Source: Geosiphon pyriformis uo1
Taxonomy: Eukaryota > Fungi > Glomeromycota
DNA length: 64,000 nt
Assembly (NCBI GenBank): GCA_016748015.1
Contig: JAAOMT010000664.1
Span: 2,023,870-2,087,869, forward strand
Reading direction: 5' to 3'
Shown in pieces: positions 1 to 64,000 of the stretch; within the stretch, counting starts at the first letter, position 1; each line of letters starts with the position of its first letter. The notes below the pieces were generated by a model that worked only from the letters and a program-made list of their open reading frames with translations, had not been told where the DNA came from and did not search any database. The position numbers and the translations under genes are program-made.

Positions 1-484
1 AATTGACAACAGCTCCAGTTCTTATTTACCCAAACTTCAACAAATAGTTCTAACTAGTTACTGATGCTTTACATATAGCATTTGGTGCCATTCTATCACA
101 ATTAGATAAAAATAGCCAAGAACAAGTTATTGTTTATACCAGTAAGACACTCAAACCAACAAAACTCAAATATGACTCAACTAAATTAGAAGCTATTACA
201 ATCATTTGGGCTCTTAAATACTTTCAACAATACTTGAGGAATGGAAAAGAATTTGACATTATAATTAACAATATTGGCCTTAAATGGCTCAATAAAAAAA
301 AACTAAACAAAGTGTCAAACAGTCTTAATGGAATAATTTCTTAACAGACTACAAGTATATTATACATTACAAACCAGAAAAATTACACACCAATGTTGAT
401 AGCCTTTCAAAAATAAAACAAAATTAACACCAACAACAATTTCACCACAACTTACCAATCTACCAACAAAATAACCAAACAACA

Positions 485-1852
485 ATAGATTTCAGAAATT
501 ACAACAACATTAAAAACTATTTGGAGACTTTTATCATGTCAGAAAATTGGTTTTCAAGTAAAAAACATCGGTTACAACATCAATCAAAACAATATTTTAT
601 ATACTACAACAAAATTTATTATAAAAATTGCAAAAATCCAAACCAATTACTCAGATTAGTACAAAAAAATAAAAAAAAAACAATTCTATATAACATGTAC
701 ACAGATTTTTCTTCAACATACTTGAAAAAAGATAGAACAATTCAAAAAACCCTTAAATATTATTTTTAGCTCTACATATAAAAAAACATTTAACAATATG
801 TAGAATTTTGTAATAGTTGTTAAAAAAGAGAAAGAACTTGCCTCATGGAATCTTTAAATCCAATCAAAGTTGAACAATCTTTTGACAGAATTAGAATTGA
901 TTTAATTAGACTATTACCTATTACAACCCAAGAAAATTGTTATATTGCAGTTGCAGTAGATTATCTTACCAAATGGCTTAAAGTTAGAATCATCCAAAGA
1001 GCAGATACAAAATTAGTAACAAATTTCATTTATGAAGACATTATTTGTAGACATAAATGTCCAATTGAACTTTTATCTAATCAAGAAACACATTTTGTAA
1101 ACAACTTGATACAAGAAATTTGTGAATAATTTAATGTCAAAAGATCTCTATTATCACTTTATTACTCCCAAACAAATAAACTTGTAAAACGTTTTAACAG
1201 AACATTGTGTAAATTTTTAGCCAAAGTCTTAACTGATTTTGAGCAGGAATGAGATATATTTATTTTATTAGTGTTACTAACATACAAAACACTAAAACAA
1301 AATACTATGAAACACACACTATTTAATCTTACTTATGGAAAAACAACAATATTACCAATTAATTTCACAGTGGAAACACATCCAGTGCAACCAATCAATA
1401 AAAAAAACTTTCAAAAAACACTTCAAAGAAGAGTCTACACTTTTCTTAGTACTCTGAAAGAAAAAAGACAAATAACAGCCACTCATATTAAACACTCTCA
1501 AGCTCAATAAAAAGAAAGACATAACAACAAACTGCTACCAATTACCAATGAATTTAAAGTTGGAAATAAAGTTTTCTTATACAGAACTAAAACTGAAAAA
1601 CAATAAAGTAAGAAATTTGAATATAAATGAGATAGACTATTTTATATTCATAAAATCTTAGACAATAGATCATACAAATTAAAACTTAATAACAAAATAC
1701 TAACAAAAGTTGCATATAGAGATTGATTAAAACACTATTATTTCAAAACAAATTCTGAACCATTAATTTTACAAATTGGTACACATTCTTCTTTAATTAA
1801 TCCTAAAGATATTTCTTAAAATTTAGAACCAATAGTTATAATAGAACAATAA
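485..1852 (+). pseudogene. Gypsy integrase, copy 1 (disrupted)
   Basis: FDRIRIDLI..VAVDYLTKW..ELLSNQETHF core motifs; homologous to 49002-50351; ends LEPIVIIEQ*; multiple stops. Confidence 0.9.
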
Positions 1853-2036
1853 CCAAACTTGGACACTTAATTTAACATTTTTATAACAATCCCTTTAATA
1901 ATACACAAAATGTAAAACAAAAATAGTAAATAATTACAAAAAACACCCAACTCCAAAAAACAAATAAAATCTTATATTCAAAAATTATTTTTTTTATTTT
2001 TTTTAAAAGTTTTATTTATTAGTTAGTTATTTTATT

Positions 2037-2733
2037 ATGATTATTCTTCAAAATATCCTAAAAATTAATATTAGCTTTGAAAACACTTTTTAATTTATTT
2101 ATAATGATTAATAGAAGTCAAATTAATTACATTCAAAAAGAAACCACAGCACCAATAGTAAATAATTCTTAGAATTATTACTCTTATAGAAGAAATACAA
2201 GAAGTTATTCTGAAATTCAATTACCAGAACTTTTAAAGCAAGCATTAAAAAAAAACCTTTTATTTGCCTCTATTAACATTTCACCAAATACTATAATTTA
2301 ACAAAAACTTTTACTATTTCTCAATAAACAGAACAATAACTATACTCTTATCTATATATATTTTCATATTGGAAAAACACTTTATGAACGAAAACTGGAA
2401 CTTAAAACAACAAACATCACTCTTGAAGCTATATAAAAACAAATTCACAATGAATTCAAGACAGCAGCTGGACCAATAAACACTTACTACAAAGTTAAAA
2501 CAGCTTTTAAACTCTATAACTTATTTAATACTTGTGAAAATGTCTTACAAAATCCAATACTTTATCCAATAAAGATTCAGTACATTGGAAAGCTTACAGA
2601 ACTGAAATTTCAACAATTTTCAGACCAAATTACTTTAATTATCTTGGATTACTATCTTAATATTACAGATAGTACTTGGACTTCAATGAAGCTTAGTTTT
2701 GAGAAAGAGATTATGTTACCAGTAGAATTTTAG
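2037..2733 (+). pseudogene. Extra 3' ORF (ORF3) of Gypsy copy 1, disrupted
   Basis: Homologous to ORF 50533-51186 (MII..; YYKVKTAFKLYNLF; YIGKLTELKFQQFSDQI); reads through the PPT into the LTR (..EKEIMLPVEF*). Confidence 0.85.
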
Positions 2734-3682
2734 CTATTAATTAGCATAAAGTTACTCTTATAATTCCTATTATTAATTAGTATATATTATTATTATTTCA
2801 ATTATTACTTATTATTTAATCAAAATATCAAATATCATTATTCAATTAATAATCTAATTTGTATCATAGAAATTAAGATAATAAAATTACACAATATCTT
2901 AAACCATTTAATATTCAAAAATTCGGCAAAATTAGCAGAAATTGGCCGAAATAATTAATAGTTTGTAGAAATAACTTGTAGTTTACTGAAATATATCTTT
3001 AGTTTACCAAAATTATAGCAAAAAAAAAAGTGCAAGTTTAAAGACTAGTACTATAACAAGTTGTATAAAAAAAGCTTTTTTCTTTAAAAAAATGTATTTT
3101 ACCATAGTATTTTACCCTTTAGATATCTTAATTAGAAACAAATTATCTCTTACACATTTTTACAAAATAAAAATAAAAATTAAATATTCAAAAACCAAAT
3201 CCTTAACTATTACACTTGAAATTCTCTCAGAACAACTAACATTTTAAAATTGATTAGCTACCAATTTCAGTAATTTGTTAGTAACTTCAGGCCTGAATAG
3301 AAAACGTTTCTCTTGTTAGAATTCTATTTCTTTTACTTTTCTTTTATTTTTTTTTACTTTTTTTATTATAATTATTAAGGTAGCTTACAGACAAAATTTC
3401 TGTAGAAGAGTTAACTTTTACAGCAAAGTAACTACACATTTTTAGTAAGCTTTTAGATAAGCAATTCCTAAGAAAAAGTTGATATTTACTATAACATAAC
3501 TACACAAAACAACTGGCACAGAATTAACCATTCCACTTATAAGCCCAGCAGTTCAAATTATAAGAGATAATTTGAAGATAAATTCAGTTATTGGAGGTTT
3601 AACTACTTCCAAAAAAACATAAATTCACAACCAACAGGCATTAACAACATTTAAGAAAAGAGACCAAAAACTTCTAATAATA
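2714..3682 (+). repeat. 3' LTR of Gypsy copy 1
   Basis: Starts TGTTACCAG after purine tract GAGAAAGAGA (2701-2710); aligns with 42333-43266 and 51221-52189; decayed end CTAATAATA for CTGGTAACA. Confidence 0.9.
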
Positions 3683-4000
3683 CCAGAACTGAATTTTAAA
3701 TATTTTTTTTACTTCTATTGCTACTGCTATATATACATAGTTGGTATTATACAAAATTTCTGAAATTCTGCAATTTTTTTAAAGGAATTCTGGAATTCTG
3801 TGATTTCTTATGAAAAATTCTGGAATCTTGCAATTTCTTTAGAAAAATTCTGGAATTTTTCTGTTATTATATTTATTTCTAATTGGCTATTTTTCTAACT
3901 ATATACTACTTCTACTTTTTATAAGTAATACTACTAATATCATATAATTAATTACTTTATTTTTAGATAGTAATTATTAATCACTTTTAATAGTTATATA
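3683..4000 (-). repeat. Decayed LTR-like relic with ~28-bp tandem array (AATTCTGGAATTCTG..)
   Basis: Four imperfect units at 3750-3860 followed (minus strand) by TATATATAG; an inverted homolog lies at ~33100-33400. Boundaries approximate. Confidence 0.45.
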
Positions 4001-4519
4001 AATAATAACTTTTTTAGCTATAAAAATATATAATTAAAGTAATAAAATAAAATTCACTATTAATTACTTTTTTTTATATTATTTATTTACTTTTCTCTAT
4101 CTTTAAGTATCTAAACATCTTGAAATAAAAAATTATTTGTTGGTATTTACATATCTATTTTTTTTTTGATTTGTATTGTTAGATTAATCTTAAAAGTAAT
4201 TGCTTGCTCTTGTAATTTATTGAATAAAAAAACGATTAAAAAACACAACAATATTATTATTAATTTTAAAAATCATTAAGTTAAAGCATAAAATAATAGC
4301 AGTAGTGTTATTTTATTGACAATTATAAATTATTTCTCTATTTTCAGATTTTCAAAAAAGATTAGCAACTGTAATTTCTATAAGACTAGTTATGTATATT
4401 AAATTTATATATATTTAATTTGCTCTTTTATTGTAATTTTTCTTTAATTATTTTTATTATTTTACAACTTTGTTTTTATTTGCTATCTGTTAGCTTATTA
4501 CTTTAATTTGTAACAATAT

Positions 4520-5515
4520 TTTAATCTTAAGTAAACTATTTTTAAGTAATATTAACCAACAAAATTATAAGTTTTTTGCATATTTTATAGAACCAATAAA
4601 AACTTATAATTTTTTTTTAGTGTATTTTTTTTTATTGAATTAATAGCAAAAATTAATAATTAAGTTATAATATTTTTTATAATTAAAAAACTATTATCAC
4701 AAAAAATATTAAATCTGTTATAAGCCAAAAAAATTTTATTAAAAAAAATCTTAAAAAAACTTTTTTTTATTTATATATCTTAAAAATTATTAATATTTAA
4801 ACTTTTTTAAGACTAAAAAACTGATTTACTTATTAAATAAAAATTCAAAAAATTCAAAATTATTTTTAAAATTTATTAATAATATTAAACAAGTTAGCAG
4901 TCTTTTTAAACAAGTCTTTAATTATATTCAATATTTTCTTATATTTAATAATTTTTATAATATTAAAAAAGATTTTATTATCAATATAAGTTAAAAACAT
5001 ATACTAATAATATTATATAACAAAAATATTATTTAAAACTAATTACTTTTTTGTTTAATTTTTTATAATTTTATTAATATTAGCTTTTTTTTAACAACTA
5101 AATAATTTAAAACCTGTAAAATAGATATTTCAAAATGTTTTTGATAGTATGTTTTTTATTAATAGTAAAATCATCTATTTAATAAATAATAACAAATTAA
5201 ATTTTGGATTTTTCAGTCTAATAAAATTTAATAAGCTTAAATACATAATAAAATTTTCTTATATTAGATAAAACAAATCTAATATTATTAAAACTAATAT
5301 TTAAATTCAACAAAATTCAAATCTTTAAAGTTTTTACAATATTAAAAAAAATTCACTAATCTATTAAAAAACAAATTTATTATTAAATTTTAAATATAAT
5401 ACTTTAACAATTTTAAAATCAGAATTTTTAACTTATAAAACCTAAAAAATATTTTAATAAAAACATTATTATATTTTTTATGCCATATATTTTTTTTTAT
5501 TAAAACATTTAATAA
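4520..5515 (-). mobile_element. Heavily decayed LINE ORF2 relic
   Basis: Minus-strand translation still gives NIRFVLSNIRKFYYVFKL (cf. NAIRSVLFKIRKSYHSSKM in copy B) and KIFFNKIFLAYNRFNIFCDNSF (cf. KILSNRISLAYSTFDVFYGDNF in copy F). Confidence 0.7.
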
Positions 5516-6340
5516 TGTTATAGATAATTATTTGAGTCTCAAAGCAAATAACAAACCCATAACTTGGTGCTCAATTGATAGTTGATGTTGGCAATTTCTG
5601 AAGGTGTGGTGTCTGAAGGTTTTAATTAAGTTCTTTGTATAATAAACAGAGATTCAATTGATAGTTTTATCCATAGCTTTCCGAAACTGCAGTTTCATCA
5701 ATTTTTTTCTCAACATGATGGCTGGTAATCCTTCTGGTAAGATATCCTCAATTCAAAGTGTCTACCTTTATTCCTGGGTTTTTTACCAGTGCTATATTCT
5801 GATGTCAGTACCTCCATATGTAAATCCTTTTAATTAAGTTAACAAACAACAGAGAAAATAAAGCAAGAAAAAAAAATAAAAAAAATAAGAAAAATAAGCC
5901 AAGGCAATTTGCACATTAGTATCTCATTAATAGCCATGATCAAGAGCTATTGTTCTAATGTGGTTAAGTATCAATTATTATCAACATAAAGTATTGATAG
6001 TAAAGAATAAATTTGAGATAGTGAATAATTATTTATTAATATTTGCAATATAGAAGGTTGCTTAAATCAAATCTAAACTGAGAGGTCTTGAGAATTCTAA
6101 TAATTATGACTTGCAAGTCTAATTGACTCTAAGAGTCCTATTAACTCTGGAAGTCTAATTTTCTAGCTTTTAATACTACTACTATATATACCTAATTTAT
6201 GTTCTATGAAATTGCTCACATTCTCAAGCAATGTGCTATAATTTCTTGAGCAATGCTCACATTGCTGAGCAATATGCTTACATGCTAACTACTACTCTCT
6301 TATTGGTCTATTATTTTTCTATATCTGTTTTCTTTATGAG
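5516..6340 (-). repeat. Probable LTR of a second family (partial, interrupted by a LINE 3' end)
   Basis: Abrupt GC step; ends ..ATAACA on minus (TGTTAT at 5516); short imperfect palindromic repeats (GAGCAATGCTC, 6210-6285) upstream of TATATATAG, then a T-rich tract, the same layout as the Gypsy LTR. No second copy in the window. Confidence 0.5.
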
Positions 6341-8160
6341 TAATAATAAGCACAGTCTAATTACTATCTAAAGATATAAAATCAGACAAGATTCTTAGTT
6401 AAGTATGGCTTATGCACTTTCTATATATAACCAGCTACTCAAGCCAATTAAGATGATATTATACACCTAAATTGTCTATCAAAAAAATATCATGCAAAAA
6501 ACCAAAACCTAATCTAAATAGACAATAACATAAACCAAAGCAAACATGAATACCCAATCTAACACCAAAACTGTAATATAAATCAGAAGACCACAAGAAC
6601 AACAAACCAGATACCAAAAGAACAACAGAATTATCATAAAGCAAAAAATTGTGTTTTTTATAGAAAGATCTAAGCTTAGCCACTGGCAGCCAAATATTAT
6701 GCCTGTAACTTTTAGCAAGACCCCAAATCAATTTAATGACTACTGCTTTATTATTAGATTTAGCACCCAAATATTGTACAGTATTAATTATCCAACTTTT
6801 TAACACAAAACTTTTAGCTAGTGTTGTATATAAATTAATTAACTATTTAGTTTTATTTAGAGACAAAAAAATCACACTACCATTGGCAAAAGTACTACAT
6901 AGCTTATTTTATTTTAACAATATGTCCAACAATAAATTTTTTTTAGTACCACTATTATATATATATAAGAATATATGATTAAAATTCTTTATTTTTTCAT
7001 ATTAGATGCAAGCCACATTAGGATACTTGGAATTATACAACTTTTTTCTCTTAGCCATAAGCAATTAATAGTGCAAGATTTTTATAAGATAAAACTGAAG
7101 CATAGCTAAAAATATGTTGGTGTAATCAGAGTGAACTTTGCCATTAGAATGCCAAACACTAAAAGTTTTGATTATATCAAAACTATTATTAATATCTATA
7201 CCCATAATGTTGTCAACATATCTGAATTCTTATCTAATAAAGTCAACTGTCTTAAACAAACTTTTGACAAAATAATGAGCATTTCTAAAGACAGATCTGT
7301 TTTTAACATTAAGAAAATAATATGGTATACTAAGAGATAGTATGAAACTAAAAACAGTTACAGTATTGGCATAAAAATTGGCATGCTTATTTCTAACAAT
7401 GTCAAAATAATTTTTAACTTTTTTCTATGTAACCAGTAATCCATTTTTTGAAATAATTTGGTGAATATGCTTCTTCTTAATCCAACACTTACTGTAAAAA
7501 TTGAAACCAAGTACACTCAAGCCAAAGTTACATATATTCAAAAACACTTAGCTGTCTATAAATAAGATAACAGAACTGGAAACAAATATACAATCCAATG
7601 CAAGAACAATAGTCTGTAGTTCCACTAAAATTGAAAACAGCAAACCATTTATTTTGACTTCAACACTAATATTAATAGCTGAGAAATAGACAGCAATACT
7701 ACTACAAATACTTATTAAATCCAAATTTTTGATAGAACTATCTGTGTAAATTTTTACAGATCCTGATTTGAAACTTAGCAAATAAACATAAACATAACCA
7801 AGATTACAAAAGAAGTTAACAGAAGTAATACAAGAAAAAAGCATCACATTACTAGCCAAACTGTCATTTCTAATAAACTCTATTAATAATTTGAATCAAA
7901 CAGGAACTAGATCTCTAAGATCCAGTTTCTTCTACCTATAAAAAGTGTTCTATATAAAGCATATGTTATAATGATTTAAAATTTGGTTTACAAATATTAT
8001 GCTGTATTTTTTAAGAGAACCAACCATATTTAAATAACTATTTAAACTCAGTATGTTCAAAACTACAACACTATTTCTAGCCAGAAAAACATCAAACAGA
8101 ATATTACTTAAAAACAGATTGCACAAAGCTAAAACACATATTGTATCTGTTAGAAAGCAA
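6341..8160 (-). mobile_element. 5'-truncated LINE (RNase H, C-terminal zinc finger, 3'UTR)
   Basis: IYTDSS..VELQTI..FIDS RNase H (7548-7859); C-terminus 6459-6806; 3'UTR similar to 13830-13948. Confidence 0.85.
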
Positions 8161-9499
8161 ATGTTATAATTTAATAAATATTTTATTAATTAAAAAATAT
8201 ACAATTTTTTAAATAAAATTTTTTTAATAAAATTTTTTTAATTATTTGAGCAGTAAATAAAAAAAATTAATAAAAAATAATACAACATATTATTAAAAAT
8301 TTTGAAATTTTTTATAATAATAATAATTATATTAAAATTAATTTTAAACAAAAAAAACTTTTATTTAAAGTCAAAAAAAGTGCTTTTTAATAATTAAAAA
8401 CTGTTTTATATTTATAATACTTAAAAAAAATATTATTTATGTTTTTTTTATATATAATTAATTATTTAAATTAATTAAAACTATATTATATATTTATAAT
8501 ATAAATTTTTTTAATAAACTTACAAAATTTGTCTAAAATTAATTACAAATCAGTAATACTGCCAAAATTAATAAACTAATTTTAAATAAAATTTATATTA
8601 TAAACAAAATTTCATAAATTAAATCTTATTAAATTATATATATTAATTAAATTTGAATTAATAATAATAATTAAATTTTTTTTTATATTTAATTTCTAAC
8701 TTAAAAGTTAGCAACCAAATATTTATTTTACAATATATAATAAAACTCTAAACAAGATTTACAATACATAAACCAACTTTAATTGTATTTTTAAATATTA
8801 AAAGTAATTCAAAAACCCAATTCTTAAAAATAAGTCTCTAATATTAAGCATATATACATAATTATTAACAGCAATATTATAAAACAATTAAAAAACAGAG
8901 ATATTTACAAGTATTTTATCTGTTAAAACAATGCATTTATTGAATTTTTATATTTTATATAGTATTTTTAACAAAAATATAAACAATATTAATAAATAAC
9001 TATAAATAAATTATTTTTATATTTTAAAAATAAAATAAAAGGCTTGATAATTAATAAAACAATAGTTTAAATATATTAATTATGTATTGTTATTTATTTA
9101 AAAAACAATAGCATATATATATAAAAGTAATTTTAATTTTTTGGAAAAATAATAAATACTTTTTAATAAAATTTATTTTTTAATAAATATTTGTATTTAA
9201 TTATAAATCTTAATTTTATGATTTGAAATATTAATTTCTAATTTTCAATTAATAAAATTTTATATTTAAACATTATTTTCAAATACAAACACTCAAACAT
9301 TTATAAAAATTAAGCAATTACATAATTTTGATATGTAAATTTTTTCCAAGAAAATAAACTCGTAAATAAATAAATAAAACAGATATTCAAATATAAAACA
9401 AACACCATTTTAAAATGTGATTTAAATACATATTTGCTTATTCAGAAATTTCATTTTTTTGCCTGCCTATTATATATATAAAATTCAATTGCCACGAGA

Positions 9500-11068
9500 A
9501 TGGCGAGTCAATTTTCAAAAGAATGTCTTTCCAACATGTTTGAGTTTTGCGACGAAAAAACTTTATATTATTGTCTTTTTGTGAATCATGAGTGGTTGGT
9601 TGCTGCCGTCCCTACATTATGGGCAGACCCGTTTGGTGAATGCCTCTCACCCTTTGATGAGGATGAGGAGGTGGAACGCTTTGAGCGAAAGTCAATATTT
9701 CTCATTAGAACTTATGTATCATGTTTATCCGAGAACATAAGGGTATCTTTGTTTGGAGAAAACTCCAAAAACACCATGCCTACATCGATCAAACCAATGT
9801 TTGATTATGGGTCATTCCTTCAAAATCTCGATTACTATCAACTCTATAACTTGGTTGGGCTTTGGTTAGAAGAAACACAAATGGGTCTTGGGGCTCAAAA
9901 GAGCAATACTTCAAAATGTGATTTGCAGAACAGGTTGCAAACCAAAGTTACTCGAGAACTTTGTAGGTTGTTTGTGGCCCAATCAATCGGAATTAAGCAA
10001 CTTCGTTTACATACCAAGCTACGAGGACCATTTGGCTTCGAGTCAGCCCCGGCAATTGTGTTTACCGAATTTCCTGGTGCTGTGAAGGCGTTTGATCAAC
10101 TGGAATATCTTCAATGCATAGTAGAAAAAAATTTCTCCGAAGTTTTCGGTGGATTAGCAAACATCTGTCATAATATTCGCGATGTGGAGGTCATAGAATA
10201 TAGGCAAGACAATCAGGATTTCGCGAATCTTATCGGTGCACAAAAAAGGTTGACTGGTTTGGATTTTTTTAGCGGAATCTCTCAAACCCCTCTTATCACT
10301 CAGTCACTTGGGGTGAAGGCACATTCACTTCTGGAACTAAGGCTTACTGGTAATCACTCCATCCCCCTCAACATATTTAATACCTCCCAGAGTTTATATT
10401 CGCTGGAACTGGTGGGCGATTATAAGATTGCTGATTTTAGAAAGTTGTCAGAATCATCGTTTAAATGTCTGCATTCATTATCACTTTCTCTTGAAAATAT
10501 GCATATCAAGGAATTAAAAACCATTTTGAGAAATACTCATGGGAATCTAAAAGATATTGACATTACCTGGAATTTACCTCTTAGCCCAAAAGTTTGTGAA
10601 CAAGTTATTGAGGCAATTCGACACTTTTGTCCAGGAGCTTTGTCCCTTGAATTGTCTTTGGAGCAGGAAGCCATGAAAAAAATCCCATCTCTCCTGAAAT
10701 CTTTGACTTCTCTCGAATCACTGACTATTATAGGAAAGTATGAAGAAGAAAACATGGGCTTCAAATTCAATGATCTTTTAGCCGAAGTTGGGGACAATCT
10801 CCCTTGCTCACTACACGTACTTGACTTAAGTGAAAGTTGCTGGATTATAGACGGTCCTGAATTAGAAAATTTCCTTACTCAATGTGAAGTTAAATTGAAT
10901 GTTCCTTTATATTTAGAACTTTCTCATATGACTGATGAAATTCTAGAGATTGGCAGACGCTATCAAAAAAAAGGTATCCTAAGGGAGAACGAGTGCATGA
11001 AAACTTACATTCCCAATCAAGGTATCAGAATAGAAATTGGGGATCTTGCTCCATTTACTGAAGAATGA
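9500..11068 (+). CDS. F-box / leucine-rich-repeat (RNI-like) protein, single exon, 522 aa
   Basis: Uninterrupted ORF with normal GC and CpG. N-terminal F-box-like ECLSNMFEF..TLYYCLFVNHEWLVAAVPTLW, then PMFDYGSFLQNLD, then LxxLxL repeats (LLELRLTG, LYSLELVG, LHSLSLS, LESLTI, LHVLDLS). Confidence 0.9.
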   Translation: MASQFSKECLSNMFEFCDEKTLYYCLFVNHEWLVAAVPTLWADPFGECLSPFDEDEEVERFERKSIFLIRTYVSCLSENIRVSLFGENSKNTMPTSIKPMFDYGSFLQNLDYYQLYNLVGLWLEETQMGLGAQKSNTSKCDLQNRLQTKVTRELCRLFVAQSIGIKQLRLHTKLRGPFGFESAPAIVFTEFPGAVKAFDQLEYLQCIVEKNFSEVFGGLANICHNIRDVEVIEYRQDNQDFANLIGAQKRLTGLDFFSGISQTPLITQSLGVKAHSLLELRLTGNHSIPLNIFNTSQSLYSLELVGDYKIADFRKLSESSFKCLHSLSLSLENMHIKELKTILRNTHGNLKDIDITWNLPLSPKVCEQVIEAIRHFCPGALSLELSLEQEAMKKIPSLLKSLTSLESLTIIGKYEEENMGFKFNDLLAEVGDNLPCSLHVLDLSESCWIIDGPELENFLTQCEVKLNVPLYLELSHMTDEILEIGRRYQKKGILRENECMKTYIPNQGIRIEIGDLAPFTEE

Positions 11069-11475
11069 AAGACACTTATTTAGAGATTGATTGCATACGT
11101 CACGCGTCATTTAGAGTTCATCATCGTTGGCAATCCTTAAGAGGCATGAAAACCCGACTGCATCTCAGAGTAAAGCATAACTGGATAATTTTCCAAAATA
11201 TCTTTCATTTCATCCTTATGTACTCCCTTTTGCATTTTCTCAATATAGAACTCAAAATTATAAAATAAATGTTCTGGGAAGACTTTTATTGGATATGAAT
11301 CTAAACTCAACAACAAATCTTAGCTTGCATTTACTCTTCAAAATTTCTAATTTTCATGTAATATTTATAAAAAACTTCTATTTGAAACTCTCGTTGAATG
11401 AAACCCCCAAAATGTTTGCGGGATTTACTAGTGGCAAGAAATTTTAAATCGATCATAATTTCTATTATGAAGCCG

Positions 11476-13258
11476 CTAATTCCTTGCTCCCTTACCATCT
11501 CGACTCCCATGACTAGAATGATGATGGTGGGGATGATGATGACGTCTTTCAGCTGATCTTGATGAGGTGGAGGAAGACGATGTAGCAGGTGGCCTAGATA
11601 GAGCGGGTACATCCCACTTACTTGTGCGCTTTTTACCTAGGGCCATTTGTTCAATGGAGCATATAAAATAATCGAGCTGAAATGTTGAACTGAAACAAAA
11701 GTGACGTAAAAACCCGACACTCATTGAAAGCTTTCTCACCGGAAGGAAGAGATCCAGAAGCTAATGAATTTGTGACAGCAGGAATAACCATGGTGCTCTT
11801 TTCAGCACGAGCTGCCAAACTTTGCATCACATGTCGACTTTTCGAAATGCTTACAGAGTTGGTAGCAGATGAGCCAGGTACAAATTGTATCTGTGTACGT
11901 TGTTGCAGTTGCTGTGCAGCTGAGCGTTCTTCTGCTATCCTCTTCTGAGTTTCGGCTAAAAAAAAGTAAAGGACTTGAATATTTTTTATTTTAAGAAAAT
12001 CTACGAATTAGCAACATAATTACCTAATTTATCAGCATACATTTCTCTCGGAAAGCCATACGGGTCAAATACATTCTTTGGAAAGTTGGAACCAATCTCG
12101 TCTAGTTCAACAAATTCTACCAATTTGGAATAGATATGCGGGTTACGAAATGCTTTGTTTTTCAAAAGATTTTCGTTGAAATGTACGCCCTTTTCTTTTA
12201 ATTCGTGAAAGTGTGAAATTTTGGCCTTTCCCCAAAATCACGTCGCGACAAAGTTCCCCTGTTAGTATCAAAAACAAAAATTAAAAATTCGAACTTAGAA
12301 ACAAAAACTCAAATACAGTACCTGCAGAGCCGGATCACATTCTTTTTCGGGTTCCGAAGGTATACCCCAGTTTTCTAAACCAAGAATAGGTTTAGGGCGC
12401 AAAAGCTGTCGCATAAGCGTTTGTTCCCTTAATTCTTTGTGAGATTGATCCAAATCCATCTCTATAATATCCGTCGATTCCATAAGATTTGGTAAAGTTC
12501 CAGATGAATCAGATACTTTCAAAGATGAATAATTGGGGTGTCCCCCTGAAGAAATGTTTGCTTGTGGTGATAGAAATGAGTTATTATAATCCTCCAGAGG
12601 AACGTATGTTGGCGTTTGTACTGATAAATGGGGTTCCGGTTTGGGGGTGTTAGTATTATAATTGCTTTCATGATTTCGTCGACGGACAAGATTGGAAAAA
12701 TCGTGAGGGGATGGTGAATTTGGTTTAGTGTGTGTAGTAGCTGCTGGTACCAGCCTCATAGGGGATATTTGATTTTGCTCCAAATCTGAAATAAATATTC
12801 CCAATTATTTAGCTAATAGTAAGACTCCACAGAACAGAATATATATCTAGATCACCTGCTACGCGATTTAAGGAAACAAGAGACTTAGATGAACTCTATT
12901 AAGAATCAAATCGGAAAACACTTGTCAACCAACAGACTCTGTTCCTAACCATGCCAAAGTCAATAATCAAAAAGTGCCTTCAAAAAACCATACTACGTTT
13001 TTTGTGTTTAAATTTCCAGTGTCTTCATCCTGAACTTGTAGTGTAAGACCATGTGTAGTTGAGAGCACTAACGGAAATGATCAAGATCTTTGACGTAAAA
13101 AAGCTTAAAATCAATTCGTGGAAACAAGAAAGATAAACTTTACCGGCCATGTCGTTAGGGTTAAGGGTCTTTGTTTCAAGGGTTGAATTTTCACAGCTAA
13201 TCTCTTGCGCTTCCTCTTCCTCCTCGTCGTAATAACTAAGACCTAATAAATTATTCAT
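11476..13258 (-). CDS. SAP30BP: SAP30-binding protein / HCNGP-family protein; predicted exons 13258-13144, 13067-12994, 12895-12856, 12785-12322, 12225-12024, 11955-11740, 11636-11476
   Basis: N-terminal LLGLSYYDEEEE; HCNGP core WGIPSEPEKECDPALQ|AKISHFHELKRKGVHFNENLLKNKAFRNPHIYSKLVEFVELDEIGSNFPKNVFDPYGFPREMYADKL; C-terminal KKRTSKWD. All six introns are GT-AG with consistent phases; the exon 2 donor could alternatively be 3 nt upstream. Confidence 0.9.
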
Positions 13259-13819
13259 AATGAAAACTTGAGAAGTTGATTTTGTGATTTAAGAAGTCGC
13301 AGATTTTGACTTTACAATGCGGAAATAGTACAGGGGACCTGGCGATGGATTTTTCATAATTAATGATTTTTTTTATTTTTGAGCCTAAAATTATCAAAAT
13401 ATTATATGTATTGTAAACATATAGCTTATACATCTTAATATAAATTTTGAGTACTACTTAATTAATATATAAAATAATATTTCAATAAAGCCATAACTTA
13501 AATATTTTATTCTAAAACACAATATTAATTTTTGTTTACATATTTGTATTAATTTTTTTATATAAAAATATTTAGAACAAAAAGTAAATTAATTGTAATC
13601 TTAATTGTTTTTACTGGTTTTAATATTTAAAAAAAATTTTAAAAGTAAAAACAGCTAAATAATATTTTTTTTTAAGTGTTTTTTAAGTAATATAAATTTA
13701 AAATAATTTTTAACTACTATTAAAACACTATTTTTAACTTTAATAAAAGTTTTTTTATTTAAATTTTTTTTTAAATAACCAATTAAAATTAATACTAGTA
13801 TAATTATTATTATTATTTT

Positions 13820-16800
13820 TTTTTATTAATTTAATAAGTGCAGCCTAACCACTATCTAGTATACAGAAAAAAAGCAAAATAAATCAAACTAAACTTGGTT
13901 TATGTGCTTTCTACACATGACCAACCACTCAAGCCAATTAAGGCAACACTATACACTCACAAAAACTTTATTATCATTATTCAAATCTGAAAAAAACAAA
14001 CACCATTTTCTAGAACCAAAATTAACAACAAAAGACTTGATTATACCAAGCATGCGAACCATATCTTCAGAAAACAGACTGGGCAAACCATGTAGAGAAG
14101 CAAAAATCCCATCTGTGTCACAAACCAAACTACTTTTTTCTGTGTCAACCCAAAATTTAGATCTTAATAACCATGTTCTACTATAATGACTCTTAGCCAA
14201 ACAGCAGACAAACTTGATGACAATTGAAATGGCATTCTTTCTATTACCAAAGATAGCAATAACTTCCCTAATCCAATCTATGAAAATAAAATCTTTGCAC
14301 AACTTGTGTACACACTGTCATTTGAGGTCTTTGCAAGAGTAAAGAGCACCAAAGACAAAACCAGGAGACAATTGTTTACCAAGGATTTCCACAAGTCCAT
14401 GTAGTTGGAAATAACCTTAAAATGCACCATTTTATCAGCAGAGCACATAAAAGCATGGTCAAAAATTCAATATCACCACACATTAGGCACAAAACACTCA
14501 GGTAGCACTTGTTATACAATCTCTTTCAGATGGCTACTGGCAATCTCTTATGCACAGTTTTTATTAAATAAGTATGTAAGGCAGCTAACTTTCTACTAGT
14601 AAACTCTGTCAACATATGAGAGTCAAAATGCCAAACAAAGGCAATACACTCCCAATTAACACATCAGATGTCCAAACTGTCCAAAACATTAGCACTAGGC
14701 CCAGTCTCTCATAAAGCTCAGTTTATAGTACAATATATATTATAAACAAAATAATGAACATTATTAGAGATGATAAGACCATTTGTCATAAGGAACCTAT
14801 TAGAAATGCCAACTGGAAGAACTAAGTTTGAATGTGCTGTAATGTGAGCAAGAGCATTAGCACAATTATTGTCTACAATGCCTGAATGCCCTTTTATCTT
14901 AACTTATTTTACTAAAATGTCTTTTGATCTGATTAAATTAACAATATGATGCCTTTCCACTCAGCAATTATTTCAAAAGTTGGGTTAGCACAATTTACTT
15001 TTCTGTACACAAGCATTCAAAACCACTTGGCTATTTGAGTGAAGCATAACAGAGCATGATGAAAGAATACACTCCAATGCCAAAATAATTGCCTGTAGCT
15101 TTGCCAAAGTAGAAGATAGCAAACCCTAAACTCTAATACCCACACCCAAGCCAATTTTAGAAAAAAAAGCTGCCACCCCATAAGCTACATCTCCTGTATC
15201 CAGACCACTCAATGAACCATCAGTATATATGGTCAGCTTTTTGGTCCAGACTTCATGCAAATACTCATGAGCACACAAGTAATCACCTGAACATAAAAAA
15301 TTAGAACTGTCCACAACAGCCTCACACATCTCAGGTCGTGCCAAATAATTATTTATATGTACAAAAGCCCTAGTAAACCAGAATGGCACCAGACCTCTAG
15401 AACTCAATCTTTTTCAATGCTGAAAGGTCTTCCAATTCATAACATGACTATGTTTAGTAACCAGAACATCTTCAAAGGCAAGACCAAAATGCTTCAAGGA
15501 ATACACCACATTAAAATAATCAGCAGTCCCAAAAATCTTAAACATAGGAAAGCAGTTAGAACCACAGAATACACAAGGTACATGATTAAATAAAGAAACA
15601 TTTGCATTAATGAAGATCTTCACAACCCCCACCAGAAAGTTATTCAAGAGACATACTTTTAGCTTGACTGGATGACACAAAGAATGAAGGGGCACCCACC
15701 CCAAAACTTGCAAATTCAAAGTATGGTGTTCGAACAAACAACCAAGAATTCCAAATGCATTAGAAAAACCAATCACTGAGGCAATTTTGGATTCAGTCCA
15801 CACCTGTTCAAATGATTTCAGATTATACAAAAACAAATAATGTAAGGCTTTATTGGGGAAGTTCTTTGACAATAAGGCCTTAGACCTAAGACTCTTTTTA
15901 ATCAGAACATTTTACTTTTGATACATATTCTTGGCAACAAAACTGAACTATATACAATAACAGATAATAGGCTGGAAGATTGTTGAAACCAAATAAAAAA
16001 ACTGTTTATCTGATACCACTTTTTTGAAGACCATATTTGAAAAAAATCTAACATTCACATAAGTCTTGAAAAAACTCAGCTTTGACAGACTCTTTGTTGA
16101 CAAAAAGACACCCAGTTACCTATGGAACTCACCTCTTCTTGTTATTGAGATGAGTTTACCACTGATGAACAAAGATGCATTTGCCACTTTTGGGTTAATA
16201 AAAATGGTTACAGTCTTGTTATTGTTAATAAAAATGTCATTGAACTCAAAAAACTCACTCACAATATTCAAAATATATTGTGTCAAAGCCTGACCATTTT
16301 TCACCTAAATCATATCATTAACAAAAGCACCAGCCACAAAGAATGAAGACTTACTATCACTAGATTCAACTCTGCCAGATTTCATCACAAAATTTGAATT
16401 GATTCTATAATCACACAATTGTTTCTGTTTTTTAACTTCACACAGCAAAAGATTGTAAAAAATCCTTCAAAGAAGTAGAAAAAAGATCTCACCCTAATCC
16501 AATCTATCATGGACCACATATCTATCCAAAAGATCATAGTTAGTCATAATTTTATTAACCCTGTTCATGTAAATTTTGCCAAAAAACTTGATAAATTTGC
16601 CACACATCTTAATGTGCTCCAAACTAGACTTTAGATGATGCCAACTGACTGAATCATATGCTTTTTGCATATCCTATAAAACCAACCAAATTTCTCGACT
16701 TTTTTCCAAAGAGTCTTCTACAACTGAGCCAATAGTAAAAATAGGAGACTGAGTTGAGGTGCCTCTTAAGACTGAGAAATTGTCATCACACAAAATGCCA

Positions 16801-19800
16801 AACTTGCTGCACACAAATAAAATACAATCTGACAAAATCTTGGACAAAATTTTTTTCACAGTCTCAATTAGCACAATTGGTCTGGTATTAGTTAAAATCT
16901 CATCCCAGTCATAAGATTTGGGGATCATAGAAACCCATGTTTTCTTCCAAAAAAAAGGAACATTGTCAGCCCTCAGACAAGAATTCAACAAATCCAGAAG
17001 ACAAGCCATTACATCATTGCCACATTGTTTTCACAACTCATTAGGTATGCCAAAAAGACCAGTGGCCTTGTCATTAGGCAACTCACTGACCACTAAGGAC
17101 AATTCACTCAAACTAATGTTATTCATTACTTCTGAGAAAGCAGTATTATCTATATGCTCTAATGGGGCATATTGATAAGCCCACAAACTAGGCAGAATGG
17201 GAGAGACCTTTCTTTTGCAAGTCCAATCCACCATAATCTCATCAACTTTGGATCTTATTTCCTTAGATTCCAAAATCAATTTATTCCCAATTACCAGATA
17301 ATTCAAAACAACTTTATGAAATAGTCACTCCAAGACACTTTTGATTATTCCACCCTTATTTAAACTAAAACTTTCCATACATTTATCAATTATATTTTTG
17401 ATGTGTCCATTCCTGGCAAGCTTAACTTCATAGTATTTGGACTTTTAATAATCCTTTTTAACTGTTGACAAATGCCCAAACAACTCATTTATCTTTAAAC
17501 CACTCTGAAACACACCAAAAAACTTAGATGCCTCAGCATCATCATGAGTTGACCAGATCTGAACAAGACAATCAAACTCTAACATGTGACCAGAACTCAA
17601 ACACTTCATAATCTTAGTAACCAAAGATTCTAACTTGAAAAACTTCAAAGACTGTTTGTTTTTTGAACAGTCAAACTCACAGAACCAATGTTTTGAAAAT
17701 ACCTCATTAGCCAAATTACATATTGTCCCTCTCAAAACCTCCCACATTTTATTTAGATCCACTCTTTCTTTTGCAACCAAAAAAAACTCCAATAATGCAG
17801 CCAACTTGATTGAAGAAAGCTCTTTAAAATGCATCTACTTGGCTGTATTTGTATTTTTGATCTTGAACTTCCATTGGTTTTTATTAGTCTGTTTATAAGC
17901 ACTGTTCAAACAGGCATCCACCAAACCTTCTAATCCTACCAAGATCCCAACCATATCATGATTGGTATTAAAATAATTAGACACCAAGATAACTTCATGC
18001 CCAACAACAGCTGAAGCTAGACTCTTATTTATAAAGATGTAGTTGATAACTCTTTTAGCCCCTCAAAAATTACTCCAAGTGCTAAACTTACTCAAAGAAG
18101 ATCCATCCAATGCATTGATTAGATCTAGATCTGAACATTTTTTGAAACTGGCACACTTTTTAGTTCCATTTTTGTTGAAGTTGCCACCAAGAACCATGAA
18201 CAAACTTGTATTAATGGCCTTGGAAATAAGCAAATTGACATTAAAAGCTTGAGCAAATCTTGCTTTGGCCAAAACACCAGCATACAAACCCAGAAATGTA
18301 ATCAAAAGCCTATTTTTGAATAACAAATAAATGGAAACAACTTGGCCAGGAACTTCTTCAATTTTTGAAACATGCTGAGCTAATAAACTATTCATTACAA
18401 TAGCCATACCCACACCAAAAAATCCCTCCACCAAACCAGAAGTAAAAATTCTAACTCCTTCAAACTTGTTCTTGACTCAAGGCCTAGCATTTGACCTTAA
18501 CTTAGTTTCAGTAAGAAAAAAAATCATATTATCAGACTCCAAATGCCAATACACAATGTCCTCTTGTTTTGCAGAATTGGTCATACCTCTGATATTGCAC
18601 ATGGCAATTTTCCAAACCAGATCCATTATTGAGAAGAATGAATAAAAGGAACCAAACCAATATTGTCTATTTTGGCTGAAAGACTTATAACCATGATTAA
18701 CAAATTGTTCAAAGTTTTCTTCATCTTTGATACAACCAAAAAATCAAATGCCACCACTCCTGCCATAGTCTCACTACTAGTGACCACACCCAAACTCTCA
18801 CTTATTACTATATCCGCCCCTTGATTTTGTAACAAAGGGGTTACCAATGGCTGACATCCAGGGCTAAGCTGGAAAACTATTGGTTCAGATGTGTCCAACC
18901 TCTTAGCCAGCTTATCAACATGCTCAGCAAGGCTAACAAGACTGCACTCAAGAATGACAAACCTATTATTTAACTCCAAAAACACTAGTAGGGTAGGCTT
19001 TAACTTCAAAGAGTAGCCAGTACTTAAGAAACTATTCTGAACAGAAAGAAAAAAAAAGAAAGACCTATTAGCAATTTGCACTCAGAAAACACCCCCAAAA
19101 GAAACAGAACAAGCAACTGGAGCTGAGCATTTGACATAAATGGCAGCCAGCCTGCTTTTATCTGAATCTGAAAGAATTTTTTGTAACAAAGTGCCAGAAG
19201 TAATATTTCTTTTCCTACTAACAGAACAAGCCAAGGATGTATGACCCAACTTCTCACATCCAGTACACTTAGCTAAAACAAGATGTGACCAGTGCAGATT
19301 GGTCCCTTTTAAAACAGACATGGTCTCTATGACAACATCCAAAGACTTAACAGAATCAAAACAAACAGTAGCACATCTGGTCTGAACATAAAAAATTGGA
19401 TGCTGGTCAATAACACAAGTTTTCTTATCCACTGAAGTAATGTAGTCTTAAATATTATGTGTATTAGTCCCCATTAGCAGAGTATACAAAAGAGCTTTGT
19501 AAAGATTTCTTGCATTCCATGATTCTTTGTCCACATCAGATTTTGCAACACATATCACATTCTTCCTGATCAGAATAGACTATTTTGCTGTAACCAAATC
19601 AGCATAATCAACCTGGTCAAATTCAACCACTGCTTTCTGTCACAGTTCCACCAATTGCATTTTGATCAACTTGATTAATCCAAATTCGGATAACACAGCA
19701 TGAACAGCCTCAGCTGACATTCCAACTGGAATTTTCTTCAACACTACAGTCCAATCTGAGTAACTAGTAGATTTCTTGAAATTGGTATTTACCAAAATAT

Positions 19801-20560
19801 TTGCTGCTCTTGCCTTTTCTGTAGCCTGTGCCAAACTAGATTTAGAAGTGAAGGAAGCATGGATGATCTCAGAAAATTTTGAAAAAGTAAAGGCCTGTCT
19901 AAAACCATTGACTTTTGAAAATAATTTTCTAATCACCATCAGCTTTTCTTGAGAAAATTTTCCAACTACTTTATCCAAACCAATATCTAAAGCAAAAAAT
20001 TTTCTAACAGAAACAGTGATTAAATTTTTCAAGGGAGGAGGAAGTTCTAGAAGAGCATTTAAGAAAACATCATTATTATTATTACGACTTGAGAAATCTA
20101 TCTTCTTCAATGACTTGTCCAATGCTTTCTTAGTTTTGACACTAGGCTCTTTGGGCATCTGATCATGATTTCTATTAGCAAAATTGCCACTCTCACCATA
20201 GTTAAAGCTGGTTTTTTTACCAGACACTCTTCCTTTATATCAATGCTTTTAAACTCAGTAGTGTTACTAGTCTCAGAACTCCATAAATGACCACTTGGCA
20301 TCTTAGTAGGCACTTCTTTGCCATCAATATTCTCCTCTAAAATAACACTTTTTCTTTTCTTCCTTGACAAAACAGGCTTGAAATCCCACCTGAGCCAGAT
20401 TCTTTAACAACTTTCTTTATGATGACAATATTAAGGCCAACAATGGCCTTGAAATCAAAAAATGGTTTGGTTTTATTGTACTAAATGTTGAAAAAATATT
20501 TTTTAAAAACTCTTGACTTTTTTTTGGGAATTTGGAATAAATAAAAGAAAAAATTTTGTT
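13820..20560 (-). mobile_element. Full-length degenerate LINE, copy A (ORF1 ~20460-18626; ORF2 18626-13949: APE, RT, RNase H, C-terminal Zn finger)
   Basis: ORF1 knuckle CTGCEKLGHTSLAC; APE motifs CNIRG, TETKL, GGNFN; RT IPK..RPIVL, AFVNDMI; RNase H YTDGS; A/TAA-rich tail; many stops. Confidence 0.92.
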
Positions 20561-21486
20561 TTTATTATTATTATTATTATAAAAAAGTTTAAAATTTTTA
20601 ATAATAAAGTTATTTTTTTTTAAATAATTAGAAAAATCAAAAAAACCAAAAATCAAAAAACTAAAAAACAATTCTTTTAAAATATTTAAAAATATTGTTT
20701 TTCTTAAAAATTTTTAAAATATCACTTTTTTAAAACTTATTTTTTTTGGTAAAAATACAATATTGGTTTTATCTGATTTTTTTAATATTTATATTATTTT
20801 ATAATAATTGTATTAATTATAATATTTAATTTAAATTTGGCTATAAACAAAAATAAATTTATTTAAATAATAACAATAATAATATATTTATTAAAACAAA
20901 TTTTAATTAATACTTGACTAAATTGTTTAATGTGTTAAATTTTAATTAATATTACAAAATAAAATTATAAATATAAGTACTTTTTATTAAATATTAATAA
21001 TTTTATCTTATAATATTTATATTATATATTATAACTATTTTAACTATTTTAACTATAAAATAAACATAATTATATAAAAACAATATTTAAAGAATACCAA
21101 GAAAACTTTTTTCTTTTCTATATATAAAATTTCTTAAAAAACATAATTTTTGAAAAGAAATTTTTTTGTTTTATTTTTTTTTCAATATTTTACAAACAAA
21201 TAATCTTTTTATTGTAAACTTAAAAACTGTTTTAAGTAATAGCATATTTAAAAAAAAGACATATAAAAGAGTTTTTTATATTTTTATCAATAATTTTTTT
21301 TTAAAAAAAAGTTTTTTTTGGTAATATTAAATACTCTGATAATAATAAAAAATGTTTCTTTGATCAAATCTAATTTTGGTAATAATATTTAATTAAATAT
21401 AAATGACAAGTTTAGCAATAATAAAAATAATAATGGTTTAATTGGTTTTAATAGTGGGTTTTTTTAAATTCAATAGTTATTATTCT

Positions 21487-24400
21487 TTTTTTATTTATTT
21501 ATTTATTTAACGAGTGAGGTCCAAATACTGCCTAGTACAATATATCATACAAGTGATCTAAACTAAGTGTGAATCATGCATTTTTTACACGTGACCAGCC
21601 ATTCGGGCTAGTTAAGACAACACTAGGCACTTATATGTACTGAAACCACATCACTGATATTTGCAAAAAATAAACAAGACTTACAAAACCCAAAACTCAC
21701 ACCAAATACATCTGCAATACCCAACAACTTAACTACACTGGCTGAGAGCACTAAAGGAAGACCAAAGACCAAAACAGGAACAGAACCATCACATGGAATC
21801 ATGTCACTCTTTTCCATAACAGCCTGGTGTTTAGCATGCACCAGCCAAATATTATTACAAAATACAAGACAAAACTCATGCATAAAGGCCATGATATTCC
21901 AGGCTGCAACTTTAGAGTCTTTAAAAACAGCAACAGATTCATGATACCACTTATTGAAAACAAAGCTCTTATACAGAGTCACACCAACAACAACATTAGA
22001 GATGCAATTAAAAAGTAGCTGCAAAACACATGAAGAGGAGCAAGACAACTCCGAACACACCTCCCAAATAGATGCATCAAATGGGCATGAAAACACATGG
22101 TCTGAGATTTTAATGTTACCACAGAATAAACATATTACACTGAGATAACTCCTATTATAAAGACACTTATGTACAGCAACTGGAAGACCATGATGTAATG
22201 TCTTCATAAAATACATCTGAAGGCCAGCAGTATGAGCACTGGTGAAGCCAACAGCAAAATACAAGTCTGGATGTCACACCAAAGAAGACCTGAACTAATC
22301 AACATCAGCATACAGACTATCTACTAAGACCTGAGAACCAAAACCAACCTTTCAGCATGCATGGTAAACTGATTGAAAGACACCATGAACAAAATGTTTA
22401 GCATTACTGGACACTGCAGCACCACCAGCCCTAAGAAAATATTCATTGATCATGTAAGAAAGTTGCACATTAGATAATGCAGCAGCTCCAGTAAAAGCAT
22501 CAGCCTGTTCATTGCCCAACACACCAGAGTAACCTTTAACTTTAACCCAATTAATATCCAAATTTTTTGACGAATAACATTAGCAATGTGGTGATGCTCA
22601 ATCCAACACTGATTCCTGAAATCTGGATGAATCAATCTTGATTCAGATTTGCATGCATCCAAAGCAGTCTGGCTGTCTGAAAACAAGTTAATCGAGTGAG
22701 AAGGAGAAACACACTCAAGAGCCAGAGCTATGGCCTGCAACTCTGTCATAATAGAAGAGACCAATCCAAACACTCCCACACCCAAACTCAAATTAATGTC
22801 TTCAAAAAAAACCACAGCACCAGCTTTCATACCAAGAGTACCCAGCCCACTCAGAGAATCATCTGTAAACAAAGAAAGATGATCAGAATCAACCTCCAAC
22901 AGATGACTACGTACAACCTCAAATTCACAAGATTTAAAAGCACTAGACAAACCAACTTCTGACAACAGAAGATTACGAACAGAAGATGGCCCAAAATCAT
23001 TCAGAAAGTAAACAGAAACATCAAACCAATGAGGAATTGGGTCCTGAAGATCCAATCTCTTCCACTACTTGAAAGTCTTCCATTCGAAAAAAGAACCAGC
23101 ACAATTGCGAAGCTGTTCAACAAAGACAATTCCATAATGCCGAAGTAAAGAGACACATTTATGAAAGGTGGGCTCACCAAGAATGTCAGACATAGAAGTT
23201 CTATTTTGAAAACAAAAAGCATTGGTCACGAGACCACCCAGAAATAAGTCACACCCCAAAAAGATCCAAACTATGCCAGCCAAAAAATTATCCAAAGGAT
23301 TGATATTAATACAAAAAGAGTAAAGCAAGGGATGACAAGAGCACCAGCTGAAAACTTGCAAGTCATGTAATCTATGCGCAAACAAACAGCCTAGGATACC
23401 AACAGAATTGGCAAAACTGACAACAGAAACTGACTTGCTTTTAGCCTGAATCTGCTCAAAAGATTTCAAATCATACAGAGAAGGGTGGTGAATTGCATCA
23501 TTGGGAAAGTCGAATGGCAAGCTAGATTTGGATTTTAAACTCTTACAAATCATAGTGTCCCACTTCATGCACACATTAAGAGAAACAAAACTGAACTGAG
23601 TTCTATAAGCAACAATAGGATGAAGAACTGCTGACACCAAATATAAAAACTGCTTGTTAGAGATAGCCTTTCTCAGCATGAGATTGGTAAAAAACCAGAC
23701 ATCCAATTAAGCCCTAGCTAAGCTAGGCTTCAAACAACTCTCAGTAGATAAAAAAATTTCCAGGTACTGATAAGACTTCCTCTTCTTGGCTATCGAAATA
23801 AGCAAACCATTGATCAGCAAACAAGGGTTAGAAACTCTGCAATTAATGAGAATGGCCACTGTTTTATCATTATTGATCGAAATGTCATTGATCTGAAAAA
23901 ATTTGCTAGCTATATTGAGAATATGTTGCATAGTGGCCTGGCTGCTACCAACCCAAATTGTGTTATCAACAAAGGCACCAGCAGTGAAAAAAAAAGTCAA
24001 ACCAGCTCGAGATTCAAAGCAACCAGTCCTGGTCACAAAGCGAGAGTCCAACCTGTATCCATATACACTTTCTTGTCTTTTGACCTCACACAAAAGAGGA
24101 TCATAAAATATGCGCCAAAGAAGAGGCGAAAACATCTCACCTTGGTCTAAAATATTATGCATCTAATACCCATTGGTCAGCCCAAAATCTGTCATAACTT
24201 TGTTGACCTGACCATTGTGGATGCCACCAAAAAACCGAATAAATCTGTCACACATCTTTATTCTAACTAAACTTGCTTTCAGATGCTCCCAGCCAACAGA
24301 ATTATAAGCCTTTCACATGTCCTGCAAGACCAGCCACAGTTCATGGTTCTTTTCCAAAGCATCCTTAATGACTGATCCAATAGCAAAAATAAGAGACTGT

Positions 24401-27400
24401 GTGGTCATACTTTTTAAAACAGAAAAATTATCCTCTCTGAGAACATCAAATCTACTGCATGCAGAAGAAATCCTGTCTGAAAGAATCTTGGAAAGAATTT
24501 TATGAGCTGTTTCAATTAATGCAATAGGATGGATGTTTGTGAAAACATCTTTCTACTCATATGATTTGGGAATTATTGACACCCAGGTCTCCTTCCAAGG
24601 CCTGGGAACAGATTCACAGTCCAAGCAAAAATTCAAAAGAACCAACAGCATATCCAAAACTAATCTGTTATAATGCTTCCATAACTCATTTGATATACCA
24701 GAGAGACCAGCTGCTTTCTCATCGAACAGATTTGAAATAACATTAGACATTTTATCAAAGTCAATTGAGCACATTACGCCAGAGAAAGCTTCATCAAAAA
24801 CATATTCCAAAGGCTGATATTGGTGACGCCACACATCAAGGACACCAGAAACCATGTTGCACTTCCTAGTTCATCCTTTCATAATCACATCCATCTTGGT
24901 TCTAACAAGATCAGGTTTCAAAACCAATTTATTATCCACAACCAAATGGTCTAAAGTTACTTTGCAAAAAGGACATTCTAGTACACTCCTAATAGTATAA
25001 TCTTTGTTCAATTTGAAATTTTTCATCCTCTTATTTATCGCTGATCTGATTCTAGATTCCCTAATACATACTGCTTCCAACATTTTGGAGGAGTGATATG
25101 ACTTTCTAATCTTGAACAAAACTGACCGAATGGCATTAAAGGGAGAATCTGACAAAAAAAAAGATTTTACCACAGATGTATTAACCAAATCTAAACTCTC
25201 CTATTTATCAAGCAAGAATGTAAATTCTCCAAAAAAATCTAAGTAAAACACCTTAATTAGCTTCAACATTAAGAGCTCCAGTTTGTGAAACTTAGATGAC
25301 TTCCTAACAAAAACATGATTATAGTCTTTAAATTATTTCCTTTTAAAAACTGCCTCAGCCAACAGACACAATACTTTATAAAGAGCAGTCCACATCGCAT
25401 CCAAATCCAAGTGCATTTTGGCTGCAAAAAACTCATCATAAAACATAACTGAATTTGCTGTTGTATCATCCTTAAACTTGGCCTACTTAATAGCATTTGC
25501 ACTTTTGCAATTGTACTTCCAACAATCTTTATTTGCCTGCTTGTAAATAGAATTTAATCAAACATTGAGCAGACCATCCAAACCCACTAACAATAAGACT
25601 GTCTGATGATTAGTATCAAAATAATCCTCAACTCCAAACACATCATGACTCACTATTGTATTGACCAAGTTTGAAGAAATGAGCACATAATCAATTGTCT
25701 TAACCACGCCCTGAAAATTGGACCAAGTTGGTGACTTCTCACTAGAGCTCCCACCCAAGGCATTGACCAAACCAAAATCCAAGCATTTCTTGAAGCTTGC
25801 ACACTTACGAGAACCATTTTCATTAAAGTCTCCTCCAAGAATAACAAAAAAAGATTCATTAACAGTCTTTACAATAAGAGAATTAATATTGCTAGCCTGA
25901 GAAAACTGAGCTACTGAAAAGGCACCAGCATAAAGCCCCAAAATTGACACTGAAAGTTTGTTTCTGAAAAACAACTTAATAGACAGAAGCCAACTAGGCA
26001 CTTTTGAAATCTTGTACATATGTCTTGCCAAAAAAAAGTTCATAACAACCACAACACCAGCACCTAGATTACTAGATTCCAAATCAGAGGTAAACACTTG
26101 CACATCATCAAATTTGTTGACAATTCAGAGACGAACTTTTTCTTTTAACTTTGATTCTATAAAGATAGAAACTAAATTGTCTTTTTCTTTATGCCAATGA
26201 ATAATGTCATCCTGTTTTGCAGAATTGTTCATTTCTTTAACATTACAAGTTGCAACTCTCCAGATCATATCACTTATTGAGAAAGAAGAGGGGTACAAAC
26301 CGAACCAGCATTGTCCAATTTAGCCAAAAAGCTCATAACCGTGAGTGAAAAATTGTTCAAAGTTTTCTTCATTTTTGAGATAACTGCAGGATTAAAAACC
26401 ACCACTTCTGCAACAGTCTCACCACCAGTGGCCACACCTAAACCCTCACTCATCACTATATCTACCCCTTGATTCTGTGATGAAAGGGTCACCAATGGCT
26501 GATGTCCAGGACTAAGCTGAGAAACTGTTGGCTCAGGTGTTTCCAACCTCTTAGCCAATATGTCAACACACTCTGCAAGGCTGGCAAGACTGCGCTCAAG
26601 AGCGGCAAACCTATTATCCAACTCCAAAGACACTAGCAGAATAGGCTTCATCTCTGAAAAGGAGCCAGCTTTCAACAAAACATTCCAAACAGGAGGAGAA
26701 GGAAAAGAAGACCCACCAGCAATTTGCACCCATGAGACACCACCAAAAAAAACAGGATAAGCAACTGGAACCAAACACTTGGTGTAAATGGCAGCCAGTC
26801 TACTTTTATCTAAGTCAGAAAGAGTTTTATGTAAAGAAGCACCAGAAAGAACATTCTTTTTCTCACTAACAGAGCAAAACAATGATGTATGGTCTAATTT
26901 CCTACACCCAGCACACTTGGCTGAAACAAGATAAGACCAGCACAGATTAGTCCCCTTTAGTATAGGCATGGTTTCTATGACAGCATCCAATAACTCAACA
27001 GACAGTAGTACATCTGGTTTGGGCATAAGAAACTGGGTGACAGTCAATCACACAAGTTTTCCCATCCACTGAAGCAACATAATCCCAAATATCATGTACA
27101 TTGGTTCCTACTAGAAGAGTATACAAAAGGGCCTTGTAAACATCTCATGCATTCCACAATTCTTTGTCCACATCAGATCTAGCAATGCGCACAGCATTCT
27201 TCCCAATCAGGATAGACCAGTATGCTCAACCTGCTCAAATTCAACCACAGCTTTTTGCCACAGCCCCACCAATTGCATTTTGATCAACTTAATAATGCCA
27301 AACTTGGATAGTGCAGCACGTACAGCCTTAGTTGAAGTATCAATTGGAATTTTCTTCAATACCACAGCCTAATCTGAATGCCTAGATAGTTTTCTGAAAT

Positions 27401-28200
27401 CAGAGTTTACTAAGATCTTTGCCTCTTCAGCCTTTTTAAATGCCTGTGCCAAACTTGATTTAGAAGTAAATATTGCTCTGACAATCCCAGCAAATTTTGA
27501 GAGGGTAGAGGCCCCTTCAAAACTATTGATTCTTGAAAACAATTTTCTGACAACCACAAGCTTTTCTTGAGCACATTTTCTAACAATATTATCCAAGCTG
27601 ATGTCCAAAGCAAAAGACTTCCTGACAGAAATATTGACCAAGTTCTTCAAAGGAGAAAAAAGAACCACAGATTTGTCCAAAAGTATATTATTAATATTAT
27701 CATCTAAGAAGTTAATTTTCCCTAGTGGTTTTCCAAGTGCCCTTTTAGTAAGAATCTTTAAACTTTTGGGTGTTTGCTCTGAGTTCTCTCTAGCAAAAGC
27801 TCTATCATCCCCATGATCAAAGCTGGTTTCCTCAATCAGACATTTTTCTTCCATATCCACACTATCAGATTCAGTAGTATTACTGGCTTTCAAACTCCAA
27901 GAATGACTACTTAACACCTTAGCAACAACAAATTTTCTATTACCAATATTATCCTTTAAAGCACCACCTCTTCTTTTCTTTCTGGACTCAGCAGACTTGA
28001 CACCAATATTAAAGCTAAACTCCATAACAGACCTGTTTAGAACCACAATATTAAGGCCAATGGTGGCCTCATAATCAAGCACAAATAGTTTGAAATTAGC
28101 ATACTGAATAATGAAAAACAGAAAAAACTTCTTTCAAAAAATATTTTGGCTTTTTTTCGGGAATTTGGGATGAACGAGAGAAAGAAGTTTTATTATATTT
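21487..28200 (-). mobile_element. Full-length degenerate LINE, copy B (ORF1 ~28082-26274; ORF2 ~26277-21623)
   Basis: CAGCRKLDHTSLFC knuckle; GGDFN, IDYV, TNH (APE); QGEMFSPLLW, AGAFVDNTIW (RT); FTDDS, TELQAI, SDSQ, VKGYSG, GNEQAD (RNase H); CLFCG..DHVFSC. (TAAA)n tail; candidate TSD GTTATTATTCT at 21476-21486 and 28201-28211. Confidence 0.94.
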
Positions 28201-28249
28201 GTTATTATTCTCAAAGCCAAAAAAGTAAATACTAATTAAATTGTGACTT

Positions 28250-31200
28250 TTTTTTAGGTTTTTTTAATTTCAATATAAATAAAAATGATGAATTTTTTTT
28301 ATCTTTTTTTAATATTTTTTTAAACAAAAAATAAATTAATCTTAAAATTACAAAAATTCAGATAAAAGTTCTTATTAAAAATCTTTTGTTTTAAATATTA
28401 ATTTCTTATCAATTAAAAAAAATTGGCTATAGTAAAAATACAGATTATTAGAAAAAAAATTTCAAAAGTAAATGGTTTTAAAGAAGCTTCTATTTTCTCC
28501 AAGTTTGAAAAAATTATCAAATTTATGTTTATTTTTGAAAAAAACATAAAAAAGTTATGTTATTGGCTAGTAAAAAATAATATAATAATAAACAATAATC
28601 TTAAAAAACAAGAGTTTTGCTTAAATTGAACTGTAATTATAAAAAAAATTCTCATAAATACATCTAAAAATATGATTATCATTACATTAATTAAGTATAA
28701 TCAAATAGAGTTAATCTAATTATAACTGATTAAACTATAACAAAAAACTGTAGTAAAATTTGTTAAATCAAGTCAAGTTGATTTTCTGATATTTAAATAG
28801 TTATTTTTAATCAGAAAAAACTTAATACATATAACTAAAGCTATAAATAATCATAATGTTTAGATGTCAAAAAACCAATTTAGAGTGCTTTTGTTTATTT
28901 TGCCTATAGAAACAACTGCACATAATTTTGGTACTTTAGTAAAAAAGCTGGTAGAAAAACTTGTGTAATTAATTGTTTTTTTATTATTAATAATAAGATT
29001 TAAAATGTTGTAGTTGGTTTTATATTAAAAAAATTTAAATTCAGCTTTTTGTATAGTTTCAATTTTCAGTAATATAAAACTCTTTTGTACTAAGTTGAAT
29101 TTGGTTTACTGTAAAAAATATGAATATTTTGAACATTTTCTTCTTAAATAAAATGTTAATGATACTATTATTCTTGTTTTGTAAAAAATTTGTTTTATAT
29201 AAAAATTGTTTTCAGCTAGCTTGTTTTTATGTCAAAAAAAGAGTGCTTATTTTATAATTTGCAGCTTTTGAAGACAAATTATGAATGCAAATTATTTCTT
29301 TATTTTCTGTTTTAGTTATTACTTATAATAATTTTTGGCCTGGCAAACTATTTTTTAATATCTTTTTTATTAATGGTTTTCTTTTATCATATTTGGTTTT
29401 TTTGTTAATGTCTGTTTAGTGTCTTTAGAAAATTTTTGGAGCTTTGACTAATTAGATGTTTGGTATTTTTTATAAGTTGGATGTTTTGGATTTAAGTTCT
29501 TATATTTCTGCTGTTTTCATTTTTTTTTGGTGAAAACTTTAAATTTTGATACAGAATTAGACTTAGATATAGTAATAAATAATTTATACAGAGGGTGTCC
29601 AAAAGTTTCCGAACAAGATTTTATTTAACAATAATATTTATTTTTTTATAAAATAAAACAAAATAAACAACATATTTATAATTTTATAGTAATTTTCTAA
29701 ATTTTTACATTAAGTGTTACTAAACTTTTAAGTCGGCGATATTTTTGGTGAGTAAATAAACGTGGACGTTCTGAACGAGGTCTTGAATCAATTGAACCAG
29801 TTTCTTTAAATCGTTTTATTGTATCCGAAACTGTTGTCAAGCTGCAATTGACTATGTTGGCAATATCACGATATTTCTTGCCATGCTGTTGTAATAAGCA
29901 TATAGTATTACGTTGAGCAATCGTTAATAAAAACGACGAAAAAATCTTATATGCGCGTTACATTTCATTTTTATAAAAAAACGAGTATGAATAAAATCGA
30001 TAATGCGCGTCGCGAAAAAACATTATACACGCGTGTTTAAAAAATAAAAAACGCGTAATTAAATAATTAACTAACTTAATTTAGTAATAAACTCGTGCTT
30101 TTCTAATTATTCAAGCATGTGGAATGTTACTCCAAAGTTTGTTCGGAAACTTTTGGACACCCTCTGTATGTGCTGCTTTCTCTCTTTGCAATAAGTATTT
30201 CGAGTTTTTTAATATTGGAATTAAGTAGTTCAAAAATTTTACTGCTAAAGTAAAGAACATAAAATTAAAGATGATTGTTCTGAATGTTTTAATTGGTTTT
30301 GTTTTAAAAAAATTAAATTAGCTGTATATTAGCTTAGATTTGTTGTTGTATTCTATTTTTCAATAAGTGAGTTAGTATGAAAAATAGTTATTTGTAATGT
30401 TAAAGACATGAATAATTTGGTTAAACAAAAAAACATTGTTTCTTAACATATAAATTTTAGTAATATGATTTTAATTGTTACAAAAACGAAATTAAGATCT
30501 AATATTAGACCATAAATTGTGAAAAAATTTGATAGAATTTAGATTTTTATGTTTGATTTGGATAAAAATTTTTGGTACTAGTTTAACTGTTATAATAAAT
30601 AGTTTTTTGGCTTGATATGTTTTAAAAGTAAAAGAGATTCCAGACTAGATTATCTTAATTTGGCTTTTGTTTAAAAGTAAGTTTTCAATTATAATATTGG
30701 GTTTGTATGTTAATGTTTTTGTTAGAATTAAATTTAATTAAGCTTCAGAAATCAATTTTTTTATTATTAAGACAGTTAATTCTAGCTTTTTTATAATTTT
30801 TGGTAAAGATTTTAATAAAATAAATCAGATAAAAGTATAAGTTTCAAATTTTATTTGGGTTTAAATTTGGTTAATTTTTTCAATAAATATTTATTAATTA
30901 GAGCTTCTACTTAAAACAACTTTAAAAAAGTTGAAAAGATTATTAACTATATTTTTGTAAGTAGAAGTTTGTTATTTGTAATTATATATTATAAAATTGA
31001 TTCTGTATCTGATTTTTTTAATATTAATCATAAGATAGTTTCGATTTTGGTTTGTTTAAAAAGTTTTTTGAATATTTATTTAAATAGTATTTACAAGCAG
31101 ACTAATAAAAATTATTGAAAGTTTAATATAAAAAATATAAACAAAACCAAATAGACAAAATTTGATGACTGTTTTTTTGCTAAGCTTTCAATATTTCTAG

Positions 31201-32726
31201 ATGAATTTGTAAAGACAAAAAATTCTGGCAATTTGGATTTTATGTAAAAAATATTGAAAAGAATAGTAATAGATTTAGCTAATAAGATTTTTTTAGACAT
31301 TAGTTTAATAAATTTAATTATTTGAGAAACAAACAATCTTTTAAATTTTTTAAGTTGAAATTACTAATAACTAAACTTGTAAAAAATTTGGCTTTAGATA
31401 ATAAGTCTGAATTTATTTATTTTTTTGAAACTTGGTTATTTATTAATGATAAAAATGCCTTTGTAATTAGCAAGTTGGTTTAAAATAATATTAAATTGCT
31501 AAATATTATCAAATATTTGTTAATAATCAAAAAAATATAAAAATTCAAATATTATAAATTAAAAACAACACAGGATGCATTTATTAGAAAAGCAATTAAG
31601 AAACATGAAAAATTTTTGTTTTAATAAAAAACACATAATAAAAAACATTTTAAAATGGGTTTTTTACAAAATTATTTTAGATTACTTGGTAATTGAAAAG
31701 GAGTTGGTTTTAAAGCCAAACAAAATAAGAGTTAAAATTAATAAAATCATAAAAGATTAAACAAAAAAATAAGTTGTGTTTTCAATATTGCCTAATTTGT
31801 AGTCTTGCCAATATATATTTTTAAATTATGTAAATAATAATGCTTTTTTTAAAGTTATAAAAAAATTAGCATAAAAGATTTGATTTTGGTTATTAATAAT
31901 TTACTTAATAACAAAGTTACTAATTTGTTTAATATATTTAGTAAACTTTGAAAATATTGTAACAACTTAGTATTAAAGTGCTTCTTGAATTTGTTAAATT
32001 TTTTTTTAACTCTGAATAATATTCTGACTCCTTAAAAAAAAGCATAAGTTTTAATAATTTCTAAGCTTTACATATAAAATAACATTTTAATAAATATATA
32101 GCTTATTGTTCTAATTGAAACAGTTAAAAAAATTTTGTTTAAACTTTTATTAAATCAGATTTTAAGTGTTTGTAACAAGATTAATATTTTCTATAAAGAT
32201 AATTTTTTAATTTTAAAGAATACATTGACCCAATTTCTTATGTTTGCTATTGGCACAGTAGTTAAAAATACTCTAAAAAAACAAAAAACTTTAATTGGTT
32301 CTTTAAGATATGTATAAAATTTATAATGAGTTTGTGCATTCTTTCTGTCTTGTTTTTAAGAATGATATCTGGTTGGTTTATGCTAAACATTGTGCTTATA
32401 TAAAAAAAAATGTCCTGATTTTGTTAGATAGATTAGCTTTTATTTTGATTTTTGGTTTGGCTTCAAGATTATTGGCTGGTGTGGTTAAGTTGTTTGGCAT
32501 TGCTGAAGCATTTGGTATTTATTTTGGCTTTTGTAAATCTTGTTTATTTTTTTTAGATATTAGTGATTATGTTTTGGTTTATATAGTTGAATAGTATTGT
32601 CTTAATTAGTCTAAGTAACTGGTTGCATGTAGAAAGTGGATGATTCATACCTAGTTTAGATCATTTTTTTGATGTATAGTTTTAGACAGTGTTTGGACCT
32701 CACTTATAAAGTGTAAAAAAAAAAAA
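28250..32726 (+). mobile_element. Heavily decayed LINE, copy C (ORF1, APE, start of RT) joined at ~32325 to a LINE 3' end with poly(A)
   Basis: RKKISKVNGFKEASIFSKF (ORF1); ORF1/ORF2 junction at 30361; KDNFLILKNTLTQFLMFAIG (RT start) then a jump to EFVHSFCLVFKNDIW..; 3'UTR and A-tail at 32715-32726. The 5' boundary is approximate. Confidence 0.85.
29589..30166 (-). mobile_element. Non-autonomous Tc1/mariner element (578 bp, internally deleted)
   Basis: Perfect 28-bp TIRs CAGAGGGTGTCCAAAAGTTTCCGAACAA (29589-29616 / 30139-30166); TA duplicated on both sides. Minus-strand frame ~29930-29697 gives a paired-like HTH: LTIAQRNTICLLQQHGKKYRDIANIVNCSLTTVSDTIKRFKETGSIDSRPRSERPR (GRPR-like). No DDE domain. 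Confidence 0.95.
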
Positions 32727-33043
32727 TATTATGCATATATGTTAATAATTTATGATTATTTTAAAACTATTACTTTTAAAAAACTATTAATTAAATTAAA
32801 AAAAAACCTATCTTAAAAACTTATTAAGTTTTTTAAATTAACAATATCAAAACTAACTTGTTATTATTGTCTAATTTCAAAAAAAAAAAATAGAATTTCA
32901 ATTCAATATTTTTATATATATTTTATTAAACCAAAAAAATTTAACTTTTAATATTTAAATAATTAATATTTTCAAAAATTCAAGATATTAATAACCAAAA
33001 CTTATTTGTATTAATTATAAAAAAAACTTTTGTTTATAAGAAC

Positions 33044-33420
33044 TGTTATAATAACAATAAAAAATATCAAACTGTTACTAAGTTCTATTGTTAATTATAT
33101 ATTATTACTAATAAAAAAAATATAAGAAAATAATAATGTAAATAACCAATAATAAAATAAAAAATTATTAGAACACATAATATTAGGAATTTTAAAAATA
33201 CTAATAAAAATTTTAAGAATTATAAAAATGCCAAAAATTACAGAAAGATTAATAAAAATATCAAAAATATCAAAAATATCAAAAATATTAAGAATTCTAA
33301 TAATAATTTAAAGAAATTATAAAAATTTCAAGAATTTTATATTATAAAAATTTATTTATATATAGCAAAAATAGTAAAAATCAAAAAAATATTAATTTAT
33401 CAATTAATTATTTAAGCAAG
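33044..33420 (+). repeat. Decayed LTR-like relic related to 3683-4000
   Basis: AAAGAAATTATAAAAATTTCAAGAATTTTAT..TATATATAGCA..ATAGTAAAAATCAAAAAAATATT matches the reverse complement of 3700-3790; 9-bp repeats AAAAATATC. Extent uncertain. Confidence 0.4.
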
Positions 33421-34089
33421 ACAACAAATAAAATTACTTTAAAATTAGTTTAATCATTTTTATTTCTATTAACAACTATAAATTAATCAAATTATTTAAT
33501 AAAAAAACCTTTTATTATATTTATTACTTAATAAATTCAAGCTCATTGTATTAAAACTTATATTATTATAATATTAATATTACTGTTATTCATAACAATC
33601 ACTTATAATATTGAAACAATAGCTCTTAATTATGATTATTAATAGAATATTAATTATTACTTTATTATTTTGTTAATTGTATTTATTTTGAGTTACTAAT
33701 TACTTATAAAAAAAACATTGAAATTACAATATCAAAAATTGTCTAATAAAAAATTAAAAAAAAACATAGACATAATTAAAAAACTAAAATTGTTTACTAA
33801 AAAAGTGCAAACACTAGAATAAACTAATTACTAAACCAAAAAAATTATTAAGTTTAATATTAATTATTATTAAGTAAATCTCTGTCTATTATACAAAAAA
33901 TTCTAATTTAAAATTTTCAAAATACATTATAGCAAATTTAAACACTAAATTATAAAAATCATTAATATTTATTTAAAAAAAACTATTTATAATAGCATTT
34001 TAAAATAATTTGACAGATTTAAACAATAAAAAAATAAAATACTTGTAATAAAATTTTTTTTAATAAGAAACTGTAAAATAATATATATA

Positions 34090-34480
34090 TTTTTTTTAAA
34101 CATTTAACAAGTAAAGTCCAAATACTGTCTAGTATAATACATTATACAAATAATCTAAACTAAATGTGAATCATGTATTTTCTACATGTAACCAGCCACT
34201 CAGACTAATCAAAACAACACTAAACACCTATATAAACAGAGATTGCATCCTCTATACCTAAGAAAAACAAACAAAATTTATGAAATCCGAAACTCACACC
34301 CATTATCTCAGCTATATCCAATAATTTAACTATGCTGGCTGAAAGCATTAAAGGAAAAACCAATACTAGAACAAATATAGAACCATCACATAAAATCAGA
34401 CTATTTCTTTCCATAAAAGCACAGTGTTTGGTACACACCAATCAAATATCCTCTCAGAATGCAAGACAGAATTTGCAATA
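34090..34480 (-). mobile_element. Short 5'-truncated LINE 3' end (copy D)
   Basis: ORF 34220-34441 matches the ORF2 C-terminus; its 3'UTR is highly similar to 21510-21622. Confidence 0.9.
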
Positions 34481-34859
34481 ATATCTTAGAAAAAAAATGT
34501 GTAATTAATTATGTTAATATATAATTCTTATAAATAATTAAGCTTATAAAAAAATTTTAATATATATAGCTTAAAATTATATTTTGTTATATCTAAATAA
34601 TTGTTTATATAATGAAAATAAAATTTGGTAAATAATAATTATAAATAAAACAGTATTATAATTAAAAAACTTTAATTTACTAATATTTTAATTTATTTTT
34701 TGTATTTTAAATAAGATTTAAATTTTTTTTTAAAACATAATATTAAATTAGTTTTTATTAAAAACAAATATTAATAATATTATAATTTTTTTGTTTTATA
34801 AACTTTTTTATAAACTTTTTTTTATATATATTATAAAATAAATTTATACAATTTTTATT

Positions 34860-36130
34860 ATTATTTAATTTTAATGAGTAAAACTTAACTATTATTTAGT
34901 ATATAAAACTAAACTAAGTAATTTATATTAAACATAACTTATGCTTTTAGTATATGTAACTAACTACTTAAATCAGACAAAATATTATTATAAACTTATA
35001 TAAATTAAGATCTTACTCTTTAAATTAAAGAAAAAAAACACAGACTTTATTTACTAAAACTAATAATAAAAGACTTAATAATTTTTAACAAACAGATTAT
35101 ATTATTTAAAAATCTATTTACCAATATATATAATAAACCAAATACATTACTTTTATTTCTAACTAGACTAAATTTTTCTATATTAACTTTATACTTAAAT
35201 TTAAAAAGCCAAATTTTTAAATAATACAACTCTACTAAATATCTTATTAATTTTAAAATAATTAAGACATTTTCCTATTATTAAAAACCACAACAATTTT
35301 TAAAAACTATTTTTTCAACATAAAACTTTTACAAATTACAATATACAAATTCATATCTTATAAACACAAAAAAAATTCACAAGACAATTAAAAAAAAAGA
35401 GTGTTAGTATCTAATAATAATCTTTAGAGTTTAAATAACTTAGAAAAATTTTTTCAATAAACATTAGCATTTTAAAAACAAATAAACACATAATTTAGTA
35501 GTTTTATTTTATTATACAATAAGTATAAGGCACTTAAATAAGTTTTGTTATATAATTTTTTTCTAATTATAACTAGCAGTTTTTTGTATACAGCTTTCAT
35601 TAAATAAGTATACAAATTGGCTAACTTTCTACTAGTAAATCTAGATAATATATGCAAATCTAAATGTCATTTTTACATAGTCAATATTTAATTTATATTC
35701 TGTAATATTGAATTAAGAAATATATTTTGACTAAAGCCAGTTTTTTATTAAACACAAAAAATAAATCTGTATAAATTACAAACAAAATAACAAGTATTGC
35801 CAGATATAATTGTGTTTTTAATTATAATAAAATGTTTATATAGTTTACATAACAGAGAAAAAAAGATTAAATGGCTTTATTTATTAGCAAATTAGTTTTG
35901 TTATTATCTAAAATTTCTAAATAACTTTTGATTTTTAATCTTAATCAAAAAATTTTTGTTTCTTATCAAATTAGCAATATGTTTTTTTTCTATTTAACAA
36001 TTATTATAAAAGTTTAAAACAATAGCAACAGATTCTAAAACACAAATATTAACAATTATCTGGCTATTAAAATACATAACTATTGTATAAAAAGCCAAAA
36101 CACAATTTAATAACAAAGCAACAACTTATA
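34860..36130 (-). mobile_element. Decayed LINE 3' fragment (copy E)
   Basis: MHILSRFTSRKLANLYTYLMKAVYKKLLVIIRKKLYNKTYLSAL (cf. copy F MHMAAGFTSRPSTNTHTYFMKALHHQLPVAVQKHLYNRLYPSVL); decayed RNase H end and 3'UTR. Confidence 0.8.
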
Positions 36131-36138
36131 ATTTAATT

Positions 36139-39100
36139 TTTTTTTATTTGCTTTATGAATAAGATCCAAACACTACTTAACACTATACATCAAAGAAATA
36201 ATCTAAACTAGGCATAAATCATGCACTTTTTACACATAACCAGCCACTTGGGCTGATCAGAACAACACTATGCAGCTATGTGAACTGAAACTGAGTCACT
36301 TACACCTGAAAAAAATAAACAAAACTTTCAAAAACCAAAACAAACACTAAAGGCATCAGTAATGCCAAGCAATTTGACCACCCAAGCCAATAATCCTAAG
36401 GCCAAACCAGAAACTGAGATGAGAACTGAGCTATCAAGTGAAATCAACTCATATTTTTCCATATAAGCACAATGTTTAGCATGAACTGACCAGATATCAT
36501 TTCTAAAAGCAAGGCTAAGAGAGTGCTCAAATTTAACAATCTCCAAGCCAGCAACTTTGGGGTCATGAAAGACAGCAACCACCTTATAAAACCAACCATT
36601 AAAAACAAAATCCTTATAAAGAGCCATGGACAAAGATAAGTCAGAAGTACAAGATGACAAAAATTGCAATATGTCCAAAGAAGAATGAGTGAGACCAGAA
36701 ACTGCCTTCCAGGAATCCACATGAGATTCCAGCAACTGATGTCGAACAAAATCATCAATTCTACAAGAAAACACATGATCTGATGCCTCTACATTACCAC
36801 AATATAAGCACAATACACTTGGGTATAGTCTATTATAAAGATGCTTCTGAACAGCAACTGGCAGCTGGTGGTGCAAAGCTTTCATAAAATAAGTATGTGT
36901 ATTAGTTGAGGGTCTGCTGGTAAAACCAGCAGCCATGTGCAAGTTAGGATGTCATACCAAAGACAAACAGAACCAATCAACCTCAGAAAGCAAACTGCTT
37001 GCCAAAAACTTGGAATTAGAGCCAACCTCTCAGCACACACAACAAACTGAGCAATAAATATCATGAACAAAATATCTGGAATTGCCAGAAACAACACTAC
37101 CATCAGCCAACATAAAGTGTTCATCCAAGTGAGGAGGAAGATATTAATTAGAGAGAAAAGCATTACTGGCTATTATGTCTATATGCTCATTTCTTAAAAC
37201 ACCAAAATGACTTTTAACTTTATGCCAACTGACTCTTAAATTCTTACTGTGAATAACATTGACAATATAACAATGTTCAATCTAACACTGATTACGAAAG
37301 TCAGAACACGTCAGACCCAATTCTGACCTACAAGCATCCAGAGCAGATTGACTATCTGAGAACAATTTAACAAAGCTTAGTGAGAGGACACACTCCAGGA
37401 CTAGTGCAATAGCCTGCAATTCCACTAAAGTTGATAACATCAAACCTGATACACCAATACCCAAACTCACATCAATGTCTTTGAAAAAAGTGGCAGTACT
37501 AGCTTTACATTCGACTGTGTCCAAATTACTAAGGGACCTATCAGTGTACACCAACAAACTGTCAATATGAACTTGTGAGAGACAATCACAGATAGAAGCA
37601 AAATCACAAGATTCAAGAATGTTCAAAGAACCAACACTAATCAAAACTGAGGGATGAGTAAGAGAAAAACTTCTAACATTAAGAAACACAACAGAGAGCT
37701 TGAACTACTTAGGAACAGAGCCACAGAGGTCTAATCTCTTCCAATGCTTGAAAGTGTGCCAATCAAAGACAGAGCCATAACAATCACAAAGTTGATCCAC
37801 AAAGACAATACCATACTGCTGGAGAGAAGGAGAGAACTGAAGAAATTGGAATTTGCCCAGAACATTTAACATAAGGACCCTACCACGAAACCGAAAGAAA
37901 TTGGCCAAAGAGCCATCCAAGAACAAATTGCAATCAAGAAGAATGTGAATCATGCCCGCCAGAAAATTATTGGAAGCACTGACATGAATATGAATGGAAG
38001 AGCTCAATGGATAAACAGGATGCCAGCACAGAACTTGCAAGTTATGGAATCTGTAAGAGAATAAATAACCCAGGATATCATCAGAGTTTGCAAAACTAAT
38101 TAGAGAGGCCACCTTGTCTTCAGACTAGACTTGAAAGAAAGTCTTTAAACCATAAAAGGAGAGGTAATAAATTGTATTATTAGGAAAATCAAGTGGCAAG
38201 CCAGATTTAAGCTTTAAGGCTTTTTAAACCATAGCATCCCACTTGTTATACACACCAACAGAAACAAAACTGAATTGTGTCTTGTAACTGACTATAAGAT
38301 GGAGAACTGCTAAAACTAAATACAAAAGCTGCTTATCCAAGATAGCCTTTTTTAGAACCAAATTGGTGAAAAAACAAACATCCGAATTTGTTTTAGCCAT
38401 ACTAGGCTTTGAGAGACTCTCAATTGAGAGGAAAATACCTAAATACCAATGAGAATCACCCTTTTTTGCAATAGAGATCAGTAATCCACTAATGAAAAGA
38501 GAAGGATCATTGGTCCTGCTATTGATGGGAATTGCCACTGTCTTGTCATTATTAATAGAAATGTTATTGATTTGAAAAAATTCACCAGCAACATTAAGAA
38601 TGTGTTGGGTAGCCTTCTGACTGCTACCAACCCAAATTGTATCATCAATAAAGACATCAGCAGCAAAAAAAGAAGAAAGCCCAGCCTGAGACTTAGCATA
38701 ACCACTTTTGGAAATAAAATGAGAATTCAATTTATACCCATATATACTCTCCTAATGCTTGACTTCACACAATAAAAGGTCATAAAATATGCACCACAGA
38801 AGAGAAGAAAACATTTCTTCTTGGTTTAGACTATTATGCACATGATAACCACCTGTCAAACCAAAATCTGTCATAATCCTGTTGGTGCAATCTCTATGAA
38901 TACCACCAAAGAAACGAATGAACTTGCTGCACATTTTGATCCTAACCAAACTTTTCTCAAGATGTTTCCAGTCAACTGAATTGTATGTCTTTTACATATC
39001 TTGCAAAACCAGCCAAAGCTCTCAGTCCTTTTCCAAAGCATCCTCAATAACCAAACCAATAGCAAAAATGGGAGACTGAGTTAACATACCCTTCAAAACT

Positions 39101-42100
39101 GAAAAATTGTCCCCATAAAAAACATCAAAAGTGCTGTAAGCCAAAGAAATCCTGTTAGATAGTATCTTAGAAAGAATTTTACAAGCTGTCTTGATTAAAG
39201 CAATAGAATGAATATTTGTTAGAACACCCTCCCACTCATATGGTTTGGGAATTATTAATACCCAAGCTTCCTTCCAAGAACTGAACACAGATTCATTAGA
39301 CAAACAGGAATTTAAAAACACCAAAAGCATATCCAAAACTGACTTATCACAATGTTTTCAAAGCTCATTCAACACACCTAAGAGACCAATAGCTTTGCCA
39401 TTAGGTAAATCAGAAACTACATTAGCCAACTCATCAAATTCAATCAAAACTTCAGAAAAAGTCTCATTAAAAACATACTCCAATGGTCAATATTGGCAGT
39501 GCTATTCACTAGAAATATCATCCACCACTTCGCACTTCCTAGTCCAACTTTCCATAATCACATTCATCTTAGCCTTAACCAAATCAGGTTCCAAAATCAG
39601 ATTGTTATTAACCACCAGATGATTAAGTGCCACTTTGTGAAAGGAACATTCCAGCACACTCCTGATTGTATGACTCTTATTAATCTCAAAGCTTTTCATC
39701 CTTCTATCTATAGCTGATCTGATGTTTGCCTTCTTAGCCCTTAGAGATTCAGCAAGCTTGGCGGCATGATAAAACTTTCTAGCACCAAAGAGAGCAGAAC
39801 GGACATGATCAAATCCAGTGCCAGAGTTTACAATATCCTGAATAACTGAAGCCTTAACATTGTCCAAAAAAATTCAGTATTTCATAAGAGAATCAAAATC
39901 CACAATAATTTTTTCACGAGAGACCCTAACAATCTTAGAAACCAAAAGCTCTAACCTGTGAAACCTCGAAGATTTTTTGGTAAAAACATTATCAAAGCCT
40001 TTGAACCACTTCTTCTTAAACACCTTATTAACTGACAGAATCATTATTTTGCAAATGGCATTTCATATTGCATTCAGGTGTAAAAATCTTACAGAGGTAG
40101 TAAACACATTTGAGAACATTGCAGCATTGGCTGATGTAGCACCTTTGAAATTGTTCTATTTATTCTCATCAGCATCTTTGAATTCAAACTTCTACTGATC
40201 CTTATTTACTTGCTTTTCAAGAGAATTCAACTGCTCGTCCAAAAATCCACCCAAACTCACAGACATAAAAACAGCCTGATGGTCAGTATCAAAAAATTCA
40301 CCAACATCAGACACTTCGCAATCCACCACAGCATTGACCAAGTTCAAAAAAATGAACAAGAAATCAATAGTCTTAGCCATGCCCCAAGAGTTAGCCCATG
40401 TGGACTTTTTAACATAAGAACTTCCACCCAAAGAATTAACCAAACCAAGATCCAGACATTTTTTGAAACTAGTACTTCTTTGGAAGTCATTTTCATTGAA
40501 GTCACCACCTAAAACCACAAAAGAAGATTTATTGACCATTTTAGCTATCATAAAATTGATATCATTAGACTGAGAAAAACAAACAGCCAGGAATGCCCCA
40601 GCATAAAGCCCCAAAATTGACACAGAAAGTTTATTTTTGAATAACAGCTTGACTGAAAGAAGCCAACCAGACATCTCAGAAACCTTATTAACATGACAAG
40701 CTAGAGAAGTGTTCATAATAATCACAATTCTAACACCAAAAAAGCTCTTGTCCAACCCAAATGAAAAAACTCTGATATTATTGAACTTATCCCTAATCCA
40801 AAGCCTGTTGCTAAACCTCAGCTTAGTTTCTGTAATTATTGAAACCATATTTCCAGAATTCCTATGCCAATGGATAATGTTTTCTTGCTTGGCAGGGATA
40901 TTGATACCATGAACATTACACGTCACAAATTTTCACATGAAGTCACTCATTGGGGAGCAAAAAAAATTGATGAACCCAATCTCGAGCACAAACAATCCAA
41001 TTTTTCCAAAACAGATTCAACTGACATCTCCAAAGCCACTATCTTGAATTCTAATCCACCCACTTTGATGATCAAAACTTTAGAACTACTTGAACTTAGG
41101 TCAACTACTGAACCAGCAACAACTGAAAAAAGGGGAGAAAGCAATACCATCATATTATCAAGAACTATATCCAAGTCTATATTAGCTATAACAGATGTAA
41201 TAACAACTAGAAAAGAGACATGAAAACTGGATGCCAAAGGCACCAATTTCACAAAACTCAATTTTTTCAAAATACCCGAAACCTGGTTTGCTAAAAGCTC
41301 CAAAGAGCATTCCAGAGAAGCCAATCAATCAACCAAACAAGAATCACCAAGGGAGTTAAAAACCAATGGGACAGGTTTTACACCTGAAGATAAGCTAACA
41401 CTGGAATAATTTGATGAAACCATGCAAAAAAAAGAACTACTAGCCACCTGGGCCCAAGTTTTTTCTCCAAAAGAAACTGAACAAACAATTGGTGCTTCCT
41501 TTTTTATATATATGTTTGCCAAATGAACTCAATCCTAAGGAGTTACCAACTGCTTACCACAAGCACCAAAATTCTCACTCAATGAACACCTTGTAGAGAT
41601 ATGACCAAACTGTTTGCAATGAGCACAATAAGCCAAAAAAAGGCCAGCCCAGCACAAATTCACACTCTTAAACACTAGAATAGAACCAATAGCAGCCAAT
41701 TTGGATGCTTCATTGACAAAACACACAATCGCACATCTATCATACACATATGAGCTGGAATAATGGCTGATAAAGCAGATCTTTCCACCATATGACTCCA
41801 ACAAATTAGAAAGATTATGAGCTGTTGTGCCAACTGGAAGAGTATAAAGTATTGTCTGATAACAATCTCTTTTTACCCACAATTTCTTGTCATTCACTGC
41901 CAATACAACACAAACAGAATTTTTACTCATGAGAACTGACTATTTAGAAGCAACCAAGCTAGCCACATCTGATGACTTAAATTTCACTAAAGCTTTTTGC
42001 CAAAGCCCAATCAGTTGCATCCTAATCAAAATTACTTAACCAAATTTAGAGAACACTGACTCATTTGCTGATCTGGAAAGATCCACTGGAATCTCCTTGA

Positions 42101-42332
42101 CAATTACCTTCTGATTTGAATGGCTGTTTACCTTCTTTAGGATCATTATTAACAATAATTTTCTCACAGATTGCCAATTCCTTTGCCTTTTTCATACTGA
42201 ACTCAGATATAAATAAAGCTCTGATAATCTCTGGGAATTTTGAGGGAGTTAACGCTCTCCCAAAACCATCAATTCGATAGAAAATTTTTTTAATAGCAAT
42301 TAACTTATCACTATTTGTTTTTCCAGATATGG
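36139..42332 (-). mobile_element. LINE copy F, 3' part (ORF2 40950-36268; ORF1 C-terminal part 42332-40947)
   Basis: TCNVHG, TETKL, GGDFN, IDFL, TDH (APE); VFIDDTIW (RT); YTDRS, VELQAI, SDSQ (RNase H); CLYCG..DHVFSC; ORF1 CAHCKQFGHISTRC. Confidence 0.94.
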
Positions 42333-43266
42333 TATTACCAGTAGAATTTTAGCTATTAATTAGCATGAAATTACCCTTATAATTCCTATTATTAATTAGT
42401 ATACATTATTATTAATTTGATTATCAAATATTATTACTCAATTAATAATCTGATTTGTACTTTAGAAATTAAGATGATCAAATTACACAATACCCTGAAC
42501 CTTTTAACATAGTCAAAATTCGCCGAAATTAATGGAAATTGGCCGAAATAATCAATAGTTCAGTGAAATAACTTGTAAATTTGCCAAAATGTATCTTTAG
42601 TTCACCCAAATTGTAGCAAAAAGAAAAGTGCAAGTTCAAAGACTAGTACTACAACAAGTTGTATAAAAGAAGAGCTTCTCTTTTCAAGAAAATGTATCTT
42701 CTCATAGTATCTTACTTTAGATATCTTAATTAAAACAAATCACCTTTTACAAAATCAAATAAAAATTAAATATTTGAAAACCAAATTCTAAATTATTACA
42801 CTTGAAATTCCCTCAATACAACTAACGTTTTGAAATTGATTAGCTACCAATTTCAATAAACTGTTAATGACTCCAGGCCTGGATAGAAAACATTTTCATT
42901 GACAAAATTCTATTTCTTTTATGTTTCTTTTATTTTTCTTTTATTTTCTTATTACAATCATTAGGATAGTCTACAAATAAGATTCCTGTAGAAGAGTTGA
43001 CTTTCACAGCAAAGTAACTACACATTTTAGTGAGCTTTCAGATGAGCAATTCCTGGGAAAGAGTTGATGTTTACTACAACATAACTACATAAAGTAACTG
43101 GCAAGGAATCAGTCATTCCACTTATAAGCCTAACAGTTCAAATTATAGGAGATAATTTGAAGATAAATTCAGTTACTGGAGGTCTAACTACTTCCTGGAA
43201 ACGTGAATTCACAGCAAATCAACATTACCAACATTTAAGAAAAGAGACCAAAAATTTCCAGTAACA
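42333..43266 (+). repeat. 5' LTR (934 bp)
   Basis: TATTACCAG..CCAGTAACA (decayed TGTTACCAG..CTGGTAACA); direct repeat of 51221-52189; TATA-like GTATAAAAG at 42661. Confidence 0.95.
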
Positions 43267-43285
43267 TTTAGTGCTCTTCTACAAA
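43267..43285 (+). promoter_or_regulatory. Probable primer-binding site (TTTAGTGCTCTT.., likely decayed TGGTGCTC..)
   Basis: Immediately after the 5' LTR; needs one G>A reversion to give TGG, complementary to tRNA CCA. Cognate tRNA not determined. Confidence 0.5.
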
Positions 43286-43311
43286 AATAACACAGCAATA
43301 ACAAATTCAAA

Positions 43312-45300
43312 GTGGTGACCACACCAGACACAACAACTCTAGAGTATCATCAGTCAATTTATACCCACTGCAAGCAAAGATTCAACATTTCAGACGGAAT
43401 TGAAGTTGTCAAAAAATCAGTATACCAATACATTGAAAACTGCATCAACAATTATCTTTTTGGAAACTACAACATTTCAGAAGTTAGAAGCAACCTCTAC
43501 AATAATTTAGTGCACTATTCACAATTGAGAACAGAAGACCTAAACAGTGAAACACTTGCTATCTACTTTCAAGAACTTAATTTTAATATTATTGAGTATT
43601 GTGAAAAAAAATACCCAGTACAGCCCAAATACTCTTTTAACTTTGAATCAGAAACAGAGACAAGCAACAAAGGCAAACAAAAAGTGAAACAATACTCAAA
43701 AACCACTTCAAACACTCCAATACTATCAAAGACAACTGCCAAACACTTGCAAACACCTGAACAAGAAACCAGTGTCAAATTACCACTTTCTATTACACCA
43801 TTTCCAATTTCACTTGTTCAATCACAAATACCAAGTTCACCACTTAACCATTTCTCCAGACCAGAAGATTTTCAGTTATCTAGAAATCCTACTCAACAAC
43901 AAGAACCAATATTAACAAATGCTAATATTATTGATTACTTACAGGAAAACGAAAGTAATCATTCAAAAAGCTTGGAAAGTGAAGAAACTAAATCAGAACC
44001 AGAAGAAATCACAGGAAATAAAAAAGAAATAACAACTGTTTACATTGCAAAAATTCCAGAATTCACTGATGAAGACAATGATACCAGTTCTCAAGAATGG
44101 CTTGACAAAGTTTAAAAAGCAGGAGATGCAAATGGTTGGATTGTAGTAAGAATGCTCAAAGCAATTCCCTACTTTTTTCAAGGAACAGCAGAAGAATAGT
44201 TTGAAAATTTAGAAGAACCATTTGAGAACTGGCAAGCATTCAAAGATGCTTTTTTACAACAATTTACTAACAACAACACCTCTATCACTCTCCGCAATCA
44301 CTTTCACAATATCAAACAAGAAACATTTAAAACTGTCATGACTTATCTTGAAAGATTCAACAAACTTCTTTGACGAATTCGATAATTAAAAACCAATGAC
44401 TACTATTCTAATGCTCAGATTCTGGATCAGTTTATAGCAGAATTAAAAAACAAATTGATTAAAAAAGTCTGTCCACATGCACCAACAGACTTAGCAACTG
44501 CCATAAGACATGCAAAGAACTATGAAATAGCTATGGAAAAAGCAAACCACACCAAATTCATCAACCTAGCTATTAGAAAAACCAGTTCAGCAGCTGAAGA
44601 AAAAATAGACCAACTTACAAAGAAGATTGAAAGCTACTTCACAAACCAACAACAACAGCAACAACAACCACAAAAATATCAACCCCCACAATAATACAAC
44701 CAAAACAATTTTGGATTACCATCCAACAACCAACCTCAAAATTGTTATTATTGTGGAATTCCAGAACACTGGAAACGAGATTGTAGGAAATTACAAAGAG
44801 ACCAACAAAACAGGAGTAATTAATATTACTCTTCACCACAACAATCTTATTACCAATCTCCACTACCAACCTATTATTTACCAAGACCACAAAATCAAAA
44901 CAGTTACTATTAACCAGTTTCACAACCAATGCAATAACAATATCAGCAATCTTTACCAATTCAGCCATATCAGACACCACCCACTTAACAATATCAAGTA
45001 CCAGCAAGAAGATTGGTTTAACATAACCAATTCACACCCCAAAATTAATTTCAGAATAACAACAACAGAATCAATCCAAATAACCAGTTGGTTCCCCGAA
45101 ATTCTGGTTAGCAAAGACCCAATCACTATTACACTCAACCCAGTTATCTTACAATATCAGAAGAATCGGATTTTCAACAACCTGCACTTTCTGAAGGTGA
45201 AGTTGCAGCACCAAAATCAAATCCTTCCAACAATACCATCTCACCAGCTTAAATTGCCCAAAATGCCAACCTTTCAGATATCTTTCTATTCAAATTTGAA
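43312..45300 (+). pseudogene. gag: gag (N-terminal extension, capsid, CCHC nucleocapsid, Q/P-rich linker)
   Basis: KIPEFTDED..QEWL..ANGW..WQAFKDAFLQQF..IKQE..V.TY..RF capsid; CYYCGIPEHWKRDC at 44743-44784; same frame as the protease; stops are mostly CAA>TAA or TGG>TAG. Confidence 0.9.
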
Positions 45301-45318
45301 GCCAATGAATCACCATTC

Positions 45319-45720
45319 TTGCTTAATAATGCAGCAACTAATGAACAAAAAGCTATTACTGCCATGTACACTAAAGCTACAGTAGAAGGAAAACCCATTC
45401 GACTAATTCTAAACAGTAGATCAGCTGGAAGTATTATCACTTACCAGTTAATACAACAGCTTCAAAGAACTGTTGACAGACCAGCCCAAACTGTAATTGT
45501 TACAGCAGATAATATGAAAAAGGCACCAGTAGAAGAAATTGATAATTTCCCATTCACCATTAATGAATTACCATTCCAGTCAAAGTTCTAGTCATGGATG
45601 CACCCCAATACCAAGCTCTGGTCAAAAATGATTGGCTTCTTAAGACCAATGCAAACTTAAATTAGGAAACTCAAGAACTAAAAATCTCATACCAAAGACA
45701 ATACACTATAGTACTTGTTA
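45319..45720 (+). pseudogene. Retropepsin-like aspartic protease
   Basis: IRLILNSRSAGSII (decayed ILDSGS), IVTAD, ALVKNDWL (decayed LVGNDWL). Confidence 0.85.
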
Positions 45721-46654
45721 CTTGTGGTACTTTTAACAAATGATCAGAAAAAGCCCCAGTATTTGAATTTGAAGAGGAGAAAAAAATGCCACTTACTGAA
45801 ACCTATATGGCTCTTAGATCAACATTCAATTGGGCTGAAGAAACAGAACAGGAGATTTTTGAAGAATCAAGAGGATAGAAAAAAGTTAGATATTCTACAC
45901 CAGAACCACGGAAACAACCATTCTATATTCTACTCAAATGCAAAGATTGCAACAAGAAACTTTTATCAATGAGAGCATATATTTCTCCAGAAGAGAAATA
46001 TGAAACTCATACTTGTTACTTTTGCAAAGCATACCATAGAGAACGATTTGGATCTCCAAAAAGAAGTGGAAAATGGGACAACACATCTTGCCTTACATGT
46101 GGAAATATGTTACCAGAAGAATGCAACTGAATTGATGTTGCAATAAGAGGAGAAGTATGTGATCAAACCTGTCAATATGCTCTATCAATTTCGGAAAAAG
46201 TCAGAAGAGGAACACCATTTGATGCAGTATACAACAGTACTCTTAATAAACTTTACTACTACCCTCATGATGCTGAAATGATTTTTGACTTAGCAATAGC
46301 ATTAATTAATAGAGCCACCCAAGAAGATGTTCACCAAATAAAAGAAGCTGAATACATTGAGTATACTATGGAATTAGCTGGATTTGATTATGAAGATGAA
46401 GTAGAAACCTACCACCAAATTGCAAGCCACACATATCTGACTCAAGAAGCTTAAATTTAACAATTAGAACAAATGAACATTTAATTGTGTAAAGAATACA
46501 TCATGCCTTGTGATAACAAATGGTGTTCAGAATGCTATGCTCTTAGCATTTTCCTGTCAGAGGAAAATAATAAAAATGAAATCGAATTTGGAGTATCTGA
46601 ACTGGTAGAAAAATACCAACCACCCCCATCTATCTTCTTGAAAAGCAACCACCT

Positions 46655-47086
46655 CTACAACTTAAATATTTCAACAACCATGGCCAAGGAATCAGACCAG
46701 AAAAAGCACACAAAATTGATGCTGGATATGACCTAAAATATTCAGGAAAAAATACTTTAGTTCTCCAACCAAAGTCCTTGACAAAAATCAATCTCAAAAT
46801 TGCTCTTGAAATTCCACCTGGAGCAATGGTTTAAATTGCATCCAGATCATCATTGACAAGTAAAAAAATCAATGTTAAAAGAGAAGTTATAGATGCAGGA
46901 TATACTGGAGACATTACTATCATGTTACAAAATGAAACAGACAAACCATTCAGGATTAAACATGCTGAGAAAATTGCCCAAGCAATTTACTTATCTCTAA
47001 TCAACATTTCGAGGTTATAATCAGTTAAAAACAGAGAACAATTGGGAAAAAGTGAAAGAGGAACTCAAGGTTTTGGTTCAATTGGA
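46655..47086 (+). pseudogene. dut: dUTPase domain within Gypsy pol
   Basis: Frame not in the ORF track: DAGYDL (46718), ASRSS, VIDAGYTGDI (46886-46915), KIAQ, SERGTQGFGSIG (to 47086), i.e. all five dUTPase motifs in order. Two CAA>TAA-type stops; in frame with RT. Confidence 0.95.
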
Positions 47087-47579
47087 CGATTTACAGTTCC
47101 AGTAAACATAGCTCTCAATACATAGAATGAATCTCACCAGATTCTTCAACTTCCCCAACCAATTATCATTTCATCTTTTGGAGAACATCACAAAATTTAC
47201 ACTTGCTCAAAACCCACCACTACCCAACAAATCTTTGAATCCAATGAACAAATCTGTTTAAAGCATGAAATCTCAATTTCAAATGTTTATATTCCCAAAG
47301 GAATAAAAAAATTCCAAGTTATATTCTACAATCGCAATAATTACCCCATTGTTTTATTGAACAAACTAGATATTGGAATCATATACAGTAACATTTTTCA
47401 AAATGAAAACCCTCAAATTGTTTTTAATTTCATCGAAATTATAAGACATACACTACTTCCAAATCCAAATATCATTTCTACCACTGAAAACTACCACCTT
47501 TTGAAAAAAAAACTTTCTCAAATTAACATGGGTCTCTTGGAACTCCAACAACAAAGACAATTGAAACAATTGATAGCTG

Positions 47580-48934
47580 AATTTGCAGATATATTTGCAA
47601 AAGACAACAATGACTTTGGAAAAACAGATATTGTTTAATACCAAATTCATACAGAAGATGCTCCATCAAAATGACAACAAGCCTATTGAGTTTCACCTGA
47701 TAGCCACCAATTTATTAGAGAAGAGGTCCAAAGAATGCTCAATAATGGATTGATTCAACCATCAAGAAGTCCATGGGTTTCACCAATAGTTCTTGTTAAA
47801 AAGAAAAATGGAAAAATCAAATTCTGTATTGATTATCAACAATTGAATAGTGTCACAATTGGAAATGCCTACCCTCACCCAAGAATTGATAACATGTTAG
47901 ATGCTTTAGGAAAAGCCAAGTTTTTCTCAACTTTAGACTTGGAAAGTGGATACTGGCAAGTCAAAATGGACCCAAAAGATAAACCCAAAACAGCATTCAC
48001 CACTCAAAAAAGAAACTATAAATTCAATGTTATGTCTTTTGGACTCTGCAATGCACCAGCAACATTTTAGTGACTTATGGATGTTGTCTATGAAGGACTC
48101 TTATGGCAATTAGTAGTTGTCTACCTTGACAACACTAATGTATACTCACCAAGCTTTGAAGCTCATCTTATCTACCTACGAGAAGTTTTTCAACAATTAT
48201 GAAAAACAAAATTAAAGTTAAACATTGAGAAATGTCATTTTGGAAAAACAAGCTTGATCTTTCTTGGACACATAGTTAGTAAAGAGAGAGTCAAACCAAA
48301 TCCAGGAACAATCAGTGCTGTCAAAAACTTTCAAACTCCCAAAAATACCACAAAATTATGAGGATTTGTAGGATTAGCCTTCTACTATCGGAAATTCATA
48401 AAGGAATTCTCAGAAATTGCCAAACCACTCAATTATCTTACCAACAAAAATGTGCCATACAAATGAACAGAAGAACAACAAAAAGCTTTTGAAATCCTCA
48501 AAACAAGATTGACAACAGCCCCAGTTCTTGCTTGCCCAGATTTCAACAAACGGTTTCAACTAGCCACTAATGCTTCACACATAGCTTTTGGTGCTATCCT
48601 ATCACAATTAGATAAAAATGGCCAGGAACAAGTTATTGCCTATGCTAGTAGAACACTCAAGCCAACAGAACTCAAATATGGCTCAACAGAACTAGAAGCT
48701 GCTGCAGTCATTTGGGCTCTCAAATACTTTCAACAATACCTAAAGAATAGAAAAGAGTTTGACATCATAACTAACAATATTGGCCTCAAATGGCTCAATA
48801 AAAATAAAAAAGAACAAAGTGCCAAACAGTCTTAATGGAATAATTTTTTAGCAGACTACAAATATATAGTACATTACAAACCAAGAAAACTACACACCAA
48901 TGTTAACAGCCTTTCAAGAATGAGACAATATTAA
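47580..48934 (+). pseudogene. pol: Gypsy reverse transcriptase and RNase H
   Basis: SPWVSPIVLVKKKNG..FCIDY, LDLESGYWQV, KTAF, FGLCNAPATF, YLDN at 48122-48133 (decayed YLDD), FLGH; RH ATNASHIAFGAILSQ, ELEAAAV, NVNSLSR. Confidence 0.95.
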
Positions 48935-49001
48935 TATCAACATCAACACTAACAAAACACCAACAAACTTAACAGCAGAACAAATAACAAAATCAACAAC
49001 A

Positions 49002-50351
49002 ATGGTTTCAGAAAACTACAACAACATCAAAAACTATTTGGAAACTCTCACCATGCCAGAAAATTGGTCTTTAAGTGAAAAACATCGATTACAACACCAA
49101 TTCAAACAATATTTTATACACTACAACAAAATCTATTACAAGAATCATAGAAATCCAAACCAATCACTCAGATTAGTACAAAAGAATGAAAAAGAAACAA
49201 TCTTATACAACATGCACACAGATCCTTCTTCAGCACACTTGAGAAGAAATAGAACAATACAAAGAACTCTTAAACATTACTTTTGGTCTCAAATGCAAAA
49301 AGACATTCGACAATATGTAAAATCTTATAATAGTTGTCAAAGAAGAAAAGGAACTTGCCCCACAGAACCTTTAAATCCAATCAAAGTTGGACAATTTTTT
49401 GACAGAATTGGAATTGATTTAGTTGGACCATTACCTATTACAACTCAAGGAAATTATTATATTGTAATTGCAGTAGATTATTTTACCAAATGGCTTGAAG
49501 CTAGAGCCATCCAAAGAGCAAATGCAAAATCAGTAGCAAATTTTATCTATGAAGACATTATCTGTAGACATGGATGCCCAATTGAACTTTTATCTGATCA
49601 AAAAACACATTTTGTGAACAACTTGATACAAAAAATTTGTGAACAATTCAATGTCAAAAGATCTTTATCATCATCTTATCACCCCCAAACAAATAGACTT
49701 GTAGAACATTTTAACAGAATATTGTGTGAATTTTTAGCCAAAGTCTCAACAGATTTTGAGCAGAAATGGGATATCTTTATTCCATCAGTGTTACTAGTAT
49801 ATAGAACACTAAAACAAGATACTATAAAACACACACCATTTGATCTTACTTATAGAAAGACAGCAACATTACCAATTAATTTCACAGTGAAAACATACCC
49901 TGTGCAACCAATTAATGAAGAGAACTTTCAAGAAACACTTCAAAGAAGGCCTACACTCTTCTTAGTACACTGGAAGAAAAAAGAAGAATAGCAGCAACTC
50001 ATATTGAATATTCTCAAGCTCAACAAAAAGAAAGACATAACAACAAACTACCACTCATAATCAATGAATTTAAAGTTGAAAATAAAGTTCTCTTACACAG
50101 AACTAAGGCTGAAAAACAATGGAGTGGAAAATTTGAAAACAAATGGGATGGACCATTTTATATTCACAAAATTCTAGGCAATAGATCATACAAGTTAAGT
50201 CTTGATGACAAAGTATTAGCAAAAGTTGCACATAGAGATAGATTAAAACAATCCTGAACCATTAATTCTACAAATTGGTACACATTCCCCTTTAATTAAT
50301 CCTGAAAATATTCCCCGAAATTTAGAACCAATAATTATAATAGAACAATAA
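49002..50351 (+). pseudogene. Gypsy integrase with GPF motif, no chromodomain
   Basis: H..H zinc-binding region, IGIDLVGPL, VDYFTKW, SDQKTHF, YHPQTNRLVE; frameshift near 49950; KWDGPFYI at ~50141; ends LEPIIIIEQ*. Confidence 0.93.
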
Positions 50352-50532
50352 CCAAACTTGAACACTTAATTCAACATAATTTTACAATAATCTTTTTAAT
50401 AACACACAAAGACAAAAATAGTAAATAATTACAAAAACACCCAAAACCCAAAAACAAATAAAATCCCATATCCAAAAAAAAATAATAATAATTTTTTTAT
50501 TCTCCCTTTTTTATTAATTAGTCAATTTTATT

Positions 50533-51186
50533 ATGATTATTCCCCGAAATATTCAACAAATATCACAAAAATTAATGTTAGCCTTGAAAACACTTTTTGA
50601 CTTATTCATAATGATTAATAGAAGTCAAATTAATTACATTCAAAAAAAAACCACAGCCCCAATAGTAAATAATTCTCAGAACTATTACTCTTATAGAAAA
50701 AAAACAAAAGATCACTCTAGAAATAGGTTACCAGAACTTTTGAAGCAAGCACTAAAAGAAAATTTTTTAATTGCCCCTATTGACATTTCACCAAATACTA
50801 CAATACAACAAAAACTTCTACTATTCCTCAATGAACAGAACAATAAACATACTCTTATATATAGATATTTTCATATTAGAAAAACACTTTACAAACGAAA
50901 ACTGGAACTTGAAGCAACTAACATCACTTCTAAGGCTATACAAAAACAAATTCACAATGAATTTAAGACAGCAGCTGGATCAACAAACACTTACTACAAA
51001 CTTAGAGCAGCTTTTAGACTTTATGATTTATTTACCATTTGTAAAAACATCTTACAAAATCCAATACTCCAACCAATGAAAGTTCAATACATTGGAAAAC
51101 TCACAGAACTGAAATTTCAACAATTTTCAGACCAAATCACTTCAATTATCTTGGACCACTATCTTAACATTACAGATAGTATTTAG
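50533..51186 (+). CDS. Extra 3' ORF (ORF3) of Gypsy element, unknown function, 217 aa
   Basis: Open ATG ORF between integrase and PPT; conserved in copy 1 (2037-2733). Confidence 0.75.
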   Translation: MIIPRNIQQISQKLMLALKTLFDLFIMINRSQINYIQKKTTAPIVNNSQNYYSYRKKTKDHSRNRLPELLKQALKENFLIAPIDISPNTTIQQKLLLFLNEQNNKHTLIYRYFHIRKTLYKRKLELEATNITSKAIQKQIHNEFKTAAGSTNTYYKLRAAFRLYDLFTICKNILQNPILQPMKVQYIGKLTELKFQQFSDQITSIILDHYLNITDSI

Positions 51187-51220
51187 ACTTCAACAGAGCT
51201 CAGTCTTGAGGAAAAAATTA

Positions 51221-52189
51221 TGTTACCAGTAGAATTTTAGCTATTAATTAGCATGAAATTACTCTTATAATTCCTATTATTAATTAGCATACATTATTAT
51301 TAATTTGATTATCACTTATTATTTAATCAAATTATCAAATATCATTACTCAATCAATAATCCGATTTGTACTCTAGAAATTAAGATGATCAAATTACACA
51401 ATACCTTGAACCTTTTAACATAGTCAAAATTCGCCGAAATTAATGAAAATTCGCCGAAATAATCAATAGTTCAGTGAAATAACTTGTAAATTTGTCGAAA
51501 TGTATTTTTAATTCACCCAAATTGTAGCAAAAAAAAAAGTGCAAGTTTAAAGACTAGTACTACAACAAGTTGTATAAAAGAAGTGCTTCTCTTTTCAAGG
51601 AAATGTATCTTCTCATAGTATCTTACCATAATATCTTACTTTAAATATCTTAATTGAAACAAATCACCTTTTACAAAATCAAATAAAAATTAAATATTCG
51701 AAAACCAAATTCTTAAATTATTACATTTGAAATTCCCTCAACACAACTAACGTTTTGAAATTGATTAACTACCAATTTCAATAAACTGTTAGTGACTCCA
51801 GGCCTGGATAGAAAACATTTTCATTGACAAAATTCTATTTTTTTTATGTTTCTTTTATTTTTTTTATTTTCTTATTATAATCATTGAGGTAGCCTACAGA
51901 CAAGATTTCTGTAGAAAAGTTGACTTTCACAGCAAAGTAACTACACATTTTAGTGAGCTTTTAGACAAGCAATTTCTGAGAAAGAATTGATGTTTACTAC
52001 AACATAACTACATAAAGTAACTGGCAAGAAATTGGCCATTCTACTTATAAGCCCAGCAGTTCAAATTATAGGAGATAATTTGAAGATAAATTCAGTTACT
52101 GGAGGTCCAACTACTTCCTGAAAACATGAATTCACAGCAAATTAACATTACCAACATTTAAAAAAAGAGACCAAAAATCTCTGGTAACA
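51221..52189 (+). repeat. 3' LTR (969 bp)
   Basis: Perfect 9-bp terminal inverted repeat TGTTACCAG..CTGGTAACA; preceded by the PPT. Confidence 0.97.
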
Positions 52190-52903
52190 ATGGCAAACAA
52201 CTCAACATCCAATGCAAATGATTTTACTAACTCAAAGCTTTTTTTTCCAAAACACGTGACTTAACAGGCAGCAGCTGATTGGACCCAACAAATCTAAACT
52301 CAAGAAGCACTATTTCAGTGTCACCATTACTCAAGTTTTTGAAGAATGGTGTTTTCAGCAGCTGTTTCAAGACATAGGTTCTTGTACACATTTTCTTAGA
52401 AGTCACATTGTCCATCATGTCATCAGTCTCAGAAGCATTAAAGTCCATATAACTTGTCTCTTTGGCTACCATGTTGTTTATGTTCTCAATGTTGGATATT
52501 TCACTGATGCTAGCATCTTTACTCTCCACCTCACTACCCTAAGACACCTTATGTTTGTCACAATCATTCTGTAAAACGTGGCCAGGAAGAGGTCTGGCTA
52601 ACAAATCCACTACCACACCAGTAATATCAGGTTTTTTTGATTTTTTGTAAGAGAGACCCCAAGAGTACACACTCTCAATGCACGCTTTCTTTTTAGCAAT
52701 AGCCCAAGATCCCAATTCAGCCAAGCCAGAACCAGAACCACCAACAGAAAAGCCCACTGGATCCATTACAACAAAATTGGGTACGTTGGAAGAAATAACT
52801 AAAGGTAACAAGAAGGAAGGAAAAAGAAAACACTATATCTTTGGCAGTACAAAAACTTTTGTCATGGTCAGGAGATTGACAAGGGAAAGTTTTTTATTTT
52901 TTA
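52190..52903 (-). mobile_element. LINE copy F, 5' part (5'UTR and ORF1 N-terminus)
   Basis: Removing the Gypsy plus one ATGG restores FALDVELFAISGKTNSDKLIAIKKIFYRIDGFG, colinear with FALDIGLDKVVGKFSQEKLMVIRKLFSKVNGF of copy A. Confidence 0.92.
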
Positions 52904-53019
52904 ATAATTTAATTATTATAAATAATAAAAGCTTATTAATCAAGTAAAAAAAAGTTGTTCATAAAAAATTCAATAAATGTTCAAATTAAATATTTATCAA
53001 ATATTCATAATTTATATAA

Positions 53020-53160
53020 TAAACAATCATAAAATATAGTGAAAAATATAGTGAAAAATAAATCCTTAAATTAAATTAAAATGTCTACAATTCATATAAA
53101 TATTATCTATAATTCATATAAATATTATTTATAATATGTATAAATATAATCTAAATATAA
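53020..53160. repeat. Short tandem duplications (13-bp AAAATATAGTGA x2; 22-bp TCTAYAATTCATATAAATATTA x2-3)
   Basis: Direct inspection. Confidence 0.7.
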
Positions 53161-54704
53161 TCACAATTTGTTTAACAAATATTAATTAACTTGTAATTAA
53201 TAAATATATAATGATAAATATACAAAATTATTTTAAAAATTAGATTTATGTATTATTTACTTTTATTATAATAGTGCTTTTTAATAATTTTTGGTGGTTT
53301 TTCTGAACTTGAATGTTTTTTTGCTCATTTTTTTTCAGAATTTCTATTGTAAGTTAATCTATAAACACTAATTATAATAGCTAATTTATTATTCAAAATT
53401 GGAACAATAATCATGTATAAAATTGTTAAATTCAAAATAGAGTCTAAATAATAAGATTTTAATATTTAAATAAAACAAAAATTATTGATTAACATATAAC
53501 AAAGTAGTTTTTTTTGTTTTTTATTATTTAAAAAAGTTTTAGCCAGTAAAATAGTTTTTGTTTTTTGTTGTTTAGAAAAGTTTTTGGCAATAAATTAGTT
53601 TTTTTTTTTTTAAAAAAAAATCTTAGTTAACAAAATAGTCATTTTTTTTGCAACTCTTTTTTTTTCTTTAAAGAAATCTTAATTAGTAAAAAAGTATTAC
53701 TTTTATTCTCTTTAGTATTAATTTTATTTATTATTATTTAATAAAAAATTATTGTGATTTTTATTAGATACTTATTTATTAGAAATTACTTCTTTAATAT
53801 ATATTAGTAATAAAAAATTATCAAGTTTATTATTTTTGTTTAATACCTATTTATTAAAAATTACTTCTTTTTTTTTTCTAATAGCTGAAGTCTTTTTTCA
53901 AATTTAAAAATACAAAATAATTTTGCATAATTATTTCATTATTATATAGAATAAATACTTATATAATGACTTATTTTTTTTTAAATTTGTTACTTTTATC
54001 TTTATTTTGTTGGCAATAATAAGAGTTATTTTTTAAAATAATATAAATTAATAAACATTAAAAAAAATTATGTAGTCAAATAATATATGTACAAATAATG
54101 TTTATTTTATATTATATAAGATACACTAAAACCTAATTTCTAATACAAATTAGAAAACAGAAATTGGTCTTTTTAAATTTGTAAATAATAACAGCTTTTG
54201 TTTTTTTTTGAAAAATATTTGTACTTTATTTGGATGAGACATAGTATTCAACTATATTATAAAAAACATTTTACAAAAAAAAAGTAAATTAAAACAAAAA
54301 TTAGAATATATTTTATTAATATGTATTTTATAACTAAAATATATATTCTTTATAAGATTTAATTTCAAATACAGATTTGTAAACTGGTCTTATTTAACAG
54401 AAAATCTTGAATTGGTTGAACAGATAAACTTGACTGAACTTTAATTTTTGTTTTAAACTAGTTAGATAATAAATTACATCTAAATACAAAAAAGTTATTT
54501 ATATAATATATAATATACTTTATTATAATTATTATCAGATTTATTATTGTTGTTATTAGACTTATCTAAAACTGAATTTGCTTTGGTTTTTAAAATTTGT
54601 TTTTTTTCAAGTTAAATAATATACAATAAAATTTTTAATATAAGTTTTTTATCTTTAAAAATTAACTAATTTAAAACTGATTTTGACTTAAACATTATAT
54701 TAAA

Positions 54705-54880
54705 ATTTAAAAAGAACAAATAAAAAAGACAAATAATGACAAAAAAAAATAGTGATAAAAGAGACAAATAGTAACAAAAAAGAAAAATAATAAAAAGAAA
54801 AAATAGTAACAAAGAAAACAAATAGTAATAAAAAAACAAAAAGAACAAATAATAAGAAAAATAACATTAATAATAAAATC
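54705..54880. repeat. Degenerate ~16-18-bp minisatellite (AAAGAGACAAATAGTAACA-like)
   Basis: Recurring CAAATAGTAACAAA / AAATAGTGATAAA units; explains the low-complexity F/L-rich ORFs. Confidence 0.6.
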
Positions 54881-55459
54881 ATCTAAGTTATAATAAAGTT
54901 ATTATCTCTTTTTACATGAATAATGATAATAAAATCACCTGTTCAAATTATTATTATTTACATAAACAATAAAATTATTATCTTCTTTATATAACATAAA
55001 TTTTAAAATAATCAAAGTTATATTTTTTTATTTTATTGGGCTTAAAATCTAAATATTAATCTAAATTGCCCAAAATAAGATCATGCAAGTTTTTTGTATT
55101 TGTGCAAAATATCAGAAAATAACATAAAAAATCTTGATTTATTAATTGCAAAATTTACAAGAATTAGATATTATAAAAAAATATAAACAAAACAATTCAA
55201 GTTTGAAAAGTTGCTCAAGTTTAAACATTTCTGATATTAAAGAAAGTTTAGACAATAATTCTGAAATTTTAATCATTGGATATGTTTATATAAAGCTTAT
55301 TTTTATTTTTTTAATATATATTAATATTAAATACAATAATTTAAAGATCTAAAAACAAATTGCCAAAAAGTTTGATTTTTAAAAAAAATTGTATTATAAA
55401 TAAAAATTATATAAACATAATAAATAAAAATTATTTTAAGAATAATTATTTTAATATAA

Positions 55460-55590
55460 AGTTTAAATTGGTTTTAAATTCTGAAATTATGAACTATTTG
55501 AATATTGAGCATAAATTGTTTTTAAAATTTAAAATTATAAATTATTTAAATATTGAGCATAAATTGTCTTCAAATTTTGAAATTAATTAT
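55460..55590. repeat. 48-bp tandem duplication (~2.5 copies)
   Basis: AATATTGAGCATAAATTGT at 55501 and 55549. Confidence 0.75.
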
Positions 55591-58500
55591 TTAATTAACT
55601 TAGTGAATTATTTAATAATATTTCTAATATAAAAATTTGGTATTTATAATTATTTAAAAAAAATTATTCTTTTATCTTAAAACTAATTTGATAATTTTAT
55701 TTATATTAAACATTAAAAAAAAAAAAAAATTATTCAGTAAATTGGTTTGTGTACTTAGATTATTCAAAATCAAGTTTTGCTATAATCTAATTAATAACAT
55801 ATTTTAACAAATTATAATAATAGTTAATGATAGTATTGTTAATTTATACTAAGTAAAAAAGATATTGAATTCTATAGTGCTTATAAAACTAATATAAATT
55901 GATATATATATTAATTTTGTTATATATATACCAAGAAATACAAAGATTATAATGAATGTAATATTTGTTAAACACCAAAATTTTGAAAAAAAAACCATGT
56001 TTTTTAATGTTAAATAGCTTATTTCTCTATTAAAAATTGTCTTAAAATTTAGTATTAAGATTCAAAATACTCTAAAACTATAAGATATTATCCAAACAAT
56101 ATTTATTATCAAGATTTTAGTTCAGATAACACAATTAAAAATATATTTAATAATATAAAATACAAAAAACTTGTATTTAAAAACTTTTTTTAAGATGATC
56201 AAAATGTAATATTGACAGATTTTATTAATAGTTACCAAATATTTTGACAAAAAACAGACAATTGCTAAGTAGTTTTAATAATTAATGCCAATATTTATTC
56301 ACAAAAACATATTAAAAGAAAATTTAATAATAATAGTTACTATATCTAATTTAAAAAAACCTAAAAATTTTAATTTATTTATGTTTTTTATAATCCAAAA
56401 ATTAAAGAAGTTAGAAAATAATATTCTAATATATTATTTAACAAATTATTAATTATATATATTAATATTATTATTTAATATGTATCTAGTTAGAATTAAT
56501 TACTATAATAAATTTAAAAAAAAGTTTTTTTTATTATATATTTATATATTATCATAATCAAGTAATATATTTAATTTAATAAAATTAATATATTTTATAG
56601 AATATAATTTATACAAAAGATATTATTTTTGTAATATCTATAAATTTTATATAAATTATATATATTTTTTAACATTATTATTTATTGAAAAAAAAGATTA
56701 ATATTAAATATATAATCTAAATAATTTACTTTTGTAAACTTATAAACAATTTAAAAATTAAATCTTTCAAATAAAAACAGCCAGTTTGAAAAAAAACAAA
56801 ACAAAATTAATATTAGAATTTGATATATTTTTATTGTTAATGTTTTATATTAATTGTTTTTATTAATATTTATTTTTTTTATAATAATAAAAATAAAGAA
56901 TTAAAGTATATTATTTAATTTAAAAACAATCTATTTTTCAAATTTTTTCTAATTGATATAATGCATTTTATTTATAAAAATATTGTTAAATATTTGTTTA
57001 AACATTAAACATGTAATTTTTTTAAAAAAAATAATCAAAATAATAGAGACTATATATTTAATAAAAATACATGAAAAAAATAAAAGTTAAAATAAGTTAT
57101 TATTAAACAATACTGCTTATCTTATTTAAATAATTTTTATATAATATTGTTTTTTATTAAAATAGATATAAAGTTAAAGAATAGGCTTTATAAATTACAA
57201 TATATTTTTTGTCTTTTTTAAAAAAGCAAATATTACAAAGACATTATAAAAAATAAGCAACTTTTGTTAAGATTATATGTTTGTATTAAAAGTTAACATT
57301 AATTATATAAAATATAAATAATATTTGATTATTATTTTGGTATTTTTATAACTATTATAAAAGATAAATAAATATTTATTGCTTTATTAATTTAATATAA
57401 AATATTTACAAATTTAATTAATTTTTTTTACAGATATTATTATTATGGTCAAAAAAAACAATGTAGTACAATAAAGTTGTGTTTTTATAACTTGTTATAT
57501 ATTGTAAATAGTATTAAAAAAACTGGTTTATGTTGAACTATAACAATTTTTTATAAAATGAGTATGTAAAATACTTGTTTTTTTAGCCCAATTATATTTT
57601 TATTTATTAATAATATTTATATTTGAAAAATATTTGATTATCTATAATTTTATATTATTATTTATATAATTATATTTTCTCTTTAACAAAACAAAAATTA
57701 TGCAAAATATCTTATATTTTCTCTACTTAAAATGAATAAAAAATTTTATTTTCTATTAAAAAAATATATTTTTAATTAAGCAGAATTAAAAAAAATTAAA
57801 ATATAAACAATTATATACTAAAAATAAACATATTATTAAATTAAAATGAATTAAAAAAATCAAAATTGGATTTAAACTAATTATTCTGTCTTAATATATA
57901 ATTTGTATATTTTAAAATTTTTTAATACAATATTTAACTTATAAATTTTATATAGATTATAATAGAAATAAATAAATAAGCTTTATTTTTTAAATAAAAA
58001 CCAAAATATATAACACAAAAATTTTATAGAAATATTGAATATTATTTAATTTATAATTTTAATAAAAAAATTTATATGTTTATTTATATTTATTGAATTA
58101 TTAATATTGAAAAAAATAATATTAAATTATTATTTTTTTAAAAATATAGTTTATATAAATTTATTAATATATTTGCAATTGATTATTGTGTAAAATTTAT
58201 AAACTTGGTTATATTTATTATATAATTAATAAAAAAGCTATATATTTTATAGATAATTAACAATAATAAAAAATGTAATAAATATTTATTGTAAATATAA
58301 ATTAATAATATTTATTTTAAAAGACAAAAAATAAAATATTATTTTTTATATAAACATTTAGTGTATATTTATATATTGCAAAAATAACCAACTTAAAATT
58401 ATTTTAAATTATAAACAAATAATATATATTTTTAAATAAAAAAAAAATTATAATTATTTTATAAAAATTTTATAAAAAACTTTTTTTTACTAAGTAATTT

Positions 58501-58599
58501 TAATACTAATACTCATATTTATAACAAAAAAATAAATTATGGCTCTATAAACAATCTTAGCAAATCTTATACTCTTTAAATATTTATTAGTATATATTT

Positions 58600-59880
58600 T
58601 AAATTTATTTAACCAAATCTTATGTAGTTGTTTATGAATATTAAAAAAACTTTAAACTCCAAAACATTTAAGTCTTATAAACTATTAATATAATCAGGAC
58701 TAATTCATAAATAACTATTTACACATATAAACTTTAAAGTCTAATCAAGCCAAAAAAACATAAGCTCTCTTGAATTCAATTTTTTTTAGTTTATAATACA
58801 GTCTTTTTTATTTAAGAACTTATTATTAAATACAACTTTAAATTACTTTAAAGAATAAATAAAATTATAATACAAAGACTCTTCTAAAATATTTAACATT
58901 AAAAACTTATTGAAATTGTAAAATACACTAGCAAATCATTTGTTAAAGACAAATTTTTGTTCAAAAAAAATTTTATCATCTTAGCCAAAAAATTGTTTAC
59001 AGAATTAACATATAACTTAATAGTATATTGTAATAAGTTTAAAAGAACTTATCTTATAATTTGCAAATCCAAAAATCTGTAATTAAAAAGATGTTCAAAA
59101 ATACTTATAGTATTAGTAAATACAATTACTAAGACCAATTTTATTTTAAACTGTATCTGCTCAAAAGTTTTTAAATTATACAAAAAAAATAATATAATAC
59201 TTTATTAAAAAAATTTTATGACAAATTGGCTTTTAACTTAAGCCTCTTTTTAATTATAACATTTTACTTGTAATATATATTTTTCAAAATAAAACTAAAC
59301 TACAAACAATAACTAATTATAGGCTATAAAACAGTTAACATTAAATAAAAAAATTGTTTATTTATAATTGCTTTTTACAGTATTATATTAACAAAAAACC
59401 AAATATCAGAATAAGTCTTAATTATATTTGGCTTGAACAAACTCTTAGTTAACAAAAAAATTCTCAAGTATTTATGTAGTTTATTTTTCTTAGCAATTAA
59501 AATAAACAAATTGTTAATCTTTAAAAAAGCTGTCTTAATATTCTAATTAATAGAAATAGTTATTGTTTTTTTGTTGTTAATTAAAACATTATTAATTTTA
59601 AAAAATTCACTAGAAATATCTAAAATATATTAAGTAGAAGTTTGACAATTTTTAATCCAAATTATGTTATCTATAAAAGCACTTGTTACAGAAAATAATA
59701 TTTTTTTTTTGCTGCTTTTTATTTTATCAGTCTTAATAACAAACTTAATATTAATTTCGTATTTATATAAATGTTTTTGTTTCTTAACTTTACACAAAAG
59801 AGAATCATAAAAAATTCTTCAAAAAAGAGAAAAAAAAAGAAGACTTTACTTAATTTAGTCTATTATATACAAAAAGATAT
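58600..59880 (-). mobile_element. Heavily decayed LINE RT relic
   Basis: FYDSLLCKVKKQKHLYKYEI (cf. FYDPLLCEVKRQESVYGYRL), SAFIDNIIWIKNCQTS.., ILDISSEFFKINNVLINNKKTITI. Boundaries approximate. Confidence 0.8.
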
Positions 59881-60904
59881 AAAAAATATTAAACACTTTT
59901 ATAATATATTATATAAAAAAACTAACTTATAAATTATTAAATTATTATTATTATTATATTAAAATACATATTAATATTTTGTTTGATCTTTATTTGCTTT
60001 AAGAATAATTTGAACTTAATATAACATAAACTTAATCAAATTATGATAGTAATTTACAAATATTGTATCCCATTTTTTCTTAATTTACTATTTTAATTAT
60101 ACAATATTTAAAAATTGTAAATTATATTAATGAATTTTAACTTCAATATATGATTAAAAATTTTTTTTTAAAGTAATATTAAAATTTTGTGCTGGCCAAA
60201 ATTTTATGGTGTATAATTTCAATAATATAATCAACCAAAGGAATTAAAAAACCCAAACCAATCCATAAAAAACATCTCTAAAACATATAAACAAAGTTTT
60301 TTTTAATTGTGGCTGTAATACAATTCTTATAAAACTTTTTAAGAAGTTTATGTTATATATGTTCAAATTCTGTAATTCTAAATTGTGTATATGTAAATTC
60401 ATCTGACTAAACAACTTGTTTAAAATTTTTTACAGTCCAATTTTTATAAGTACAAGTCTATTATAAATGGTTTTTTTATTTGATTTAAAAATTAATGACT
60501 TAAAATAAAAAATACATAAACAAAATTTTTTTTAAACTAATCTATTTTAAATAGTTTATATAAAATTAGATTTGTTAATATTTTTAATAAAATTCAATTA
60601 TATTTGAAAAAAAGTTTGGCAGTAAATTTTTTTATTCTCTATTATTGAATATTTGAATTGTTTATATGTATATTTGTTAAAATTTGTGGTTGGTCTGTTT
60701 ATTTTTTAAGAAATTTTTTTAATTTATATAATTTTTATATATATATTACAGAAAAACATAAATATTTAATAATCATAAAAATTTTACTGTTTGTATGTTC
60801 TAACTTTTTTGTTGGTATTCAGAAAGTTTTTTTCTAAAACATATTTAATATAATAAACTTTTTTATAACAAAAATGTTTAATATTTTATATATATATATA
60901 ATAG

Positions 60905-63900
60905 AAAAAAACTTCTTTCTCTTCTTCATCCCAAATTCCCAAAAAAAAGTCAAAGTTTTTTTGAAAGAAGTTTTTTACAATTCAGTACAATAAATTCAAA
61001 CTCTTTATTCTTGACTATGAAACCACTGTTGGCTGCAGTATTGCTGTTATGAAAAAGACTACTAAGATTTTTAGTTTTAATAATGGCTTTAAACCTGTTC
61101 TTCCAAGAAAAAAGAGAAGAGGTGGTGTTTTAGAAGATGGTTCTAGTGGTAAGAGCATTGGTTCTAAGGTTCAAAATAGCTGTTCATGGGGTTCAGAAAC
61201 TGGTGACATCACTAAGTCTGATAGTATTGATATGAAAAAGAAATGTCTGATGGAAGAGACCAGTTTTGATTATGGTAAAGATGATGTTTTTGCTAAAGAA
61301 AATCCTGATCAGACACCTACTGGTTCAAAGATCAAAACCAAAAAAGCATTAGGCAAGCCATTGGGTAAGATAAATTTTTCATTTAGTGACATTGATGATG
61401 ATGTTCTTTTGGATGCTCTATTGGAACTCCCCCCACCTCTCAAAAATCTGGTCAATATTTCTGTTTACAAATCTTTTACTTTGGATATTGAGTTGAATAA
61501 GATGGTTGGGAAATCTTCTCAAGAAAAACTACAAGTGGTCAGGAGATTATTTTCAAAAATCAATGGTTTTGGGAGGTCTTTACCCTTTCAAAATTTGCTG
61601 GAATCATTAGAGCATTGTTCACTTTCAAATCAAGTTTGGCATAGGCTTCCAAAAAAGCTAAAGAAGTGAAAATTCTGGTGAACACCAATCTTCAGAAGTC
61701 TTCTAGATGCTCAGATTGGACTGTGGTAATAAAAGAAATTCCTGTTGGTACTTTGGCTGAGGCTGTGTGTGCCGCGTTATCCGAGTTTGGAATAATTAAG
61801 TTGATCAAAATACAATTGGTGGGGCTATGACAGAAAACAGTGGTAGAATTTGAATGGGTTAATCATGTTGATTTGGTCACAGCAAAATGGTCTATCCTAA
61901 TTGGGAAAGATGCAGTACATGTTGCTAGATTTAATATGGACAAAGAAACCTGAGATGAAAGAGATGTTCACAGGGCTCTTTTGTACACTATACCAGTAAG
62001 AACCAATGTGCATGATATTTGGGATTATATCAACTTAGTGGGTAGAAAAACATGCACAATCAATCATTACCCTGTTATATATGCTTGGGCCAGATGTGCC
62101 ATTGTTTGTTTCAAATCAGCTGAATCCTTGGATGCTGTCATAAATACTACTTCAGTTCTAAAAAGCATAAATCTGCATTGGTCTTGATTGGGTTTTTCTA
62201 AATGTGCTGAGTGTGGGAAAATAGGTCATATGTTATTGAGTTGTTCTGTAGGTGAGAATTTTTCTCCTAGTAAATCTCCTCGTAGAGTGCTTTCAGATGT
62301 GGATAAAAACAGACTGGCTGTCATCTATTCCAAGTATTCGGCTCTTATTGCTCATTCTGTTGCTTTTGGTGGGATTTTTTGGGCAAAGATTGCTAGTAGA
62401 TCTTTATTCCCTCCTCTTTCTGTGAAGAATAATTCGATCAATCCTGGCTCCTCTTCAGAGATAAAGCCTACTCTTCCTGTTGCTTTTAATGTTGAAAAGA
62501 GGTTTGCTGTTTTGAAAAGCAGTCTTATTAGTCTCACAGAACAGATTAGTGAGTTGGCTAAGAGGTTGAACTCACTTGTTCTGGCAGTTTCCCAGCCTAG
62601 CCCTAGATGTTAGCTGCTGATAACCCTCCCATCACAGAATCAAGTGGGTGATATAGTGATGGGAGAGGGCTCGAGTGTGGCCACTAATGGTAAAACTGCT
62701 GCACTTCTGAAATCATTCTCTTCTCCTAACATGGTTAAGTTTAAAACTATGTTGGAAGGTCTTTCTGCTTTTGTTTTGAGTTTGTCAGCCCATCTTGATA
62801 GTTTGGTCTTAACTGGTAGTGTGCACTCCCAATCTCCTTCTCAATAAGTGAATTAGTCTGGAAAATTGTGATGTGTAATGTCAGAAGCATGAATAATCCT
62901 GCAAAACAGAAGGATATTGTGCATTGACATATGAAATCTGGAAATATGGTCTCAATTGTTACTGAAATGAAATTGAAGTCTGATTGTAAACCATGGATTA
63001 TAAACAAGTTTGATGGTGTTAGAATTTTTTCATTTGGTGTAAACAAAGGGTTTCTTGGAACTGGGGTGGCCATTATCATGAACAATTCTCTGGCTTGTCA
63101 TGTTTCTAAAATTGATGAGATCCTTGGTCAGGTTATTTCAGTATGTCTTTTCTTCAAAGGCAAACTCTCAGTTATGGTTCTGGATTTGTATACTGGTGCA
63201 TCCTCTGGTATTAGGTTTGGTCAGGCTATAGAAGTCAACTCTTTTATCACAAGAGTTCTGAACTTTAATACTTTTGTGGTCTTAGGTGGTAATTTTAATA
63301 AAGACAATTTTAAAAAAAGTGCAAGTTTTAGGTTTTGTTTGGATCTGGGTTTGGCCAACTTATTTGGTACACACTCATTGATCAAAGCTCCTATGTGAAG
63401 CAATTCAAGGGGTGCTGAAAAAACAATTGATTATATTTTTGTCAGTGATAATTTGTCTTTGGCAGTTGCTGGTTAGATTGTGGCTTCTGTTTCTGATTAT
63501 TTTAACACTAACCACAAGGCTGTTATAATGTCAGTTGGTCTGGGTGGGCTTTTGGATGTTCATCTAAATGGTTTGCGCAAGCAAGCTAATAAAGATTGAT
63601 AAAAGTTCAAGATTACAGATGCAGATGGTCTCAAATAAACTTGTTTTAAAGAGTGTTCTTTAGTTGAGTTTTCTTTTGTAGTTAATGAGTTTTTGGTTGC
63701 TAGTGATGATGGAGATTTTGATTCTATGTGGTCTTGTTTGGTAAAAGTGTTGGTCAATTCAGCTGATGAAGTGTTTTCTAGACATTGGTTTCATGAGATC
63801 AAATGTTCTTCCAACAAACAATCTTCAAAATTTTTTAAGCTGAAACTCCTGGTTGCTAAATTGGTGATGTTTCTTTAATCTGGTAATGCTTTTAGAACTG

Positions 63901-64000
63901 GTTCTCTTCTCAATGCTTGGCTGATTGCTGATGAATATAAGGCTCTTGAGATTCGAGACATGTTGAATGATGGTGTCAGCAGCAAGGATGTTTTTGTTTG
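60905..64000 (+). mobile_element. LINE copy G, 5' part (ORF1 ~61049-62847; ORF2 APE from 62844, runs off window)
   Basis: 5' motif CATCCCAAATTCCCAAAAAAAAGTCAA shared with copies A and B; CAECGKIGHMLLSC; CNVRS, TEMKL, GGNFN, IDYI, TNH. Confidence 0.93.

Follow-up and report, generated by a model that had tools for sequence, protein, structure and literature searches.

A decayed Ty3/Gypsy-type LTR retrotransposon was identified at positions 42333 to 52189 of the window, the 64,000-nucleotide stretch of Geosiphon pyriformis DNA analyzed here. Based on the sequence and on Pfam matches, its genes lie in the order gag, protease (PR), Cys-rich insert, dUTPase, reverse transcriptase (RT) and RNase H (RH), followed by a stop, integrase (IN), a second stop, a third open reading frame (ORF3) and a polypurine tract (PPT), all between two long terminal repeats (LTRs). 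BLAST, Pfam and the sequence bore out the layout of the initial annotation from LTR to LTR, including a 4-bp target-site duplication (TSD) and the lack of a chromodomain. The features are as follows.

About 1..3682, + strand: second, more decayed copy with RH, stop, IN, ORF3 and, from 2714, the 3' LTR
42329..42332, unstranded: 5' TSD, ATGG, identical to the 4 bases at 52190-52193
42333..43266, + strand: 5' LTR, 934 bp, ending ...CCAGTAACA
43267..43285, + strand: degenerate primer-binding site (PBS), TTTAGTGCTC..., directly after the 5' LTR
43291..45370, + strand: gag, with capsid (44164-44541), CCHC knuckle (44740-44790) and a Gln/Pro/Asn-rich linker
45373..45730, + strand: aspartic protease (weak Asp_protease_2 match, 0.065)
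45822..46600, + strand: Cys-rich insert, ~270 aa, with a Cys-bearing core of about 200 aa (45939-46535)
46697..47080, + strand: trimeric-type dUTPase, all five motifs recognisable (Pfam dUTPase, 1.8e-19)
47795..48277, + strand: RT core (Pfam RVT_1, 9.7e-29)
48467..48934, + strand: RH, ending at TAA 48932-48934 (RT_RNaseH, 1.9e-31)
48935..49001, + strand: spacer between RH stop and IN ATG, 67 nt, AUG-free, CAA-rich, unstructured
49002..50351, + strand: separate IN ORF, ATG at 49002, stop at 50349-50351, two frameshifts in the window copy
50533..51240, + strand: ORF3, 235 aa, overlapping the PPT, with its last 20 nt within the 3' LTR; the window copy has one premature stop
51208..51217, + strand: PPT, GAGGAAAAAA, 3 nt ahead of the 3' LTR
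51221..52189, + strand: 3' LTR, 969 bp, TGTTACCAG...CTGGTAACA
52190..52193, unstranded: 3' TSD, ATGG

The LTRs (42333-43266 and 51221-52189) were 90.3% identical by BLAST, and 53 of the 55 substitutions in their 930 ungapped columns were transitions. The LTR termini are TGTTACCAG..CTGGTAACA, the start of the 5' LTR having decayed to TA. The PBS first reported is putative, being degenerate in the window copy; in relatives a site starting with TGG lies right behind the LTR. An LTR-internal ORF with a hydrophobic stretch gave no match and is broken in both LTRs. The window copy is dead, its 2,500 codons being interrupted by 34 in-frame stops as well as four frameshifts. Its 3' half was confirmed, as had been claimed, by the second copy (2-3680 against 48508-52177, 83.6% identity by BLAST), which has the same RH stop, IN and ORF3 and in which RH and integrase share a frame.

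Gag was matched in Pfam by Retrotrans_gag (1.3e-10), zf-CCHC (6.8e-05) and Ty3_capsid, while its N-terminal domain belongs to no known family; the frame stays open upstream and on into the LTR. In the protease of the window copy the catalytic Asp has decayed to Asn and a frameshift is located near 45560-45590, and LILD was kept in 12 of 13 protease motif matches among the family proteins. The best solved-structure matches for the RT were 4ol8 (E 1.7e-83) and Ty3-G Gag-Pol 7q5b (E 1.3e-81). A second dUTPase was not detectable in the segment following the dUTPase (E 0.12-0.58).

The Cys-rich part, initially put at ~300 aa, was present but smaller, as given above. Its motifs, in order, are CxxC, CxxCxxC, CxxC, CxxxC, a helical block with HxxH, and CxxCxxxCxxxxCxxC, and it is most likely a zinc-binding module that would be cut from the polyprotein. 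Pfam and PDB searches gave no match, and the predicted fold (pLDDT 45.7) was too poor for a structure search. No homology was found to the insert between PR and dUTPase of metagenome locus L053 or to the RH tails of loci L013 and L024; among the families compared, the domain was homologous only to a second Geosiphon family. All 120 of its relatives among the matches listed were Geosiphon pyriformis proteins.

In textbook LTR retrotransposons and retroviruses the integrase is packaged as the tail of Pol. In the window element it is a separate ORF comprising a YPYY-like N-terminus (the motif being judged by eye from the published Ginger1 description), an H2C2 region (49176-49349), a DDE core (49413-49685) and a GPF/SH3 region (50084-50233) with the motif KWDGPF. 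Pfam returned Integrase_H2C2 (2.4e-15), rve (2e-12) and SH3_Tf2-1 (7.6e-05). No chromodomain was matched in P0006 or in the intact relative P0247, and the integrase ends ~40 aa past the SH3. The spacer ahead of it is 58% A and 27% C with 2 G, and is 57 nt long in the second copy. RNA structure at the RH-IN and IN-ORF3 junctions did not rise above shuffled sequences (z 0.26, -0.40 and -0.08).

The TAA at 48932-48934 was invariant among sister-copy contigs (472 contigs over 48885-49060, bin depth at the junction about 52,000-69,000), every other letter staying below 2%; these contigs may derive from the window's own source and thus give the family state for one genome. Nearby T's private to the window copy, at 48937, 48950 and 48985, were C in 97%, 98% and 96% of sister copies, respectively. 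At the other stop positions of the window copy that are covered by family proteins, 14 of 14 were most often Gln, Trp, Arg or Cys. Among the best 120 integrase relatives (43-60% identity; JGI, ENA and Logan; four named Rhizophagus), taken from a search restricted to 180-576 aa, a length range that excludes fused forms, 92 had Met exactly at the window's integrase ATG (offset 0) and 116 had one within -25..+15. Since the TAA is invariant in sister copies, the integrase Met is conserved and intact relatives have the same split, the RH-integrase stop is, on sequence grounds, a family-wide feature and not decay. The "possibly separate" integrase of the initial annotation is therefore real, and it is the most important feature of the element.

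Eighty metagenome loci were compared. RH and IN were both seen in 27, of which 16 were split, eight had fused RT-RH-IN and three carried IN before RT; RT-RH and integrase were thus separate ORFs in 16 of the 24 loci with the order RT-RH-IN. In 10 of the 16 the integrase ORF was unbroken (399-523 aa), and L024 is complete, its ORFs being separate and its LTRs 435 bp long. At 18 junctions the RH-IN gap ranged from -8 to 727 nt, with the three frames represented 3, 6 and 9 times (3/18 in frame); this variation in length and frame excludes a single conserved readthrough or frameshift. The trees of RT-RH and integrase hold these loci and Rhizophagus proteins only. In the integrase tree the split and Rhizophagus rows fell on one side with support of 100/98, the fused L041 (long branch, 1.97) sitting within the split group. 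In the RT-RH tree the split group was supported at only 60/83, and an AU test failed to reject one clade (p 0.339). Nothing relevant was found in the viral contigs searched.

ORF3 had 205 relatives, and all 120 among the matches listed were Geosiphon pyriformis proteins. The extra modules are therefore family-wide and not copy-specific insertions. As to the proposal that four atypical modules define one lineage, the split integrase is lineage-wide but ORF3 is optional, being absent from the split relatives L005, L008, L017, L023 and L033, and the dUTPase and Cys-rich insert are specific to the family. A profile match of ORF3 to the ORF3s of relatives had a probability of 86.6% (E 4.5e-06). Against 500 shuffles all eight tested members scored higher, narrowly (9-14 bits against shuffle maxima of 7-10), and the ORF3 of L053 was not significant, 4 of 200 shuffles scoring as high. 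No Pfam family, no PHROG below 0.001 and no PDB sequence match was obtained. The ORF3 model is helical (pLDDT 61, helical core 80-170); Foldseek searches of PDB and BFVD were negative at E<=0.001, and the best fold comparison (VIA Z 5.6) was among unrelated helical proteins. By Atlas features the L013 ORF3 reached 0.92 with a closterovirus coat cluster and with a cluster of RegA-type repressors, sharing only 130-138 of 256 features, which is a lead only. ORF3 is predicted to be a soluble helical protein, not an envelope, with weak homology to ORF3s of the same lineage.

Taken from the sequences, the locus is probably a decayed copy of a high-copy Ty3/Gypsy LTR element with a separate integrase, likely made by stop-restart, and a soluble, non-envelope third gene. 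The split-integrase architecture is close to certain, and stop-restart as the route for the window element's family stands at about an even chance. The active ancestor would have made a single Gag-PR-Cys-dUTPase-RT-RH polyprotein, because other copies read through every checkable break and L013 and L053 carry the upstream polyprotein as a single ORF. Ribosomes would end after RH and restart at the integrase ATG, as suggested by stop/start overlaps at 4 of 18 RH-IN junctions (L005, L021, L053 and L023) and AUG-free spacers in 9 of the 14 others, and restart would make integrase less abundant than Gag and RT. The junction reads TAATG in L005 and ATGA in L053, and in L013 it spans 62 nt with a hairpin. 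It counts against this route that the RH stop and integrase start of the window family lie apart, by 67 and 57 nt, and that eukaryotic ribosomes restart inefficiently once they have translated an ORF of ~1,900 codons. Simple restart would be insufficient in L008, L024 and L025, where the long spacers (365, 727 and 521 nt) are rich in upstream ATGs (7, 12 and 8, respectively). Lacking a Gag tether, the free integrase would have to find the cDNA either by binding RNA or RT in the particle or by meeting it after uncoating. By analogy with proposals for other dUTPase-bearing elements, the dUTPase may keep uracil out of the cDNA. The most likely, though weak, guess for ORF3 is a nucleic-acid-binding helper that would be expressed from a downstream cistron, a guess weakened by the variable pI of the ORF3s (5.3 to 10.1).

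The same split could also be served by a subgenomic RNA, spliced or from an internal promoter, that yields the integrase and also ORF3. Foamy-virus Pol and most ORF3/env genes are expressed in this manner. The ATG-bearing long spacers of L008, L024 and L025 would suit such a message, as would the pyrimidine run followed by AG immediately ahead of the ORF3 start codon in both copies in the window, and ORF3s of LTR elements typically come from spliced messages in the text available from PMC5408684. The stop/start overlaps and the overlaps of IN with ORF3 (L009, L016 and L053) are, however, typical of translational coupling, and the RH-IN spacer of the window copy has no pyrimidine tract; this route is possible but somewhat unlikely. 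That the stop is decay, or is bypassed by readthrough or frameshifting in an ordinary one-Pol Gypsy element, is largely refuted and very improbable. Transition-made stops do abound in the window copy, integrase is in frame with RH in the second copy and three of the 18 junctions are in frame, but the fixed TAA, the Met that 92 of 120 relatives share at the same position, the spacers differing in length, frame and sequence, and the 10 relatives with unbroken separate integrase ORFs all argue against it.

A retrovirus-like element was hinted at in the initial annotation by the env-position ORF; on this reading the element would be infectious, with ORF3 serving as its envelope or fusion protein. 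ORF3 does lie at the env position, is family-wide (205 relatives) and has a median of four N-x-S/T sites, but none of 85 near-full members exceeded a hydropathy of 1.6 over 19 residues, had a signal-like hydrophobic stretch or contained a furin motif, and 14 further ORF3s reached 1.29 at most, again without a hydrophobic anchor. Given also its length (93-235 aa), its helical model and its absence from the five relatives named above, this reading is hardly credible, and the window element is a Ty3/Gypsy element with a split integrase, not a retrovirus-like one. A chimera, in which an integrase-less LTR retroelement captured a Ginger1-like transposase gene and so acquired an integrase with its own start, is improbable. 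The integrase starts exactly at the YPYY-like motif and has the H2C2, DDE and GPF/Y set of Ginger1, and TGT ends and a 4-bp TSD are common to both, according to the available text of PMC2836005; the same text also describes YPYY from further Gypsy integrases, those of Athila/Tat and Cer1 among them. The integrase is not flanked by terminal inverted repeats (TIRs), and the split elements that group together in the RT-RH tree also do so in the integrase tree, so any capture would be ancient. L062, an integrase without RT inspected as a possible Ginger1, showed no clear TIRs.

Compared with canonical Ty3/Gypsy elements (Metaviridae, PMC7879559), the element is alike in TG..CA LTR ends, PPT, capsid and CCHC Gag, PR-RT-RH-IN order, an RT nearest to Ty3-type structures and a GPF/Y-SH3 integrase tail, and differs in its Met-started integrase outside pol, a third ORF that is not Env, and the Cys-rich insert and dUTPase between PR and RT. 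Of the features defining Metaviridae, two LTRs with a TSD, the PPT, a capsid/nucleocapsid Gag, the PR-RT-RH-IN order and a Gypsy-type RT were found and an integrase within pol was not; the element is therefore classed as a variant working in a Gypsy-like manner and not as a canonical member. Chromoviruses were rejected on the lack of a C-terminal chromodomain, and errantiviruses or other env-bearing elements on the absence of a transmembrane anchor and furin-type site (0/85 ORF3s). Troyka elements share the LTRs and PR-RT-RH-IN order but were rejected, since the available text of PMC12440569 gives them CG..CG ends, a 3-bp TSD, one Gag-Pol including IN, no GPF/Y and a range of animals only, versus TG..CA, 4 bp, a separate IN and KWDGPF here. 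Ginger1/GIN1 has a similar free-standing integrase of ~400 aa; unlike the window integrase, which lies inside a full LTR retrotransposon with the TSD ATGG, Ginger1 has TIRs of 40-270 bp, CCGG/CCGT targets and no RT, Gag or LTRs, as far as the text available from PMC2836005 describes it.

The suggestion that this multi-accessory lineage may be undescribed held for the split integrase to the extent that a search of the literature turned up no account of a Gypsy clade whose integrase is separate, but not for the dUTPase. A dUTPase between PR and RT is published for PosPlaTy3-5 (Postia), Phanerochaete elements, Tmt1 (Tuber), rotifer Juno, Vesta and TelKA, and planarian Burro (PMC2864245, PMC5408684, PMC6431247). 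In the available text of these papers the integrase is described inside pol, unlike here, and the Postia elements come from a chromovirus survey. The rotifer elements are alike in having non-env ORF3s and no chromodomain; their ORF3s are GDSL, DEDDy, transmembrane or coiled-coil proteins, none of which was matched in the window ORF3 by Pfam.

A widespread free-integrase lineage needs another way to set the amount of integrase and load particles. It would account for many stand-alone ~420-aa "integrase core" proteins in mycorrhizal-fungus proteomes and for hundreds of "hypothetical" genes really being element ORF3s, and such elements would be missed by tools that demand an intact RT-RH-IN frame. 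The intact relatives L013, L024 and L053 make the free-integrase question directly testable. Rhizophagus irregularis, too, has unbroken stand-alone integrases (P0253, P0317, P0318). More speculatively, and with considerable doubt, these elements may form an unnamed deep Gypsy lineage of arbuscular-mycorrhizal-type fungi with three cistrons and a free, restart-made integrase that gets to the cDNA untethered by Gag-Pol, perhaps helped by ORF3; this YPYY-type integrase, with TGT ends and 4-bp TSDs, would then be the missing LTR-element source, or a living intermediate, of Ginger1 DNA transposons and the GIN1 genes. A true Ginger1 link would address the question of Bao et al. 2010 on the passage from Gypsy integrase to DNA transposase. 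In the Geosiphon pyriformis genome LTR sequence makes up 41.2%, given as abundance with no ORF structure in the available text of PMC11952901. As the 240 relatives listed for ORF3 and the Cys-rich domain all come from Geosiphon pyriformis, automatic repeat annotation of this genome very likely includes the window family already.

The Ty3/Gypsy-type LTR retrotransposon at 42333-52189 is bounded by LTRs of 934 and 969 bp (90.3% identical by BLAST) and by the 4-bp target site duplication ATGG on both sides. Pfam identified gag capsid, CCHC knuckle, a weak protease (PR), dUTPase, RT, RNase H (RH), and the H2C2, core and SH3-tail domains of integrase (IN); no chromodomain was found in the element by Pfam, confirming the LTR-bounded, chromodomain-free architecture proposed in the initial annotation. 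The top solved-structure matches of RT-RH were 4ol8 and Ty3-G Gag-Pol. The second copy, at 1-3682, has the same RH, stop, IN, third gene (ORF3) and LTR, as had been noted for the 3' half. Since the coding region carries 34 in-frame stops in 2,500 codons and four frameshifts, the copy at 42333-52189 is dead.

The integrase is a separate gene, as the initial annotation had suspected. Among 472 aligned contigs, no alternative letter reached 2% at the TAA at 48932-48934, and nearby T's mutated in the window copy read C at 96-98% of depth in sister copies. This TAA is fixed among sister copies; at 14 positions covered by family proteins, the other stops of the window copy correspond mostly to Gln, Trp, Arg or Cys. 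A search limited to lengths of 180-576 aa gave 781 integrase relatives; in the best 120 of these, Met lies exactly at the column of ATG 49002 in 92 and within -25 to +15 of it in 116, and four are named Rhizophagus proteins. From a metagenome scan 80 of 237 loci were kept (L-numbers below), 27 of which have both RH and IN: 16 are split, with RT-RH and IN in separate ORFs, eight are fused (a single RT-RH-IN ORF) and three have IN before RT. Identity to the window integrase is 34-51% for split and 31-35% for fused loci, and the integrase ORF is unbroken (399-523 aa) in 10 of the 16 split loci. The layout of L053 is that of the window element, PR-insert-dUTPase-RT-RH / IN / ORF3, in unbroken frames. 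Eighteen junctions were compared: those of 15 of the 16 split loci, together with L014, L018 and L023, in which tblastn did not confirm the upstream ORF as RH. Their RH-IN gaps range from -8 to 727 nt, with all three frames represented, which rules out one common readthrough or frameshift linking RH to IN. A complete, apparently intact split element, L024:1-9888 (LTRs 435 bp, 96.8%), encodes gag-PR (951 aa), a stop, RT-RH with a tail of ~590 aa, IN (427 aa) and ORF3 (230 aa), and is a good template for experiments.

In the stretch from protease to the beginning of RT, which includes the Cys-rich domain (Cys insert) and dUTPase, the breaks of the window copy are open in other copies, so the active ancestor most likely encoded a single Gag-PR-Cys-dUTPase-RT-RH polyprotein, as in L013 and L053. 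Translation of integrase would then have to start separately from this polyprotein. Stop and start overlap at four of the 18 junctions (TAATG, ATGA, -8), the spacer is free of ATG in nine of the remaining 14, and in L009, L016 and L053 the IN frame also overlaps ORF3, all of which point to termination-reinitiation, a strategy used by fungal victoriviruses. The window spacer is 67 nt long, CAA-rich, unstructured and without AUG. Three relatives speak against this route: their spacers of 365-727 nt contain 7-12 ATGs, and a subgenomic RNA is more plausible for them. In the window's family, stop-restart has about an even chance of being the integrase route, and a subgenomic RNA is less likely. By stop-restart or by subgenomic RNA, integrase would be made without a Gag tether, so that recruitment through binding to RNA, RT or cDNA would be required. 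A hairpin shared by L013:4455-4506 and L018:575-629 lies directly upstream of the integrase ATG and shows compensatory changes (GTTCG/CGAAC vs GTTTG/CAAAC). It is a candidate cis element for starting integrase translation and is absent from the window's family. In L008:870-873, L021:1585-1588 and L024:3358-3361 an in-frame stop separates protease from RT; Gag-PR terminates and RT resumes in the same frame, an unusual location for a readthrough or restart site.

The integrase tree comprised the window, 13 of the 16 split loci (L030, L036 and L042 were decayed or short), three Rhizophagus proteins, eight fused and three IN-first loci. Split and Rhizophagus rows fell on one side at 100/98, with fused L041, a long branch, among them; a split-only clade was not rejected by the AU test (p-AU 0.339), which is no proof of the clade. 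The RT-RH tree, with the window and 11 of the 16 split loci (the other five had too little RT), also placed split rows on one side, at only 60/83. A single origin of split elements is plausible.

The element works like a Ty3/Gypsy element and fits the ICTV description (PMC7879559) except that its integrase lies outside pol and its third ORF is not Env. It was rejected as a chromovirus (no chromodomain), as an errantivirus (ORF3 not Env) and, from the accessible portions of the respective papers, as Troyka (PMC12440569) or Ginger1 (PMC2836005). Compared by motifs alone, the window integrase starts at a YPYY-like motif and has the Ginger1 transposase motif set given in the available part of PMC2836005, where Bao et al. 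left the Gypsy source of Ginger1 transposases open. L062:7266-8722 encodes a related integrase with a repetitive C-terminal tail in 11 kb without RT; no clear TIRs were found in this locus, a possible Ginger1-like remnant. The available text of PMC3248453, PMC6839031, PMC10224137, PMC2582038, PMC13468544, PMC10508981 and bioRxiv 2021.03.30.436303 makes no mention of a separate integrase ORF, and none was described in a full-text literature search, though Repbase, GyDB, Wang et al. 2021 or supplements may contain such families. The stand-alone integrase is a genuine departure across the lineage, and one that can be put to the test.

The Cys insert has 258 relatives and ORF3 205; among the matches listed, 120 of 120 in each case were Geosiphon pyriformis "hypothetical proteins", which makes this fungus or a near relative the most likely host. 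dUTPase also occurs in 51 and protease sequence in 18 of the 120 Cys-domain proteins listed, 18 or more Cys-domain/ORF3 protein pairs (by eye) have locus tags no more than two apart, and 72,301 contigs of sequencing run X1 align to the element, covering 30 of 30 bins. Based on this coverage, domain co-occurrence and adjacency, the extra modules are family features, not insertions private to one copy. G. pyriformis was reported to contain 41.2% LTR sequence (PMC11952901, available portion). Of the proposed complex lineage with four atypical modules, the family-wide presence of the extra modules is supported; the dUTPase position was already published and ORF3 is optional.

All five dUTPase motifs are kept in family proteins. 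Its location between PR and RT is known, in the accessible parts of these papers, from PosPlaTy3-5 of Postia and, as reported earlier, from Phanerochaete and Tuber (PMC2864245), from rotifer elements (PMC5408684) and from planarian Burro (PMC6431247). In the Cys insert, Cys is the majority residue at 16 positions, with Tyr, which fits the expected outcome of G-to-A decay, as the usual alternative; their spacing is suggestive of three or four zinc sites. The insert matches a second Geosiphon family only, has no homology to the inserts of L053, L013 or L024 and gave no usable predicted fold. The lineage seems, from these sequences, to tolerate different inserts around RT-RH. Long Cys/His-clustered tails, unlike the window's Cys insert and without Pfam match, follow RNase H in L013:3500-4441, L024:4950-6705 and L018:2-544. 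Four 28-bp tandem repeats, partly palindromic, lie within the presumed LTR at L053:6810-6949. Several relatives share a Gag N-terminal domain with the motifs H..CxxC and FxxFW and no Pfam family:

L001:3226-3783
L009:2501-3214
L013:6804-7436
L024:505-900
L032:3147-3508

The initial annotation was supported in part; its retrovirus-like, env-position reading falls away. None of 85 near-full ORF3 members had a 19-residue window above 1.5 hydropathy or a furin motif, and ORF3 was rejected as env. The family comprises two subfamilies, both crossing the PPT into the 3' LTR, and two LTR-encoded C-terminal tails end 38 and 40 of the 120 relatives listed. The median pI is 9.2; the predicted structure has a confident helical core at residues ~80-170 (overall pLDDT 61) and no significant structural match. 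Our best guess, a weak one, is a soluble nucleic-acid-binding helper. Among 1.84 billion representatives, a profile search gave 35 proteins; the eight that were looked up comprise six from G. pyriformis and two metagenome proteins, both with the same C-terminal PPT-LTR tail. In split relatives, 10 of 11 ORF3s were mutually homologous in leave-one-out tests; the match of this set to the family in the window is weak (probability 86.6%, E 4.5e-06), and 8 of 8 members score above 500 shuffles by small margins. ORF3 is optional in the split lineage, since in L005, L008, L017, L023 and L033 (split-type) IN runs to the PPT or no ORF follows it. A DNA motif just 5' of the PPT (window 51191-51220, L006, L016, L018, L029) is common across the lineage; read in different frames, it yields two ORF3 endings that recur, FAGAQ and SQELSLEEE.

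The element interrupts ORF1 of a minus-strand LINE-like element; its left flank aligns to ORF1 of a second LINE copy as far as the insertion point, and one run X1 contig connects both flanks without the insert. At least four decayed LINE-like elements, with ORF1, endonuclease-like, RT and RNase H-like frames, were observed in the window:

36300-42332 and 52190-52900, minus strand, LINE-like element holding the Gypsy element nested in ORF1
13900-20500 and 21500-28200, minus strand, LINE-like elements
60900-64000, plus strand, LINE-like element

Transitions make up 53 of the 55 substitutions between the two LTRs, and CpG observed/expected is 0.13 in the element against 0.63 in a neighbouring host gene. 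Between 42333-52189 and 1-3682, decay is mostly by transitions, which fall in CA, CT and CC contexts now that CpG is depleted, and this pattern suggests a RIP- or methylation-like process on these repeats. An intact 528-codon host ORF at 9482-11068 (plus strand) had only a weak FTH match in Pfam (0.053) and is F-box/leucine-rich-repeat-like by eye.
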